Shown piece after piece: positions 1 to 64,000 of a stretch of DNA of 64,000 nucleotides. Below the pieces are notes generated by a model. It saw only the letters and a list, made by a program, of their open reading frames with translations. It did no database searches and had not been told where the DNA came from. How positions within the stretch are numbered: position 1 is the first letter of the stretch; every line of letters begins with the position of its first letter. This DNA comes from an uncultured virus (IMG/VR IMGVR_UViG_3300010163_001408). Taxonomy: Duplodnaviria > Heunggongvirae > Uroviricota > Caudoviricetes. The position numbers and the translations under genes were made by a program. The stretch lies in the IMG/VR virus record IMGVR_UViG_3300010163_001408. One strand, 5' to 3'.

Positions 1-1
1 T

Positions 2-58
2 AAAGTAGTGCCTGTAGAAAAGAAGATAGACACAGAAGCAGATGATATAGAATACTAA
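2..58 (+). CDS. 3' end of a gene truncated by the window edge (…KVVPVEKKIDTEADDIEY*)
   Basis: Open frame from base 2 to TAA at 56-58, followed by the RBS (GAGGT) of the next gene. Confidence 0.5.
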   Translation, partial: KVVPVEKKIDTEADDIEY

Positions 59-76
59 GAATAGAGGTATAACATT

Positions 77-706
77 ATGACTAATCAAGAAACACTTAAT
101 ATGTTAAGAATGATGCATGGTAAAGATGTAATATGCACTAACGGATTATTTCATATTATAGACAATAATCATAATGAGATATACATTAATAAACATAATG
201 GTGAAATTGATAGGAGAGGTAAATACAACACCATCATAGTTTATGATGATGTTGTATTGGCTGAGGTAGTCAATGATGTAAAAGTAAGATACGTTATATT
301 AAGTAAAAATAACTTAGAATGTATTTATAGGTCTACAGAAGCTATATTATATATAAACGAAGATTTAATGTATGATACAGTTGGAATTTTAATATCTAAA
401 CATGGAAAAGTATTAGGTAAATTTAATAATATTAAGGATATAGTAAATATAGCAAATAAATATTATTTATTAAGTTCTAATAATATGTTTAGTGATAAAG
501 TTATTTCTTATATTGAGCATAAGGATTTTATACAGGACTTAACAAAAAATAAAAATTACACCATAAGTATTGTAAAAGAAAACAAACATGCAGTAGATGT
601 AATTGATATGAATGGTGGAAAGCATAGATATGATTTCTCGGATCATTCATGTATAAACTTATTTACCATGAAAAAAGAGGATATAGGAATTTGGACAATA
701 ACTTAA
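77..706 (+). CDS. Hypothetical beta-rich protein, paralogue of 691..1389
   Basis: GAGGT RBS; blocks alignable by eye to the next ORF (NEDLMYDT/ENDLVYET, NKYYLLS/NEYYLLS, RYDFSD/MYDFTN); N-terminal LNMLRMMHGK. Confidence 0.8.
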   Translation: MTNQETLNMLRMMHGKDVICTNGLFHIIDNNHNEIYINKHNGEIDRRGKYNTIIVYDDVVLAEVVNDVKVRYVILSKNNLECIYRSTEAILYINEDLMYDTVGILISKHGKVLGKFNNIKDIVNIANKYYLLSSNNMFSDKVISYIEHKDFIQDLTKNKNYTISIVKENKHAVDVIDMNGGKHRYDFSDHSCINLFTMKKEDIGIWTIT

Positions 707-1389
707 ATTTAAACTTAAAAGACATGCTAAATATGCTACAAATAACATATGAAATCAAAGGCAAACCAACAATAATAACAGATAGGCTATTTGGTTTCAT
801 GCAAAAAGATAATACAATTATGCTAATAAATCCTGACACGCTTAAACCATTTAATTACGCATACAGCATTAGATATTTTGATGGTAGCATAATAATATTA
901 TCTAGAAAAATATTTATTATTCAAAGTACAACAATAGTAATAGAGTTGTCAACATTTGAGTTATTATATGAGACAAATAATTATCTAATGATAGAGAATG
1001 ATTTAGTATATGAAACACCTGGTACAAATGCATTGTATAACAAGAGCATGAATATATTAAACTTGAGATTTAAGACACTATACACAGCAGCAATTTTTAG
1101 TAAAATTGCATTAAAAGCAATAAACAATGAATATTATTTATTATCATACAACAAAATTATAAGGGCTGAAGAACATAAAATTGATGAAATAGATATAGAT
1201 TCTAATGACTATTATGAGATACTACACTATGACAAACAAAAAGATACATTAAAATCATTATATAAGTCAAATAAATATGAAATAGATATAGTATCAGAAG
1301 GAATATGCATCTTTAATAAAAGACATGATTATGAGATATTATATATGTATGACTTTACGAATAAAAAGATGCTTTCAGAACAATTATGA
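691..1389 (+). CDS. Hypothetical beta-rich protein, paralogue of 77..706
   Basis: ORF track starts at 649; in-frame TTG at 691 follows AGAGG/AGGA and gives a smaller overlap; N-terminal LNMLQITY. Confidence 0.75.
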   Translation: MDNNLNLNLKDMLNMLQITYEIKGKPTIITDRLFGFMQKDNTIMLINPDTLKPFNYAYSIRYFDGSIIILSRKIFIIQSTTIVIELSTFELLYETNNYLMIENDLVYETPGTNALYNKSMNILNLRFKTLYTAAIFSKIALKAINNEYYLLSYNKIIRAEEHKIDEIDIDSNDYYEILHYDKQKDTLKSLYKSNKYEIDIVSEGICIFNKRHDYEILYMYDFTNKKMLSEQL

Positions 1390-1394
1390 TTACC

Positions 1395-1436
1395 AAAATT
1401 ATCTACATTAAAGTATTATTATGTAGATAATTTTTA
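1395..1436 (+). terminator. Hairpin, probable intrinsic terminator
   Basis: 14-bp inverted repeat AAAATTATCTACAT/ATGTAGATAATTTT just after a stop codon. Confidence 0.55.
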
Positions 1437-1454
1437 ATTTAAGGAGAAAAAATT

Positions 1455-1913
1455 ATGGGTAGAATAAGTAAGGATGCATACTACTTAGGTATTGCTGAAT
1501 CTGTACTTGAAAGAAGCACCTGTTTAAGACGAAAGTATGGCGCTGTGCTTGTAAAAAATGACGAGATAGTAAGTACAGGTTACAACGGAAGCCCAAGAGG
1601 TGAAACAAACTGCTGTGATGTAGGCTACTGCGAAAGAGAAAAGCAAAATGTTCCTAAAGGTGAAAGATATGAACTGTGTGTGGCCATACATGCAGAAGAT
1701 AATGCAATAACAAGTGCAGGCAGAAACAGGGCAAATGGAGCAACACTTTATATAGTAGGAAAAGAAGTATCAGATCTATCTAAGTACGCTAATCCAAGTC
1801 CATGCATGATGTGCAGAAGAAAAATCAAGAATGCAGGTATAGAAAGAGTAGTAGGTTTGTTTACTGAAGATGATAAACAAGTAATAAAAGATATTGATAT
1901 CAATATAAATTAA
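1455..1913 (+). CDS. dCMP deaminase / cytidine-deoxycytidylate deaminase family
   Basis: RSTCLRR..GAV, TGYNGSP, HAE and PCxxC zinc motifs; AAGGAG RBS. Confidence 0.92.
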   Translation: MGRISKDAYYLGIAESVLERSTCLRRKYGAVLVKNDEIVSTGYNGSPRGETNCCDVGYCEREKQNVPKGERYELCVAIHAEDNAITSAGRNRANGATLYIVGKEVSDLSKYANPSPCMMCRRKIKNAGIERVVGLFTEDDKQVIKDIDININ

Positions 1914-1936
1914 GAAAGGATAAGGGTAAAGCAGAC

Positions 1937-3328
1937 ATGACATCAAGATATGATAAGTTAGACGTTGAACAAAAATTTGCAAAGATTATTGTGGATTTGA
2001 GACCTTTGAGACCTTTTTATTCAGCAATATATGAGGCTCTGGAGCGTGTTGAGGTCGAAGATGAATTCATCCCAACAATGGGAGTAACTACAAATAAAAT
2101 GTTATACAATAAGGAGTTTATAGAGAAGCTTCCTTATTCAGAGTTTATGTTTATAAATTTACATGAGATTGCTCATGTGGCCTTAATGCATGTATCCAGA
2201 CGTGGAAAGAGAGACCCTCAGTTATGGAACATAGCATGTGATTTATATGTAAATAAGCTTCTATCAGAGGAGTTTAACATTCAACCTGGTGATACAGATT
2301 CAAGTAGAAACATTACAATGCCTACTAGCGGGTGCTGGTGTTCGAGCATTGATACAGACACAGAATGTGCTGAATCCATCTATGAAGAATTTGAAAAGCA
2401 GGCTAAACAGAATGGATATTTTAAAGATTGCATGAATGGTGGTGGAGACTCTGAATCAGATGTAAAAGCAGGTGACAAGAAACAATACAAGTTCACCTAT
2501 AAAGGCACCAACAGAGAGAATAACTCTAGATCAAGTGGTTCAGGCAGTAATCCATTTGGTTCAAGTAACTCAAATAAGGGAGATACGTTTGAAACAAAAA
2601 TCAATGTTAAGTTTGTTGGCGGTGATATCATAGATACTGGCGAGGATGACCTTAAAAAGGAAAATGATAACAAGAAAGTATTATCTGAGGCAAAGACAAG
2701 ATATGAAATGTCACAGAATGCAGGCAATGAAGCAGGTAAATTAAAGTTTAAGGTAGACAGTATACTTGCTAGTAAGATTGACTGGCGTAAGTGGTTAAAG
2801 AAGTACTGCATTCAGGCTAAAGCTTCTGATTCATCATTTTCTAATCCAGACAAGAGAATGTTTTATCAGAACGCTATTTATCCCGGTCAAATGCTTGATG
2901 AACTTAACTCAATCAAAGGAATTAAGGTGTGTATAGACACCAGTGGATCTATATCTGACCAGGACTTAAGATATATATTCGGACAGATTTATAAGCTGTC
3001 AAAACAGTTCAAGATTGAGGCAGAGGTAATTGCTTGGGATACTTGCATGACTAGCTGCGGTAACCTTACGAATACTACAGATATTAAAGATGTAGAGTTA
3101 GAGGGACGTGGAGGTACAGATCCTACTTGCTTGTTTGAGTACTTTGACTCCAAGAAGTGTAAGGTTAAACCTATAGTAACTCTAGTGTTTACCGATGGGT
3201 ACTGGGGCATAAATGTAAATCCTAAGTGGCCTAAGAAATATAAGGATACTCTCTGGGTAATGACTAAGGATGCAGATGCTAATTTCAAACCTCCTTTTGG
3301 TTTAAAGACTAAGGTTAAGTATGACTAA
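1937..3328 (+). CDS. DUF2201-type putative metallopeptidase with C-terminal VWA domain
   Basis: HExxH (LHEIAHVALMH), WNIACD..VN, IDWR, MIDAS motif DTSGS, GRGGTD, FTDG. Confidence 0.88.
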   Translation: MTSRYDKLDVEQKFAKIIVDLRPLRPFYSAIYEALERVEVEDEFIPTMGVTTNKMLYNKEFIEKLPYSEFMFINLHEIAHVALMHVSRRGKRDPQLWNIACDLYVNKLLSEEFNIQPGDTDSSRNITMPTSGCWCSSIDTDTECAESIYEEFEKQAKQNGYFKDCMNGGGDSESDVKAGDKKQYKFTYKGTNRENNSRSSGSGSNPFGSSNSNKGDTFETKINVKFVGGDIIDTGEDDLKKENDNKKVLSEAKTRYEMSQNAGNEAGKLKFKVDSILASKIDWRKWLKKYCIQAKASDSSFSNPDKRMFYQNAIYPGQMLDELNSIKGIKVCIDTSGSISDQDLRYIFGQIYKLSKQFKIEAEVIAWDTCMTSCGNLTNTTDIKDVELEGRGGTDPTCLFEYFDSKKCKVKPIVTLVFTDGYWGINVNPKWPKKYKDTLWVMTKDADANFKPPFGLKTKVKYD

Positions 3329-3876
3329 ACCATACATATGGGTAAAAATTGAGTATGCATTGTATACGTTAGCAATATTTTAAGATATATTCTTTGAATA
3401 AGTATTTATCAAGAAGGTGTAAAAGTCATGATTTAGCATAAAAATAATTATGACTTTTACACCAAAAACTAAATCGGCATAAGTTTACTAAAAAGGTACA
3501 CATATGTACAATAATGAGGGTGGCATTAGGGTAAAACTAGGGGTAGGCATGGGGTTGAAAAATTTCGGGAATTTTTGAAGGATTTTATAACATGGGTTAA
3601 ATAATTATACAATAGGATAAAACAGATAAACACGAATAACGAGATAAACATTGGATTACTTTCAATTACAAATATATGTGAATATAAAATCAAGATATTA
3701 TAGTAACAACATAAGTACATAGAAAGGAGACAACTGAAAATGAAGAAGGATTCACAGAAACAAATGATATGCAGTAACAGTTTATCAACTTAACAAACAG
3801 GTATACTTATACCTGTACAAGTAACATAATAACAAATCAAATAATTTTGAACTTTGCGAAAGTAGAGGTATACAAC

Positions 3877-4152
3877 ATGAAAGATAATACAGAAAGAATA
3901 ACAACATTAATAAACAGCTTTGTGGCTGAGGATAAAAGACTTAAAGCATTCAAGAAGAGAAAAGAACGTAAGGAACTAACCGACAGATTTACCATTGCAT
4001 TGTGTGGTATGATGCTATTACTAGATGAAAATGAGAGAGAACATACACTTGAGATGTTGTACAGCAATAAAATAATGGGCAACATTATAAAGTCTATAGA
4101 TAGAATAAACAATAATCAAGTAGATAGGATGGCACAATTAGGATATGTTTAA
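3877..4152 (+). CDS. Hypothetical protein
   Basis: ORF; ATG at 3877 after GAGGT preferred over the TTG at 3847. Confidence 0.65.
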   Translation: MKDNTERITTLINSFVAEDKRLKAFKKRKERKELTDRFTIALCGMMLLLDENEREHTLEMLYSNKIMGNIIKSIDRINNNQVDRMAQLGYV

Positions 4153-4360
4153 GACAGATACAAAATTAAGCAAATACATTAAAGTAGGTATAAAGAATCT
4201 GTACTGGGATACTATTAGGAGTATTCTGTTAAGTAAATTCATACCCTGTTTTATAACAGGATGCTGCTGTAAAAAGATTGAAACAGCACTTGATATAGGG
4301 TTTATAATAGGGATATCATTGCTAGTTTCAACATGTATTGATGCAATACAAACAAAATAA
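4145..4360 (+). CDS. Small hypothetical membrane protein
   Basis: Overlaps the upstream stop; two hydrophobic segments. Confidence 0.5.
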   Translation: MFKTDTKLSKYIKVGIKNLYWDTIRSILLSKFIPCFITGCCCKKIETALDIGFIIGISLLVSTCIDAIQTK

Positions 4361-4373
4361 AAGGATATACAAT

Positions 4374-4661
4374 ATGAAGATTTGGTTAGACGACTTAAGA
4401 AAACCTCCACAAGGATACATTTGGTGTCAATCAGTGAATCAGGCAATAAACACTATAATGAATTATGGTATACCTGAAGTTATAGACTTTGATCATGATG
4501 CTGGTGATTTTGCATGTGATGGTGGTGACTTTATTCGATTAATGGATTGGATGGAAGAAAGCAGTATAGCATGTAAAATTAAAATACACACCATGAATCC
4601 AGTAGGTAGACAACAAATGATTGCTATAGCAAAGAAAAACAACTGGATGATCATTAACTAA
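4374..4661 (+). CDS. Stand-alone cyclic-phosphate-processing receiver-domain protein
   Basis: MKIWLDDLR, IDFDHD.G, G.D....W and IHTMNPVG motifs; ATG at 4374 after AAGGA. Confidence 0.8.
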   Translation: MKIWLDDLRKPPQGYIWCQSVNQAINTIMNYGIPEVIDFDHDAGDFACDGGDFIRLMDWMEESSIACKIKIHTMNPVGRQQMIAIAKKNNWMIIN

Positions 4662-4683
4662 AAATAAAACAAGAGGAACAAAT

Positions 4684-5124
4684 ATGCAATCAGAAAATCA
4701 AGCATTTGCATTTGTCATCACAGACAAGTTTAAAAGATTAGCAGTCTTATCTGGTAGTAATGATGACGAAAATATGTGGATGGAATTTGGGGAAAATACC
4801 TTTAGTCATATATTATTTTCAAATATACAATTGGAAATTTATCCAGAAAGCACAGATAAACAATATAATTACCTTATAGAATATAAGGATAATGCATATG
4901 AAATACAGTTATTAACAGCAGATTTATCTGAGGAACTTTCAGATAAGTATGAAATATCAGACTTAATTGATAAATTACTGTCAGATGATGACTGTACAGT
5001 GATTGATAATACCAATACCAAGAAATCAGTTATATTAAATATAAACGGAGTAAACGTTTATATATCTGATGAAAGCATACCATTAATGAGAGGTATACGT
5101 AAGAAAATAAATATAAGATTCTGA
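4684..5124 (+). CDS. Hypothetical protein
   Basis: 146-aa ORF with GAGGA RBS. Confidence 0.75.
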   Translation: MQSENQAFAFVITDKFKRLAVLSGSNDDENMWMEFGENTFSHILFSNIQLEIYPESTDKQYNYLIEYKDNAYEIQLLTADLSEELSDKYEISDLIDKLLSDDDCTVIDNTNTKKSVILNINGVNVYISDESIPLMRGIRKKINIRF

Positions 5125-5138
5125 AAATAAAAAATAAG

Positions 5139-5175
5139 ATAAGGCAATCATACATATGTGATTGCCTTATTTTTA
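5139..5175 (+). terminator. Intrinsic terminator
   Basis: ATAAGGCAATCA/TGATTGCCTTAT stem followed by a T-tract. Confidence 0.75.
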
Positions 5176-5227
5176 TGCTTTTAAATTATAAAGATAAAAA
5201 TTTTTATTTTTTATAGGAGATAGAAAA

Positions 5228-6451
5228 ATGGATAATAACACTGGAAGAAAAAGAAGAGCACCACTTATAAATATGGACAGCATAAATAACAATACCATGG
5301 ACATGGATATTGATATATCAACACCCTCACCTATGTCACAAAATACCACTATGCAAGCACCACAGCAGCCACAGCAGTCACAGCAGCCACAAAAGAGAGT
5401 GACACCTAAAAAACCTCAACAGCAATCTATACAAACACAAGAACAAATGCTTGCAAGAAACAACACGCCTCAAAACATAGAGGCAGACCTTTCAGACCTG
5501 AACTCAGGTTTAACTGATGATATAAACAGGTCTAATGAAAAGAAGCAACGTGCCAAATTAGAGAAACAACAAAGGGATGCAGAGAGAAAGCAGAAAGTAA
5601 AATCTAAATTACCTATTTTGATTGGTGGAGTAGCAGGATGTTTAGTGCTAGTAGTCATTATAGTAGCATTGAATATTGTAAAAAGCAATAGTGATTATAC
5701 TTTAAATTTAATAGATAGTGGTATAATAGTACCCCAACAGGCATCTTTTGAAGATACTTCTACTAAATACTTAGTAATGAATAACAATAATAAAACAGAT
5801 AACTCAAGTGATAATCAAACAGATCAACCTATTATAGATTCAAAATACAATATAGTTCAGCTAGGTACAAATGAATCATTAAAAGCTGGACAAACAATTT
5901 TAATAGATACAATAATTAACACTAAGGAATCATGGGAAACTGAATATAGTGATCATAAAACTCAATTCTTCTTTACATACAACAAGATTGAAACAAATTA
6001 TGAAAAAATAGTAGATGCAGTAAATGAATTTAATGAAACAAGTAATAATAAAATAAACATTCCTAGTGAATCAGAATATACAAATGCTAATTTACAATTG
6101 GTTTGTATAGAAACAACAATAGCATATCCAGAGAACTTTCCTACTTATAACACGGATGGAAAAGTATGGGATATACCAACTGTAGAAGCTAGTATACAAG
6201 GATTATGTGAAGAGCAGTTACTTGATGAAGAATTAGAAAAATCTTTAGATTGTTATATATTAATTGATGACATGATATATGAAATCAGTGACTTTATAGC
6301 ATTAAACAATAAGATAGATGAAATGAACATTCATGATGAATATAAGTTTAGGTTTATTACATCTTTACCAATAAGAGCAACACCAGATTTATATAAAATA
6401 ACATTAAATGTTAAAACAAGTTCAGGGAACACATCAATAGGCATAGAATAA
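5228..6451 (+). CDS. Single-pass membrane protein with Q/P-rich disordered N-terminus and extracellular C-terminal domain
   Basis: AGGAGA RBS; basic stretch, then hydrophobic LPILIGGVAGCLVLVVIIVAL. Confidence 0.8.
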   Translation: MDNNTGRKRRAPLINMDSINNNTMDMDIDISTPSPMSQNTTMQAPQQPQQSQQPQKRVTPKKPQQQSIQTQEQMLARNNTPQNIEADLSDLNSGLTDDINRSNEKKQRAKLEKQQRDAERKQKVKSKLPILIGGVAGCLVLVVIIVALNIVKSNSDYTLNLIDSGIIVPQQASFEDTSTKYLVMNNNNKTDNSSDNQTDQPIIDSKYNIVQLGTNESLKAGQTILIDTIINTKESWETEYSDHKTQFFFTYNKIETNYEKIVDAVNEFNETSNNKINIPSESEYTNANLQLVCIETTIAYPENFPTYNTDGKVWDIPTVEASIQGLCEEQLLDEELEKSLDCYILIDDMIYEISDFIALNNKIDEMNIHDEYKFRFITSLPIRATPDLYKITLNVKTSSGNTSIGIE

Positions 6452-6476
6452 AATTAAGAGGAAATATATAATATAC

Positions 6477-6510
6477 AATTGAGTAGCAGTAAAATGCTAC
6501 TCAATTTTGT
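6477..6510 (+). terminator. Intrinsic terminator
   Basis: AATTGAGTAGCA/TGCTACTCAATT stem plus T-rich tail. Confidence 0.7.
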
Positions 6511-6588
6511 TTAGGCTATTATAATAAGCATATAAATATATTAAGTATATTTAATTTTTATTTTTAAATAGGATAAGGAGAAATAGAC

Positions 6589-6945
6589 ATGAGGGATTTT
6601 TTATTACATAAAACAATTAAAGATATATACCTTTTAAGTTACAGTAGCCAGTTTTATTTGCTTAACAAGCATGATGAAACAATACCATATACAGTAGAAT
6701 ATTTAAATAATAATGAAAGTAGTGTAGTTGAATACAAACTCAAACCTCATGAATTAAAGTTACTTGATAACCAGGACAGTATAAATAAAATTACATGTCC
6801 ACACTTTGGACATGAAACAATAAAATTAAAAGAGTACACACCTAAATCAGACACAGGAAGCGTCTGTGGACTTTTTCTTAGTGCCTTAGTCGGCGCTATA
6901 GTAGAGTATATCATGTTAGATTTAATGCAAATACTTTTTGATTAG
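6589..6945 (+). CDS. Hypothetical protein with C-terminal membrane anchor
   Basis: AAGGAG RBS; hydrophobic C-terminus. Confidence 0.7.
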   Translation: MRDFLLHKTIKDIYLLSYSSQFYLLNKHDETIPYTVEYLNNNESSVVEYKLKPHELKLLDNQDSINKITCPHFGHETIKLKEYTPKSDTGSVCGLFLSALVGAIVEYIMLDLMQILFD

Positions 6946-6960
6946 GAGGAGAGAAAGAAC

Positions 6961-7533
6961 ATGGGAAACATAATATATTTTGAACTAAACAATTGGTTTG
7001 TAGGTCAGGACTATCCAAATACAGAGCCATATCTAAGTTGGATGGGTAATGATTTCAATATTCCATTTAGGAATGATGAATGGGTAAAGGAACAAAAACT
7101 GTGTGTTACAATTACTTCTGTTGACCTATCACAGAATTTTTGTATAGCAGCACCAGAGGAATGGGTAAAACAAAATTGTCCGAGCCTATTAACAGAGTAC
7201 ACAGATTTTCTCAGACATCCAGATGAGGATGGAGATGTTTATAGTAGATTTGGCACAGAATTTGTTCCTTATACAGAGGAAAATATTGGAGTACATTGGA
7301 TATATGGGGATATTGAAGAAGATGACGACGATTATGATTATGATAGAGAAGATGAATATGCTGAAAACAATAATAATGACGACAGCAAAGAATATGATGA
7401 CACTGAAGAATATGATGACAGCGAAGAATATGATGACACTGAAGAATATGATGACACTGAAGAATATGATGACGACAGCGAAGAATATGATGAAGAAGAT
7501 TACAATGATGAAAACATATATTATTATGAATAG
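6961..7533 (+). CDS. Hypothetical protein with acidic C-terminal repeat tail
   Basis: AGGAG RBS; Trp-rich globular N-terminus, then (EEYDDT/S)n. Confidence 0.8.
   Translation: MGNIIYFELNNWFVGQDYPNTEPYLSWMGNDFNIPFRNDEWVKEQKLCVTITSVDLSQNFCIAAPEEWVKQNCPSLLTEYTDFLRHPDEDGDVYSRFGTEFVPYTEENIGVHWIYGDIEEDDDDYDYDREDEYAENNNNDDSKEYDDTEEYDDSEEYDDTEEYDDTEEYDDDSEEYDEEDYNDENIYYYE
7388..7495 (+). repeat. In-frame 18-nt tandem repeat GAAGAATATGATGAC(ACT/AGC), about 6 units
   Basis: Visible directly; encodes EEYDDT/S. Confidence 0.9.
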
Positions 7534-7718
7534 ACAGTGTTAACAAATAAAAATACAGTATATAAAAAATTAAAAACAAGATAAATAAAATAATATACAT
7601 CAAAAAGTAAAAGAACTTGTTTATACAATGCATTGTTAAAATGTATAGACATATATCATATACATTTTGATATTATAGGGGTAAAATAAAATTTTTTGAA
7701 AGGGATAGGTGAAAAGTA

Positions 7719-8846
7719 GTGGCAAGTAATAATTTACCTTCAATCACAATTGAGACATTTACAAAAATTGTAAAAATGCAGTTTCAGGAAAGGAACTTCA
7801 GACCTATTTTTGGTTTGGGCAAGGGCGGAATCGGAAAGACAGAATCCATTGCAGATCTGGCAAAGAAGGAACTCAAGATCGGCTATATTGATGTAAGACT
7901 TTTGCTTTACAGCGAGACTGATTTGAAGGGTATTCCTTATCCTAACGCTGAACATACCCATACTATCTGGTTACAGAACAACATACTTCCTAATGAGGAA
8001 AGAGATGGAAAGTCAGGTATCCTTGTATTTGATGAAATTACATCTTGTGCAAGAAGTGTAAGAACAGCAGCATACCAGCTGTTGAATGAAAGACGTCTGG
8101 GTGAATATACATTACCTGATGGATGGATGGTAGTATGCCTTGGTAATGGTGAAGATGACGGTGGAGATTTCCAGGGTATGGAAGGGAACTTTACTAATAG
8201 ATGCTCGGTTTACAATGTTGTTCCTAATGTGGAATCTTGGAAGACTTGGGCATTGAAAAACAATGTAAATGAATTGGTATCTGCATACGTTTCATTTAAG
8301 CCTCAGGATCTTCACAGTTACACACCCGACAGTGAAACAGAAATGCTGTTTGCTTCTCCTAGAAGCTGGACAGCTGTAAGTAATATACTTAATACCTATG
8401 GTTACAGGGACGGGGACGAGATTATGTCAGCTCGTATTATTGGTAACCTTGGACAGCGTGTTGGACAGCAGTTCATTTCATTCTGCAAGTTCAAGTTCAA
8501 TGAAAAGACAATTGATCCTAAGAGGATCCTTGAAAATGGCGAAATGTTTAAGACAGATAGTCAGGAGATTATCTACATTACCATTGAAAGTGTAATCAAG
8601 CTTATGGGTGACCAGATCAAGGCAGATTACCAGAATAGTAAGATTCAGGAGAATACCTATAAGCAGGCAGCTAACGGTATGAGATGGATCCTTGGACTTA
8701 AGAAGGAATATGCTGTAATGGGATATAAGGACTTCATCAGATATGATGAAGACATCATGAGAACCTTTGTAATGACCCCTACTTTTCACAAGTTCTGTCC
8801 TGAACTGTTGAAGTTCGCAAAGGACAATGAGGCTATCTTCTCCTAA
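7719..8846 (+). CDS. MoxR-like AAA+ ATPase, probable partner of the VWA protein at 1937
   Basis: Walker A GKGGIGKT, IDVRL, DLKGIP, Walker B LVFDEI, YQLLNER.LG.Y.LP, FASPRSW; GTG start. Confidence 0.88.
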   Translation: MASNNLPSITIETFTKIVKMQFQERNFRPIFGLGKGGIGKTESIADLAKKELKIGYIDVRLLLYSETDLKGIPYPNAEHTHTIWLQNNILPNEERDGKSGILVFDEITSCARSVRTAAYQLLNERRLGEYTLPDGWMVVCLGNGEDDGGDFQGMEGNFTNRCSVYNVVPNVESWKTWALKNNVNELVSAYVSFKPQDLHSYTPDSETEMLFASPRSWTAVSNILNTYGYRDGDEIMSARIIGNLGQRVGQQFISFCKFKFNEKTIDPKRILENGEMFKTDSQEIIYITIESVIKLMGDQIKADYQNSKIQENTYKQAANGMRWILGLKKEYAVMGYKDFIRYDEDIMRTFVMTPTFHKFCPELLKFAKDNEAIFS

Positions 8847-8906
8847 GGGAGAGGATAGACCTCTGGAACTAAATGAGAGTTTGTATAAGGAGAATCAACA
8901 ATATAA

Positions 8907-10202
<1,296 letters not shown>

Positions 10203-10425
10203 GGAACAGAAACACTAAAGAGGGACATATCAAACATCAAAAAGCAGCAAACATTAAAACATATCAGGTATTAAAATACTATAGACATTATAGTTATAGG
10301 GAGGACAACTGGAACTTGTGCTTTACATATGAAATATTATGTAGGGTTACAAGTTTCAGTTGTATATGGAAATAGGATTGAACTAGGATATACATTGATA
10401 AACGTAAATTTAGGCAGGTAGTATT

Positions 10426-11436
10426 ATGAGGCTGAAAACAAAATATAAGACTTATACAAAGAGTAAAACAGAGAAGCAGAAAAAATTAGATAAAGAGAAA
10501 AAAAGTAATTTACCTAAAATAAGCCCAATATACAATAGTACATCTCCATATAACGTAAGAAGAGCAACAATAGACCTAACTAAATTAACATATGGTATCA
10601 TTGATAGTTGTGAATTAACAAGTATAAATATGATGGATGGGCAGATAAGTTTAAGTAATAGCTGGATAGAATTACTGCTTATAATGATAGATGCACTCAT
10701 AGAAAATAAACCAGACAATTTTATAGAATTATTAAGCATGCACAATGTTACAAATCAATGGTTTTGCATAGATAAGTATTATGGTAAATACACCTTTGAA
10801 TATGAAAATCCTAAGGTGTATAATATATATAACAGTGGATATTACTTAGAAGCAATTTTCAATAATTCTAATATATTTCATGCCATTATAGGTCTTACAA
10901 GATGTTTAGGATATCAACTTAATGAAATACAGCTAAACATAAGAAATCCCAAAATAGACAAAAACATAAACGAGATAGAGTTTAATCCTACAATGTTAGA
11001 GACAGAAGAAAGCATAGTAGACATAGATGGTGTATACAGTATGTTAAAGTCTGGCATACATCTGGTTGGAATGCAAATACTTGGATCTAATGCCAAGGTA
11101 CATCGAATAGACGTAGCTTTGATGCTTTTTTGTAATTGGATATATGATAATTATGGTATTTCTAGATTTTCAACAATAAAAAATATAGGGAATACGGGAA
11201 TTAGTTTGGAATGTACTAGTGAGGATGAAGAAAATGAAAACGGAAATAAAAATCAGGTACAGTATGAGCAGATAAGAAATAGTGGAATATATGTTTATAC
11301 AGACTTAAACAATGAAGATATCATTAAATTTATTAAGAATACATTAAAGAGTTTAAATATGGACAAATCACAATTGAAATTCAAATTCAGGGCATTAAAA
11401 GAGAAGAACAAGTTAAAGGAGTGGGAGATAGAATAA
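10426..11436 (+). CDS. Hypothetical protein with two internally duplicated domains and a basic N-terminus
   Basis: IYNSGYYLEAIFNNSNIFHAIIGL aligns with IRNSGIYVYTDLNNEDIIKFIKNT. Confidence 0.8.
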   Translation: MRLKTKYKTYTKSKTEKQKKLDKEKKSNLPKISPIYNSTSPYNVRRATIDLTKLTYGIIDSCELTSINMMDGQISLSNSWIELLLIMIDALIENKPDNFIELLSMHNVTNQWFCIDKYYGKYTFEYENPKVYNIYNSGYYLEAIFNNSNIFHAIIGLTRCLGYQLNEIQLNIRNPKIDKNINEIEFNPTMLETEESIVDIDGVYSMLKSGIHLVGMQILGSNAKVHRIDVALMLFCNWIYDNYGISRFSTIKNIGNTGISLECTSEDEENENGNKNQVQYEQIRNSGIYVYTDLNNEDIIKFIKNTLKSLNMDKSQLKFKFRALKEKNKLKEWEIE

Positions 11437-11437
11437 A

Positions 11438-12007
11438 ATGGCAAGCGGAATAGATAAACTTGGAAGTAAGAGGAATAAACTTACATTAGCCAGAATGACG
11501 CATGGTGATATAATTAAGAAAAATGATGCATTATACATAACAGATTATAAGGATACAAAAGTTCAAAACTTAATAAACATCTATACTGGATCAATTATGC
11601 AAAAGGTATTAGCTTCACCTTGGAATAATAAATGTAAGGATTCAATTTTTAAGTTAGAAGGTGACTTGATACTGGTAATACCTCAGATAGGTTTAGATGA
11701 TTATGCAGCAAGAGTGTATAGTGAAAGAGGAAACTGCATATTTGTGTTAAATAATACACGAGGTGTTGGGGTATGGTCGCGGTTATTAAATGATGAAAAC
11801 GTACTTGTAATTCTAAGAGACCAATATAAAAATAATAGAGCATTTGTATGGAATCCACAATTGCAAAAGATTACAGAGTATTATGATGGAGTTACAGATG
11901 TATACACTGATAGTAAAGAAGGTATCATTAGAATAAATCAGTTAACAGATGATGATCACATAATAAATCATTCATATACCATAGACATTATGGAGATGAC
12001 AATATGA
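11438..12007 (+). CDS. Paralogue-array protein 1
   Basis: LARMTHGDIIKKNDALYITD…LINIYTG…RVYSERG…VWNPQLQKITEYY. Confidence 0.85.
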   Translation: MASGIDKLGSKRNKLTLARMTHGDIIKKNDALYITDYKDTKVQNLINIYTGSIMQKVLASPWNNKCKDSIFKLEGDLILVIPQIGLDDYAARVYSERGNCIFVLNNTRGVGVWSRLLNDENVLVILRDQYKNNRAFVWNPQLQKITEYYDGVTDVYTDSKEGIIRINQLTDDDHIINHSYTIDIMEMTI

Positions 12008-12582
12008 GTTTAGACTTATCTGCAGCAGGAATAGACGTAGGCAATAGACTTGCAATATTAAACATGACTTATAAAAAGATATACAAGCTAACTGATTCAA
12101 TATACATAGCAGTAATAAATGAATATAAAGATGAAGATGATATAATTTTAATAAACATATTAACTTCTGATGTACTTGAGAAAAGAGAACATTGCTTAAA
12201 AAATAGTGCAGAAGAAGCAAATGAACTGAATTACTACTCTGACATAAAGATAATTAATGGATTAGTAGCAACAACTCCAAATTCATTAGCTAATATACCA
12301 TTTAGATTATATAATGACTTTGGAGATTTAATAAAGAGCATAGAGATTAAGAGTGTAGAAGATATTGTATGGCTTAACTTAGTTGATAATAAGTTAATCA
12401 TATTAATAATAGGAATAATAGGATATTATAATTTATGGTGCATAATATATAACAACAATACACATCAAATAGAAGAATATTATGATAAAGTAATGTACTT
12501 CTGGCAGCCACATAGCAGCATAATAAGTATTGTATTGGGAGATAAATATAGAACGCAAAATGATTATGAGGTAGACAATTAA
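12004..12582 (+). CDS. Paralogue-array protein 2
   Basis: LAILNMTYKKIYKLTDSIYI…LINILTS…RLYNDFG…IIYNNNTHQIEEYY; ATGA overlap with the previous gene. Confidence 0.85.
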   Translation: MSLDLSAAGIDVGNRLAILNMTYKKIYKLTDSIYIAVINEYKDEDDIILINILTSDVLEKREHCLKNSAEEANELNYYSDIKIINGLVATTPNSLANIPFRLYNDFGDLIKSIEIKSVEDIVWLNLVDNKLIILIIGIIGYYNLWCIIYNNNTHQIEEYYDKVMYFWQPHSSIISIVLGDKYRTQNDYEVDN

Positions 12583-13157
12583 TGGAAGAAACAAACATTG
12601 AAAATAACGAAGAGGACATGAGTTTAGATGCAAGATTAAATATAATAAATACAATATATGGAAATTCATATCCATTAAATAATGGTGTATGTATCATAGA
12701 TAATTTTCCACAAACATATAACACATATCAGAAAGATTTAAAAATTGTAAATAGCTTCACAGCTCAGATATTGGGAACTATATTAACTTATAAAACTAAA
12801 GTAAATGACCACCATGTAAGATATCATGGCGTGCTTAAACTTGAAAAACTAGTATTAATACAATTAAGTAGATATGATTCAAGGTTATACAATGAGTTAG
12901 GAAATTTGATATATACTATTCCCGAAAGGGTAATCAGTCTTATTTGGCATCACATTAAAGATAACAAGCTAATCATAACATTTTGTCATTCATACACTAT
13001 AATATATAATAAAACAACACATATGGTAGAGGAGCATTTTGATAATTATGCGACAAATTATGATTTTGATAAAGAGGCGGAAAATGATATTATAATATTG
13101 AAATTAATTACAGCTAGTGGTATAATAGTTAATAAGAGGTATGTTAAGGAGGTATAG
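12582..13157 (+). CDS. Paralogue-array protein 3
   Basis: LNIINTIYG…IVNSFTA…RLYNELG…IIYNKTTHMVEEHF; TAATG overlap. Confidence 0.85.
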   Translation: MEETNIENNEEDMSLDARLNIINTIYGNSYPLNNGVCIIDNFPQTYNTYQKDLKIVNSFTAQILGTILTYKTKVNDHHVRYHGVLKLEKLVLIQLSRYDSRLYNELGNLIYTIPERVISLIWHHIKDNKLIITFCHSYTIIYNKTTHMVEEHFDNYATNYDFDKEAENDIIILKLITASGIIVNKRYVKEV

Positions 13158-13160
13158 GAC

Positions 13161-13775
13161 ATGAGTAAAAAAGAGGACAGCATTTTAAAAGAGAAGGTAT
13201 CATTAGCATTATTAACATATGGCTGCATAAGAAAAATATCCAATACCCTATATATGAGTGATGACAAATATGGTCCATTTAATACACCAGTTGAGCAGAT
13301 ATTATTTAATATATACACAGGCATTGTATACGAGAGGGTTCCAGTATTTAAGTGGGAAATTAACTCAGGATTATCATATAGTGAAAAAACAGTTTATAAG
13401 TACTCATGTAATATATCTAGGTCTAAAAATAATTTTGTGTATAATGACCCAGTAGTTAATCACATAACAAATAGAACTGATGTATTTACACTATACAGTC
13501 CAGCTGGATTCCCTATATTCAAGTTAAATGGCCTAAAAAGAATAGCTCATGTGAAACATACCGAATATAAAATAGGAGACAAGTATGCTTTTATTAGGTT
13601 GCATTACGGTGGAAGTCAGAATTACGGAATATTATATAACCTATACACCAATAAAATAGAGGAATATTATCCAAATATAGTTAACATGCTAATTAATGAG
13701 GAAAGAGGCACCCTAAAGGTAATTAGAATGTTAGAGGATGGCAAACTTGAAACAAAGGTTTATGGTGCATTCTAA
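13161..13775 (+). CDS. Paralogue-array protein 4
   Basis: LALLTYGCIRKISNTLYMSD…LFNIYTG…TLYSPAG…ILYNLYTNKIEEYY; AGGAGG RBS. Confidence 0.85.
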   Translation: MSKKEDSILKEKVSLALLTYGCIRKISNTLYMSDDKYGPFNTPVEQILFNIYTGIVYERVPVFKWEINSGLSYSEKTVYKYSCNISRSKNNFVYNDPVVNHITNRTDVFTLYSPAGFPIFKLNGLKRIAHVKHTEYKIGDKYAFIRLHYGGSQNYGILYNLYTNKIEEYYPNIVNMLINEERGTLKVIRMLEDGKLETKVYGAF

Positions 13776-13888
13776 GACTAGTCAATAGATATAGTAGTAA
13801 AGCATAATAACTGTGTATAAAGTGTATTAAATAAAAATTGAACAGTTACCTATAGAGACATACAATTATTGAAAAAGGATTATAGAAA

Positions 13889-14458
13889 ATGGATAAAATA
13901 AGTAATAAAGAACGCTTAGCATTACTTGAAATGATATATGGAAAGCTGGTAAAAATCAATAGATACATATACAGAACAGACGTACCAGAAATGCCTAAGC
14001 AAAAAGTATTTAACATAAGAACTGGTGAAGTAATAGAGGAAAGAGCAGTAATCTTTATTACTGCTCATCATGGCACTGAAATAACTGGATATCAAGATAA
14101 TTTTGATGAATACGAGTCACATTTGGTATATTCATTTCCAGATTATAGTGCAAACAAGAAAAATAAAACACTTAGAGTGTATAATGAGGATGCAGACTTA
14201 GTATTAAAGATAGATTACTCACTTGATGAAAATTTGACGGTTTCAGACTTTGTTTTAGCAGATGATAAAGTGTTATTGGTAGTTACAATATATAGTAGTA
14301 CATGTAGATTTCCAGTATATATTTATGATAGAAAGACTAAAACCATGAAAAAAGAATATATGGCGGCATCAACTGCTATAAAGAAAAACAAAAGGGTATA
14401 TGTACCTTTAGATCAATCTTATAGACATTGCAAGTCATATGAATTGGAGAGAATATGA
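13889..14458 (+). CDS. Paralogue-array protein 5
   Basis: LALLEMIYGKLVKINRYIYRTD…VFNIRTGEVIEER…RVYNEDA…YIYDRKT. Confidence 0.85.
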   Translation: MDKISNKERLALLEMIYGKLVKINRYIYRTDVPEMPKQKVFNIRTGEVIEERAVIFITAHHGTEITGYQDNFDEYESHLVYSFPDYSANKKNKTLRVYNEDADLVLKIDYSLDENLTVSDFVLADDKVLLVVTIYSSTCRFPVYIYDRKTKTMKKEYMAASTAIKKNKRVYVPLDQSYRHCKSYELERI

Positions 14459-15093
14459 TGAATGCATTAAAACAAGAAAAAGAAGTCAATTTATTAATGC
14501 TGAAAACATTATATGGTAAACTCAGAAAATTAAATGATGTAATTTATATTACAGATACTGAAGGTACAAATATACAAAAAATAATAAATATTGCTACTGG
14601 AGAGGTTTTAATGCATAGAATGGTAACTAGAGTACCATTATTTTTCAATTCAAGTATGTTTGCATACAGTGATTTTATACAAATTGGCTTGAGAAAATAT
14701 GGGCTTATCTATATTCATGCAGATACAAATGGTGTTATAGATGGCTGCTTCAGAGTATACAATATACATGGAGAATGTTTGATAGAACAACACATATATG
14801 AAGGTTATACAGTTGTATATGAATATAAATTAGATAATAATAAACTGTTAGTATTAGTAACAGTAAGAAAATATAATAAAAATGAAAATGAGGAAACATA
14901 CTTCATTGTTTATGATAAGTCAACAGAAAACATAGAGGATAAACAATATTATACAAAAATAAGTAAAATAAAACATAGAAATAGAGAGAGTATACGTATA
15001 AAATTAACTTCATCTAAACATAAGACATTTAAATTAGCAAAAAAAGATAATGAAAATTTAGATGAAGCATTATATTTATATAATCATATATGA
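14455..15093 (+). CDS. Paralogue-array protein 6
   Basis: LLMLKTLYGKLRKLNDVIYITD…IINIATGEVL…RVYNIHG…IVYDKSTENIE. Confidence 0.85.
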   Translation: MMNALKQEKEVNLLMLKTLYGKLRKLNDVIYITDTEGTNIQKIINIATGEVLMHRMVTRVPLFFNSSMFAYSDFIQIGLRKYGLIYIHADTNGVIDGCFRVYNIHGECLIEQHIYEGYTVVYEYKLDNNKLLVLVTVRKYNKNENEETYFIVYDKSTENIEDKQYYTKISKIKHRNRESIRIKLTSSKHKTFKLAKKDNENLDEALYLYNHI

Positions 15094-15695
15094 AAGGTAG
15101 ACATAAAATGGGCATGGACGATAAGTTTGATTATAATAAGGCATTACTTGAAATGACATATGGTAAAGTAAGAAAACTAAATAATGCTTTGTATATAACA
15201 GATAAATCTTGCGACATAAATATGCATGACTTTGATGTGGTCACAAGCGAAGAAAGTATAATTAATGTACAAACAGGAAAAATACAAGAAACAAGGATTG
15301 TGCACAAAATACATCGAAGTGAGCAACAAGCATTAGATTATAAAGATGGCATAGTAATTTCAAATCAGTTTGGCATAGTTTATGCAAAAGAGAACAATAT
15401 AAATGATTTTAGAACATTTAGAATATATAACAATGACGGAAAAATAATATACGGGGAATATAAAGATGAAGCCCTAGATATAACTATACATGAACAAAAA
15501 ATATCTAATACTAGCATGCTTATATTATTAGATAATAAGAAAAGTAGAATGCTAACAGGTATATTATATAATGATACATCAAATAAGCCAAAGGTTTATA
15601 AAAACATAATAGAAACACGTATACACTATGGTTCACCTGTTAAAGTAACATTAATACTTAATAAATGTGATCATACAGAGGTTGTAAAAATATGA
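15090..15695 (+). CDS. Paralogue-array protein 7
   Basis: ALLEMTYGKVRKLNNALYITD…IINVQTG…RIYNNDG…ILYNDTS; true start may be the ATG at 15108. Confidence 0.85.
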   Translation: MKGRHKMGMDDKFDYNKALLEMTYGKVRKLNNALYITDKSCDINMHDFDVVTSEESIINVQTGKIQETRIVHKIHRSEQQALDYKDGIVISNQFGIVYAKENNINDFRTFRIYNNDGKIIYGEYKDEALDITIHEQKISNTSMLILLDNKKSRMLTGILYNDTSNKPKVYKNIIETRIHYGSPVKVTLILNKCDHTEVVKI

Positions 15696-16150
15696 ATGAG
15701 GATTATGAAAATAATCTGGCAATATTAAAAATGACATACAACAAACTTAGAAAGCTAAACGAGTATTTATATATAACGGACACGATTAAAAATAGTAATA
15801 GATTTTATATTAAAACAACTACAAAGAAAATAATAAATATAATCATTGGAAAAGTACTTGAGGAAAGAGTTGTAACTAAACAAAACATTACAGATGTACC
15901 TAGTTACAATGATGGAATTGAGGTATCATATTTTACTAAATTTGTATTTGCAAAACATGGAAAAGTGGTGAAATTATAGTTAAGGATATATAGTAATAAC
16001 ATTAAGTAAATATACCTGTACTGTAATAATATACAATATGCAGTTAGGAAAAGTTGAAGGTATATATGATAATATATCTTCTATGAAACAATATGGTAAC
16101 AAGGTAGACATAGACATAACCAAGAAAATTTCAGAGGAGCTTGAAATAAT
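15692..16150 (+). pseudogene. Paralogue-array member 8, disrupted (premature TAG at 15977, then deletion/frameshift)
   Basis: LAILKMTYNKLRKLNEYLYITD N-terminus; LRIYSNN follows the TAG in frame; IIYNMQLGKVEGIYDNI appears in the +1 frame from 16008. Confidence 0.8.
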
Positions 16151-16723
16151 ATGGGCAAAGACTATACAGAAAGAATTGCATTATTAAAAATGACATATGG
16201 TGATGTACAAAAAATCAATAGTTGCTTGTACATAACAAAAAGAGAATCAATAGATGGTACTTTCCTCCTATTAAATGCAAACACTGGTGAAGTATTGGAA
16301 AAAAGGTATAATTTAGCATCAGCATATGACGGACATACTTTGACAGGTGTAATACCATTAAATTCAGAATTAACCATTACATTACCTCAGTACCTCTCTC
16401 CTGGAGATTTCAGTTTAAGATTCTATGATAGACAAGCAAACATGGTATTTGAAATTGAAAATTGTACACTAGACTTTTCAAATTCCAAAGCATATCAATT
16501 AAAAAATAAACATAAGCAATTAATTTTATTAGGGTCTGCAAAAGAAGTATATTGGGCAGCAATATATGATAGTAAACTTAATAAGATTACAAAAGTCATA
16601 AGAGGAATAGTAAATTGTATTGTAAGAACTAGAGATATCTATTCAAACAATGAAATATGCATTATATATATGAACGAAAGAGGTATAGCACATACTCTAA
16701 GATATACGTATGTAATTTTTTAA
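16151..16723 (+). CDS. Paralogue-array protein 9
   Basis: IALLKMTYGDVQKINSCLYIT…LLNANTGEVLEKR…RFYDRQA…AIYDSKL; GAGGAG RBS. Confidence 0.85.
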   Translation: MGKDYTERIALLKMTYGDVQKINSCLYITKRESIDGTFLLLNANTGEVLEKRYNLASAYDGHTLTGVIPLNSELTITLPQYLSPGDFSLRFYDRQANMVFEIENCTLDFSNSKAYQLKNKHKQLILLGSAKEVYWAAIYDSKLNKITKVIRGIVNCIVRTRDIYSNNEICIIYMNERGIAHTLRYTYVIF

Positions 16724-16750
16724 TAAAATTTTTAAGGAGAAAAATTAATT

Positions 16751-18343
16751 ATGTATTACATTGATTTAAAGAAAGATAAACCTGATATTGGTCGTATGGA
16801 AGCAACTATGGATAGACTTATGACAAAGGGAATAAGACTAGCTGACTGTAACGAATTAAAGACTTACTATGCAGAATTAAGGGAAACACTTAAAAATGAT
16901 ATAAGTGAGAAGTATTACATTAAGAATCCTAATAGTCCTGCTCAAATAGTGGACTTCTTAAAAGTGACAGCATCTACAATAGATTTGAATAGTAAGAATG
17001 ATATTATAAATATCTGCTATAATAGTGAAGATGACAAATGGACAACTAATGCAGAAGCATTAGGAAAATTGGCAGACTTGGGATATGAATTTGCAAGAGA
17101 TATACTGGATTACAGGCATGTTAAAAAATATGCAGAAAGCATTGAAAGTATTACAGAGGCGGCTGATGAAAATGGGTTAATACATCCTACTGTTAGTTTA
17201 GGTAAGACTCATAGAGTGAATTATAGCAATCCTGGTTTATTAACAATTCCTAAGAAGTTATTATGGTATATCATAGCACCTTATACCAAAGGAAATGTAT
17301 TGTATAGCATAGATATTAAGAATCAGGAACCTAATATACTAATTAACATTACAGGTGCAAATGAACTTAAACCAGCATTAGAAAGTAAGGATGGGTTATA
17401 TGAAACACTATTCAAACAGTGCTTTGTTCCTAAAGTGACAATGAATGTTCTTATAGATACATTACCAGAGAACAGAGTTTATGAAATAAATGAGTTAAAG
17501 CAAATTGGAACAATATCACCTGCAAGTTACTCGGCAGCTAAACCAGCTGTTAATAATATTTACTACAATGATGAAAGGGTAGTTGGCATTGAAACAGTTT
17601 GTGCAGGTAGTGAAAAAGGATTAATTCCACAGTTACCTGAAACAATAAGCATTGAAACAGAGAAGGGAAATATTTATTCTGTTAAAGTAACATGGGATAT
17701 GGAAACAGTAAACAAGAAATATAAAAGAGGAAACGATTATTCTGTAACAGGTACACTTGATGAACTTGAAGTAAGAGTGTCAAAAGCAGAAAGAAAAGAA
17801 TTTAAGACAGCTTGGTTGGCAATATCTTATGGAGCAAGCATATTTGGAATCAAGTTATCATGTAAGATTATAGATGGTGCAACAGTATATAACTTCGCAA
17901 CAAAGGTAAATGGATTAAAAGAATACAGAAGTAAAATAGATGCACTTGCAAAAGAAGGTAACAGCATCATAGGAACTGCATTTGGAACACCTCTCAACGC
18001 TGGATATTATGATGACTGGAAAAAATTAAAGAGGGTGTTACTTGATCTTCCAATTCAAGGCACTGGAGCGGATATATTATCACTCTTAATTAATAGATTT
18101 TATGATTATACGACAGAGCATAGTTTAGATGATAAAATGTACTTGTATTATACAAGACATGACGAGTTAATCATAGAAGTTGACCAGAAATATTTAAGTG
18201 AAATTGGAAATGAAAAGATGGAGAGTATACTAAGAGATATGCTTGAACATCAGATAAATGACTGGTCACCATTCCATGTAGAGATACAGCAAGTAGGAAA
18301 TAAAAAGGTTGATATAAGTGAAATAGAGGATGATGAAGATTAA
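16751..18343 (+). CDS. Divergent family A DNA polymerase, polymerase domain only, with an inserted Ig-like segment
   Basis: NPNSPAQI (thumb), ILDYR, THRVNYSNPGL, motif A SIDIKNQE, motif B RKEFK….ISYG, PIQGTGADI, motif C RHDELIIE. Confidence 0.85.
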   Translation: MYYIDLKKDKPDIGRMEATMDRLMTKGIRLADCNELKTYYAELRETLKNDISEKYYIKNPNSPAQIVDFLKVTASTIDLNSKNDIINICYNSEDDKWTTNAEALGKLADLGYEFARDILDYRHVKKYAESIESITEAADENGLIHPTVSLGKTHRVNYSNPGLLTIPKKLLWYIIAPYTKGNVLYSIDIKNQEPNILINITGANELKPALESKDGLYETLFKQCFVPKVTMNVLIDTLPENRVYEINELKQIGTISPASYSAAKPAVNNIYYNDERVVGIETVCAGSEKGLIPQLPETISIETEKGNIYSVKVTWDMETVNKKYKRGNDYSVTGTLDELEVRVSKAERKEFKTAWLAISYGASIFGIKLSCKIIDGATVYNFATKVNGLKEYRSKIDALAKEGNSIIGTAFGTPLNAGYYDDWKKLKRVLLDLPIQGTGADILSLLINRFYDYTTEHSLDDKMYLYYTRHDELIIEVDQKYLSEIGNEKMESILRDMLEHQINDWSPFHVEIQQVGNKKVDISEIEDDED

Positions 18344-18377
18344 CAAAATAACACCAAGAAAGAAAGGGGATTAAACA

Positions 18378-18791
18378 ATGGCAGTAGAAGGTCAGCTTAA
18401 AAGAAGAGAACTGGACATATTAAACATTCTGTTCAACGCAGAACAAGATTTAACCTCTTACGAGATTTCATGTGGGATGGAGGGGCTTACACAAAGTACT
18501 GTAACACAGGTAACAAATAACTTTCTAAGAGAAGGGATAATAGAAGTAGCAGACATAAAACATTCAGGTAAAGTTTTTAGTAGAACATTTAAACCTACTG
18601 AAAAAGCTAAAGAGGTATTATTAAATCATATGATAAGCAATTACAAATACACAAATAACATCATATCCAAAAGTGAAGCATGTAAAGCAATATTAGAAGT
18701 TGAACAATCACCAGCTGAACTAAAGCAACAGATTAAAGAATTAAAAGCAATTATAAAGAAACTGGAGTATAAAGAAAAGAATGAATTATAA
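18378..18791 (+). CDS. Winged-helix transcriptional regulator (BlaI/MarR-like)
   Basis: RELDILNILF….LTSYEI….LTQSTVTQV…L.EG.IE pattern; C-terminal coiled coil. Confidence 0.75.
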   Translation: MAVEGQLKRRELDILNILFNAEQDLTSYEISCGMEGLTQSTVTQVTNNFLREGIIEVADIKHSGKVFSRTFKPTEKAKEVLLNHMISNYKYTNNIISKSEACKAILEVEQSPAELKQQIKELKAIIKKLEYKEKNEL

Positions 18792-19041
18792 TGCTATGCA
18801 CCTAACAGAAAAAGAAATTAAAGAATTAATGATACAAGAAAAATCAAGAATGGTGCACTGTCCATTTTGTGGAAACAACAAGGTAAAAGTAACAAAAATA
18901 AACTTAGGATACGATATAAAATTCCAAGGCATATGCAATAAGTGTTTTAGTAGAGGACCAGCAGTAAAAAACGATGTACACAAAGCAGTAAACAAGTGGA
19001 ACGAAAGAGTTTATCTTCATAACGTAAATAAATTGGAATAA
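18781..19041 (+). CDS. Lar (restriction alleviation)-like zinc-finger protein
   Basis: CPFCG…CNKC..RGP……AVNKWNER. Confidence 0.75.
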   Translation: MNYNAMHLTEKEIKELMIQEKSRMVHCPFCGNNKVKVTKINLGYDIKFQGICNKCFSRGPAVKNDVHKAVNKWNERVYLHNVNKLE

Positions 19042-19066
19042 AGCCTGTTTAACAGGCTTTATTTTT
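19037..19066 (+). terminator. Intrinsic terminator
   Basis: AATAAAGCCTGTT/AACAGGCTTTATT stem plus T-tract. Confidence 0.75.
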
Positions 19067-19108
19067 ATTGTAAGAAAAAATTTTTAGTTTTTAGTAGGAG
19101 AATAAAAA

Positions 19109-20608
19109 ATGAGAGAGGCATGTAACAAACTTACAATAACAATAGTAGTAATAACTTGTTTAACTATTTGCCTATGTTTATTTGGTTGTGCAAGTATAAC
19201 AAAAGATATGCAATCAGCCATAAATGAGAATAAGGAAATAGTACTGTCAGTTGGTGTAGAGCCATCATCTTTAGAGAAAAGAGAGTTAACATGGGTAGAG
19301 TTGGATCAGTTGCAAACGTTTAAAAGTCTAAGACGTGGCTGGGATGATGAATTAAATATTCTTAAGTTTGATAACAATTCTAAGAATGGAGTATTATTCG
19401 TAGAGTTAGATGGCAGCTGGGCAGGAAATAATACTTTATACAATGCATTTCAAAATAAGGTATTTGTAAATGACTTCTATGGTGTAGGGTCAGTAAGAAG
19501 CAAGTTGGCAAAATTAGCAATAGAGGAGTTTAGTGACATTTCAAGTGAAAATGCAGGTATACTAGCATCAATAAATGCATACTTTAATATTTTTGCTACT
19601 AACACTGATGGAACATCTGGTTTAAACAATTTCATAAGCAGAGCAGAAGCAATGTCAGCAATATATAGAGCAGATACACCTGTAACACTTAATGAAGTAC
19701 CAGAGAGTTTTTCTAATGTAGTTGGAGAAAATATTTATAATGAATATGCTTTTAACTTAGAGCCATATAGTTATTTACAAACATCCAATGGAAGCTTAAA
19801 TAGTACATTATATAATAGCACAATAACAAGAGCAGAGTTTATTTACATGTTAGTACAAAGATATTTCCCTGATGATTATAATTCAACAAATGAAGAAATA
19901 GCTTTTACAGATTGTAAAAATGGTGGAAAAGTAAAAGAAATATCTGAAGGGCATGCACATCAAGCTTATGAACTTGAGTATAATTTACAAAATCCAGAAA
20001 AAGGAGTAAATGAAGATTTATATAAAGCTTTGGTAGTAGCTTATAAACATGGAATTGTTTCAAGCGAAACAAACTGGAATGAGGGATTACGTGGTGGCGA
20101 TATAATAACAATGCTAGTAAGTACATACCAAGCTATCAATAAAAGAGATGACTTCGCAGTAAATGCCAAGACAGGTGAAAATGCAGGACAGAGTTTATAT
20201 GTAGTAGCAAAACCTGAGGATAACAGTCAGGAACAACAAGTAACAGAACAGACAATTTCATTAGGACAGTCACATAAATTAAGTGACTTAGCAGATATAG
20301 ATGATTTGATTAAAGCATATGGTGATGAAATTGTAATGACAGATGAAGAAATAGAGGAAGCAAAATTAATTGGAGAATCATTCACTATTGAAGAATATGA
20401 TGCATACTTGGTAGTGGACCATTGCAGAGCATTAAATGTAAGGACAGGTCCAAGCACTGATTACAGAATAATAAAGTGTGTACCTAAAGGAACAGTAGCT
20501 CACATAGTTGGTGTTTGTGCAGAAAATGGATGGTATAGAGTTATAGCAGATGGAAAGATATGTTATCAATGTGGAGTTTATTTTTCAGAACAGGAAGAGC
20601 AAAAATAG
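19109..20608 (+). CDS. Lipoprotein with SLH-like motifs and a C-terminal bacterial SH3 domain
   Basis: Lipobox LFGC; ISRAEAM and ITRAEFI motifs; LNVRTGPSTDY.II..V.KG…NGWYRV. Confidence 0.8.
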   Translation: MREACNKLTITIVVITCLTICLCLFGCASITKDMQSAINENKEIVLSVGVEPSSLEKRELTWVELDQLQTFKSLRRGWDDELNILKFDNNSKNGVLFVELDGSWAGNNTLYNAFQNKVFVNDFYGVGSVRSKLAKLAIEEFSDISSENAGILASINAYFNIFATNTDGTSGLNNFISRAEAMSAIYRADTPVTLNEVPESFSNVVGENIYNEYAFNLEPYSYLQTSNGSLNSTLYNSTITRAEFIYMLVQRYFPDDYNSTNEEIAFTDCKNGGKVKEISEGHAHQAYELEYNLQNPEKGVNEDLYKALVVAYKHGIVSSETNWNEGLRGGDIITMLVSTYQAINKRDDFAVNAKTGENAGQSLYVVAKPEDNSQEQQVTEQTISLGQSHKLSDLADIDDLIKAYGDEIVMTDEEIEEAKLIGESFTIEEYDAYLVVDHCRALNVRTGPSTDYRIIKCVPKGTVAHIVGVCAENGWYRVIADGKICYQCGVYFSEQEEQK

Positions 20609-20796
20609 AAAATAAGAAGTAGGTTAAAATACAGCATAAAGCATAAAGAATAATAAGAAAGGGATTTAAAGCAAATAAAAATTAGTTATAAATCCCTTTC
20701 ATTAAAAAATAAGGCAATAAATTAAGCATAAATGTCAATAAGAAGTATGTTTTTAAGATTTAAAAAAAGATTTATAATAATAAGCCAGTAAAGAAA

Positions 20797-20825
20797 TTGA
20801 CAAATGGTAGTATTTCTGATATATT
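20797..20825 (+). promoter_or_regulatory. Sigma-A-type promoter upstream of the HTH gene
   Basis: TTGACA-17 nt-TATATT with a TG extension. Confidence 0.65.
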
Positions 20826-20897
20826 GGTACTGGTAAAAATAGAGAATAAATTAGGAAAGTATGATACAATATAGAATCTTGAAAGGACAACAGGGAA

Positions 20898-21119
20898 ATG
20901 AAACATAAATTAAGGATAATATTAGACAGATATAAACATACACAAAATGACCTAGCAGCTTTGCTAGGTATCACTTATCAATCTGTGAGTATCAAGTTAA
21001 ATGGAAAGAAGGACTTCACTCAAACAGAGATATACAAAATAATAAGTTATTATGGTTTAACTCCTGAACAAGTCGTAGATATATTTTTTAATGACGACGA
21101 TAGATATAAGGATGATTAA
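20898..21119 (+). CDS. Cro/CI-type HTH regulator
   Basis: TQNDLAALLGITYQSVSIKLNGKKDFT..EI. Confidence 0.85.
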   Translation: MKHKLRIILDRYKHTQNDLAALLGITYQSVSIKLNGKKDFTQTEIYKIISYYGLTPEQVVDIFFNDDDRYKDD

Positions 21120-21201
21120 TGAAAGCTTTTACAACTTGATATTTATACATTTTAGTATAATAAAAATAAGTTATAAAAAGTTGTATTAGGGAGGATAAAA
21201 A

Positions 21202-21783
21202 ATGACAATAGAGCAGCAGGAAACACCAGAAACACAGCAGGAAACACAGCAGGAAACACAGCAGGAAACACAGCAGGAAACACCAGAAGAAATAATGAAA
21301 AATTCAATATTTATAGTAGATACAATGGAAGGTAGAGTTAAATATACAGCAGAAGAGATAGACAAAGCATTGAATACAGATGTATTATATAAAACACTTA
21401 CATCAACAAGCATGGATGATGCAGAGAAACAACAAGTAATATGCAATCAAATTGGTAAATATTACAAAGAAGTAGTACTTAAGGGCAAAAGCAAAAGTGA
21501 CGTACAGGTAATGCTGAATAAAAACAACCCAGAAGTATTATTTACAGCAAGATTATTATGGTTTAAATATAACATGCTTGTAAAATTCAAAGATGCAAAG
21601 TTATTAGGTAGTACAATCAGGTTTTTGAAATTAGCCATATTTTTTATGATATTGGTTTCATTAACAAAATCAAGAGAAATTTTAATAGTGCAGTATCTTC
21701 AAATCCCATTCTTATTTGGGTTTGTATATATTACAACAAAATTAAGTTTTAGATTAGCAGAGACTATAATGAAAGGTGAATAA
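21202..21783 (+). CDS. Hypothetical membrane protein with N-terminal QQET repeats
   Basis: GGAGG RBS; two C-terminal hydrophobic helices. Confidence 0.78.
   Translation: MTIEQQETPETQQETQQETQQETQQETPEEIMKNSIFIVDTMEGRVKYTAEEIDKALNTDVLYKTLTSTSMDDAEKQQVICNQIGKYYKEVVLKGKSKSDVQVMLNKNNPEVLFTARLLWFKYNMLVKFKDAKLLGSTIRFLKLAIFFMILVSLTKSREILIVQYLQIPFLFGFVYITTKLSFRLAETIMKGE
21214..21283 (+). repeat. In-frame 12-nt tandem repeat CAGCAGGAAACA
   Basis: Four adjacent exact copies plus one upstream copy. Confidence 0.9.
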
Positions 21784-21786
21784 GAT

Positions 21787-22524
21787 ATGCAAAAAATAAG
21801 ACACATAGCAGATAATATTTGGAAAATAGTTTTAGTAAAGACTATTGATGACACAGAACCAATTTATTATAGACTTGTTAATTTAAAAACATATCAAACT
21901 ATAGATGTACCAGCATATAGGATTCTTGATGAAGTCATTAACAATAAAAAAGTAATCAAGAATTTAATATGTAAGAACAATTCAATTTCTATTGTAAACG
22001 ATGATGGGTATGAGTGTACAGATGAATTAATCAAGATTGATGAATTTGATAAAGAGGTACCTGATCTGCTAGAGTGGTCAATACAGCACGGAGATTTAGG
22101 AGTACAAATACTAAATAGATTTGATACTGATAAAAATATACTATCACCAAGTAACATAAGCATAAGTTCCTCAAGACAAATAGCATGGACATGTGAACGT
22201 GGACACACAATATATTGTGAGTTTTCGGTATATTTTAGTACAAAATGTAATTGCCCTGTATGTGAAGCAGAGAGAAATGATGCAATGCTGTCATTAAAAA
22301 CATGGGCATGTTTAACTCAGAATAAAGATATACTGAATGATTATGATGCAGCAGAAAATAATAAGATATACAGTCATGATATAGGATGGAAACAAAGAAA
22401 CAAAGTGTGGTTTAGAAGAAATGATGAAGAAGTGTCAGAGTGTCTGTACAATGTAACAGTAAAAAATATAGAACCTCCATTCAGTGAAAAGAATAGAAAG
22501 AAGAAAGTTAACTTAAAAAGATAG
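21787..22524 (+). CDS. Zinc-ribbon-domain protein
   Basis: AWTCERGH…CPVC treble-clef-like pattern. Confidence 0.7.
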   Translation: MQKIRHIADNIWKIVLVKTIDDTEPIYYRLVNLKTYQTIDVPAYRILDEVINNKKVIKNLICKNNSISIVNDDGYECTDELIKIDEFDKEVPDLLEWSIQHGDLGVQILNRFDTDKNILSPSNISISSSRQIAWTCERGHTIYCEFSVYFSTKCNCPVCEAERNDAMLSLKTWACLTQNKDILNDYDAAENNKIYSHDIGWKQRNKVWFRRNDEEVSECLYNVTVKNIEPPFSEKNRKKKVNLKR

Positions 22525-22594
22525 AAATATAGCTGGAGGCTTACTAATTGTAGTCAAGTCTCCTATTTTTATTTATATTACAAGGAAAAATAGT

Positions 22595-23266
22595 ATGAGA
22601 AATAATGAGATAGATTTAAATTTACTTGATTTAGATTCAATAGACTTATCAGGTTGGAATTTAGATGAAATAGATAGAAGAAAAGATAGAAATTTAGTGT
22701 CAATGCTATCTATGCTAGATGCAAAGCATAGTATAGTATTATCAGATGAAATAGGATTAATAGGTTACGGATATGACGAGACACCTAAAATGAAAGTAAT
22801 ATCAGATGAAGTATATGATAACAAAATAGCAGAATTTGATAAGCAAGATATATATGGATTTAGAGGAAACTATTTCAAGGTAGTGAACAGATACGGAATA
22901 ATATTATTTGATGAATATGTGGATGCAATTTGGATAGTACAAGATAGCAACATTAATATAAAATATTACATATTTAAATTAAAGGATTACACAAGAAAAT
23001 CTAGAAATGATAAGGAATTATTTTTTGATAACTTTGAAGGTACATCTGCATACGTATTATATGAAGTAGAAACAGATAAATTATATGTGAATAATTTAAA
23101 TGATTTAGAGGTGGCACAGAAAATAGGTGAAGTTACAAATGATAAGTTTAAAATAACATTATTAGGCAATAATAATTATATAATTTATATAGATAAAAAA
23201 GAATACAGATCATTTATAGTAAACTGCAGATACAAAATATATAATTGTTATGAATTAGATAGATAA
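22595..23266 (+). CDS. Hypothetical beta-rich protein, possibly a distant member of the paralogue family
   Basis: LVSMLSML, KVVNRYGIILF and VLYEVETDK resemble the family motifs weakly. Confidence 0.7.
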   Translation: MRNNEIDLNLLDLDSIDLSGWNLDEIDRRKDRNLVSMLSMLDAKHSIVLSDEIGLIGYGYDETPKMKVISDEVYDNKIAEFDKQDIYGFRGNYFKVVNRYGIILFDEYVDAIWIVQDSNINIKYYIFKLKDYTRKSRNDKELFFDNFEGTSAYVLYEVETDKLYVNNLNDLEVAQKIGEVTNDKFKITLLGNNNYIIYIDKKEYRSFIVNCRYKIYNCYELDR

Positions 23267-23288
23267 AAACAGAGAGGAAGTATAAAAG

Positions 23289-24041
23289 ATGACACAGATA
23301 AGCAACAAAAATAAACTAGTAGCATTAACATTATTCATAAGTACATTATTAATAAATACAATAAACGGTTATTTAAATAACCAGGCAATTTATGATATAA
23401 TAATATTTGCGTTAATAGATTTTTTACTCTTAGAAGCTTATATTAAGTTACCAGAGAAGCCAATCCAGACAGTACTAATTATTATAGTAAGACAATTAAT
23501 AATAACCATACAAGACATGTGGTTAGGTATGACACCAAATGAATCAATATCCTCTAACATAGGAGTATTATTTATATCAACAGTGATATTGTTTATGCAA
23601 TATAAGTTATCCAAAATCAATCAAAATAAAGCAGTAAACTTTAAAGAAAAGTTAAAGTTAGCTTATAATTATGAAAGAAAACCTATAAAATTAAATATAC
23701 CAATTTGTATAATATTATATAGCATAATATTAACAGTAATATTTCAGTTAATGAATAGTGAAACATTAGAATTATTAAGTAATAAAACACCAGTTAAGTT
23801 ATATGGAGCAGTAGCGGTAGCACTTCCAGTATTTGAGATACTTGCAATAATAAGTACAACAACATGGGCATATCAAATAATAGTAATATATGAGATAATT
23901 AAGATAATTACATTAATAAGCACATACAAGCTAGGAGGTTTAAACATACAAACATTGTTATATGCAATATTACAACTTATAGTAATACTATATAGCATAA
24001 GAAAATATAACTGCATAAAACAAACAATTAAAAGCGATTGA
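23289..24041 (+). CDS. Multi-pass integral membrane protein
   Basis: About 7-8 hydrophobic segments; GAGGA RBS. Confidence 0.78.
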   Translation: MTQISNKNKLVALTLFISTLLINTINGYLNNQAIYDIIIFALIDFLLLEAYIKLPEKPIQTVLIIIVRQLIITIQDMWLGMTPNESISSNIGVLFISTVILFMQYKLSKINQNKAVNFKEKLKLAYNYERKPIKLNIPICIILYSIILTVIFQLMNSETLELLSNKTPVKLYGAVAVALPVFEILAIISTTTWAYQIIVIYEIIKIITLISTYKLGGLNIQTLLYAILQLIVILYSIRKYNCIKQTIKSD

Positions 24042-24103
24042 AAATAAAGGATAGACAAACAGATATATAAATAAACAAAAAGGAAAATGAAGGTAAACAT
24101 AAC

Positions 24104-25456
24104 ATGATAAAAGATATAGAAATCATAGGCTTAGAAGTTGAAAACACGGTAGAGAATGAGCAGGCAGTAGAGAATGAGCAAATAGCAGAGACAATTCTAG
24201 AAAGCTTAACAAACTACAAAGCAAATCAATATAGAGGATTAGAAGTAATAGATCTAGACTTTGAAGTTGATAGGGATCAGCAATATTCCAAAACTAGCAA
24301 GTCAGCTTTAGATAAGAAGCAACGTGATGATTTAAGGGGATTCTATGAATCAGTTAATAATGATATACAGATAACAAAGGATATACTAGATAAAGGATTG
24401 TATGGCATAATATTTAAAGTAGTATCAACATTATATAAGAATGTTAAACTTGAGATAACAATAGCAGTATTACTTGTTTTATTCATTATATTTACACCAA
24501 TTATTCATAACATGCATCAAAATAATTATATGATTACAGAAGCTAAAGAAGTAGAATACACTGGATCATCAATCTATGTAGATGTAAATGATACTACACA
24601 TAAGCTGGATATAAGCATAAACAATTTAAGTATTGAAACAGCTTCTGGTTTTCTGAATTCAGACATTCAGGAATTAGAGTTTAATAACATAGAAACAAAT
24701 AAAGATTCGTATAATATTAATGACATAACATATAAAATATTAAGTGAATTACATCTAAATAAGTTAGATATACAAAATGATTATGTATATGTTCAATATA
24801 TAAATGATAACAACACTGCAAGTAAAGAACTTGTATGGGCAGAAGAAAAGCCAAGCAACATATCAACAGACACGCTAAGTAAAATAGACACAAGGTTTTT
24901 TGAGAAGAGCAGTCCACTTCAAATAAAGACATGTATAAATAGTTATGATAATTCATTTCTAATGTTGATGGAAACAATTTCAGGTGGAGAACTAAAAACA
25001 GATTCCTTAATAGACACCTTAGTAAATATAGAAAATAACATTACAACTTCACAAAAACTAAATACCAATAGTGAAATAACATTAGAAATAAGTGAATTAG
25101 GCAGTATAAAGCTTAGTGAATTAACTGAAATAAGTGGAGAAACAGAGATATTATATGATCATGACACTGATATATTAAGAATATACAATTCAGCAGATAA
25201 TATAGACTATGTATATATTTATGAAATAAATAACAAACTAATGAATTACAATATAGAAAATTTAGTTGAGACAAGTAATGAAAGAGTTTATGTAAATACT
25301 GATTTTAACAATAAAGAAAGTAATGATTACAATACAGTAATAGTAAAAGGAGAAACAAAGGTTTACTGTATTAAGGTCAGTGATATAGTAAATGATACAT
25401 TACTATATAATATACTTAATCAATTAGGAATTAAAATAGACAGCATAGAATTATAA
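24104..25456 (+). CDS. Single-pass membrane protein with a large extracellular domain
   Basis: ITIAVLLVLFIIFTPII helix; 450-aa ORF. Confidence 0.78.
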   Translation: MIKDIEIIGLEVENTVENEQAVENEQIAETILESLTNYKANQYRGLEVIDLDFEVDRDQQYSKTSKSALDKKQRDDLRGFYESVNNDIQITKDILDKGLYGIIFKVVSTLYKNVKLEITIAVLLVLFIIFTPIIHNMHQNNYMITEAKEVEYTGSSIYVDVNDTTHKLDISINNLSIETASGFLNSDIQELEFNNIETNKDSYNINDITYKILSELHLNKLDIQNDYVYVQYINDNNTASKELVWAEEKPSNISTDTLSKIDTRFFEKSSPLQIKTCINSYDNSFLMLMETISGGELKTDSLIDTLVNIENNITTSQKLNTNSEITLEISELGSIKLSELTEISGETEILYDHDTDILRIYNSADNIDYVYIYEINNKLMNYNIENLVETSNERVYVNTDFNNKESNDYNTVIVKGETKVYCIKVSDIVNDTLLYNILNQLGIKIDSIEL

Positions 25457-25475
25457 TAAGAAAGGACAAAATAGG

Positions 25476-26441
25476 ATGTATAACTTATCAAATATAGGAA
25501 GACAATGGATCTGCAGAAAATTAGGCATGTTATATGATTCAAATAGCATCTTTGTAAAAGATGAAAAGGCTTTTAATGATAGAATGGACTTATTAAATCC
25601 AGTATATAACATAGATAAACTGGTAGAACTTTATAAGAACGAACTTAATAATTTCTCATTAGAAATAGAGTACAATGATTATTTAAAAGAATCATTAATA
25701 AAATTAGCAACAGATATAAAAAATAAAATAAACATAGCAAATAGTATTATAGAGTTACTAAGTAGAATTAAAGATAAAACATGTTTAAATTATTTTAAGA
25801 AAGAAAAAACTTTTGAAAATGCATTAGATAGTAAAGCATACTTAAGAATTTATTTTGATTACCCTATGTATGAAGGATTTAGGTATTTATGTAACGGATT
25901 CTCCAATGTAAAATCAAATGCATACGATTATATTTATAGCATAACAAATAGTAAATTTTTAGCATATGATTCAGATATAAGCATAGTAGATAATATAGAT
26001 GAATATGTAAGTGATGCAATGTTATTCATAAGTGCATCTTTATTTTCATTACTAAGTCCTAAATTATTAAATAGTAAAGAATTAAAATATATTGGCAAAT
26101 CAGAGATAATTTATATATCGTCATATAATAAATCAGTTACACAATTAAATAATATAGTGGAATTAATAAGAACAAATGAAATACTTAGTTTTGAGAATGC
26201 AAACATTGAGTTATATAATATAAATCAGTTAGCAACTAATAATACCATCAATGAAAAAGTATCATTGATACATGAAAGCACAAGTATAAGACATAAAATA
26301 ATAGATTGTGACGAGGTAACATTTTTAGCTTACTTAAGAAAACAAAAAGGAGAGCATCGGTCCAAATATGATAACTACTTTAATTATAAGGGTAACTTAG
26401 CTAAACTTCAATCAAACATTAAAATTGATTGGATTAAATAA
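25476..26441 (+). CDS. Hypothetical protein
   Basis: 321-aa ORF with AAGGA RBS. Confidence 0.75.
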   Translation: MYNLSNIGRQWICRKLGMLYDSNSIFVKDEKAFNDRMDLLNPVYNIDKLVELYKNELNNFSLEIEYNDYLKESLIKLATDIKNKINIANSIIELLSRIKDKTCLNYFKKEKTFENALDSKAYLRIYFDYPMYEGFRYLCNGFSNVKSNAYDYIYSITNSKFLAYDSDISIVDNIDEYVSDAMLFISASLFSLLSPKLLNSKELKYIGKSEIIYISSYNKSVTQLNNIVELIRTNEILSFENANIELYNINQLATNNTINEKVSLIHESTSIRHKIIDCDEVTFLAYLRKQKGEHRSKYDNYFNYKGNLAKLQSNIKIDWIK

Positions 26442-26707
26442 TAAAATCCTATAAATTAGACATGTAAATCAAGTATAGATTAATAAATTTATTTTTAATA
26501 TTGCATGTAGTATGTAGGCATGGTTCTAAAATTTAAAAATTTCTGTATACTATATGCATTTAAAAATAAAAGCATAGGCATTTAAGTATGCATTAGGTAA
26601 AATCACCTACCTATTTTTATATAGATTTAGATTATGATAAATTAGTGAATTAAAGATACAATTTTTATAACAACTGAAAACATTGATATACATGTAGGAG
26701 ATTAGCT

Positions 26708-27328
26708 ATGGCAATTCAAGTAATGTTTAAGAACGAGAAATCATATATAGCAATTAAAAATGATAAACTCTATATAGTAAGTACAAAATACAAGGATTAT
26801 TCTCCTAGGGCAATTACAATTATGCCTGGATTTCAAATAGAATTAGGTAGAAACATACAAGAAATAGAAGATGCAATAAAAAGGACAAGACTACCTATAA
26901 TATTAAAGACATTAGCAGAGATGAATAATATAAAACAAGTGCAAATTATAAGAATGCATACTGGTAAGGTAGCAGACAAAGTAGTAGCAATAATATCATG
27001 TAAAAATAATATAATAAACACAGTAGCATTTAATAGAAAACTTATAAAAGATGGAGAATATAGAAGATATAATAATTTGTCAGTATTGCACCAAGTGTCA
27101 ATTCCTTATGATTTAAGCGAAAGCAATACAAGATTTAGAAGAGACCAAGTAATAAGTACATTAAGTAATATAATACCAAGTATATCACATAGTGAAGTGG
27201 AAGTAATAGAAAAAGAAAAGCGACTAGTAGCATCTGTAAGGGATGATGATGCAGCAATAAAGTTTACATTTGTATCCAATACACAAATGAATAATAGATT
27301 TGAACTAATGAGCATAGCACTAGCATAA
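26708..27328 (+). CDS. Hypothetical protein
   Basis: 206-aa ORF with AGGAG RBS. Confidence 0.78.
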   Translation: MAIQVMFKNEKSYIAIKNDKLYIVSTKYKDYSPRAITIMPGFQIELGRNIQEIEDAIKRTRLPIILKTLAEMNNIKQVQIIRMHTGKVADKVVAIISCKNNIINTVAFNRKLIKDGEYRRYNNLSVLHQVSIPYDLSESNTRFRRDQVISTLSNIIPSISHSEVEVIEKEKRLVASVRDDDAAIKFTFVSNTQMNNRFELMSIALA

Positions 27329-27356
27329 CAACAAATACATTATGGAGAAGTAGAAA

Positions 27357-27830
27357 ATGGCAATAGGAATAAAGATAACAGATAATTTAATAATACAGCT
27401 TGGGGAAATCAAGGAACAGCTTTTAAAAGAATTAGACGATGCAAAGCTAAAATATGACATTCCATTTGATAAATTGAATAATAGCAACTCTAATTTAAAA
27501 GAGACAATTATTCAAATTAAAGAACTAAATATTGAGGTTACAACAGAGAATGATATAATAAATTATATAAAATCTGGTAACACAGTTTATACTAACATAG
27601 ACGTATTAGAAGATATTGAAAATAATGCATTGGAGCATGTCAAAACAATACAAAACAAAGTATGTGAGTTTTTTAATGATAAAGATTATAATATTAAAAT
27701 GGAAAAGATAGACTTAAGGACATTAAATATAACATTTATTCTTTATTCAGAATATGAAAAAGCAAGGGTACACGTTTTAAGGGACACACATGGTAAAGTG
27801 TTTATAAATACAATAATGCATATACAATAA
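27357..27830 (+). CDS. Hypothetical protein
   Basis: 157-aa ORF with GGAG RBS. Confidence 0.75.
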   Translation: MAIGIKITDNLIIQLGEIKEQLLKELDDAKLKYDIPFDKLNNSNSNLKETIIQIKELNIEVTTENDIINYIKSGNTVYTNIDVLEDIENNALEHVKTIQNKVCEFFNDKDYNIKMEKIDLRTLNITFILYSEYEKARVHVLRDTHGKVFINTIMHIQ

Positions 27831-27838
27831 TAAGAAGA

Positions 27839-29422
27839 TTGAATAACATGGATAAAAAGATACAATTCTTTAAAAATAAAATAATAGCAAGACTAGATGA
27901 ATTAAAGCCATTTATGTCAGATGTTAAGTACAGATTATATATTTCAATAATAAATGATTGTACTAATATTGATGATATAAGAGACATGGCAGAACTTGAC
28001 ATGCAGTTTAATATGATTAAGTATGTCAATGAAATAGCAGATAAATTAAAGCTTAGCAACACAAACATAGGTGAATTAGAAGCAGTAACCAATCAGAATA
28101 TTAAGGCTGCAAAGATAACAATAATAGAACCTAAGAAAAAAGAAGCTAAGAGTAATGCAGAGATAGCAAATGAAATAGACTTGTCTACACTAGAGGAGGA
28201 TCTAGAGGACGAAGAAATATTAGCATCAGCTGCTAATATGCTTATGATGCGATTAAAAATAGCATCACCAGAAGAATTATACAATGAGGATGAAGAAGAT
28301 GACGCAGAAATAGATATTGATTACATGATTGAAGAATTAGATTACAATGAAGATGAGCCAGAAGAATCAAAGGAGGAAACAAATAAGAAGAAAGATCAAG
28401 CAAATCAGACTGAAATTAATCCTGATGATGAAATAATAGATTTTGGTATGGATGATAAACCAAGCAAAGATAAAGAGGATAACACTGATAATATAAATAT
28501 AGATGAACTGGAGTTTGAAGAGGAAGAAGACAATAGCTTTAATAATATAGATGACTTAGAGTTTGAAGAGGAAGAAGATTACGAAGCAAACGAAATAGAA
28601 GAAGATGCATTCAGTAACATAGATGAATTAGATTTTGATGATGAGGAAGAAGATTACGAGGCAGAGGAAGAAGAGGATGCCCTTGATAGCATAGATAATT
28701 TAGACTTTGAGGAAGAAGATTACGAGGCAGAGGAAGAGGATAGTCCAGACAGTGAAAATGAAGAGGATACATTTAATAGTGTAGATAACTTAGACTTTGA
28801 GGAAGAAGATTACGAAGCAGAGGATGACTCAGATGATAATGAAGAGGATACATTTGATAGCATAGATAATTTAGACTTTGAAGAGGAAGAAAATGATTAT
28901 GAAGCAGAGGATGACTCAGATGATAATGAAGAGGATACATTTAATAGTATAGATAACTTAGACTTTGAAGAAGAAAATGATTATGAAGCAGAGGATGACG
29001 AGACAGACGATGAGAATATACTAGATGACATAGATAATATAGACACAGATAATTTATTTAGTGATGAAGTTGAAGATGAACCAGAAGAAGATAATGATAA
29101 CATGTTTGATATAGATGAATCAGAGTTATCATTTGACGGGCCTGATGACGAAGAAGAGGACACATTTGAAAACTTCTTCAAAAACAATAAAGAAAACACT
29201 GCAAATAAAACAGTGACACCTATAAAAAGAGAACTAACAACACAAAGAGTATTTATAAATGGTACAAAAAGAGGAGATCAAACACAGCAGATGTTCAATA
29301 TACTTACAGGTATATTTAACAAAACAGGAAAATTTACTAAAAAAGTGGCAGCAAATACAGCTACAACAGTAAAAAGAGGCATGCAAAAGGCAAACAATTC
29401 AAGTTATTTTAAATTAAGTTAA
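27839..29422 (+). CDS. Hypothetical protein with a very long acidic repeat region
   Basis: Helical N-terminus, about 280 aa of D/E-rich repeats, basic C-terminus; start may be the ATG at 27848. Confidence 0.8.
   Translation: MNNMDKKIQFFKNKIIARLDELKPFMSDVKYRLYISIINDCTNIDDIRDMAELDMQFNMIKYVNEIADKLKLSNTNIGELEAVTNQNIKAAKITIIEPKKKEAKSNAEIANEIDLSTLEEDLEDEEILASAANMLMMRLKIASPEELYNEDEEDDAEIDIDYMIEELDYNEDEPEESKEETNKKKDQANQTEINPDDEIIDFGMDDKPSKDKEDNTDNINIDELEFEEEEDNSFNNIDDLEFEEEEDYEANEIEEDAFSNIDELDFDDEEEDYEAEEEEDALDSIDNLDFEEEDYEAEEEDSPDSENEEDTFNSVDNLDFEEEDYEAEDDSDDNEEDTFDSIDNLDFEEEENDYEAEDDSDDNEEDTFNSIDNLDFEEENDYEAEDDETDDENILDDIDNIDTDNLFSDEVEDEPEEDNDNMFDIDESELSFDGPDDEEEDTFENFFKNNKENTANKTVTPIKRELTTQRVFINGTKRGDQTQQMFNILTGIFNKTGKFTKKVAANTATTVKRGMQKANNSSYFKLS
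28490..29000 (+). repeat. Degenerate in-frame tandem repeat encoding F(N/D)SIDNLDFEEEDYEAE…
   Basis: Repeated GATAA(T/C)TTAGACTTTGA and GA(T/A)GATTACGA(A/G)GCAGAG blocks. Confidence 0.85.
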
Positions 29423-29445
29423 AGTTAAAATAGAAAGAGAAATAA

Positions 29446-29994
29446 ATGAATAACATTAAACAATTAGCAAGCATACTACCAATAGTTTATGACAACAGAA
29501 AGCTAAAATTATTAAGTACATCAGAAATATATGATTATTCATCTGAATTAAGATCCAATTACTTTAATAAATATTCAGACTACAATTATAAAACAGATTT
29601 ACCAAAAAGTAATTTGCAATCAATACTTTTCAATTTCGCAGTAGGATATAGTTTAAAACTAGAATATCCTGGAGAAGCTAGGTTAATATTAATAGACAAT
29701 GCAAATAGCAGGTTAATTGGTGGATGTACTATATTTGAAAAAGAGAACAACACTGTATTAGAATTAGCTTACTTTATAAAACCAGAGTATCAACACAAGG
29801 GTGAAGCATTAAATATGTTAAGGCATGTAATACAAGCATTAAGAAATAGTAAAATAAATTTTTATTTATTTAGGGCTATTATACAAGATTCTAATGAGGC
29901 ATCAATAAAATTAGTAGACAAATTAGGATTCAAGCCTGGCAGAACATTTAAAGGAGTTCATACATATAATATAGTGTGTGAGTTAGTAAGATAG
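29446..29994 (+). CDS. GNAT (RimJ/RimL-like) acetyltransferase
   Basis: ELAYFIKPEYQHKG.A; N.ASIKL..KLGF. Confidence 0.85.
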   Translation: MNNIKQLASILPIVYDNRKLKLLSTSEIYDYSSELRSNYFNKYSDYNYKTDLPKSNLQSILFNFAVGYSLKLEYPGEARLILIDNANSRLIGGCTIFEKENNTVLELAYFIKPEYQHKGEALNMLRHVIQALRNSKINFYLFRAIIQDSNEASIKLVDKLGFKPGRTFKGVHTYNIVCELVR

Positions 29995-29996
29995 AA

Positions 29997-30458
29997 ATGA
30001 AAATAAACAAGTATACAATATTAAATTTCATTTACAATGGTAAGTATTACAAGATAAAGAGTTTATTTAGTCATAAATATAATGATAAAATACCAGTATA
30101 CGTAAGTAAAGATATTCAAGGAGTTATTGCATTAGCATTAAGCGACTCTAGTATAATAATGATAATAAGTGAAGATACATTAAATTATGATAAGGGTAAC
30201 ATAGAATATTATATAATAAGAAGCTTATCAAGATTATATTTTAGTTCAGATATACCTGTAGATGTGTGTTGCTCACATTGGTTTGGTTTTAGTAAAACTA
30301 TAGAAATAATTAGTAATGATAAGAAAATACCAGATGAGCAAAAAAAGAAAAGAATAAATACGTTAGAAAAACTTATAGTAAATAAAAAAGAAGCTAATTT
30401 AAAGATTCCAGAAATAAATAACATAATAGATTATTTTGAATATGCAGAGGTAATTTAG
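29997..30458 (+). CDS. Hypothetical protein
   Basis: 153-aa ORF tightly packed within the operon. Confidence 0.7.
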   Translation: MKINKYTILNFIYNGKYYKIKSLFSHKYNDKIPVYVSKDIQGVIALALSDSSIIMIISEDTLNYDKGNIEYYIIRSLSRLYFSSDIPVDVCCSHWFGFSKTIEIISNDKKIPDEQKKKRINTLEKLIVNKKEANLKIPEINNIIDYFEYAEVI

Positions 30459-30468
30459 GAGATTAAGC

Positions 30469-31614
30469 ATGAAAAAAGTAGTTAATGGAAAAGTAGTTAA
30501 TATTGAAAACATTGATTTATTCGAATTAGCAGCAGAAGGGCTGGCATTACAAAACACAACAGTAAGTATAACATCAGATGGGGTGGAGGGTAATATAAAT
30601 TCACCTTTGATTAAAAAATATATTAAACAATACGATATATTTTTTAAAGCCATGCCATATCCATTATATGCTATTGAAGCAGACATAAAATATGCAACAT
30701 TAGGAAATTTTATAAAAACATTAGCAAAAGAAAAAATAAACATGTGGGTAGATAAAGGTTTATATATAAGAATAGATGAATCCACTGGTATGACATTAAA
30801 AATTGTAAACAATACATGGAGTATTATTTACAACAAGGAGCATAAAGAGGATAATACATCAATGTCCTTATATGAAAATGAAACTGGATATAATGAATAC
30901 AATTGGATTATAAATAAGATAGTAAATAAAGAGAGTACAGCAAACTTTTATGCAGAGTTCATGCCAGAGTTTGTTCAGGCTTGTAATAACCAGCCTATGA
31001 TATTAAAGTGGGAGTTAGAAAATATACTTACATTTGGTAATATACCAAATAGAATGGAATTTAAACAAAATAAAATAATAAACCCACAGGAAAATATGGA
31101 GTATACATTAGATATTTATTGTACCGGTTCTGTAGATACAGATGAAAAGATACAAAGCTGGTCACTGTCAGATATTAGTAGCATAGGAACATCAGTTAAG
31201 TATAAGCAGATGAAAACATATGGCTTTGATTCATATTCTAAGTCAATATCAGATGCTAGTAAATCAAATGGGAAGTTAGAGAAATGCAAGATAAATGGAT
31301 TACATACATTATTTTTGCAATTATGCGGTTTAAAAAGTGCATGTGAAATGAATACATTTCCTAATTTTGAAGGAATAATTATGGACACGCATTTGATATT
31401 TACTATAGAAAGAAGATTATTCATAGCAAAAAGTAATAGGCTTACAGAACCCAAAGATATAGCACATGGAGTAGAGTTATATAGCGTAGAAAATAATAAG
31501 GTTTATTTTATTAAATCTAAGAAGATAAATGAGAAGGTAAGTAAAGACATACTGTATAGTTACAGTATAGCAGATGGAACAGTAAGAATGTGTAAAATAA
31601 TATTTAGCTATTAA
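30469..31614 (+). CDS. Hypothetical protein
   Basis: 381-aa ORF with AGGAG RBS. Confidence 0.78.
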   Translation: MKKVVNGKVVNIENIDLFELAAEGLALQNTTVSITSDGVEGNINSPLIKKYIKQYDIFFKAMPYPLYAIEADIKYATLGNFIKTLAKEKINMWVDKGLYIRIDESTGMTLKIVNNTWSIIYNKEHKEDNTSMSLYENETGYNEYNWIINKIVNKESTANFYAEFMPEFVQACNNQPMILKWELENILTFGNIPNRMEFKQNKIINPQENMEYTLDIYCTGSVDTDEKIQSWSLSDISSIGTSVKYKQMKTYGFDSYSKSISDASKSNGKLEKCKINGLHTLFLQLCGLKSACEMNTFPNFEGIIMDTHLIFTIERRLFIAKSNRLTEPKDIAHGVELYSVENNKVYFIKSKKINEKVSKDILYSYSIADGTVRMCKIIFSY

Positions 31615-31626
31615 ACAGGAGTTAAT

Positions 31627-32592
31627 ATGGAACTGCAAGAGGTAAGTGAGCTAATATATAATAATATAGGAATATTAAAGCAAATTAATAGATATAAGTC
31701 AATATTAAATAGGGGTAATAACCTATTAAGATTTGATGTATTAAATAGGATTTTAATAGAATTACAAAATAGTAAAGCCTACGACCTAAAGGATTATAAT
31801 GAGTGGCTTTTAGTAAATAGAGAAATAATTAAAAAAGAAAAGCCAATATACATTGTTTCTCCTAAAACAACATCAGAATATATTGATATAAAAAGTGGAA
31901 AGCCAATAGAAAAAGATGACTTAACACAGCCAGAAATACTAAAAGCATTAAAATATAAAATAATAAGAAGAGAAGATACAATAGAAACACTATATACAGT
32001 GCCAGTATTTGATATAAGACAAACAAAAAAATTAAATAAAGATATAAAATATGATGTAAACAAACCAATATTGAATACTGCAGCATTGTTACAGCTTGTA
32101 ATAAACATTACAGGGGCAGAACTTGAAATATGTGATGATTTATCATATTATTCTAAGTCTGATAACAAAATATACATTCAAAAGTCTTCTTATAAAGAGT
32201 TAGCAAGCACCATAGCTGAAATGATAACACAACATTATATAAGTGATAATACATTTAAAAATATAACAAAACAACGATTTGATAATGAGAATTATTTTCA
32301 AGAAAATGAAATAGACATATTAAAAAGCAGCTTGACATATGCATTAACAACATTATTTGCAAGTGATAAAGATAAAGGCTTTGATAGATTAAGCGAATTA
32401 AGTATAAATAAGATACTTAACATTTTGTATTTAGTAGATGACATAGTAATGTCAGTAATTCCATTACTAAAGTTTAATACTAATGAAAATATGGATGATG
32501 CAATAACAAATATTAAAAGAATAAAGAAATCTGAAGTAATTCTTGATATATTAAGTGCTAACAACATAAACAAAAAATTAAAAGGCATGTAA
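31627..32592 (+). CDS. ArdC-like N-terminal ssDNA-binding domain with a degenerate metallopeptidase-like C-terminus
   Basis: NRILIELQ…Y.EW..NR.I.K.EKPI.I.SP and VPVFDIRQT; no HExxH. Confidence 0.65.
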   Translation: MELQEVSELIYNNIGILKQINRYKSILNRGNNLLRFDVLNRILIELQNSKAYDLKDYNEWLLVNREIIKKEKPIYIVSPKTTSEYIDIKSGKPIEKDDLTQPEILKALKYKIIRREDTIETLYTVPVFDIRQTKKLNKDIKYDVNKPILNTAALLQLVINITGAELEICDDLSYYSKSDNKIYIQKSSYKELASTIAEMITQHYISDNTFKNITKQRFDNENYFQENEIDILKSSLTYALTTLFASDKDKGFDRLSELSINKILNILYLVDDIVMSVIPLLKFNTNENMDDAITNIKRIKKSEVILDILSANNINKKLKGM

Positions 32593-32756
32593 AAAATAAA
32601 GATAAAAATTAAAACTAGTTGATTAGGTTTAAATACAATAGATATTAAATATAGAACTTGGTAAATATTTTTAATATCTAATAATATAGGCATTAGGTTA
32701 AAAATAAGAGAATTTTTTATTTTTAAAATTTTAATTTGGTTGAAAGGTTAATAAGC

Positions 32757-33575
32757 ATGGATGAATTTGATAATTTAAATGATAGTTTTGGTAGCTTTGG
32801 AAATAATTCAGATGACGGATTCAGCTTCAGCTCAGGATCATTTGGAAATGACAGCAGTATGAATTTTGGAGACCATGACGATGAAATTGGAGAGATAAGT
32901 CTTAATGATGGGTCGCAAGGCCAGAATTTTATACCAGATAATGCTTTTGATGGGCAATTTGATGATAATGCAGGTATATCAAATGATCAAAATTATACAA
33001 ATGATGGTGGTCTTAAAAAGAAGGCTTTATTAACAGCTGCAATAGGACTAGCTGGTGTTGTATTAGTACTATTTATAGCTGCTAAAATAAATAAAGCAGC
33101 CCAAGATAAAAATATACAAAATAATCAGTCACAGGTACAAGTGCAAACTCAGAATCAAAATCAAAATCAGGGAAATAACAATATAAATGTTAATGATATC
33201 ATAAGTACTCAGTCACAGCAATCACAACAGGTACAACAGCAAGTTCAAAAGCCAACAGCAGTTACAACTGTAACAGATAATGAATTTAATTGGGTTGTGA
33301 TCACTGATAGCGAGAATGTAGCATTTAATGATCAGTATACTGAAATGACATTTACTATAACAGGCATAACACATTATGCTAGGTCTGTAGATGTAAATGA
33401 CAATCTAGTTGTTAAAACTACTTTAACTGGTTCTATAAGTGGTTTGTCTGGAACTTATAGTTTAGATGTGCCTTACAATAAGGGTACTAAACTAGTTGTT
33501 GGTAATAACTTTACTGTGCAAGTTCAATTGGGGACATACAATGATAAAACTGTAGTGGGAGATATAAGATATTAA
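32757..33575 (+). CDS. Single-pass membrane protein with acidic/FG-rich N-tail, Q-rich linker and small beta-rich C-terminal domain
   Basis: KKKALLTAAIGLAGVVLVLFIAA helix; ATG at 32757 after AAAGGT (ORF track start 32736). Confidence 0.78.
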   Translation: MDEFDNLNDSFGSFGNNSDDGFSFSSGSFGNDSSMNFGDHDDEIGEISLNDGSQGQNFIPDNAFDGQFDDNAGISNDQNYTNDGGLKKKALLTAAIGLAGVVLVLFIAAKINKAAQDKNIQNNQSQVQVQTQNQNQNQGNNNINVNDIISTQSQQSQQVQQQVQKPTAVTTVTDNEFNWVVITDSENVAFNDQYTEMTFTITGITHYARSVDVNDNLVVKTTLTGSISGLSGTYSLDVPYNKGTKLVVGNNFTVQVQLGTYNDKTVVGDIRY

Positions 33576-33614
33576 ATGTGACAAAATTTATTTTTAAAAT
33601 CTTTTAAAAAAGTA

Positions 33615-33643
33615 TTGACTAAGTGGAATGTCGGCGTTAATAT
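33615..33643 (+). promoter_or_regulatory. Sigma-A-type promoter P1 of the 33862 gene
   Basis: TTGACT-17 nt-TAATAT with an A-rich upstream element. Confidence 0.7.
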
Positions 33644-33729
33644 GTATTTAGTGGTTGAGAAATAAGTTTGTATAGAAAAAGAAAAGCAAAAAAGAAATTT
33701 CAAATTCTTAAAAAAAATTTAAAAGGCTA

Positions 33730-33758
33730 TTGACAAAATGAAAAGGTAGCGTTAAGAT
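33730..33758 (+). promoter_or_regulatory. Sigma-A-type promoter P2 of the 33862 gene
   Basis: TTGACA-17 nt-TAAGAT with an A-rich upstream element. Confidence 0.7.
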
Positions 33759-33861
33759 AATAATATAAGAAATAAAGAGAATTTGAAAAGAAAAAATTGA
33801 TATGTAGCACACCAGTGTGTTTCATATAAACAACAAAAAACTTTATTAGGAGGTAAATAAC

Positions 33862-34629
33862 ATGGATGGAGTATTCGGAACGACTGAAGGCACTGCACCT
33901 GTAGAAGCAACCGCAGTTGAGAAGCAGGAGCACAAGCAAAAAGTAGCAGCTATGAAGGCAGCACTGAAGGAGACAGTTCAGACTGATCCTGATTTCTATG
34001 CAAAGCTGCACAGACTTTCTAACAGCTTCAGAGTTATCAACACTCTTGGCGCAGGCAGAGGTGACAACATCGTAGTGGATAAGGAAGCTATCACTGAGGA
34101 GAATAAGCGTCCTTTGAGACCTGCCAGCAAGACTGTAGGATACAAGCTTCAGAACATCGGCGAAGAGTCTGTTGAGTATACTACTGAGGAGTATACCAAG
34201 GACGAGACAGGTAAGTGGGTAGGCACTGTAGTAAATAGGGTGATCGCACCTGGCGAGACCATTTGCTTGACCAGACAGTACATGACTATGTTCTGTGCTC
34301 AGCCTGAAATTTCTTTCACTTTGGAGAATGGTAAGATCATCGGTACTTCCAGCAAGAAGCAGGCTAAGTCCTTGAAGGAGGAACTTTCCAATCACTACTT
34401 CAGATTCAGCAAGGATGAGAATGGTGCAACTATACAGGTTAATGATGATGAGGTTAAGCTGGCAGTTGATGACGAGAACGGCGTAGTTAAGCCCGAGTAT
34501 GAGAAGGTATTCGGATTCCTTAATAACCCTAAGGAGACTAAGACCAGTCGTGTTAAGGGTCAGAAGTTCACCACTCAGGATATGATAGCTAACTATATCC
34601 ACAAAATGATACAGGGAAATGGTATTTAA
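33862..34629 (+). CDS. Hypothetical protein, probably highly expressed
   Basis: AGGAGG RBS; tandem promoters; own terminator; codon usage (AAG, GAG, TTC, ATC, CAG) unlike its neighbours. Confidence 0.88.
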   Translation: MDGVFGTTEGTAPVEATAVEKQEHKQKVAAMKAALKETVQTDPDFYAKLHRLSNSFRVINTLGAGRGDNIVVDKEAITEENKRPLRPASKTVGYKLQNIGEESVEYTTEEYTKDETGKWVGTVVNRVIAPGETICLTRQYMTMFCAQPEISFTLENGKIIGTSSKKQAKSLKEELSNHYFRFSKDENGATIQVNDDEVKLAVDDENGVVKPEYEKVFGFLNNPKETKTSRVKGQKFTTQDMIANYIHKMIQGNGI

Positions 34630-34686
34630 TACTTGTAAGGCGAAAGCAAGTAAAGTACTTCTAAGAACTAAAAACCGAACCGAAGG

Positions 34687-34717
34687 AGCCACTGTACGAA
34701 AGTATGGTGGCTTTTTT
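34687..34717 (+). terminator. Intrinsic terminator with GAAA tetraloop
   Basis: AGCCACTGTAC-GAAA-GTATGGTGGCT plus TTTTT. Confidence 0.85.
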
Positions 34718-34857
34718 GTTGTATAAGAAATGCATGTATAATGACATAAAAGTATATGAGTACATATTTATTTTTTAATTAAAAGAATAAATATAGGTAT
34801 GCATTTAAAAATAGTATAATAAGCAGTTCAGAAAATTAAAAGGAGACTAAGTTAACC

Positions 34858-35598
34858 ATGAAGCGCGAAAGTCAAGTTATATTTTTTCCTTATTACCTGT
34901 TGGACGTTATGGCAGAAAACGTAAACCAATTTGTTATACAGAATAAGCAGTATGATGTATTTATAGAACATGTAGGAGTATTAAGATGTAACATAAATTG
35001 TAAGAATGATAATAACAACGATAAAACTGAAATATTGTCAGGCACAATGTTTATAGAGATTTCAGAGAATTTGGTAAACTCAAGGTTTACAATTGGATTT
35101 AACCTTATGGCAGATGATGTAAACAATGTAAGAGTGTTTAGTAAGAAAAATTTGCCTCCACAAATTTTTGTTGAAGATTCAATTAGTAATGAATGCGTTT
35201 TTAATAAAAAGGTAAAAACAAGAGTGTTATCAAGTGAATACATAGCAGAACTTGACATGGCGATGATTGGTTTAACACATACAACTCAACACGAGGACAT
35301 ATTAAGCACACTATACACGGTACCTTTATATGAAACAGAAACAGGCCTTAAGATAACAGTAATGCCATCTTATTTAAATGAAAACTTTCCTGAGGATGTA
35401 ATGCCACCAGTTACATTATATAAAGATGATTATTTTTTAAGTATAAACCTACCAGCTACAAAGTTCAGAAATTCATGCATAGGATGTTATATACTTGATC
35501 ATAAGGAAGAATGGGAAACTATGCTAGATGGTTTAAATAATAGCATTAAGGATGAATTATTAAAGCATACAGAAAATAAAGAAAGCAAAGGAGAATAA
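34858..35598 (+). CDS. Hypothetical protein
   Basis: 246-aa ORF with AGGAG RBS. Confidence 0.75.
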   Translation: MKRESQVIFFPYYLLDVMAENVNQFVIQNKQYDVFIEHVGVLRCNINCKNDNNNDKTEILSGTMFIEISENLVNSRFTIGFNLMADDVNNVRVFSKKNLPPQIFVEDSISNECVFNKKVKTRVLSSEYIAELDMAMIGLTHTTQHEDILSTLYTVPLYETETGLKITVMPSYLNENFPEDVMPPVTLYKDDYFLSINLPATKFRNSCIGCYILDHKEEWETMLDGLNNSIKDELLKHTENKESKGE

Positions 35599-35602
35599 TA
35601 AA

Positions 35603-36880
35603 ATGCCAAGAAGAAGAAACAATAGTGTAATATCATTATTATCAGCATCAACCATGTTAATGTTATGTTCAATAACATTACTAGCAAATAATGCTAATAG
35701 AAATAATGACATGCAGGAAGTGCTCAGTAATGAAATTGTAGCTAAAGCAATGGTTACAGAAGAGGCAACATTTAATAAAAATATTAATACAAATAAAATA
35801 ATTAGTGAAAAAGATAATCCAAATAAGAAGCTTGAAAATTTAATAGATGATGAAACTGAAATAACTCCAGAGACATCATCCGTAATAATAAGAATGGTGG
35901 GTGACTGCCTCATACATTCAGGTTTATATAAAGCTGCATTACAGCCTGATGGTACATACAATTTTGATGATATGTTTAGATATATAAAAGACGATATTGA
36001 ATCAGCTGATATTGCAATTATAAATCAAGAAACAATTTTTACAGCAGATAGAAATAACTATAGCAGTTATCCTATATTTGGTAGTCCAGTAGAAGTAGGA
36101 GATGCAGAGGTAAAAGCTGGATTTGACATTATAGCACATGCTACAAATCATACAATTGATAAAGGTATACAAGGAATAAATGATACATTGACATTTTGGA
36201 AGGAAAATTATCCTGATATAAACATATTGGGAATACATAGCAGTCCAGAGGAATCTGATATAGTATACAAGGAAGTTAATAATATAAATTTTGCATTTGT
36301 AAATTATACATATGGTTTGAATGGACTAGAAAGCAGAAGAACAGGTCAAGAGTATATAGTTGATCTTTTACACGATGATGATATAGAAGAAACATTGCAT
36401 GAAGCATCTGAAAATTCGGATATGCTAGTAGCAATATTACACATAGGCACTGAATACGTATATAAACCAACAGAGTATCAGTTAAATAACATTGACAAAT
36501 TTATAGATAATGGGGCAGATATAGTAATATGTGCACATCCACATGTGGTAGAGCCTTATGAAATAAGAACAACAGCAAACGGAAACTCAGCATTAGTATT
36601 TTATAGCTTAGGTAACTTCATATCAAGCCAAAATAAGCTACCTAGAGTATTAGGTGGAATGGCAGAAATAACTATAGAAAAGACAATTTCAGGTGACAAC
36701 ACAATAGTTGAAATAACAGATTACAGTGTGATACCTTTGGTAACACATCAGGAGGCAGGATATTACACAACTTATAAGCTAGAAGATTATACCGATGAAT
36801 TAGCAAAAAAGCATAAATTAGGGGTTACCATAGAAAAATTAAATAATCTATGGAATGAAATCATGAATCAGGAGGAATAA
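35603..36880 (+). CDS. CapA / PGA_cap family metallophosphoesterase with N-terminal signal or anchor
   Basis: VGDCLIH, NQET, ATNHTID.G, H.GTEY, GAD.VI.AHPHV, FYSLGNFIS.Q. Confidence 0.9.
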   Translation: MPRRRNNSVISLLSASTMLMLCSITLLANNANRNNDMQEVLSNEIVAKAMVTEEATFNKNINTNKIISEKDNPNKKLENLIDDETEITPETSSVIIRMVGDCLIHSGLYKAALQPDGTYNFDDMFRYIKDDIESADIAIINQETIFTADRNNYSSYPIFGSPVEVGDAEVKAGFDIIAHATNHTIDKGIQGINDTLTFWKENYPDINILGIHSSPEESDIVYKEVNNINFAFVNYTYGLNGLESRRTGQEYIVDLLHDDDIEETLHEASENSDMLVAILHIGTEYVYKPTEYQLNNIDKFIDNGADIVICAHPHVVEPYEIRTTANGNSALVFYSLGNFISSQNKLPRVLGGMAEITIEKTISGDNTIVEITDYSVIPLVTHQEAGYYTTYKLEDYTDELAKKHKLGVTIEKLNNLWNEIMNQEE

Positions 36881-36884
36881 ATAA

Positions 36885-37283
36885 ATGGATGATTTTGGTG
36901 GATTAATAGTTAATAGGGAAAAATGTGAAGAACTTAGAAAAATAAGATTAAGTATAGCAACAACATTAGGTATACCAGAGGCAGTAAGAACAGAACCATG
37001 TAATTATAAAGGTGAATGTAAGGGAACTTGTCCTGCATGTTACATGGAAGAAAGAAAATTAATGGATAGGGCATATTCATTATATAAAGATGGTATTATA
37101 CAAATGACATATTCAGAAGAATTAAAACAATTACAAAATGACATTGAACTCCGAGAAAATTTTGATTATACATTAAAGCCATATTCAGATGGCTTTGATG
37201 TATTTGAAAATTTTGATGACCTTGAAGAATTCTTAAACAATATATCAGAGACAGAAACAAACAGTCTAGATACATCTAAGTGA
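36885..37283 (+). CDS. Small Cys-rich protein
   Basis: KCEELRKIR..IA…C.YKGECKGTCPAC..E metal-binding-like motif. Confidence 0.75.
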   Translation: MDDFGGLIVNREKCEELRKIRLSIATTLGIPEAVRTEPCNYKGECKGTCPACYMEERKLMDRAYSLYKDGIIQMTYSEELKQLQNDIELRENFDYTLKPYSDGFDVFENFDDLEEFLNNISETETNSLDTSK

Positions 37284-37512
37284 TCTCAATAATTTTAATA
37301 TCCTTGAAAGAATAGACTTTAAAAGAAAAGATGATATGGATACATTTAAAATTTATTAATATACTTCCAAAAGGCATAGCAGTAAATATAGAAACATCTC
37401 TAAATTGTAGTAATCAGTTTATATATGATATAATCAATAAGGTATACATACTAATCATAGATATAAAATCTATGAATCAAAGAATATATAATAAAACAAG
37501 GAGAAAATAAAA

Positions 37513-38241
37513 ATGAAGCAAGGATTTTATGAGAAGTATAGACCAGTAGGAATTGATGTGGAACTAAATAAAAGAAAGAAGAGCAGTACAATAATATTAA
37601 GTGAATTTTATGATAATATCAGACCAGTAACAATAAAAGATTTCTTTAATAAAGAAATTATAGATTTCACTAAAGAAAATGTATATAACAATAAAAATAA
37701 TAGAATAATACTCATAACTGGTGAGAGTGGCAATGGAAAGACTACACTAGCAAGGGTAATTAATAATGATATGCATATCAAACTAGTAGATATAAATGAA
37801 AGAACTGCTAGTATACTTGAAGGAGTAAAGGAATTATTTAAGAATGCAATAAACAGTAAAGAAAAGACATTATTTGTATTTGATGACTTCAACCTTATAA
37901 CAAACCAAGCACAGATAGCAATTTCAGAATTGTTCAAAGATTTACCGGAACACGTAACAGTAATATTAATAAGCAGTGATAAAAAATGGTTAGAAAGATC
38001 AGTTTATGATAAGTGTAATTTAATCATAAGCATTCCTAATCCAACCAGACAAGAAATAGAAAACACAATAAAGCCAATAATAAATAGTAAATCATTGCAA
38101 ATTGGTGATAAGGCATTCAGCCTATTGTTAGATAAGTTGGAAGGTAAAAATTTGAGAGAGTGCATAAATTCAGTTATCCTATTTATAACCTTAAATAAAC
38201 ATACTATTACAGCTAATGACATTATAGAATATATAGGATAA
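37513..38241 (+). CDS. Short clamp-loader-like AAA+ protein (DnaX/RFC paralogue)
   Basis: FYEKYRP, Walker A GESGNGKTTLAR, Walker B FVFDDF, AQ.A, NLRE.IN. Confidence 0.75.
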   Translation: MKQGFYEKYRPVGIDVELNKRKKSSTIILSEFYDNIRPVTIKDFFNKEIIDFTKENVYNNKNNRIILITGESGNGKTTLARVINNDMHIKLVDINERTASILEGVKELFKNAINSKEKTLFVFDDFNLITNQAQIAISELFKDLPEHVTVILISSDKKWLERSVYDKCNLIISIPNPTRQEIENTIKPIINSKSLQIGDKAFSLLLDKLEGKNLRECINSVILFITLNKHTITANDIIEYIG

Positions 38242-38368
38242 CTAGTTAATAATATATACAACTATAGTATATAGCATCTAAATATAAAGAAGAGATTTTT
38301 AATTATATTTAGGTGCTATTATTATTGCAAAATATACATTAAGATATTACTAGGAGGCATAAAAACAA

Positions 38369-39805
38369 ATGGCAGATGCATTGGATAAAAGTTGGTATAC
38401 TAAGTACAGACCAAGGACTATGGAAGAATATAGTGGACCAGCTATAAAGAAAATAGTAAAGATGCGTTTTAGTAAACGAGAAAACATGGCACATGTAATG
38501 ATGATACATGGAACAAGAGGATGCGGTAAGACAACTTTTGCAAGAATCATATCCAAATATTACCTTTGCCTTAATCCAAATGAAGATGGATCACCTTGTG
38601 AAAAATGTGAAATGTGTCAATCAATTAATGATATACTTATAGCTGGTGAATCAACACAAGTAGAAGTGCCAGGTGTCGTAGAGGTGGACGCTACTATAGC
38701 AAATGGTAAAGAGGCTATACAAGAAGTAATGGATGATGCACTATTAGCACCATTATACACACAATTTAAAGTATTAATCATGGACGAATGCCATATGTTT
38801 TCTAATGCGGCACAAAACAGTTTACTTAAACTAATTGAGGACATACCACCTCATTTAGTTGTTATTTTTGCTACTACAGATCCGCAAAAGGTGTTACCTA
38901 CAATCAAATCTAGATGCCAACTTACTCTAGAAGCAAGAAAACAGACTGTACAAGATATGGCAAATAGGCTAATGCAGATATCTGAAATGGAAAAGCTTAC
39001 AGTAAGTAAAGAAGCATTAGAGATTATAGCTAGAAAAGGTAATAGAGTACCAAGGGAATGCATAAACCTACTTGAAAATATAGCTAAGACATATAGCGGA
39101 GAAGTTACAATAGACAATGTAAAAGATTACCTTGGCGGGGCAACATCAGATTTATATATGGAATACTTTCAAGTAGCTAACAAATCCTTAGGTGATATTC
39201 TAGTATTCATAAAAAAATTAAGAGATCAAGATGTTAAGCTAAATGATTTTGTAAGCAACCTTACAGGATTTGTATTAGATAGCATGTATATAAAGCATGG
39301 TATATCATTAGAAGAATATCCTAATGACTATATAAAATCAGTTAAGCAATTATTTGACATATACAATAGCAGTGATTTTGATATGTTGTTACAGGTAATA
39401 GAGTACTTGTCAAATCAGCTTACAGTAGATGACGATAATAAAAATGAGATGTTGCTTGTAACTACTGCTATGAGAATAAGCAAAATAAGTTTATTAGCAA
39501 ATGGGTTAGCTAGGGAGCAAGAAGAAGCAATTATAGAAAATAGGATTTCATTAGTTGAGCATCATAATAGATTAAAAGCAAATAATAATCAAGCTTTAGA
39601 AGCAACAAAAATTGATATGGACTTATCCGAAATTAAAGATGAATTTGGGGATGTGCATCAAGTAGTCAATACAGTAAATCTGTTTGAGCAGGCAAAACAA
39701 AATATTACTGATTTACCAGCTTTAGACACTAATAATGAAATAAAGAAAGTAAATAACAATATGATAAGCTTTGATAGTGAAATAGATGATTTTCTTAATA
39801 GTTAA
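38369..39805 (+). CDS. dnaX: DNA polymerase III gamma/tau-like clamp-loader subunit
   Basis: WYTKYRP, GTRGCGKTT.AR, C…PC..C..C zinc motif, DECH, N.LLK..E..P, ATTDPQK…TI.SRCQ. Confidence 0.88.
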   Translation: MADALDKSWYTKYRPRTMEEYSGPAIKKIVKMRFSKRENMAHVMMIHGTRGCGKTTFARIISKYYLCLNPNEDGSPCEKCEMCQSINDILIAGESTQVEVPGVVEVDATIANGKEAIQEVMDDALLAPLYTQFKVLIMDECHMFSNAAQNSLLKLIEDIPPHLVVIFATTDPQKVLPTIKSRCQLTLEARKQTVQDMANRLMQISEMEKLTVSKEALEIIARKGNRVPRECINLLENIAKTYSGEVTIDNVKDYLGGATSDLYMEYFQVANKSLGDILVFIKKLRDQDVKLNDFVSNLTGFVLDSMYIKHGISLEEYPNDYIKSVKQLFDIYNSSDFDMLLQVIEYLSNQLTVDDDNKNEMLLVTTAMRISKISLLANGLAREQEEAIIENRISLVEHHNRLKANNNQALEATKIDMDLSEIKDEFGDVHQVVNTVNLFEQAKQNITDLPALDTNNEIKKVNNNMISFDSEIDDFLNS

Positions 39806-39929
39806 AACATAGCATTAAGCTAAAAAACTAGTTAACAAAAACATTATACATTTAGTATACAAGTTAAAATCATAAAGGTATCAATTAGAATATTTATATA
39901 AAGCAAGTAAAGTATTATGTTTAATACAT

Positions 39930-39969
39930 AGGATACGCTTAGTTAGTGATATTAAGGGTATCCTTTTTT
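39930..39969 (+). terminator. Probable intrinsic terminator before the membrane cluster
   Basis: AGGATAC.CTTA/TAAG.GTATCCT stem plus T-tract. Confidence 0.6.
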
Positions 39970-40044
39970 ATTGCCTTTAAAAGAGATAAGGAAAAAATTT
40001 TTATTTTTTAACTTATTTTTTAAACTTAAAGGAGGCAAGAGCAA

Positions 40045-40980
<936 letters not shown>

Positions 40981-40994
40981 TATTGTGAGGCAAT

Positions 40995-41306
40995 ATGAGC
41001 AGAATAAGAGAAGTATTAAAAAACAAAAACAAGGTAGAGAAAGCAAGACGGGCTCGTCGTAAAACTGAAATGAACTCCCTTAGAGATATGTCAGCTTTTA
41101 AAGCTAAGTTATATGACGAGCTCCAGCATGTAGAATTAATATTAAGTGATAAGGATGTAGATGCTGTAAGAATAGAAGTGATTGACAAATATATAAATCA
41201 ATTTAGCACAGCTATATATTCAGAAGACTTGGCAGGATATGATGTTACACAAGTAGAAGGTAAACCTAATCAATTTATTATAAGAAGGAAATTTATATAT
41301 TTCTAA
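40995..41306 (+). CDS. Hypothetical protein with basic N-terminus
   Basis: 103-aa ORF with GAGG RBS. Confidence 0.75.
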   Translation: MSRIREVLKNKNKVEKARRARRKTEMNSLRDMSAFKAKLYDELQHVELILSDKDVDAVRIEVIDKYINQFSTAIYSEDLAGYDVTQVEGKPNQFIIRRKFIYF

Positions 41307-41327
41307 ATACATTTGGAGGAATTTAAA

Positions 41328-41747
41328 ATGGTAGGAATGAACATTCAAAGTAGGTATTCAGATATAGCAGCAAGGGCTGGTTTATCAGAAGAAATTGTAA
41401 GAAGAGTATTAAAAGCATCAAGAGAAAGCTTAGCAATTTCAGTTAGACAAGGTGAAAGGGCAACTTTACCCGGTATATGTATAATGATTCCAACAATAAA
41501 GAATAGAATAAACCCTGGCGGAACTTCAATGACAAGCTATATAAAGCTAAAAACAACACCTTCAGCAGCTATGGAATCAGAGGTTGATAAGCTATCAGAC
41601 TTTAATGAAGTAGTCACAGATGGAGATTCAGATGACATTAGCGATGATGAAATATTAGCAAAGCTGAACTTTAAGAACATAGACGAAATAGGATTTAAAC
41701 CTAAACAAACTGGTATAAGAACATCACAAATAAGTGCTTTACTATAA
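41328..41747 (+). CDS. HU/IHF-like DNA-binding protein with C-terminal extension
   Basis: IAARAGLS…V..VL……I….GE..TLPG……R.NP…K..PS; ATG at 41328 after GGAGG. Confidence 0.65.
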   Translation: MVGMNIQSRYSDIAARAGLSEEIVRRVLKASRESLAISVRQGERATLPGICIMIPTIKNRINPGGTSMTSYIKLKTTPSAAMESEVDKLSDFNEVVTDGDSDDISDDEILAKLNFKNIDEIGFKPKQTGIRTSQISALL

Positions 41748-41770
41748 AGAGAATAAGCTGGTAAAGAAAA

Positions 41771-42406
41771 ATGACGGGACCTACACATAGACAGTATTCA
41801 ATAACATTTGGTTTATTAGCCATAATGATAATATATACATTGGGAGTAACACAGGTAAATTATTACTTAGCAATTCCAATTGTATTAATGACATCAAAGT
41901 GGGGTGCGTTATTTCCAGATATAGATCACACTTGGGAAAATGTAGCAGATAAGACAATAGTTAAAAAGATAATAAATATACTTATACATTTTACTGGTGG
42001 AAAGCATAGAAGTTGGCAGACGCATTCAATTGATATATGTACATATTCAACAATAGCAGCTTACATTTTACCTAATGTATTATTCAATTTAGGAAAAATA
42101 TCAGAAGTAAACAAGGAAGTAATGACATTGTTATTTTTAAGTTTTTGCTCTGGTTGGATAAGCCATATGTTTAGTGATATGTTAAATGGCACAGGAGTAA
42201 GGCTTGTATGTTTTATGAATTTTAAAGTAGCATTTGTACCTAAAAAGATAGGCAAACTAAGATTTAACACTGGTCATGAATGGGAAGCTTTTAACTACAA
42301 AATAATTAAGATAATAAATATATTGTTAGGGGTAGTAGCATTAATTTATCCATTATATGTATGTGGGTATATAAATTTTTTATTTAATATACTTGGGAGG
42401 AAATAG
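41771..42406 (+). CDS. Membrane-bound metal-dependent hydrolase (YdjM-like)
   Basis: M.G.TH, GALFPDIDH, HRSWQTHS, SHMFSD. Confidence 0.85.
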   Translation: MTGPTHRQYSITFGLLAIMIIYTLGVTQVNYYLAIPIVLMTSKWGALFPDIDHTWENVADKTIVKKIINILIHFTGGKHRSWQTHSIDICTYSTIAAYILPNVLFNLGKISEVNKEVMTLLFLSFCSGWISHMFSDMLNGTGVRLVCFMNFKVAFVPKKIGKLRFNTGHEWEAFNYKIIKIINILLGVVALIYPLYVCGYINFLFNILGRK

Positions 42407-42408
42407 AT

Positions 42409-43179
42409 ATGAAAAGATTAAAAATTTTCATAATGTCATTAGCCATGACAACAATGCTACTAGGTAATTCAATAGTAGCATCAGCTAGTGAATTTAACAT
42501 TCAAGATTATGTAACACAATATGGACAAGGACAAATTTCATCATCACACTTACATCCTTCACAGACACAAATAACATGGGTACAAGTAGAAATAAATGGA
42601 ACTACATACTTCATTGATGATGAAGGAATTGAAGAAGCTCAGACACATGTAGCTAAAATGACAGAGCAAAAAGAGACATCTGATAATATAACAGAACAAA
42701 TCAAAGGACTTGATGGAGCATTAAATATTAAGCCTGATATTTCTCGCGCAACAGACACTGTATCTGGATTTATACCAATGTTAAATTTCATATTAGGAAT
42801 TATCATTGCATTTATAACTACTGCAACGACAATATTCACTGGTTTGGATATATGCTGGTTAGTGTTCCCAGTGTTTAGAGGTAAATGCGAGAATATGAAG
42901 CAGGCAGGTAAAGGGGTAGATAAGAGCAGAACAGAAAAGTCCGGTGAAACAAAGCTAATATTCATTTCAGATGAAGCTGAATATGCATTGAATGCAGCAG
43001 AGACAACTCAAACTGGTAAAAATCCTGTAATTATTTATGGTAGAAAAAGAGCAGTTGCAATAGTAGCAACTACAGTAGTATTATTTATACTGTGTACAGG
43101 AAATATATCAGTTGTTACAAACATAGCACTTAAGGCAGCAAGTGGAATAATTAACCTTATAGGTGAGATAGGGTCTTAA
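42409..43179 (+). CDS. Pilin/VirB2-like membrane protein B with signal peptide
   Basis: Signal peptide ending ASA; LDICWLVFPVFR…ISDEAEYAL…IYGRKR followed by a hydrophobic helix. Confidence 0.7.
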   Translation: MKRLKIFIMSLAMTTMLLGNSIVASASEFNIQDYVTQYGQGQISSSHLHPSQTQITWVQVEINGTTYFIDDEGIEEAQTHVAKMTEQKETSDNITEQIKGLDGALNIKPDISRATDTVSGFIPMLNFILGIIIAFITTATTIFTGLDICWLVFPVFRGKCENMKQAGKGVDKSRTEKSGETKLIFISDEAEYALNAAETTQTGKNPVIIYGRKRAVAIVATTVVLFILCTGNISVVTNIALKAASGIINLIGEIGS

Positions 43180-43202
43180 ATAAAAGCAAGAGGATCACAT
43201 AA

Positions 43203-43712
43203 ATGTCAGTAGATGAAATTGTAAAAGAGATTGAGGACCAAGCAAATACAAGTGTAGATCCAATTACATCTGGTGTAGATAGTATAACACTTAGAGAGGT
43301 TACATCAATAATAACACAGATAACATCTGTATTACTTGGTTGGGCAATAGTGCTAATAACAATAGGAGTACCAATAATAATAGCCCTTGAGATTGCTTAT
43401 ATTACATTTCCAATTATAAGGAGCGGCGCAGATAAGGCAGCAAATTATTTGGATAGAATAGTAACAAAAGGGGTAGCAAGGAAAACAATAGAAATAACAT
43501 TTAGAGATGCCAGACAGGCATTGATAGAAGCAGAAACAAAAATAACAGGCAGATCAGCTACATGGATATACTTAAAAATCAAATCTAAGTCAGTAATGTT
43601 TATTGTGTTTATTATATCACTCATAGGTTTAGGAAGTGGAACATTTATAAATATTACTAGCAAGTCATTCAGTGGAATATTTGACTTGATAAGAGCCTTT
43701 ATTGGCACCTAA
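43203..43712 (+). CDS. Pilin/VirB2-like membrane protein C
   Basis: LEIAYITFPIIR…FRDARQAL…IYLKIK followed by a hydrophobic helix. Confidence 0.7.
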   Translation: MSVDEIVKEIEDQANTSVDPITSGVDSITLREVTSIITQITSVLLGWAIVLITIGVPIIIALEIAYITFPIIRSGADKAANYLDRIVTKGVARKTIEITFRDARQALIEAETKITGRSATWIYLKIKSKSVMFIVFIISLIGLGSGTFINITSKSFSGIFDLIRAFIGT

Positions 43713-43729
43713 TCAGATAAAACATTAGG

Positions 43730-43773
43730 AATGTAGCTATTTCACATAGAGTTGTTGAAATAGCTACATTTTA
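43730..43773 (+). terminator. 15-bp hairpin (terminator or processing site)
   Basis: AATGTAGCTATTTCA/TGAAATAGCTACATT. Confidence 0.65.
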
Positions 43774-43802
43774 TTATAAATAATAACAGATGGAGATTGG
43801 TT

Positions 43803-46271
43803 ATGAAAATTACATCACTATTTAAAAGCATATCTAAAAAAGTAAGTATACTAAGTATAATAGGATTATGTACACTGGGTTTATCAGGATGTGGTGAGAA
43901 TATAAAGAACTTTTTAGAAACAGATTGTAATAATGCCATTATGGATAGGCTAGAAATGAATTTAAAAGTATTACAGACATTGCATAGTAACGGGTTTATT
44001 TCAGATTTAACATATAAAAATTATGAGAATAGTATAAATGTACAACAGCAATATTATAGTAGTGAATTTACAAACATAGATTTGAATAACCTTGGTAAGT
44101 CCTGTCCTTTTTTAAATAATATACACAAATTAAGATATGTAACATGTGAAATGGTAGCTAATACTGGTAAAACAGCTATAACATACCCGAATGATAAAGG
44201 TGAAATAATAAGCTACAGTCTAAAAGAACATGCTAGTGACGGGTTTCCTGATGGAGTATACATATCTAATACATTAATTCAACACGTAACTAAATTTGGT
44301 AGTGTAAGTGACTCCCCTGGAGATGTACATACCTGCAGAGACACTGACTTAACACCAATGAATATATTAGGAACAGACATATCAACTGACATGGCAACAC
44401 GATTTAATTGTCCAGTATACGTATTAGATTGGGAATTGATCACACAAGATGGTAATTCATCATTAGATTCTGTCATAGAAGCTGTACATAGCGCAATAAC
44501 AACTGGTGCAGATGGTTCAAGAAGTGTAAACGATGCAATATTAGAGAAATATTTTAGGCAAGCAGAAGATGCAAGTGGTAAACCAATAACACTTGGAGAA
44601 GACTTTAATATAGCATTGGACATGGTAAGAGTAACAAGTGAAAATCCAACATTTAACAATTTAAATAGTAATGATGTATCAAATGAACTTGGTTTAGACT
44701 TAGTAATAAGCCAATATGATGTTCCAGCATTTACAGTAAGATTACAAGAAATAAATCCTGTGGCATGGGAAAACCTGCAAAAGCTACTGGGAATGAATGA
44801 TAGTAAGTATATTTATTCTGAAGCAAACGGTGGTAAATTCTATGTCATGGAATATCCAGTATGGTACTTAGATTCTATAAAGAATGAAACTGCCAATAGT
44901 TCAACTGCCATTGGAACATTTGCAGAATCAGGAATAGGGGTTAACCTATACACACAAAAAATACTAAAGTATGATCCAATTTATAGTGGTAGCAAAATTA
45001 CAGGGTGGTCCAAGACAGGTACTGAAATTTCAGAATTAGTAGATTCATATTTAACATTGGCAGGTGCTAGCAATGGGGACTTTAAGGGTAAATCAGCATT
45101 CATGGTAAATGGTACACAGGACATTGATATAGCACTTTATATAACAGCTTCTGGCAGTATGGGAACAGTAAAGGGTGCAAGAATAATACTTAGAGATTAC
45201 CTTGAAGCAACCTTTGCACCAAACTTTGTAGACGAAAGTAACCTAGTAGTTTTTGGTAGAAAAATAAGATTTCTATTTAAGCCAGAAAACTTTGATGCAG
45301 ATGGAAATATAGTAATAGATAAAACACAAGAAATGGCAGTTTATGTGGATAAAGAAGGTAATAACATTTTGGATGGAAATTATTTAACAATCACAGATTT
45401 CTGTTCAGCCCAAGACCTAACACTGGATAAACCTAGAATAACAAGATTAAATATGATATCAGAAAAAGGTACAACAGTGATACCTGGTCAAACATCAACA
45501 ACAGACAAGGCCATGACAGTAGATCAGTTAGATCAAGTAGGTCAGGCAGGTACAAGTCCAATACACATTACTATGATGTTTCCTGGGGATAAAATAGGGA
45601 GAGCAGATTATGGAGATCATGGTTTTAATGACAATAACTCCAAACAAAGATTTTATGCTGTAGCAACACGAAAAGGGATATTTAACTCTGGTTTATATTC
45701 TAATTGGATAAATATAACTGATAATACAGCAAGTTTAGACTGGTGGAATACATATCTTAATGATAATCAATTTAAATATTCAGTAGGCCACCAAGAAGTT
45801 AATGACTATCTATTAGGTAATTTTGGATACGAACTCAGTCAATCTGGCATAATCATATTAGATTTGGATACTATAGCATTTATTCAAGAGGAAATGAATG
45901 AAGAATCACAAACAGAGACAGCTGAATTTACAAGAACAATATTTGTAATCATAGGTTGGTTTTTAATATGCTATGCAATCATGTTAATGCTAGCATGGGT
46001 TATAGATACAAACTTGGATATAGGTATTGATTTATTAAATAAATTAACACTTGGTAGCTGGATAGCAGTAAAGTATGCAGAGGATATTCCAGCTTATGAC
46101 TTATCAAATAATAAGTATATGCCACTATCAAGAGTAGTTGTAAGCAGTTTCATTATAACGGCAGTAGCATTATTGCTTATAACAGTTGATATATACAGTT
46201 TAGTTATAGCAATTATAAGGGTTTGTGGTAGTATAGCTTCACAAATACAGCAGATGTTATCTGGAAAATAA
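43803..46271 (+). CDS. Large lipoprotein-like protein with C-terminal transmembrane helices
   Basis: Lipobox LSGC; two C-terminal hydrophobic segments; ATG at 43803 after GGAG. Confidence 0.82.
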   Translation: MKITSLFKSISKKVSILSIIGLCTLGLSGCGENIKNFLETDCNNAIMDRLEMNLKVLQTLHSNGFISDLTYKNYENSINVQQQYYSSEFTNIDLNNLGKSCPFLNNIHKLRYVTCEMVANTGKTAITYPNDKGEIISYSLKEHASDGFPDGVYISNTLIQHVTKFGSVSDSPGDVHTCRDTDLTPMNILGTDISTDMATRFNCPVYVLDWELITQDGNSSLDSVIEAVHSAITTGADGSRSVNDAILEKYFRQAEDASGKPITLGEDFNIALDMVRVTSENPTFNNLNSNDVSNELGLDLVISQYDVPAFTVRLQEINPVAWENLQKLLGMNDSKYIYSEANGGKFYVMEYPVWYLDSIKNETANSSTAIGTFAESGIGVNLYTQKILKYDPIYSGSKITGWSKTGTEISELVDSYLTLAGASNGDFKGKSAFMVNGTQDIDIALYITASGSMGTVKGARIILRDYLEATFAPNFVDESNLVVFGRKIRFLFKPENFDADGNIVIDKTQEMAVYVDKEGNNILDGNYLTITDFCSAQDLTLDKPRITRLNMISEKGTTVIPGQTSTTDKAMTVDQLDQVGQAGTSPIHITMMFPGDKIGRADYGDHGFNDNNSKQRFYAVATRKGIFNSGLYSNWINITDNTASLDWWNTYLNDNQFKYSVGHQEVNDYLLGNFGYELSQSGIIILDLDTIAFIQEEMNEESQTETAEFTRTIFVIIGWFLICYAIMLMLAWVIDTNLDIGIDLLNKLTLGSWIAVKYAEDIPAYDLSNNKYMPLSRVVVSSFIITAVALLLITVDIYSLVIAIIRVCGSIASQIQQMLSGK

Positions 46272-46303
46272 CATAAAAATTTATCAAGTGAGGATAAGAA
46301 AGA

Positions 46304-49300
46304 ATGAAGAAGGCATTTAAAAACATTGTAATAAGTGCATTATGTATAGCTAGTGTTGTGACAACAATAATATCAGCAATACCTGTAGCACATGCAGACA
46401 GCTCTTCAATATTAAGTACAAATACAGCGTTAGGTTCACCTGTACTTAATGATGACTTTGTAGTAGAAGATTGGAATAAGTGGGAGATGGAAGTTTGGGG
46501 GATATATTTAAGTAATTTCTGTCAGCCACTTGTAGATACATATGAAACTGCCTTCAAAACTGGTGCAGGTGGCAATAATGGAGCAGGATATAAAGCATTA
46601 TGCTTTGGGTCAGGTAGTGATCCAGAAAATAATGAAACTATACAGGCATTATGTGATGAAGCAATACTATATCAGAAAACAGTTACCAAGCAGTTGTACG
46701 TAACATATACAACACTAATTTATAATGATACAGACTTAGAAGATAAAGATACAAGTAAGGCTGATGCAAATACAGTAGAACCAAGACCAGCCAATTTCAA
46801 TGATTTATTATTTATAAATGGGGATGATGATAATAAAACATGTGCATCATCCATTGAATATGCACTTGTTCAACAAAGTCTGGGCTTTGATGAACTTTTA
46901 AAATTTGATAGACCATCAGGATCAACACTTGGCAGTAATAATCAAGACTACACTAGCATAGCACATGCAGAGGTTGTACACATACCAACTTTTTGGGTTA
47001 AAAATAATGGCGGCAATGGAAATAAGTATATTAAAATATTAGATTATAATGATTCATGGGATCTACAGATGGCAAATATACTATTTTCATCTGAAAGATT
47101 TATAGCAGACGAAACATTCCAGGGAAAATTTACTGAATTAATGCAGGGACAATATCCTATAGTGTTAGATGCATTTGGTAATATAACAACACAAGATAAA
47201 CTAATGGTAATACCAGCAGCAGTAAACCCTAATTTAACAAAAGAAAAACAGATAAATTTATTAAATTCATGGATATTTAATGGATACAACTCCACATATT
47301 CAGACGAGGATTTAATATCTAGCTTATGTCAGTACAGAACCAATTACGGAGGTTTACCAGCATTTGTAGACTCTGATAAATTAAAAGGAACAGTATTACT
47401 GTATTATGACATGGATACTATAATGTATAATTTAAAACAAACTGGACAATACAATGATTCCAGCGCACATTATGGTAAGGCACTTAAAGAATTTTTTGAC
47501 ACAGACATAACATCAAAAACAAATCAATATCAGCTTAAAATTGAATCAGTGGGACTTGATGATTCATATTTAAACTTTTTTAATGCTATAACACCTTGGG
47601 AACAAACAAACTTAACAACATCGTTATTAAGTAATGCACTACAATCAAATAAAAATAGACCTAAAATGCTATATCAAATCATAGATACCAAGGGCAACAA
47701 GATTCCATTATTTACTGAAGACAATGCAAATGCAGTAATAGTGGCTCCTCAGTTGCTAGGATCAGGTACAGGGAGTGCAAGAGATAGAGCAGAGGGAGTT
47801 AGAATGTTCTACAATTACTTATACGAAGTTTATTGTGGAAAGCATGGGGAAGCAGCAGCAACATGGTTAAGAAACAATTTAGAAAATAATGAAACAACAG
47901 ATACATTTGAACATTTTGTAAATAACGTAGCAACTAAATATTGGGATGATTTTGTAAAGACATACCCAGAGTATAAAAATGAAAGATGGAGAAAGGATTG
48001 GTTAGACTGGGGAAAAAATAATAGTGTAAGTGATAGGTCTAATAGACTTGTTAAGGTGTACCCTATATCAACAACAATGAAAACAATAGCACAAGTCATG
48101 GGACTTGTAGACGGTACGGAGTTTAATGTATATTGTACACTAGTTTATGCAACATATCTTGATTGGTATGGCATAGGAAATGCAAAGACAATAGGTGGAG
48201 ATGATCCATCAGAATTTAATCCAGATATATTTGATGGTCAATCAGATATATTAAATTTAGATATAACAGATCCAAAATTTAAGGGGCAAAGTAAAGTGGA
48301 TAGAGAGGAAGAAATTTTAAACCTTGGCTACTTAATGCTTAGTCCAGAGAAAGGTAGAGATTATAGAAAGCAACTTATATACAATGGCATTGAAGATTTC
48401 GTATATGAGCAGTACAACAGAATAGTTTACGGTGGAAAAGATTCAATGTATTCTGGTACAGCATCAAAAAGTAACTCAGGCTTCCTTGCAATAGAAACAT
48501 TTACAGACAATCCATTTACATCATGGTTTGTAAATGGTTATGCATCAGTAGTAATATGGTTCTTAATGGGAACTGTTATTATAATCATTTTAGTAGGTTT
48601 ACTAAAAAAGAGAAAATTTTCATGGTACTTATTGAATGTTATATTAGCAGTAAATTTGATATTATTAGTACCATCAAGTGGTGAGATAGTACCTTATGTA
48701 ACATCAAGGTTCATAGAAAGTATGTTTTCTAGCAAGATGACTTATTGGGCAGTCAGTGAGGGTATATCTAATGCCGCCATTGAATCAAATCAGTTTAACA
48801 TAGACAGTGATGATGAAGCAGATTTAGTAATGAGTTTAGTTAAAACTTTAAACGTAGTTTATACTGATCGTTCATTAATGTTAAAGCAAGACATTTCTCA
48901 AAAGATAACACAAAAGACAGTGGGAGTGTATAATGATATACAGAATATACGTTCAGCTAGATGGTTATTGCCTATAGTTATGGAACAAATGACAGGGGAT
49001 AACAATACAACAGATTACTTATATGTTAAGCTAAGTAATGTTTGGGATGATATGTCTAATTTATATTGGTATTATAATAGAGGTGATACTCTTAACATGA
49101 CAGAACCAACAGCTACATCCCAACAAAACGATGATGCAGCAGTATCATACGGAACAGCAGAAGGTGATATGAAAGATAGTGAAACATACTCACTTGTAAA
49201 AGATTACTTTGATGATTATGCAATAATTGATAGAGATGATAGGTATAACAATTACAATTATAGAAGTTATTCATATACACAATATGATAATGCAGATCAA

Positions 49301-51226
49301 GTGCATTTATATGCATGGGCATTAGATCCAAATGATCATTTAGGTATACAGATACCAACTAGAGGAAATATAGGAGCAAACTACAAAAACGCAGATTCAT
49401 GGCAAACATATATAGACTCAGTAGCAACAAAATCAAACCTGAAAGATATATTTGCAACAAACTCTGCTATTGGAACTAATAACATTGAATCCACAGCAGA
49501 TCAATATAACAGACAAGATAGATCAACAATACATGCTGATTACTCATATTTAAAAACGACAGAAGACATAGCATATTACTTCTTCTACGTTGTAAAGGAT
49601 ACATTTGCAACTGAATATCAGTTAGGCAAAGTTATAGGGATGTTACAAGGAAATACACAAAATGGAATAAATGATGAAACAGTAAGAGAATCATTTATGC
49701 ATAGTACAATAACAAGCAACATTGAAGGTGATAGATATCAAGATTCAGGGTTCAGAACATCAGACCCTAATATACAGTATACGCCTTATGTAAGAGATAT
49801 ACTAGACTTAGAGAACTTGTTTAAAAATGTAGTACCTTACCTATATCAAACTCAGTTATTAACAGGTGGATTTGATGGAAAGTCAGGAGTACTTGGAGAT
49901 AGTACAATAACAAATTTACAGTATTATGAAGGAGAACTTCAGTCATGGATGTATAGGTGTAATTGGGCAACTAAACTAATGGAGAATCCAGAGTTAAGTA
50001 AGCCAACAGCAGTAAAAGATTCAGCAGGAAATAAGTACATTGTAAACAATCCATTATTATATGAGTGTTATCCAACAGAAAGACCTATGATATTTAGTGA
50101 AGCTCAGATGCATGCATATGGATTAATTGAGGCAGACCTAAGTCTTGTAGAATTAAAATGTATAGAAGTAAATAAGAACACCCGTAATAAGTGGACAATG
50201 CTAATAAATTATGCAGGTACACCTGAACTTACTAAAGAAGTAATTTACAGACAGATGGCGACAGACGCAGCTATGATATTTAATGAGGAGTTTAGCACAT
50301 TAGGAATATTAAATAATATTTATAAAATGTATCCTCAAAGCATAGATCTTAGATACCTAAGCTTTGATAGTATAATGAAAATGCTTATGCTAAATGTGTC
50401 AAAGAATAGCAATTATGTATATGGTGACACCATGCAGACACTGATAAGTGATTCAGATATGTTTCAAGCATTATTATTACTAGTAGATGCATTTATATGT
50501 TCAGCAATAATACCTTTAGGTAGAACATTCCTATTAGCATTGATATTCTACTTAGGTTTTGGGGCTTTGATTAGAGGAATATTAAGTGATGGCAAACAGA
50601 AAGCAAAAATAGCATGTGGTCAACTTGTATGTAACATAATATTTATGTTATTAACATTAATATATTATGCAGTATTTGCAATATTGATGGCTGTAACGTC
50701 AACTGATGAAGTATTATCAGTGAGTCAAATAACAGCTAAACCTGGAAATCCTGCTTGGGTACTAATAATAGTAATGTTAGCAAGTGGAGTTTATGTATGG
50801 TTTATGTGGAAGATGATAAAATTCTGTGGAATTAATTATAAGGACATGGGATATGAGTTTATGTCAATGATAGCATCTAACACAGTAGAAAAAATTCAAG
50901 ATGGCATGGCTAATTTATCATCCAACTTAGCCAACTGGGCGAGCAGAGTTGGAGGAGAAGAAGGAAACAATAAGTCTTTCCAAACAGGCAATATAAACAG
51001 TATAAGAGGTACTGGAAATAAAGAAGCACCTACACAAGATGTTAACTTAAGATCAACAGATGATGAAGTATTGACACTTAAGAAAGAATCAGAATCAACC
51101 GAATCAGTTGAAGAAATGTCACAACATGCTTATACAACTGGTGAAAGTATAGATTTTGATAATAGTGTAACAGCTCAAGATATTGATTCACAAATAGAGC
51201 ACGGTAGACAAATGTCAGAAAATTAA
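46304..51226 (+). CDS. Giant (1640 aa) secreted/polytopic membrane protein, candidate VirB6-like or channel component
   Basis: Signal peptide ending AHA; central TM hairpin; about 4 C-terminal TM helices; acidic tail. Confidence 0.82.
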   Translation: MKKAFKNIVISALCIASVVTTIISAIPVAHADSSSILSTNTALGSPVLNDDFVVEDWNKWEMEVWGIYLSNFCQPLVDTYETAFKTGAGGNNGAGYKALCFGSGSDPENNETIQALCDEAILYQKTVTKQLYVTYTTLIYNDTDLEDKDTSKADANTVEPRPANFNDLLFINGDDDNKTCASSIEYALVQQSLGFDELLKFDRPSGSTLGSNNQDYTSIAHAEVVHIPTFWVKNNGGNGNKYIKILDYNDSWDLQMANILFSSERFIADETFQGKFTELMQGQYPIVLDAFGNITTQDKLMVIPAAVNPNLTKEKQINLLNSWIFNGYNSTYSDEDLISSLCQYRTNYGGLPAFVDSDKLKGTVLLYYDMDTIMYNLKQTGQYNDSSAHYGKALKEFFDTDITSKTNQYQLKIESVGLDDSYLNFFNAITPWEQTNLTTSLLSNALQSNKNRPKMLYQIIDTKGNKIPLFTEDNANAVIVAPQLLGSGTGSARDRAEGVRMFYNYLYEVYCGKHGEAAATWLRNNLENNETTDTFEHFVNNVATKYWDDFVKTYPEYKNERWRKDWLDWGKNNSVSDRSNRLVKVYPISTTMKTIAQVMGLVDGTEFNVYCTLVYATYLDWYGIGNAKTIGGDDPSEFNPDIFDGQSDILNLDITDPKFKGQSKVDREEEILNLGYLMLSPEKGRDYRKQLIYNGIEDFVYEQYNRIVYGGKDSMYSGTASKSNSGFLAIETFTDNPFTSWFVNGYASVVIWFLMGTVIIIILVGLLKKRKFSWYLLNVILAVNLILLVPSSGEIVPYVTSRFIESMFSSKMTYWAVSEGISNAAIESNQFNIDSDDEADLVMSLVKTLNVVYTDRSLMLKQDISQKITQKTVGVYNDIQNIRSARWLLPIVMEQMTGDNNTTDYLYVKLSNVWDDMSNLYWYYNRGDTLNMTEPTATSQQNDDAAVSYGTAEGDMKDSETYSLVKDYFDDYAIIDRDDRYNNYNYRSYSYTQYDNADQVHLYAWALDPNDHLGIQIPTRGNIGANYKNADSWQTYIDSVATKSNLKDIFATNSAIGTNNIESTADQYNRQDRSTIHADYSYLKTTEDIAYYFFYVVKDTFATEYQLGKVIGMLQGNTQNGINDETVRESFMHSTITSNIEGDRYQDSGFRTSDPNIQYTPYVRDILDLENLFKNVVPYLYQTQLLTGGFDGKSGVLGDSTITNLQYYEGELQSWMYRCNWATKLMENPELSKPTAVKDSAGNKYIVNNPLLYECYPTERPMIFSEAQMHAYGLIEADLSLVELKCIEVNKNTRNKWTMLINYAGTPELTKEVIYRQMATDAAMIFNEEFSTLGILNNIYKMYPQSIDLRYLSFDSIMKMLMLNVSKNSNYVYGDTMQTLISDSDMFQALLLLVDAFICSAIIPLGRTFLLALIFYLGFGALIRGILSDGKQKAKIACGQLVCNIIFMLLTLIYYAVFAILMAVTSTDEVLSVSQITAKPGNPAWVLIIVMLASGVYVWFMWKMIKFCGINYKDMGYEFMSMIASNTVEKIQDGMANLSSNLANWASRVGGEEGNNKSFQTGNINSIRGTGNKEAPTQDVNLRSTDDEVLTLKKESESTESVEEMSQHAYTTGESIDFDNSVTAQDIDSQIEHGRQMSEN

Positions 51227-51230
51227 AACT

Positions 51231-51270
51231 TAAAGGTAGGCCATAAAATTAAAAAGGTCTGCCTTTATTT
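51231..51270 (+). terminator. Probable terminator
   Basis: TAAAGGTAGGCC/GGTCTGCCTTTA stem with G-U pairs plus T-rich tail. Confidence 0.55.
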
Positions 51271-51412
51271 ATTATATAAATAAAATTAAGGTATCAGTAA
51301 ATTCATGTTAAAAACTAAGAAGCATAGATGGTATCAATAGAAGTCAATAAAAAAGACATTTAGATTAAGGGTTAGAAAATATTTATTTAAGATTTGCTTA
51401 AGGAGAAAAATA

Positions 51413-51601
51413 ATGCCACTACAATATAAGTTAGAGTATGTACAAGAATTATTAGTTAAAAACAATGGAGTAAAGAAAAGAGTCGCAGATGAATTAGGAA
51501 AAGACCCTGCCAATATGAAGAAATACTGGAGATTAATGAGGGATAATGGCATGCTGGATTCTAACTACAATCTTGTAGATACTAAGTTAAACAATAAATA
51601 A
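51413..51601 (+). CDS. Small HTH-like protein
   Basis: AAGGAG RBS; GVKKRVADELGKDPANM (Fis-like HTH pattern). Confidence 0.6.
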   Translation: MPLQYKLEYVQELLVKNNGVKKRVADELGKDPANMKKYWRLMRDNGMLDSNYNLVDTKLNNK

Positions 51602-51620
51602 TTGGAGATAAGACATAGAT

Positions 51621-52871
51621 ATGGCTAATACACAACGTAGAAAGAATTACATAGATAGAAATGATAATATGTTTATTCCTATGAATGTCGAAGGTGGCAT
51701 ATGGAATGAGCACTTTTTCAATACTACAAAATTAGGAGTATTAGCAATTATACTGGTAACACTTGCTGTAATAATAATATACATAGGTTCTCAAGGACTT
51801 AATTGGTTACAATCATTAATATTATTGAGTTTATGGTTTATAGCATCAGTCTTGGCAACAAGATTTATAATTTTTGAAGAGAAGTTTTATTATCATATGT
51901 ACCAAGAATTAAAAGAACATGAAATAACTAGTCCAGCTATATTTTGGGATATAGCATCTATAAAAGATACAGATGAAGGCGCCATATTAACATATTCAGA
52001 TGCTAAGATAGCAATAATAGTAAAGGTGGAAAGGGATACAATTACAGGTAAGACAGCAGATTTTAAAGAAACACATTATGACGCAATTTCAGATTTTTAT
52101 AGAGAAGTGGCAATCAATAGATATGGGTTCGTACAAATGAACATTATGGAGCAGGCAGGTAAAGACCCAAGACTAAATGAGTTGTCCAAAATAATATACA
52201 AAAGTGACAATGAAAACATTAGAAAACTAATGGAAATGGAAGTAGGACATATAAAAAATATAACACACAAGAGCTTATATGAAAGTGACTATTTCTTATT
52301 TTATACATCAGATGTAACAAGAGTTGATAACATTATAGGAGATATTACTGAATGCTTGTTTAAACTACTTGACGGAGCATATGTTAGTTACTGCATATTA
52401 TCAAGTAAGGATATAATAGAATTAGTAAAAGAATTATACGGAGTAAACTACTTTAACTCTACACAAGCTTCATTACAAATGTTTAACAGACACACAGCAG
52501 CAATAACTAATCCATTTAATATAAAAGGGATACTTTGGAATGATGGAGAGGATCAAGAGTTAACAGCAGCAGAGATAAATAAAGTAAGAAACTTGACAAA
52601 TGCAATGATAAGAGAGACAGTAAAAAGTCAAGATGTATCATTTAAAAATAGTGTATATAGAAAAAAAGAAAAGAAACTAGTTGGCATAGACTTCTCGACA
52701 TTATCACAGAGTGATGTAGAGTTAGCAAACAATAGAAACAGACAACAAAGGCAGACAATGCAAAATATTAAACAAACAGGAGCAAGCAATATACAACCTA
52801 GACAAGTAAATGATCAAGCTAGACAAGTAATACAAAATGACATTGATGATGAAGAAATAATAGATATTTAA
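51621..52871 (+). CDS. Two-TM membrane protein with a large cytoplasmic domain, candidate VirB3/TcpE/PrgI-like
   Basis: N-terminal TM hairpin; lies upstream of the VirB4-like gene; acidic tail. Confidence 0.7.
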   Translation: MANTQRRKNYIDRNDNMFIPMNVEGGIWNEHFFNTTKLGVLAIILVTLAVIIIYIGSQGLNWLQSLILLSLWFIASVLATRFIIFEEKFYYHMYQELKEHEITSPAIFWDIASIKDTDEGAILTYSDAKIAIIVKVERDTITGKTADFKETHYDAISDFYREVAINRYGFVQMNIMEQAGKDPRLNELSKIIYKSDNENIRKLMEMEVGHIKNITHKSLYESDYFLFYTSDVTRVDNIIGDITECLFKLLDGAYVSYCILSSKDIIELVKELYGVNYFNSTQASLQMFNRHTAAITNPFNIKGILWNDGEDQELTAAEINKVRNLTNAMIRETVKSQDVSFKNSVYRKKEKKLVGIDFSTLSQSDVELANNRNRQQRQTMQNIKQTGASNIQPRQVNDQARQVIQNDIDDEEIIDI

Positions 52872-52893
52872 AATAAAAGGAGCATAGTTTAAT

Positions 52894-55521
52894 ATGAGAA
52901 TATTATTATCAGGCGGATACAAAACAGAGAATATATTAAAGGGCATAGCTAAAAAATTCGAGTCAAGTGGGGATGAATTTTTAATAATTCCTTTCATTGA
53001 TGACATAAATAGTATATACAGTAAGGGAGATTACTTTGACAAGGCACTTATTACTGAACAGAGTATTACGAGAGAGAATGCAATTACAGATGAAAATGAT
53101 ATAAGATTAAGAATAAGTGAGTTTGCTATAAGCTGTGCACAAAGAAAAGTTAAACAGTCTTATGTGTTCTTAACAAAAGACAAACAATTAGCAAACATGA
53201 TATATGAGGAAATATTACCTATTGAGAAAAGTAGTGCAGTATTACTTAAAGAGCCAGGGTATTCTGTAAGTTTCTTCCATAACATCATACTAACAGATGT
53301 GAAGCAAATAAAATCAGAATGGGTATTTGTACCTGAAGATATAAGAAGCGAGGCTGCTCTGCCAAATGACATAGAGATAGAAGACCCTAGCATCATCAGT
53401 GATACAGATTTAGAGAATGATAGTTTTAGTAACATTAAGGATACTAGCAATACAACACTAAATATAGAGTTTAACCAAGAATTAACTGGTTCAAACACCA
53501 TGGTATCTGATGAAGTAAAAATTGAAACAGGTGAATCATTTGGGTTCAATAATAATTTCGGAGATGATATCTTTGGAGATGACACCAATAACAGTGGATC
53601 AGGTCTTGAAGATACCAACAGCAATTTAGGAGATAACATTTTTGGAGATGACACCAATAGCAATTTCGGAGATGATACCAATAATTTTGGTGGTGATATC
53701 TTTGGAGATGCTAGCAACAACAATTTCGGAGATGATATCTTTGGAGATGACACCAATAACAGTGGATTCAACAATAATAGATTCGGAGAAGTATTAGAAG
53801 ACAACACTGGATTTAGTAATAACACTGAAGTTTTTGGTGATAACATAGGATTAGAAAGTAGCTTAGATGAAAATAACACTTTCAACTTCGGTGATAATAA
53901 CTTTAACTCTGAAAGTACAGATTCATTTATTCCAGATACAGCAGTTGATGAAACATTGGACATGGACAATACAACTCCAATAACTCAGTCTGGGGAGTTA
54001 CCAAATTATTTAGTGGATGTAACACCAGATGAACCATCTGTAACAATGTCATTAAGCAGTTTACAAAAAACACCAGAAGATGAGCAACAAATGAATAATG
54101 ATACATTACCAGGTTTTGATGAACCTGAAGAAACTAAATCAGAAATAGATAATTTTTATGATACTTATGTAACTTCAACAAATCAATCTCAATTTGACAA
54201 TAGTATGTATAATGATACATATCAAAATGACCAGATAAACAATGTGACAGGCATAAATGGATTTAATACTACAGACTATATGCCTCAAATACCTGAAGAA
54301 AATCAGATTCCAAATAATAATCCCATGGGGTTTGAGGCTGATGATTATGACATAAACAATTCTAATATGCAACAAGACATGAATGATCAAATAGGTGAGT
54401 CTATGAATCCTGCTATGACAGCTGCAGGTGCTATTGGCGCAATGACAACACTATCTGATGACTTATATAATCAAAGTCAAAACATGAATAATCAAATGCA
54501 GGGACAAGAGCAACTAATGGATCAACAGATGCAGGGTATGAATCAGCAAGACATGTATCAGATACCACCTCAAGTTGCTCCAACTCAGCCTCGAGGAAAG
54601 AAAAGATTCCTTGGAAGAAACCAAAGTACACCACAGCAACAGCCTCAACAATCAATGCCTGCATCTAAAGTAAATGCAAATGATATTAGAGAGAGAATAA
54701 AGCCATTTGCAGCTAGGGGTAACTCAATTGTAGTTACAGGATGTGGCGGTTGTGGAACAAGTACTGTAGCATATAATTTAGCTAATATCATAGCACAGTT
54801 AGGTTATACAGTGTTATTAGTTGACATGGATACAGAGGGTAGAACCCAGAGTTATATTTCCAAAGGTAACTATATCAGTATGGATCCTGAAAGTTCTAAC
54901 TTAATGTCAGCAATTAACAGTAGTACTGGTATAGGAAACTATACAACAGTAGTTAAGTCAGGTTTCCATTTATTAACCATGGGATTAGCTACTGATTCAA
55001 CACCTGTAAATGAGTTGATACACAAGGAAAAGATATCAAGATTCATTAATTTGGCTAAGACAAGTTACAACTTTGTAGTTTACGACATTCCATTTACATC
55101 AGCCATTAGTTACTTAGCTGAAATGACATACATGAGTGATAACCTAGTAGTTGTAACTGATGCAAGTAACTGGGGTGTAACAAAAACAATGTTAAATATG
55201 TGTAACATATCATCTGATGAGATGCAAGATACAATGTTCAGCAGAGCACAGTTAGTATTTAACAAATACAGAAGATTATATAAACTCTTCGGTAGAAAAG
55301 TTAAAACATGTGTGGATATTACAAAAGCAATGGATCAGAAAGTGTATGAACTTATTGGTGAGGATATAGGGTTAAGATTTGAAGATATGCATATAGCAGG
55401 AATAATAAATGATGATCCTGAGTTTGAGGATGGATGGTACGAAGAAGTTCAATACTCAGACACAGCAAAAGGGCAGCAGATATTCTTAAAATTAGTAGCT
55501 GACATAGTATTAAAAGCATAA
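52894..55521 (+). CDS. ParA/MinD/TadZ-like protein with a degenerate P-loop and a long acidic FG-rich linker
   Basis: VVTGCGGCGTSTVAYNLA, VLLVDMD, YNFVVYD.P, D.LVVV. Confidence 0.8.
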   Translation: MRILLSGGYKTENILKGIAKKFESSGDEFLIIPFIDDINSIYSKGDYFDKALITEQSITRENAITDENDIRLRISEFAISCAQRKVKQSYVFLTKDKQLANMIYEEILPIEKSSAVLLKEPGYSVSFFHNIILTDVKQIKSEWVFVPEDIRSEAALPNDIEIEDPSIISDTDLENDSFSNIKDTSNTTLNIEFNQELTGSNTMVSDEVKIETGESFGFNNNFGDDIFGDDTNNSGSGLEDTNSNLGDNIFGDDTNSNFGDDTNNFGGDIFGDASNNNFGDDIFGDDTNNSGFNNNRFGEVLEDNTGFSNNTEVFGDNIGLESSLDENNTFNFGDNNFNSESTDSFIPDTAVDETLDMDNTTPITQSGELPNYLVDVTPDEPSVTMSLSSLQKTPEDEQQMNNDTLPGFDEPEETKSEIDNFYDTYVTSTNQSQFDNSMYNDTYQNDQINNVTGINGFNTTDYMPQIPEENQIPNNNPMGFEADDYDINNSNMQQDMNDQIGESMNPAMTAAGAIGAMTTLSDDLYNQSQNMNNQMQGQEQLMDQQMQGMNQQDMYQIPPQVAPTQPRGKKRFLGRNQSTPQQQPQQSMPASKVNANDIRERIKPFAARGNSIVVTGCGGCGTSTVAYNLANIIAQLGYTVLLVDMDTEGRTQSYISKGNYISMDPESSNLMSAINSSTGIGNYTTVVKSGFHLLTMGLATDSTPVNELIHKEKISRFINLAKTSYNFVVYDIPFTSAISYLAEMTYMSDNLVVVTDASNWGVTKTMLNMCNISSDEMQDTMFSRAQLVFNKYRRLYKLFGRKVKTCVDITKAMDQKVYELIGEDIGLRFEDMHIAGIINDDPEFEDGWYEEVQYSDTAKGQQIFLKLVADIVLKA
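53554..53767 (+). repeat. In-frame repeats encoding NFGDDIFGDDTNN, including an exact 46-nt duplication at 53554 and 53722
   Basis: AATTTCGGAGATGATATCTTTGGAGATGACACCAATAACAGTGGAT occurs twice. Confidence 0.88.
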
Positions 55522-55557
55522 CACATAAAAGATTTTAAAATCAAAGGAGTAAAAATA

Positions 55558-56964
55558 ATGACAAAGTACCTTTTTAACAGTAATATTCATGGATATGAAT
55601 TAGCTACAATAAAAGAGTTTAACAAAGACTTAGTAAAAGATGACTTAATCATATTAATTATAGATAAGTCATCTGAAGCAGATTCTAGTTTATACTATAA
55701 ATTAGTTGATGGGGCAATAAGAAGTCAAAGTCGTGTCATACTAATAAGTGTGGATGACAATAACAGTTTATTTGATGTATTAGCATCAAATATGATAGTA
55801 TATAAAGAATATGATATTTACCAAGTAGTAAACAAAGAAGCAATATCAGCAGATTACTTACTCAAAGTGCAAGATAGAACACCTGATCTAACTGAAGCAC
55901 AGGCGTTTTTAAATACTGATATAGTAGCATATAATGATATATGCAACATACTATATGGTATAGAATCATTAGTTAATGAGGGAAACATAGACGGATTAAA
56001 GGCGCATGTTGAAAGACACATACCTACAATAGAAGGTCTAGTATATACAATTAATAAGATGAAAAAAGCATATGATGCATCTGCAAGTAATGAGTTTTTA
56101 GACATGGTAAATTCATTAAAAATGCAAATAGAAAGTTTAAATGGCACTATAGCAGATAAGAATAAAGATATTGATGATATTAAACACAATAGAGATGAAT
56201 ATAAGGTACAAACAGAAAATTTAAAAAGAGAAATAACTAAGCTAAAGAACAATCCAGTTGATGTGTCTGCAAGTAGTGAAACTACTAAAAATGTTATAAA
56301 ATCATATACTGCATTTAATACATCACTGCATGCAAATAACAAAGCAATAGTAATCTACTTTAAGGAAGTTTCATATGTAAGATTTACAAATACACTTGTG
56401 TCAATACTTATGAAAGTTCTTGAAAAAAAGAAACTTAAATGTAAATTACTCATTTATGATAACAACACCAACATGGTTGCAAATTATGGTTTGGATGTCA
56501 TAAATGGTGATTATTATGCATCTAATAAAATGGAAGTACTTAAGAAAAAGATAAAAATGGTGGTAACAGAGCCTTTTCAGTCAATTATACAAGATATGAT
56601 AGCATCAAATGAAGCAGCTGACGTAGTAATTATTTACGACAGACTTAAACAGTATGAAGACATAGTAAAAGGAAATAATGTTACAAAGTTCTTTATAGTA
56701 AACTCTAGAACAGATGTTAAAAACATAATAGGTGTTAAGGCATTAGGTGTTGATGACACAGAATCAATAATTACTAATGCAACAAACACCTTCAAGTTTG
56801 ACAATAACAAAGAAGTTAAATTCTTAGACATACCAGTTATAGATACTAACTTCTCAAGTTTGACAGAATCAGCTCAAATCAACAAATACATTAGATTAAG
56901 AACTACTATAACAGATGTATTGTTACTAGAAACAATAATGAATAAGGCACATATAAGTAAATGA
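55558..56964 (+). CDS. Hypothetical protein with central coiled coil
   Basis: AAGGAG RBS; heptad-rich segment flanked by alpha/beta domains. Confidence 0.8.
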   Translation: MTKYLFNSNIHGYELATIKEFNKDLVKDDLIILIIDKSSEADSSLYYKLVDGAIRSQSRVILISVDDNNSLFDVLASNMIVYKEYDIYQVVNKEAISADYLLKVQDRTPDLTEAQAFLNTDIVAYNDICNILYGIESLVNEGNIDGLKAHVERHIPTIEGLVYTINKMKKAYDASASNEFLDMVNSLKMQIESLNGTIADKNKDIDDIKHNRDEYKVQTENLKREITKLKNNPVDVSASSETTKNVIKSYTAFNTSLHANNKAIVIYFKEVSYVRFTNTLVSILMKVLEKKKLKCKLLIYDNNTNMVANYGLDVINGDYYASNKMEVLKKKIKMVVTEPFQSIIQDMIASNEAADVVIIYDRLKQYEDIVKGNNVTKFFIVNSRTDVKNIIGVKALGVDDTESIITNATNTFKFDNNKEVKFLDIPVIDTNFSSLTESAQINKYIRLRTTITDVLLLETIMNKAHISK

Positions 56965-56975
56965 GGTAATATAAG

Positions 56976-59057
56976 TTGAGGATGCACAAAAAGAAAAGCA
57001 AGTTAGCCAAGTTTAAAGAAAAGATAGATATGTACGATATGATTATAGCTAACCTTATAGCTGGAAACTCTATCATAGAGCCAACTGTAAAATTGGATAA
57101 CAGCCAATTAGCTATAGGGTTCAGTAATATAGCATCTGATGAACAGTTAATAAAGTATTTTATGATTAATCAATTACCTGATTTCATACAACCTAGATTA
57201 ATAGACATTATTAGAAAAAGGTGTATGCAACAAGGTATAAAGATAAACTTCTACTTTAATGCTGTGCCACATAGAATAAATTGGGATTCAGCAGAGATGA
57301 AAAATAGAATGACTATATGGAAAAGATATAGCCAGTCCATAAGTAACTCAGTTGATGTATTTGCATACAGAGAGCAAAGAGGAGAATCCTTAGCAAAACA
57401 GAGAATGATAACATCAACTAAATATTTAAATGAAGCAGAGTTAGAATATAAAAGAAGCTTCTTAAAGGTTTATATGATAATAGAGATAGCAGCGAAGCGA
57501 GACGAAGATAGTTTAGCTGGTATGGCTGAAGCAGTAAGGTCTCTTAAAGATCTATGCAGACAATCTGACATTAAAATAACAGAATTAAGAGTAAACATGA
57601 TTGATTGGATAAGAGCAATAAGCCCTTTCAGTTTAAAATCAGTAAAAGAAGTAAATAGCAAATTAGCTAGAAGAGTACTTACTGATGACATATTAGCTAA
57701 CTTTAATAGTTATAAGCAAGGAAGAGTAGGAACTAAAGGAGTTCCATTAGGAACTGATATATTAAGTAGCGGACCTGTAATGTATAAATTTAAAGAAGAC
57801 CCAGATGCAGCTGAAAATTGGCTTATAAGCGCTGGAACTGGTGGTGGTAAGTCATTCTGGGTAAAAGCTTTATTAACATATTTATTGGCAACAGGATTTG
57901 TGTGTTGCATTATGGACTACGAAGGAGACGAGTATTTAAATCTTGCTAACTTTATAAGAGCAGCTAATCAAGAAGACGTAAAGATAGTTTCCATGGGTAA
58001 GGGCAGTGCAGTTTATTTTGATCCATGTGAAATACCTGATATAACAGGGGATCCAGAAGTTGATGCAGACTTAAAAGAGAGTGCAATAAATTTTATATTA
58101 TCCATATTTAGAGTTATATCACATGGACTAGAAGATGAATTTACAAAAGAGGAAGAAAGAGTGTTATCCCTAGCTATTCAGCAAGTATATGATACAGCAG
58201 GAGTTACAGATGATAAAAATACATGGTATCGTTCAAAAGGATTGAGACTCCATGATGTTTATTATGAAATAAAACTAATGGTAGAAAGCAAGGAACTTGT
58301 AGATGACGATGCAGACAATTTAAAACATAAAGCAGCAGTTTCATTAGTAGATGCAGCTAGTATATACTTTGAAGATGGAGAAGCTAAAGCAGGTACATTT
58401 AAACAGCCTATGTCAGCAAATGAATTATATAAAGCCAAGATGGTTATATTTTCGTTTGGTATGAAAGGTGCAGCAAGTAGTGCAACTGACCCTACTATAT
58501 TAGCATTAAAGCAGTTGTCAGTTGCTTATGTAAACATTCAGATAAGCAACTATTGTAAATATGTTAGACATTGTTTTAATGTGAAGGTATGGGAAGAATT
58601 TCAGAGATACGGAGATATTAAAGGAAGTGCAGATACTATAGCCAATTCAATTACTGGTGGACGTAAACGTGGTGATGTTAATTTTATTATAACAAATGAT
58701 CTGGGTGCTATGCTAGATGATAACAACAAGTTAGCAAAAAGATTAAGACAAAATATACAAAATTATGCAATAGGAAAGATATCAGATAGTAAGGTAAGAG
58801 AAGAATTTTGTAATAAGTTTGACCAACATAATGTACTATTAGCTCTAGATAATATAGCAAAGGCTCATTCAGCTGCAAAGACAGCAGATCAAAAATTATC
58901 AAGTACACAGAGTAGATATAAAAATGCATTTTGTATTATTTTAGAAAATGGAAAGAAGTCAATAGTAAAGGCAATGTTACCAAAAGCATTATTGAAATCA
59001 TCCTTGTTTAAAACAGGTGTTGTTATTAAGCCAGAGTTAGACGAGGAAGAGGAGTAA
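56976..59057 (+). CDS. VirB4/TcpF-like secretion ATPase
   Basis: GVPLG, NWLISAGTGGGKS (Walker A), IMDYEGDEY, variant Walker B VWEEFQ, GRKRG; TTG start. Confidence 0.8.
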   Translation: MRMHKKKSKLAKFKEKIDMYDMIIANLIAGNSIIEPTVKLDNSQLAIGFSNIASDEQLIKYFMINQLPDFIQPRLIDIIRKRCMQQGIKINFYFNAVPHRINWDSAEMKNRMTIWKRYSQSISNSVDVFAYREQRGESLAKQRMITSTKYLNEAELEYKRSFLKVYMIIEIAAKRDEDSLAGMAEAVRSLKDLCRQSDIKITELRVNMIDWIRAISPFSLKSVKEVNSKLARRVLTDDILANFNSYKQGRVGTKGVPLGTDILSSGPVMYKFKEDPDAAENWLISAGTGGGKSFWVKALLTYLLATGFVCCIMDYEGDEYLNLANFIRAANQEDVKIVSMGKGSAVYFDPCEIPDITGDPEVDADLKESAINFILSIFRVISHGLEDEFTKEEERVLSLAIQQVYDTAGVTDDKNTWYRSKGLRLHDVYYEIKLMVESKELVDDDADNLKHKAAVSLVDAASIYFEDGEAKAGTFKQPMSANELYKAKMVIFSFGMKGAASSATDPTILALKQLSVAYVNIQISNYCKYVRHCFNVKVWEEFQRYGDIKGSADTIANSITGGRKRGDVNFIITNDLGAMLDDNNKLAKRLRQNIQNYAIGKISDSKVREEFCNKFDQHNVLLALDNIAKAHSAAKTADQKLSSTQSRYKNAFCIILENGKKSIVKAMLPKALLKSSLFKTGVVIKPELDEEEE

Positions 59058-59069
59058 GAGGTAAACACT

Positions 59070-59231
59070 ATGTACTTTATGTTATTTATAGTGATATTAG
59101 CAGTAGTTTATATTAAATCATTTAAAGATAGCTTTAATCAAGAACAATTACAAAAAGTAGGAAATATTTTAACTATAGTGACAGTAGCATTAATAGTTAT
59201 ATTCATACTAGCAAGTATTTTACTTCATTAA
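59070..59231 (+). CDS. 53-aa two-TM membrane protein, absent from the ORF track
   Basis: GAGGT RBS; MYFMLFIVILAVVYIKSFKDSFNQEQLQKVGNILTIVTVALIVIFILASILLH fills the gap between the two ATPase genes. Confidence 0.75.
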   Translation: MYFMLFIVILAVVYIKSFKDSFNQEQLQKVGNILTIVTVALIVIFILASILLH

Positions 59232-59246
59232 GGTGGTAAATTTATT

Positions 59247-61697
59247 ATGGGATTATCATTAGATGGAAAAGTATCAGAGGACGATCTTAATAGAAGACAT
59301 GATATGATAAATCATGGATCATACGAAGATGGCTTTGACAGTAGCGGGGGAGATTCAGGATTGGGAGATTTATTTGGAGATTCAGGTAGCGACGAAGAGT
59401 TTGATATGAATGATCTCTTTAGTGATGGGGATAGTGGAAGTGATCCATTTGGTGGCGGAAGTAGCTCCTTTGGTGGAAGTGATCCATTTAATAGTGAAAA
59501 TAGTTCCTTTGGTGGAGGTAGTTCTTTTGGAGGAAATGACTCCTTTAGTAGTGTAGGCAGTTCCTTTGGAGGAGGTAATAGTTTTGGAAATACATTTGGC
59601 CAACCAAGTTTTGGCCAATCTGGCTTCGGACAGTCTAGCTTTGGCCAATCTGGCTTCGGACAGTCCAGTTTCGGTCAGTCAGGCTTTGGACAAAATAATA
59701 ATCAACAACCTGTACAACAAAGAGATACACTTGATAAATTTTTAGATGTAGGAGCAGATACGGCTAAAAATATTGGTGAAATACTTTTTGATATGGTGAA
59801 GAGCATTAAAGAAAGAAGTGCAGATGATTATGGGTATTTAGGCAGAAACCTTATATTAGTAGGTGCAGCAATAGTACCAATAGGAGTAGTCTTAGGAATA
59901 ATAGGTGTAGCATCAGGAATACATTTTTTAAGTTTTTCTGGTATTTCATTACAGCTAGTATTGGCAGGCAGTTTAGCTGCTACTACTGGTATTACTGGTA
60001 TTGGAACAGCAGCTTTTGTATTAACAAAAATAGGTGACCAGAGCATTGGTGATGCAAGTGGCATTCAAAGCGTACCCGAGATACCTCCTAGTGAAGATAA
60101 TTTCACACAAGATTATGAGGATAACATCGGAGACGAGTTAGCTGACTTATTTGGAGATGATTTCAATGAGTTAAGCAATGAGTTGGATAATACAAACTTT
60201 GTCGATAACTTAGTTGACATTAAAAAAGAAGAGCCTGAAGATACAAGTGAAGAATTTGAAATAAATGTTGATAATGTATCTACAGAGATAAATTGGGATG
60301 AAGCATTGGATAATGTTAAAGAAAATAAATTAATCAATAGGACAACATTATTTAATGAATTTAAGCCAATGTTTCCTGTATGTACACCAGAGTTTGCTGA
60401 CTCTAAACCAGTTGATCCATCATCAAGTGAATTTGCTCAACTTGACACAATATGTTTGAAGGCATTGGCTAACATAGCAAACTGTGAACTAGAAGAAGTC
60501 AAAAGTCATTTAGATTCAGCAGTAGAAAGTTTCTTCTCATACACTTTAAAACTAAAAAGATTTAATAAAGTAAAAAATTGTGATGCACTAGCAAGTGAAA
60601 TGGAGATATATTTAAGAGAGGACAGCAATGATGATTCAGTAAATGCAACAGTATCTCTTGAAGGAGATTTCTACAAAATAATTGTAACAAAGGGTGTAAG
60701 TGCTGTTGTATCATTTGGAGATGTATTTAAAAAATCGGAAGTGTGCGATTACTTCTTAGATGAAAGTAATAAAATGCCTATTATAACAGGTATAGACGAA
60801 TTAGGAAATGTATTAGTTGAGGATGCTAAGAAATTAGATACAATGATGATTTGTGGTAAACCTCGTTCAGGTAAATCTTGGTATGTATTGAGTATATTAG
60901 CATCATTAATGTTATTTAATTCTCCAGAAGAAATACAGTTTATCATAGTGGACCCTAAGAAATCACAGTTGTTTAAGACTGTAGCATTAATGCCTCATGT
61001 GTGTGGCCTACATGATGATAGTAATATACTTGGTATACTAGATGATGTAATAAATGTTGAAGCACCTAGACGTAAAGCAATCTTAAGTGCACATAAATGT
61101 GATGATATATGGGCATTAAGAGAAGCTGGAGTGGTAATGCCAGTTTTATATGTAGTAATGGATGAATATATAACAATAAAGAATAACTTAGATCCAGACA
61201 AGCAGAAAGAGCTTAATGCAAAGATTCAGACACTTATAAGTCAGTTGCCATCACAAGGTATAAGATTAATATTTATACCTCATAGAGCAACTGGAATCGT
61301 AGATAAAACAAATCGTACAATGATTCAATTTACTGCTTGTGTAAGGTCTAACAATGATGATGTTATGGATGCATTAGACATAAAAAGTTGGAAACGTTCA
61401 TTAACTAAACCTGGTGATATAGCATTAAAGAGTTCAGAAATGAAAACAGCATTATATACTCGAGGGGCAGCATTGACAAGTTCTGATAGAACAAATACAA
61501 AATTCTTAGAAACAGCAGCAAAAGCATTTTACAAAATGGGTGTAGACATACCTGATATGAGAGCATTAAGAGTTGCATGCAATAGAGATGAGGATTATAT
61601 AAGACAAGAATTATCTGGAGAATCAACAAGAATACAATATAATGCTAGTACCATTTTAGAAGATCTAGAAGATATAGACTATGACGACTTAGATTAA
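59247..61697 (+). CDS. FtsK/SpoIIIE-family ATPase with two TM helices, candidate TcpA-like coupling protein
   Basis: Walker A GKPRSGKS, N.P..IQFIIVDPK, Walker B VVMDEY, PGD; FG-repeat N-terminus. Confidence 0.85.
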   Translation: MGLSLDGKVSEDDLNRRHDMINHGSYEDGFDSSGGDSGLGDLFGDSGSDEEFDMNDLFSDGDSGSDPFGGGSSSFGGSDPFNSENSSFGGGSSFGGNDSFSSVGSSFGGGNSFGNTFGQPSFGQSGFGQSSFGQSGFGQSSFGQSGFGQNNNQQPVQQRDTLDKFLDVGADTAKNIGEILFDMVKSIKERSADDYGYLGRNLILVGAAIVPIGVVLGIIGVASGIHFLSFSGISLQLVLAGSLAATTGITGIGTAAFVLTKIGDQSIGDASGIQSVPEIPPSEDNFTQDYEDNIGDELADLFGDDFNELSNELDNTNFVDNLVDIKKEEPEDTSEEFEINVDNVSTEINWDEALDNVKENKLINRTTLFNEFKPMFPVCTPEFADSKPVDPSSSEFAQLDTICLKALANIANCELEEVKSHLDSAVESFFSYTLKLKRFNKVKNCDALASEMEIYLREDSNDDSVNATVSLEGDFYKIIVTKGVSAVVSFGDVFKKSEVCDYFLDESNKMPIITGIDELGNVLVEDAKKLDTMMICGKPRSGKSWYVLSILASLMLFNSPEEIQFIIVDPKKSQLFKTVALMPHVCGLHDDSNILGILDDVINVEAPRRKAILSAHKCDDIWALREAGVVMPVLYVVMDEYITIKNNLDPDKQKELNAKIQTLISQLPSQGIRLIFIPHRATGIVDKTNRTMIQFTACVRSNNDDVMDALDIKSWKRSLTKPGDIALKSSEMKTALYTRGAALTSSDRTNTKFLETAAKAFYKMGVDIPDMRALRVACNRDEDYIRQELSGESTRIQYNASTILEDLEDIDYDDLD
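59440..59692 (+). repeat. In-frame FG-rich repeats (SSFGG, QSGFG/QSSFG)
   Basis: TTTGGCCAATCTGGCTTCGGACAGTC repeated at 30-nt spacing; multiple SFGG units. Confidence 0.85.
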
Positions 61698-61792
61698 AAA
61701 CAGATACAACATTATATGTATAGGGTTGTATCAAATTTAAGGAATTATAGCTTGAGAGATTTATAAAAATACATTGATGAAAGGAAATAGTC

Positions 61793-63340
61793 ATGAATTT
61801 TTCAAGCAGTTTAATGACAGGAATGGGTATAAGTCTTGGAAACTTAGAGATAGCTACAGACTACCTGTTTGCAAATACAGATTTATATGAACCAGAGTTA
61901 ACAGAAATAAAAACAACTATATCCAATAAACCTCAAAATAGCATTACAAAAGCTGTGAAGTCAGCCCGTCCCAAAGTAACAAAACAAAGTATAATAAATA
62001 AGTTCAGCTTAAATGAGGTTAAACCATTATTTATAATTGATGAAGTCATAGATAACAGTACTTTAGTTAACAATTCAGATGATTTTGACTTTTCATTTGA
62101 TGACAAAACACTAACAGTAGAAGATATAGATAAGATGGATATTGAAGATGGTGAAACAGCAGAGTTGCTAGAGGCAAACAATTTAATGCAAAGAATAGCA
62201 AGCATGAATAATCATAACAGCTCAGAACAAGAAGACATAGAAATAGAGGATGACATTGAAATAGAGGATGATGAGGATGGATTTGATATAGATGACATAG
62301 AAATAGAGGATGATGAAGCTGGTGAATTTGATGAAGATGGTATCGAAGATGCAATAAATGATACTACAAAAAGCACACCAAAACCAATAGAAAACACATC
62401 AAAATCAACTAGCATTCAAAAGAATGATTCAACTAGTGTCGCAGACAATATAGACAATAAAAAAACAGAAGACAACGAAGATGAATTTGATATAGACGAT
62501 ATAGAAATAGAAGATGATGAAGATGAATTTGATACAGATGAAATAGCAATAGAAGGCGACGAGGATGAATTTGATATAGACATAGAGAATGAAGATAATG
62601 ATAATCAAAAAAATGTATTAGATACAAGTAAACTAGTAACTGAAACACCTATAATTAAACCAGCAGAACCTCAAGATGAAATAGATGAGGATTTTGAAAT
62701 AGATGAGGATGGACTATTTGGTTTAGATAGCACAGATGAATTTGAGGATGCACTAGAAAAATCTGAGATTATTCAAAGTATTCCTAAGAAGGTTATAAGT
62801 AAACCCATTGAAAAATTACAAATACCACCTCAAAAATTAACAGAAACATCTCCGAAAGTAGAAGAATCACTTCAAATAGTAAAAGAAACATCCCAGAAAA
62901 AAGCACCAACACCTGATATAAAATTACAACAATCAAAAATAATTAATAACATAGATAATGAAGAAATAAAACAATTAAAAGATAAAATAGCTAACATGGA
63001 AAAGCAGATGCAAGAAATGAGTAAAGAAAAGGCTCAGAAAAAGGCGTCTGAAATAAATGAAAATAAAAATAATTTTAAAAAAGATAAGACAGAAGACATT
63101 ATAAATAATCAGGTACATCAAGTAAAAAGAGAAGAAACACCTAATTATGATAAATACACAGTAATGCAAGATGATCAGCTATTTTCACATGTAAAGGCAT
63201 ATATGAATAAAAAGGGTGTCAAGAAACAAGCTATTGAAATATCAGACTTAAATAATAAGTTTGGTGAAATAAATATAAAGAGGCTTATAAAGAAAACTTA
63301 TTTAATAAGAGTAGGAAAAGGAGTAACAACTGGAAGATGA
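61793..63340 (+). CDS. Acidic low-complexity protein with coiled coil and small basic C-terminal (winged-helix-like) domain
   Basis: DIEIEDDE repeats; coiled coil; basic C-terminal 60 aa. Confidence 0.78.
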   Translation: MNFSSSLMTGMGISLGNLEIATDYLFANTDLYEPELTEIKTTISNKPQNSITKAVKSARPKVTKQSIINKFSLNEVKPLFIIDEVIDNSTLVNNSDDFDFSFDDKTLTVEDIDKMDIEDGETAELLEANNLMQRIASMNNHNSSEQEDIEIEDDIEIEDDEDGFDIDDIEIEDDEAGEFDEDGIEDAINDTTKSTPKPIENTSKSTSIQKNDSTSVADNIDNKKTEDNEDEFDIDDIEIEDDEDEFDTDEIAIEGDEDEFDIDIENEDNDNQKNVLDTSKLVTETPIIKPAEPQDEIDEDFEIDEDGLFGLDSTDEFEDALEKSEIIQSIPKKVISKPIEKLQIPPQKLTETSPKVEESLQIVKETSQKKAPTPDIKLQQSKIINNIDNEEIKQLKDKIANMEKQMQEMSKEKAQKKASEINENKNNFKKDKTEDIINNQVHQVKREETPNYDKYTVMQDDQLFSHVKAYMNKKGVKKQAIEISDLNNKFGEINIKRLIKKTYLIRVGKGVTTGR

Positions 63341-64000
63341 AGAACAAAATTGTAATCAAAACATTAGCATCAATAACAGCAGTAGCAAGTTGCATTGGCT
63401 TAACAGGTTGTGGTAATGCATCCTTTACAAGTAGGAATGTTGCATCGTATCCTTTGGTTAACGCACTAACTCAACAGGAACTCATGGATTATTATGCAGA
63501 ATCAATGAAATATGATTCAATTGTATCCAGAAATGTTACTGTACATGAAACAACATATGAAACTAAGGATATAGATGGAGAGAAGGCAGAGAAGTTAAAA
63601 TCTTTAGTGTCACAAGCAGAAGCTATATTAGCTACTAATGATTATGAGTATTCATTAGAAAATTCAGTAATTATGGATGAAGATACTTATAATTATATTA
63701 AAGCAAATATAGATAACATTTACGTAACAAATGGGTCAATTACCAATATAAAAGGTGCACTTGGATACTATTTTGTAGACGTAAATTACACAATTAATCC
63801 TAAGTCATCTGGTACATTCAACCAGATGACCCCACTCATTGGTTTAGATGGTGTATTCTGTACATCACCTAGTTCAGAATATACAATTGATATAGGTTAT
63901 ATGATAACTATAGCTAAAAAACTCAATGAGTATTATACAGCAAACAAGATAATGCAGGCTGCTACCTTTGATATTGAAACTGGTGAGTTTATGATAGTAG
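63337..64000 (+). CDS. Lipoprotein, truncated by the window end
   Basis: ATGA overlap; MKNKIVIKTLASITAVASCIGLTGC lipobox; frame stays open to the end. Confidence 0.8.
   Translation, partial: MKNKIVIKTLASITAVASCIGLTGCGNASFTSRNVASYPLVNALTQQELMDYYAESMKYDSIVSRNVTVHETTYETKDIDGEKAEKLKSLVSQAEAILATNDYEYSLENSVIMDEDTYNYIKANIDNIYVTNGSITNIKGALGYYFVDVNYTINPKSSGTFNQMTPLIGLDGVFCTSPSSEYTIDIGYMITIAKKLNEYYTANKIMQAATFDIETGEFMIV

Follow-up and report, generated by a model that had tools for sequence, protein, structure and literature searches.

A tandem array of nine diverged paralogues, modelled as small propeller-like proteins, at a variable slot beside the polymerase gene of a huge phage-like element

The junction between the genes for a SeqA-like protein and a family A DNA polymerase (PolA) in a huge phage-like element carries nine consecutive paralogous genes, which represent a lineage-specific tandem expansion with eight live copies and one pseudogene. 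Their products belong to a previously unnamed, nearly orphan family of small, fast-evolving proteins. Large phages are rich in expanded gene families whose role is unknown, and the one described here is an unusually clean case, in that a near-orphan family with a confidently predicted fold sits in a slot that can be compared at zero, one or nine copies, and at least three of the copies have been retained across lineages. The element was viewed through 64 of the 172 kb of its contig, and this 64-kb stretch is referred to below as the window. We infer, tentatively, that the array supplies a repertoire of binding or inhibitory proteins that act in the cytoplasm against variable host targets.

The genes are listed in Table 1. 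As the preliminary description had it, there are nine consecutive ORFs on the plus strand, eight of which encode 189–212 aa and the eighth 95 aa, and several of them are coupled by overlaps: the junctions include four ATGA overlaps and one TAATG overlap. The remaining junctions, those with the neighbouring genes included, have gaps of 1, 3, 113, 171 and 27 nt, and Shine-Dalgarno-like sites precede most of the copies. Promoter-like matches within the 113-nt gap reach 9 of 12 positions at best, and region-wide they number 85 against 70 ± 9 in shuffled sequences, which is no clear excess. Long repeats at the DNA level had been reported as absent, and the only repeated stretches found were of 21–74 nt at 60–83% identity, lying over the codons of the conserved motifs.

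Table 1. Features of the array (positions 11438–16723) and its two flanking genes, in window coordinates.
Feature	Position	Strand	Description
SeqA-like neighbour	10426..11436	+	336 aa, conserved, upstream; basic N-terminal tail
Paralogue 1	11438..12007	+	189 aa; family profile E 1.4e-61
Paralogue 2	12004..12582	+	192 aa, pI 4.6; orthologue P0014, 41% identity
Paralogue 3	12582..13157	+	191 aa; N-terminus most divergent; orthologue P0016, 45-46% identity
Paralogue 4	13161..13775	+	204 aa; orthologue P0010, 37% identity
Intra-array gap	13776..13888	.	113 nt, AT-rich; separates two translationally coupled blocks
Paralogue 5	13889..14458	+	189 aa; family profile match
Paralogue 6	14455..15093	+	212 aa; copy used for AlphaFold2 model
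Paralogue 7	15090..15695	+	201 aa; family profile match
Paralogue 8, N-terminal part	15692..15979	+	95 aa; profile positions 1-91, E 1e-29; TAG stop
Paralogue 8, C-terminal remnant	15984..16150 (frame open to 16184)	+	profile positions 130-174
Paralogue 9	16151..16723	+	190 aa; family profile match
PolA, family A DNA polymerase	16751..18343	+	530 aa, conserved, downstream; Ig-like Big_4 insertion

The nine proteins are homologous, although only 18–33% identical to one another. Pairwise BLASTP comparisons between them give E values of 1e-7 to 1e-14, and the four shared motifs noted earlier reappear in the consensus of the paralogue alignment. A profile HMM built from the nine recovers all of them from the 450 six-frame ORFs of the window (E 1e-61 to 9e-30), and no further member was found there below E 0.05, even with the filters off. 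A public database search returned only 12 other members among 1.84 billion representative proteins, all on short contigs. The contigs with P0010, P0011, P0012, P0017 and P0021 (4,321 bp) and with P0014 and P0016 (2,138 bp) are candidate arrays of the same kind. Three orthologue pairs with these outside proteins are well supported, at 37–46% identity, and the corresponding copies (paralogues 2, 3 and 4) are therefore old and have been retained.

The family had not been recognized from the sequence, and this holds after searching, since no family of Pfam, PHROG, NCBIfam or PADLOC corresponds to it. NCBIfam models gave only sub-threshold chance matches, the single PHROGs match (E 0.004) joins the truncated paralogue 8 to a family of unknown function, and none of the nine proteins was matched by a PADLOC model or by a known anti-defence family. 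Among 50,697 GenBank phage records there was no DNA or protein match to the region, to PolA or to the upstream neighbour. A plasmid search produced one partial polymerase match at 28% identity, and IMG/VR, searched with the single relatives P0016 and P0011, produced nothing. The family profile has one chance-level match among solved structures (a collagen adhesin, E 0.0036). In the ESM Atlas, unnamed Bacillota clusters reach feature scores of at most 0.90 and a YqgU-like propeller scores 0.86; these serve as leads only. Literature searching brought up no account of the family.

None of the proteins has a hydrophobic segment at the N-terminus, in keeping with the reported lack of signal peptides. 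Paralogue 2 has one internal hydrophobic window of 19 residues (mean hydropathy 2.15), located in a region modelled as β-strand. There is thus no convincing membrane segment in the array, and the products are predicted to be small cytoplasmic proteins.

Paralogue 8 had been described as disrupted, and it is indeed split over two frames. The frame of the C-terminal remnant is recognized by the family profile (E 3.7e-4) and by a profile of 20 sequences (E 1e-5). It corresponds to the C-terminal part of the protein but is read in another frame; about 38 profile positions are accordingly missing from the gene, and the frame shifts between its two parts. Judged by its reading frames, paralogue 8 is a pseudogene that arose by internal deletion with a frame change.

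The AlphaFold2 model of paralogue 6 (pLDDT 85.2, pTM 0.82) has a helix at residues 2–20, 17 strands and a C-terminal helix of low confidence. On this model, each copy would consist of an N-terminal helix and, after it, about four β-meanders of four strands that resemble propeller blades. Propellers usually serve as binding scaffolds. The suggestion that the proteins are built of such blades stands in part: all leading structural matches are propellers or pieces of propellers, but the three proposed blade motifs do not form a significant internal repeat, the best hhalign comparison between segments of the alignment reaching a probability of 5.3% (P 0.007).

The likeness to known β-propeller proteins (WD40, FG-GAP, Kelch, and the two-blade lectins RSL and BambL) lies in the four-stranded antiparallel β-meanders. 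Residues 72–180 of the model can be superposed on two to three propeller blades, with an rmsd of 2.6–3.1 over 77–83 residues for RSL and BambL. Positions of about 50–155 of the family profile weakly match repeat proteins with several blades (WD40, FG-GAP_2), and the repeats of FG-GAP_2 and of unnamed repeat proteins align with the blade-type motif F-R-I-Y-N-x-x-G ... L-x-N-N-K-L-L-I-L. In contrast to these proteins, the array products are only about 190 aa long, with room for about four blades, they add a conserved N-terminal helix, and the global TM scores are only 0.18–0.29. None of the nine window proteins or the 12 relatives reaches the cut-off of any Pfam model, propeller repeat models included; the best propeller-type match, to Beta-prop_NWD2_C, scores 13 bits where 33 are required. 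In BFVD the best matches (E 1.7e-4 to 1e-3) are to mimivirus R882 and to BTB/POZ-WD40 proteins. The paralogous BTB/WD40 propeller families of giant viruses likewise comprise many diverged copies of a β-rich binding fold within a single large genome. The resemblance to them is structural only (TM 0.2–0.29), and the array proteins have no BTB or other adaptor domain.

The N-terminal 45 or so residues are the best conserved part of the family. A second small gene family, found in four relatives beside the same conserved neighbour, resembles the array proteins in the N-terminal motif only, a weak and non-significant similarity (hhalign E 0.007 over 28 columns). These two observations would suit virion-mounted or packaged modules, in which the helix docks interchangeable β-rich binding modules on a component of the particle. 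We consider this unlikely. An HMM of the N-terminal motif detects the nine family genes, and none of the remaining window ORFs (450 in all, the family included) scores below E 0.1 (the next best is at E 0.16), so no unrelated fold in the window bears the motif, and homology spans the whole proteins. Further, the helix is modelled confidently (pLDDT 84–96) as part of a compact structure, and the genes lie within the replication operon, not amid recognizable structural genes. As far as the sequences tell, the conserved N-terminus belongs to proteins that are homologous throughout and is not a tag alone.

A related suggestion is that the helix is a putative constant plug by which interchangeable four-blade mini-propellers dock on one common partner, which could be the SeqA-like neighbour, the replisome of PolA, or else a protease or chaperone of the host. 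Each mini-propeller would then bring in its own host protein, to be sequestered or destroyed, and a bacterial virus would possess a set of adaptors comparable to the BTB-Kelch and F-box-WD40 substrate receptors of eukaryotic viruses. We regard this as very doubtful.

The upstream neighbour has a C-terminal domain similar to the DNA-binding domain of SeqA, and its stop codon lies 1 nt before paralogue 1. PolA matches DNA_pol_A (E 6.2e-25) and Big_4 (27.8 bits, cut-off 22.1), and is 54–71% identical to its counterparts in related elements. Eight distinct related elements carry both flanking genes and were compared at the slot between them. It is empty in four of the eight, with a gap of 5–42 nt (L001, L003, L008 and L010), and holds unrelated cargo in two, namely cREC_REC in L005 and Nuc_deoxyri_tr2 in L006/L007. 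The other two have a single distant family member, found in L011 with E 6.4e-10 and in L004 with E 9e-5 by hmmsearch and E 6.5e-5 by hhalign (probability 64%). L011 lies on a contig binned to Lachnospiraceae, the sole hint at a host. No family member occurs anywhere in the 268-kb record of L001. The junction is a variable cargo slot, at which related elements have zero, one or nine copies, and because it is empty, single-copy or foreign-filled in the relatives, the array is a lineage-specific expansion of an accessory gene. In a tree that includes the single-copy members, these fall on very long branches without support; the array may postdate the split from the single-copy lineages, or may have shrunk in them.

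The family always lies exactly between the SeqA-like gene and PolA, even as the single copies of L004 and L011, and it appears to be translationally coupled to both flanking genes. The proteins could then be replication accessory factors that bind the SeqA-like neighbour, PolA (for example its Ig-like insertion) or DNA. The empty and foreign-filled slots imply that the polymerase module works without the family, and nine divergent copies are hard to square with one conserved partner, which makes such a role quite unlikely. That relatives manage without the family, and that one copy is a pseudogene, would also fit redundant or decaying duplicates without distinct roles. This we find hardly credible, given that eight full-length frames have been kept open at so low an identity, and that three copies have orthologues elsewhere that are still intact.

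In our preferred, tentative reading of a repertoire against host targets, the copies would share a transcript with the replication genes and be coupled to them in translation, so the proteins would be made inside the infected cell. Each copy would be fitted to its own variant of a host target, most likely a host defence or takeover factor, and the set of targets covered would grow as copies duplicate and diverge. The spread of pI across family members, from 4.6 to 9.4, fits different partners. The pseudogene may be a sign of birth and death of copies within the array. On the other side, a role linked to replication would account for the position in the replication operon just as well. It had also been proposed that a constant docking helix is combined with variable binding surfaces. 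A sharp contrast between constant scaffold and variable surface is not seen: the paralogues share 23% identity in their strands and 19% in their loops, and loops barely more variable than strands count against the host-target reading too.

In its organization the array resembles the homogeneous polyimmunity loci described by Zhang et al. (2012; PMC3482391), which are tandem, same-strand sets of distant paralogues with tiny gaps, likely polycistronic, and varying in copy number between relatives. The array is likewise tandem and on one strand, with small gaps and no interspersed toxin. On this model each product would neutralize a different protein toxin, whether from host abortive infection, from contact-dependent systems or of the element's own. 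It appears distinctly improbable here. No Pfam immunity family was matched, and the array corresponds to none of the named families SUKH and Imm6/11/28/33/36/41. The fold is propeller-like, and β-propellers were, according to that text, absent from the immunity proteins known in 2012. No toxin domain was recognized with Pfam or PHROGs among the 47 other ORFs of the window, and the array itself is part of the replication operon of a huge phage-like element.

If the proteins do bind host defence or takeover factors, the counter-defence proteins of phages would gain a new scaffold, and the copies would be natural variants for mapping specificity. If they do not, the array is still a well-defined example of how cargo slots in core replication regions grow multigene families.

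Whether the DNA belongs to a phage or a plasmid is unsettled. The window encodes ParA-, HerA/TraG- and FtsK-like ATPases, and two hallmark phage models had no match in the 268-kb record of L001. A neighbouring synthetase was considered as a candidate PurZ and rejected, since it scores 522 bits with the PurA model (cut-off 402) and 120.7 with PurZ (cut-off 300). At the next junction downstream of the array lies a candidate Lar-like restriction-alleviation gene, which falls just short of its cut-off (28.1 bits, cut-off 28.6), so neighbouring slots may hold counter-defence cargo.

Nine ORFs follow one another between the SeqA-like gene and PolA, in a window of GC about 0.30 whose long ORFs all lie on the + strand. 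Eight of them encode 189–212 residues. Identity to the first copy across the aligned nine is 18–26%, and the consensus contains the motifs LALLxMTYGKxxKLNxxLYITD, INIxTGxVLExR, RxYNxxGxxI and IxYNxxTxxIxxYY. A profile built from the nine picks out every one of them from the window's 450 six-frame ORFs (E 1e-61 to 9e-30), and with HMMER filters off the best unrelated ORF reaches only E 0.056. Four of the junctions overlap by ATGA and one by TAATG, while the others have gaps of 1, 3, 113, 171 and 27 nt; GGAG-like sites precede most starts. DNA-level repeats are restricted to 21–74 nt at 60–83% identity, over motif codons. No family member has an N-terminal hydrophobic segment, and pI ranges from 4.6 to 9.4. 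The preliminary description had reported the nine consecutive genes with one disrupted, the overlaps, the four motifs, and the absence of long DNA repeats and signal peptides, and its observation is correct in every particular. The array is a real and sharply delimited feature. The disrupted copy, gene 8, matches separate parts of the profile in two frames (see the table), which identifies it as a pseudogene in which an internal stretch has been deleted and the reading frame has changed.

None of the nine proteins reached a curated Pfam cut-off or matched PADLOC, NCBIfam gave only chance-level matches, and the lone PHROGs match (E 0.004) was between the truncated copy and a family of unknown function. 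When the profile was run exhaustively against 1.84 billion representative proteins, 38 matched at E ≤ 1e-3, namely the window's own nine, 12 relatives of 191–217 residues (E 2e-26 to 5e-6), none of which contains a Pfam family, and 17 long repeat proteins. The preliminary description did not place the proteins in a known family, and the family is new. Ten of the 12 relatives were checked for origin, and each is a singleton on a short contig of a run-level assembly. Five are recorded with a contig of 4,321 bp and two with one of 2,138 bp; we infer from these equal sizes that they share contigs, and hence form arrays.

The eight intact copies were placed together with the 12 relatives in a maximum-likelihood tree. 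It gives strong support (bootstrap/SH-aLRT) to three pairs, namely paralogue 2 with cluster P0014 (99/97; 41% identity), paralogue 3 with P0016 (100/100; 45–46%) and paralogue 4 with P0010 (100/98; 37%), and beyond these there is no resolution. The pairs place at least three duplications before the split from another element, and the copies have stayed intact since then. Decaying duplicates are a rival reading of the array, against which stand the intact frames and the retained orthologues. Diverged copies have been kept long-term, and one copy is dead.

AlphaFold2 was used to model paralogue 6 from a 20-sequence alignment. The fold is predicted with confidence (mean pLDDT 85.2, pTM 0.82), and consists of a helix (residues 2–20), 17 β-strands and a C-terminal helix, of low confidence, that is particular to this paralogue. 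Foldseek matches in the PDB were exclusively propellers (Tako8, Lp49, Fbw7, CJ1041C, RACK1 and BtuG), at E 6e-4 and weaker and TM 0.18–0.27, while the best among predicted viral structures were mimivirus R882 and BTB/POZ-WD40 proteins. Among the 17 long matches are four WD40/nSTAND proteins and an FG-GAP_2 protein, and their repeats align to profile positions ~77–155 (FrIYnxxGnlI ... LxdnklLil) at 10–17 bits per repeat. The likeness to propeller blades proposed from the motifs is thus supported by every PDB match, but segment-against-segment comparison with hhalign gave no significant internal repeat within the family. Our reading of the model is a body of about four propeller-type β-meanders, for which ring closure, a need for a partner or some other packing are all possible.

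The SeqA-like protein has homologues in 31 clusters (40–100% identity, one being the window's own protein), and the contigs of some reach 451 kb. Loci were taken from IMG/VR (L001, the same as L002), metagenomes (L003–L010) and a species-genome collection (L011), and the gene order ATPase, SeqA-like gene, PolA, SH3-domain protein is kept in the relatives. L009 ends inside the SeqA-like gene and was left out of the scoring, and L006 and L007 seem to be the same element; the comparison covers eight distinct elements with both flanking genes. Across these the slot holds a gap, unrelated cargo or one family gene, and it is concluded that it is a variable cargo site.

Features of the window and slot contents of related loci
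Locus	Feature	Coordinates	Strand	Details
Window	PurA gene	8907-10202
Window	SeqA-like gene	10426-11436
Window	Array	11438-16723
Window	Gene 8, N-terminal part	15692-15979	+	95 aa; profile positions 1-91
Window	Gene 8, second-frame remnant	15984-16184	+	profile positions 130-174; E 3.7e-4 (1e-5 with larger profile)
Window	PolA	16751-18343
Window	Lar-like candidate	18781-19041		86 aa
Window	SH3_3-domain protein	19109-20608
Window	ATPase row	52894-61697
L001, L003	Slot			gap 35 nt
L008	Slot			gap 5 nt
L010	Slot			gap 42 nt
L005	Slot, cREC_REC domain gene	10974-11279		slot 387 nt; E 1.2e-22
L006/L007	Slot, Nuc_deoxyri_tr2 (nucleoside 2-deoxyribosyltransferase-like) gene	L006 2958-3479 = L007 2020-2541		slot 817 nt; E 5.8e-12; plus Cys-rich ORF
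L004	Slot, single gene			slot 509 nt; 162 aa
L011	Slot, single gene			slot about 530 nt; 175 aa
L001	SH3_3 copies	13570-15042, 15298-16485
L004	Second small family	9502-10011
L001	Second small family	8474-9004
L009	Second small family	1879-2409
L003	Second small family	1-447

The slot gene of L011 is matched by the family profile (E 6.4e-10), and its TTG start overlaps the stop of the SeqA-like gene. That of L004 is a probable member on sequence comparison (E 9e-5; hhalign E 6.5e-5, probability 64%, 142 columns). The full 268-kb record behind L001 contains no member at E ≤ 0.01. Copy number among related elements is thus nine, one or zero, and the nine copies in the window's lineage against a single gene in some others could reflect expansion or reduction. 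When the two single-copy genes were added to the tree they formed very long, unplaced branches, so the tree does not fix the direction. The flanking genes are much more strongly conserved, with identities across relatives of 54–71% for PolA and 45–68% for the ATPase, compared to about 20–35% for the single-copy family genes. The family is dispensable, and its copy number changes between relatives. The array has the same orientation as the replication genes and is translationally coupled to them; this position favours an accessory role at the replisome, against which the slot is empty in four of the eight relatives.

Proteins of the propeller class typically act as binding scaffolds, and the family proteins are small and of cytoplasmic type. 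We tentatively suggest, as the likeliest reading though at somewhat less than even odds, that the array is a putative repertoire of binders or inhibitors directed against variable host targets, which would serve counter-defence or takeover. The Lar-like candidate at a nearby junction gives this weak help. Counting against it are the lack of similarity between the array family and known anti-defence proteins, and paralogue identity, which is 23% for strands and 19% for loops, so that no surface is obviously singled out. An immunity-type array is a rival reading, since the tandem organisation fits what PMC3482391 calls a "homogeneous polyimmunity locus", but no immunity family or toxin was detected in the window, and that article, from 2012, knew of no propellers among immunity proteins. 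Tandem multigene families of large viral genomes are a kind already known, and the array belongs to it with a polyimmunity-like layout; the family itself is new.

The window also encodes a dCMP deaminase, an HNH-type protein, an ATPase, PurA, PolA, clamp-loader subunits, a GNAT acetyltransferase, a PGA_cap protein, and ParA-, HerA/TraG- and FtsK-like ATPases. The 268-kb relative is classed as viral in IMG/VR (CheckV completeness 89%), and two models for hallmark phage proteins, TerL_ATPase and Phage_capsid, found no match in it. We read the element as huge and phage-like, with phage and plasmid both possible. The ATPase row, which has a bearing on this question, comprises ParA-like (AAA_31/CbiA), HerA/TraG P-loop and FtsK/SpoIIIE ATPases. 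It follows unannotated ORFs of very large size (824 and 1640 aa) and may be a module of conjugation-like or of partition/packaging type. The sole host lead is weak: L011, a 2.8-kb contig, was binned into a Lachnospiraceae genome. PolA belongs to family A and carries an Ig-like Big_4 insertion at residues 291–337 (27.8 bits, cut-off 22.1); tblastn against 50,697 GenBank phage records gave no match at E ≤ 1e-5.

At the junction of the ATPase with the SeqA-like gene, the window has a full-length adenylosuccinate synthase. A PurZ-type label from PHROGs was rejected (120.7 bits against a PurZ cut-off of 300, and 522 against 402 for PurA, in NCBIfam), and by these scores the product is assigned as a true PurA. 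Its GC of 0.372, where other window genes have 0.327, and its absence from the corresponding position in all relatives examined make it look like a recently acquired metabolic gene. In its place four relatives have a second small family of 169–177 residues, with three further clusters (P0070–P0072), whose N-terminus (LYxVLKMMYxxVRVISRQxGxY) resembles the array helix motif. In a rival reading the array proteins are modules docked on the virion, the helix serving as their address tag, but this resemblance is not significant (profile-profile, 28 columns only, E 0.007, probability 5%), and an HMM of the N-terminal motif alone matches nothing in the window beyond the nine family genes. At another variable junction, that of PolA with the SH3-domain protein, the window has a Cys-rich protein which is a candidate Lar-like restriction-alleviation protein from its similarity to Lar_restr_allev (E 2.4e-6; 28.1 bits, just missing the cut-off of 28.6), and L001 has a TnpB-like gene (OrfB_IS605 and Cas12f1-like TNB). 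The single SH3_3-domain gene of the window corresponds to two in tandem in L001, at 51% and 29% identity.

Follow-up and report, generated by a model that had tools for sequence, protein, structure and literature searches.

The gene at positions 16,751 to 18,343 of the 64,000-nucleotide stretch of DNA analysed here (the window) encodes an intact family A DNA polymerase, predicted to be catalytically competent, which is trimmed to thumb, palm and fingers and whose fingers bear at their tip an Ig-like domain of the surface-protein type. This architecture of an exonuclease-less PolA with an Ig-like fingers insert has not yet been described in print, and a literature search for it gave no match. 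The gene and its parts are as follows.

16734..16739, plus strand: Shine-Dalgarno-like AAGGAG, 11 nt ahead of the ATG (direct reading)
16751..18343, plus strand: family A DNA polymerase gene, ATG start, 530 aa, polymerase domain only (ORF, Pfam, model)
16751..17311, plus strand: N-terminal part of palm and thumb, aa 1-187; residue 7 corresponds to Klenow 523, and the TGR motif has an invariant R155 (alignment, model)
17312..17329, plus strand: motif A, DIKNQE, D188 to E193; D188 and E193 invariant in 100/100 relatives (alignment)
17432..17782, plus strand: insert at the tip of the fingers, about 117 aa long (aa 228-344), lying after helix 216-224 and ahead of the O-helix; rich in beta structure, with a pLDDT near 97 (alignment, model)
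17621..17761, plus strand: Big_4 (PF07532) match, aa 291-337; structural match to solved Big_4-type repeats over aa 274-340 (Pfam, sequence, model)
17783..17833, plus strand: O-helix and motif B, aa 345-361, with R348, K352, L356 (F762/B3 position), Y360 and G361 (alignment, model)
18155..18166, plus strand: motif C, R469 H470 D471 E472 (alignment)
18296..18340, plus strand: acidic C-terminal tail, last 15 aa, acidic minus basic residues = 5 (sequence)

The 530-aa protein was matched by the Pfam family DNA_pol_A (PF00476) in two stretches with an E-value of 6.2e-25 (88.4 bits against a gathering score of 34.3), as were 100/100 of the aligned relatives. The AlphaFold2 model has a pLDDT of 95.8, and its residues 7-518 superpose on residues 523-926 of Klenow 1d9d_A with Z 29.4 and an rmsd of 3.1 Å over 368 aligned residues, which places a Klenow-type thumb, palm and fingers fold in the model; Foldseek matched the Bst large fragment at 1e-16. 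Since the superposition is limited to Klenow 523-926, both exonuclease domains are absent, as the first-pass annotation of this DNA had proposed. The protein scored far below the cut-offs of the Pol I equivalog models NCBIfam PRK05755 and TIGR00593, with 60.9 bits against 720 and 37.4 bits against 600, respectively.

As reference sites for the motif A aspartate, the motif B arginine and the F762-equivalent we take D705, R754 and F762 in the numbering of E. coli Pol I. The positions first given for D188 (nt 17312) and R348 (nt 17792), 160 codons apart, hold in our reading. D188, E193, K352, Y360, Q436 and D471 are unchanged across 100/100 relatives, so that the catalytic Asp residues of motifs A and C are indeed kept, and E472 and R348 are conserved in 98/100 and 91/100, respectively. 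The C-terminal tail has an acidic excess of at least 3 in 67/100 relatives. Leucine does occupy the F762-equivalent (aa 356) of the 530-aa polymerase, a position that varies in the family between N (58/100), L (37/100) and I (5/100). The error-prone enzyme suggested earlier does not follow from this residue, because Leu is found at the same position in several ordinary PolA subfamilies described in the available part of PMC10201439. Asn at this B3 position is not mentioned in the available parts of PMC10201439 or PMC6302109.

The insert between motifs A and B, first estimated at about 110 aa, was found to comprise about 117. Between query positions 226 and 346 there are 113-146 residues in 68/100 aligned family members, 6-9 in 31/100 and 77 in the remaining one. 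Its assignment to Big_4, proposed earlier from a residue pattern, is beyond chance. Pfam detects Big_4 (PF07532) in the insert with an E-value of 1.9e-6 (27.8 bits, cut-off 22.1) and in 51/100 family members, with a best E-value of 3.7e-11, and in a phmmer search the insert by itself matches three repeats of PDB 8q2h_A at E 8.5e-7. The modelled insert fits 8q2h_A residues 852-917 with an rmsd of 1.9 Å over 66 residues, 24% identity and Z 5.6, and fits 7nit_A with Z 6.2 over 77 residues; the modest Z values reflect a search in which the domain was still part of the whole 530-residue model. Proteins with Big_4 domains are typically secreted or exposed at the surface and usually carry them in tandem, a setting unlike that of the one copy inside a polymerase. 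The loop that receives the insert directly precedes the O-helix at the tip of the fingers, the moving part of the enzyme. In 57 of the 68 insert-bearing relatives the net charge of the insert is negative, and in two relatives, P0210 and P0213, the insertion site is occupied by another insert. On trees, 6-10 changes of the insert label are needed, but an AU test does not rule against a single clade (p 0.56), so that the insert may or may not have a single origin.

The polymerase is one of a large and so far unnamed group of PolAs, 390-530 aa long and lacking exonuclease domains, which reside on giant extrachromosomal elements and are confined to metagenomic contigs no longer than 720 kb. These elements are 116-720 kb long, coded on one strand and low in GC, and Lachnospiraceae is the group tied to them by binning. 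No close relative of the polymerase was found in 50,697 phage records and 72,556 plasmid records, and the best 80 loci from 185,579 species genomes were all ordinary PolAs (at most 32% identity over the matched part), which argues that the family is not chromosomal.

Four related large records of 116-268 kb (G001-G004) were available for comparison, among them G001, a syntenic relative of 268 kb with a CheckV value of 89%, and two of G002-G004 are rated 100% complete. The Pfam scan of G001 at E ≤ 1e-5 covered 228 ORFs and left out 10 further ones. Capsid, portal, terminase and tail families were found neither among these 228 ORFs nor, with PHROGs, among 69 Pfam-less ORFs. Records of these elements are classed as viral by IMG/VR despite the missing virion families in G001. 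We also considered the Hodor megaplasmids, which in the available part of PMC12934698 are defined by Rep_3 and sortases. Neither was among the 228 ORFs scanned at that threshold, and the element probably belongs to another class.

No Pol III alpha, PolB or second PolA was found in a six-frame search of G001, nor any Pol III alpha or PolB in G002-G004. The replication kit of G001 comprises FEN, gyrase B and A, NAD ligase, an RNase H-like protein and a clamp loader, together with a DnaB-like helicase (phrog_19, 4e-18), and ThyX is also encoded; this record yielded no recognisable beta clamp, SSB or DnaG primase. The window has clamp-loader genes of its own.

37513..39805, plus strand: clamp-loader genes, one for an AAA+ protein (242 aa) and one for a DnaX-like protein (478 aa; 238 bits to dnaX_nterm, whose cut-off is 250)

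In 5/5 insert-less loci the polymerase gene is preceded, at a distance of 0.6-4.9 kb, by a stand-alone gene for a FEN 5'-3' exonuclease, which forms in each of them a conserved module with the gene of a protein of about 320 aa, also ahead of the polymerase gene. In G001 the FEN gene is 13.7 kb upstream. The suggestion that the polymerase is one half of a split enzyme is thus half right: relatives encode the 5'-3' activity in a separate upstream gene, whereas no DEDD gene for the 3'-5' activity adjoins the polymerase gene. The search for a stand-alone DEDD enzyme that had been recommended gave a mixed result, since PF01612 is absent from G001, and an RNase_T/DnaQ-type ORF distant from the polymerase is above cut-off in 1/4 related records and weak in a second. 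The immediate neighbours of the polymerase gene in the window are a paralog-family ORF and a 137-aa ORF without a Pfam family; genes for dCMP deaminase and PurA are nearby. PHROGs names this synthetase PurZ, but the Z-genome (DpoZ) idea raised by the name was rejected, as NCBIfam identifies PurA with 522 bits against a cut-off of 402, the PurZ model giving 120 against 300.

The protein of about 320 aa (the P0322 family, 135 homologues) was considered as a hidden 3'-5' exonuclease, an idea that gained no support, as its AF2 model (pLDDT 92.1) gave no Foldseek match at E ≤ 0.001 and no exonuclease was among the matches listed. Its best structural matches are HUH Rep nuclease domains, which are weak (Z 5.8 and 5.1), and nothing was found for it in a PDB sequence search or in the Atlas.

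One further gene of the window differs between loci with and without the insert.

10426..11436, plus strand: protein of 336 aa whose N-terminus is rich in lysine (+11 in its first 45 aa; ORF, homologue search)

This K-rich protein has no family in Pfam, PHROG or NCBIfam. It is encoded upstream of the polymerase in 3/3 insert-bearing and 0/5 insert-less loci (HMM, E up to 10), a comparison of 8 loci that is confounded by relatedness. Seven homologues, three of them on contigs below 5 kb, match insert-bearing polymerases in the length of their longest contig. In the window, 5.3 kb of other genes lie between the K-rich and polymerase genes. The structural matches of the K-rich protein in the Atlas, to GmrSD_C/DUF4268 clusters with TM ≤ 0.42, are leads only.

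The explanation that we favour, with about even chances of being correct, is that the polymerase is the element's own replicase-type or Pol I-like main DNA-synthesis enzyme, with the acidic Ig module as a candidate docking site. Its most likely role would be that of replicase, as no other polymerase was found in G001, and it may work with the DnaB-like helicase, the DnaX-like clamp loader, the separate FEN, the RNase H-like protein and the NAD ligase, proofreading being either absent or provided in trans. The mildly acidic Ig module, carried on the O-helix, would most likely offer a protein-docking surface for an accessory factor and not a DNA-binding patch. This docking idea draws on the net negative charge in 57/68 relatives and on the K-rich gene tracking the insert across loci, and the proposal of a new interaction module made in the first-pass annotation is plausible. 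The leading candidate partner would be the K-rich protein encoded upstream. It is tempting to speculate that this protein docks on the fingers Ig module to give a two-subunit replicase, providing processivity or primer hand-off in the sole replication of elements of up to 720 kb, a scenario that we consider unlikely as a whole.

Other considerations speak against a replicase. The polymerase has no proofreading domain and a clear DnaQ-type exonuclease is present in just 1/4 related records; copying 170-720 kb unedited would entail a heavy mutation load, which fits short-patch synthesis better. An element in which no beta clamp, SSB or DnaG was recognised may also depend on the replisome of its host, PolC included. 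The polymerase may then substitute for Pol I: host PolC/DnaE would copy the element, the polymerase together with FEN, the RNase H-like protein and the NAD ligase would perform primer removal, gap filling or extension of origin primers or nicks, and the Ig insert would be a tether to a partner. Besides the missing proofreading domain and the lack of a recognised clamp, SSB or primase, this agrees with the FEN gene beside the polymerase gene in relatives and with the RNase H-like and NAD ligase genes in G001. The Pol I of Bacillus and that of Taq are also without 3'-5' editing, and some Firmicute theta plasmids require Pol I for the start of replication. However, a clamp loader and a DnaB-like helicase of their own would be unusual for replicons that merely borrow the host replicase, another polymerase was not found in 4/4 related records, and the host already has its own Pol I. 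We regard such a substitute role as a serious possibility, if not a probable one.

Another alternative dispenses with a protein partner, the Ig insert spanning the cleft or extending to the template or the DNA downstream and serving as an intrinsic device for processivity or strand displacement, like TPR2 of phi29 or the thioredoxin-binding domain of T7. The position of the insert on the mobile fingers beside the O-helix is in line with this, and the other insert in P0210 and P0213 suggests that the site tolerates, and perhaps selects, add-ons; the weak HUH-Rep-like fold of the neighbour of about 320 aa (Z 5.8) would suit nick-primed strand-displacement synthesis. A net acidic insert would grip DNA poorly, however, and 31/100 family members do without it, which makes this reading improbable in our view. 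A specialised translesion or modified-base polymerase, in which the insert, together with the L or N found at the F762-equivalent, adapts the enzyme to non-canonical nucleotides, could be seen in the nearby dCMP deaminase and PurA genes, in ThyX of G001 and in the B3 Asn of 58/100 relatives, unmentioned in the available parts of PMC10201439 and PMC6302109. It is very improbable, since the PurA is genuine and not PurZ, no DatZ/MazZ-type gene appeared in the Pfam scan of the window, the steric-gate Glu and every catalytic residue are standard, and B3 Leu is common among ordinary PolAs in the available text of PMC10201439.

The enzyme represents a large natural PolA family that does entirely without an exonuclease domain, in one branch of which an extracellular-type Ig domain has been grafted onto the moving catalytic part. 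If it should be the sole replicase of elements of 170-720 kb, fidelity without proofreading and the source of processivity become questions. The family may interest polymerase engineers, since it offers compact Klenow-like scaffolds from nature (390-530 aa) in which an insertion site is already proven. The analysis also contributes to the definition of a little-known class of giant gut elements.

The 530-aa polymerase shares its fold and catalytic motifs with the bacterial Pol I enzymes Klenow, Bst large fragment and KlenTaq. It differs from bacterial Pol I, with which its identity is 16-20%, in having no 5'-3' and not even a vestigial 3'-5' exonuclease domain, and in the Ig-like insert of 117 aa that precedes the O-helix. 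This insert shows sequence homology, and similarity in structure, to the Big_4 repeats of B. circulans beta-galactosidase (8q2h) and B. bifidum BbgIII (7nit), and the pattern LP..V.V...G....V.W......G is conserved between them; the glycosidase repeats are tandem and extracellular, whereas the insert is a single copy in a cytoplasmic replication enzyme. The split T7-like PolAs (S-SBP1-like) and the staphylococcal SCC CCPol-MP, as presented in the available part of PMC10201439, are likewise mobile-element PolAs without a fused 3'-5' exonuclease. In the S-SBP1 type the exonuclease gene directly adjoins the pol gene, whereas none adjoins the polymerase gene here, and CCPol retains three exonuclease helices, whereas our model starts at Klenow 523 with no remnant seen; neither is described there as having a fingers insert. 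CCPol acts with a small partner protein encoded beside its gene (PMC10201439, same part); this partner, MP, is a beta-barrel protein bound by the three-helix remnant. The thioredoxin-binding domain of T7, the AID of Pol gamma and the thumb extension of phiKMV-like enzymes are also long ordered insertions in the polymerase domain, thought or known to recruit a processivity partner; those of T7 and the phiKMV-like enzymes sit in the thumb, while the insert described here is a borrowed Ig-like domain at the fingers tip (PMC10201439, same part). The proposed pair of K-rich protein and polymerase would be the fingers-side counterpart of T7 gp5-thioredoxin and of CCPol-MP, with the accessory protein on the O-helix.

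The polymerase of the window is an intact PolA polymerase domain without exonuclease domains, which carries a Big_4 Ig-like domain at the tip of the fingers, and it belongs to a large, hitherto undescribed family that giant elements carry.

16751-18343, + strand: family A polymerase ORF, 530 aa, with an ATG start 11 nt after an AAGGAG motif

The 530-aa product matches Pfam DNA_pol_A in two stretches (6.2e-25) and falls in the PHROGs family phrog_17, DNA polymerase. Its AlphaFold2 model, for which 100 aligned relatives were the input, has a mean pLDDT of 95.8 and a pTM of 0.91.

Matches of the polymerase model among structural representatives
1d9d_A, Klenow fragment, Z 29.4
4x0p_A, Pol theta, Z 26.0
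8jrb_B, Aquifex Pol I, Z 25.2
9qsc_A, apicoplast Pol, Z 24.8
2ajq_A, T7 polymerase, Z 21.8

In the structural search, model residues 7-518 match Klenow 523-926 with an rmsd of 3.1 Å over 368 residues, and the Foldseek match to the Bst large fragment (1e-16) agrees with this. Since only Klenow 523-926 is matched, the protein consists of nothing but the polymerase domain, as the first-pass annotation had claimed in describing it as free of 5'-3' and 3'-5' exonuclease domains. The coordinates it gave for the motif A Asp (D188, nt 17312) and the motif B Arg (R348, nt 17792), 160 codons apart, are exact. R155, D188, E193, Y217, K352, Y360, Q436 and D471 are invariant in the 100-member alignment, so that the catalytic Asp residues of motifs A and C are indeed kept, while E472 is found in 98 and R348 in 91 of the 100 members; invariance of the catalytic residues suggests that the predicted enzyme should be active. 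The C-terminus is acidic: among the last 15 residues, acidic ones outnumber basic ones by three or more in 67 of 100 polymerases. Leu was also correctly placed at the F762-equivalent position (aa 356), where the family has Asn, Leu and Ile in 58, 37 and 5 of 100 members. Several ordinary PolA subfamilies have Leu there according to the available text of PMC10201439, and it is therefore not a sign of an error-prone enzyme; neither the available text of PMC10201439 nor that of PMC6302109 was found to mention Asn there.

In the alignments, a clean indel separates the helix of aa 216-224 from the O-helix (aa 345-359); it measures 113-146 residues in 68 of the 100 members, 6-9 in 31 and 77 in one. 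In the model the inserted segment is beta-rich with a pLDDT of ~97.

aa 291-337: Big_4 (PF07532), Pfam 1.9e-6, 27.8 bits against a cut-off of 22.1

Big_4 is found in 51 of 100 family members, with a best E of 3.7e-11. The insert alone (aa 226-345) matches three repeats of the B. circulans beta-galactosidase 8q2h_A (E 8.5e-7), and in the structural search aa 274-340 lie on 8q2h_A 852-917 with an rmsd of 1.9 Å over 66 residues (24% identity, Z 5.6), and residues 240-339 on BbgIII 7nit_A (Z 6.2, 77 residues). A short beta stalk carries this Big_4-type domain, and the Ig-like fold proposed between motifs A and B therefore stands. In a search of representatives of all lengths, the insert also matched multi-repeat giant proteins, e.g. 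P0224 (1745 aa, 14 stretches).

The site, which we take to be the loop between Klenow helices N and O, directly precedes the helix with R348, K352 and Y360. Two distant exonuclease-less relatives, P0210 (478 aa) and P0213 (501 aa), have a different, non-Big_4 insert before the O-helix, and the loop thus looks like an insertion hotspot. The net charge of the insert (mean -2.8) is below zero in 57 of the 68 relatives that have it, and for this acidic module the role of a docking surface is likelier than that of a DNA clamp.

A candidate partner docking on this insert is a lysine-rich protein encoded upstream.

10426-11436: lysine-rich protein, 336 aa, net charge +11 over the first 45 residues
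11438-16723, + strand: nine tandem ORFs of 189-212 aa, plus a 95-aa ORF at 15692-15979

A homologue of the lysine-rich protein (44% identity) is encoded immediately before the polymerase gene in G001, the syntenic relative, and another is encoded upstream of it in the third insert-bearing locus (BLASTP 1e-11). An HMM of the three proteins found nothing at E up to 10 in five insert-less loci; the gene is therefore upstream in 3/3 insert-bearing against 0/5 insert-less loci, although the eight loci are not independent. The two genes are, moreover, 5.3 kb apart in the window, with the tandem array between them. The ORFs of the array form a single paralog family that is very divergent (14-26% identical to the first member) and has a common N-terminal pattern L.LL.MTYG...K.N...YITD; the first and last members have no Pfam or PHROG family, and G001 lacks the array at the syntenic position. 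In the lysine-rich family (31 members, query included), the longest contig of seven equals in size that of an insert-bearing polymerase, and three of these seven lie on contigs shorter than 5 kb.

In all five insert-less loci, homologues of the G001 FEN, a separate 5'-3' exonuclease, and of a ~320-358-aa protein precede the polymerase gene by 0.4-4.9 kb, and homologues of the 933-aa and 274-aa G001 proteins are found still further upstream. G001 has the FEN and ~320-aa pair 12.6-13.7 kb upstream, with other genes between. The 5'-3' exonuclease is therefore a separate gene in a conserved module. This replication-type module (G001 8114-17863) comprises the 933-aa, 274-aa, 204-aa (2/5 loci), FEN and ~320-358-aa proteins. 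One ~320-aa family member, P0322, has a recorded contig of exactly the same size as the window's own, and for at least 13 others the longest contig has the same size as for polymerase homologues.

The earlier suggestion of one half of a split enzyme thus holds for the 5'-3' exonuclease of the relatives' loci. The ~320-aa protein was examined as a hidden 3'-5' exonuclease because it is placed where Pol I has such a domain, and here the suggestion found no support: its AF2 model (pLDDT 92.1) gave nothing in Foldseek at E <= 0.001, and the representatives that match it best are HUH Rep nuclease domains (Z 5.8 and 5.1, residues 125-301 and 125-303), too weak to name a fold. Winged-helix-like matches occur at its N-terminus, and it could be an initiator. 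As for a stand-alone proofreader, a six-frame search found no PF01612 exonuclease in G001, and among the four related large records only G002 has an RNase_T/DnaQ-type ORF over cut-off (119902-120318, 52.6 bits). A weak one of 205 aa lies at G001 159274-159888 (19 bits; DinG exonuclease domain 3.7e-4). Both stand alone, far from the polymerase gene, and are candidates for proofreading in trans.

The window belongs to a contig of 172,141 bp, has ~30% GC with all long ORFs on the + strand, and is collinear with positions 19-88 kb of G001, a 268-kb IMG/VR record (CheckV 89%). The Pfam scan of G001 covered 228 ORFs of at least 110 aa, ten that cross fetch boundaries being left out, and the PHROGs scan covered 69 ORFs without a Pfam family.

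Gene content of G001
Replication and DNA handling: FEN-type 5'-3' exonuclease (309 aa), DnaX-like clamp loader, gyrase B and A, NAD ligase, RNase H-like protein, DnaB-like helicase (phrog_19, 4e-18)
Partition or transfer type: ParM-like and ParA-like proteins, FtsK-like and HerA-like ATPases
Housekeeping type: ClpP, ClpX, ClpB, IF3, SmpB, CCA-adding enzyme
Mobile-element genes: three TnpB genes

Other related records
G002: 250 kb, rated 100% complete
G003: 116 kb, rated 51% complete
G004: 265 kb, terminal repeats, rated 100% complete

Neither scan recognised capsid, portal, terminase or tail families in G001. When it was searched in six frames, neither Pol III alpha, PolB or a second PolA turned up, nor a beta clamp, an SSB or a DnaG zinc ribbon; G002, G003 and G004 likewise lack Pol III alpha and PolB. 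We infer that the polymerase is the element's main DNA-synthesis enzyme, and the chances are about even that it would act as the replicase. A Pol I-like gap filler or an initiator working beside the host replicase is the alternative, which we regard as possible but somewhat doubtful.

Several other window genes were noted.

8907-10202: full-length adenylosuccinate synthetase, not in syntenic G001
18781-19041: Lar-like restriction alleviation protein, ~440 nt downstream of the polymerase gene
43797-63340: block of very large ORFs, with a conserved counterpart at G001 67-88 kb

The PHROGs label PurZ for the synthetase was rejected in favour of a true PurA (NCBIfam, 522 bits vs 402; PurZ model 120 vs 300). 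The Lar-like protein matches phrog_599 at 6e-12 and reaches 28.1 bits in Pfam, just below the cut-off of 28.6. The block has ORFs of 824, 1640, 416, 875 (ParA-like C-terminus), 468 (coiled-coil), 693 (HerA/TraG-like), 816 (FtsK-like) and 515 aa, and may be a DNA-transfer or segregation machine.

A word-indexed search returned 251 homologues of the polymerase; most of the best 120 have ~526 aa with precomputed Big_4 and DNA_pol_A domains, their contigs reach 720,900 bp, and for two of them the name in NCBI is 'Ig-like domain-containing protein [Lachnospiraceae bacterium]'. When 1.84 billion representatives were searched exhaustively, 611 matched at E <= 0.001 and 72 of these at E <= 1e-30, with no fused-exonuclease member among the strong matches. 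Many of these matches have 380-420 aa and align in two stretches (about 1-225 and 344-518); these are the same enzyme without the insert. The phage and plasmid collections searched held no close relative, nor did the best 80 loci from 185,579 species (one genome each), which are ordinary PolAs with no more than 32% identity in the matched part. The insert label requires 10 changes on a FastTree tree with insert columns kept and 6 on an IQ-TREE quick tree (insert columns dropped, 54/108 rows); the backbone is weak and a single insert-bearing clade was not rejected (AU test, p 0.56).

Our literature search turned up nothing relevant on Big_4/PF07532 with polymerases or on jumbo-phage PolAs that lack an exonuclease. 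The available text of PMC10201439, which distinguishes 19 PolA clusters, has no Ig-like insert or exonuclease-free family of this kind, and its Supplementary Table S3 could list further insertions. The ordered PolA insertions it describes are the T7 thioredoxin-binding domain, Pol gamma AID, the phiKMV thumb extension, SPO2-like fingers hairpins and a fused UDG, and its two exonuclease-less cases are the split S-SBP1-type enzyme and CCPol-MP.
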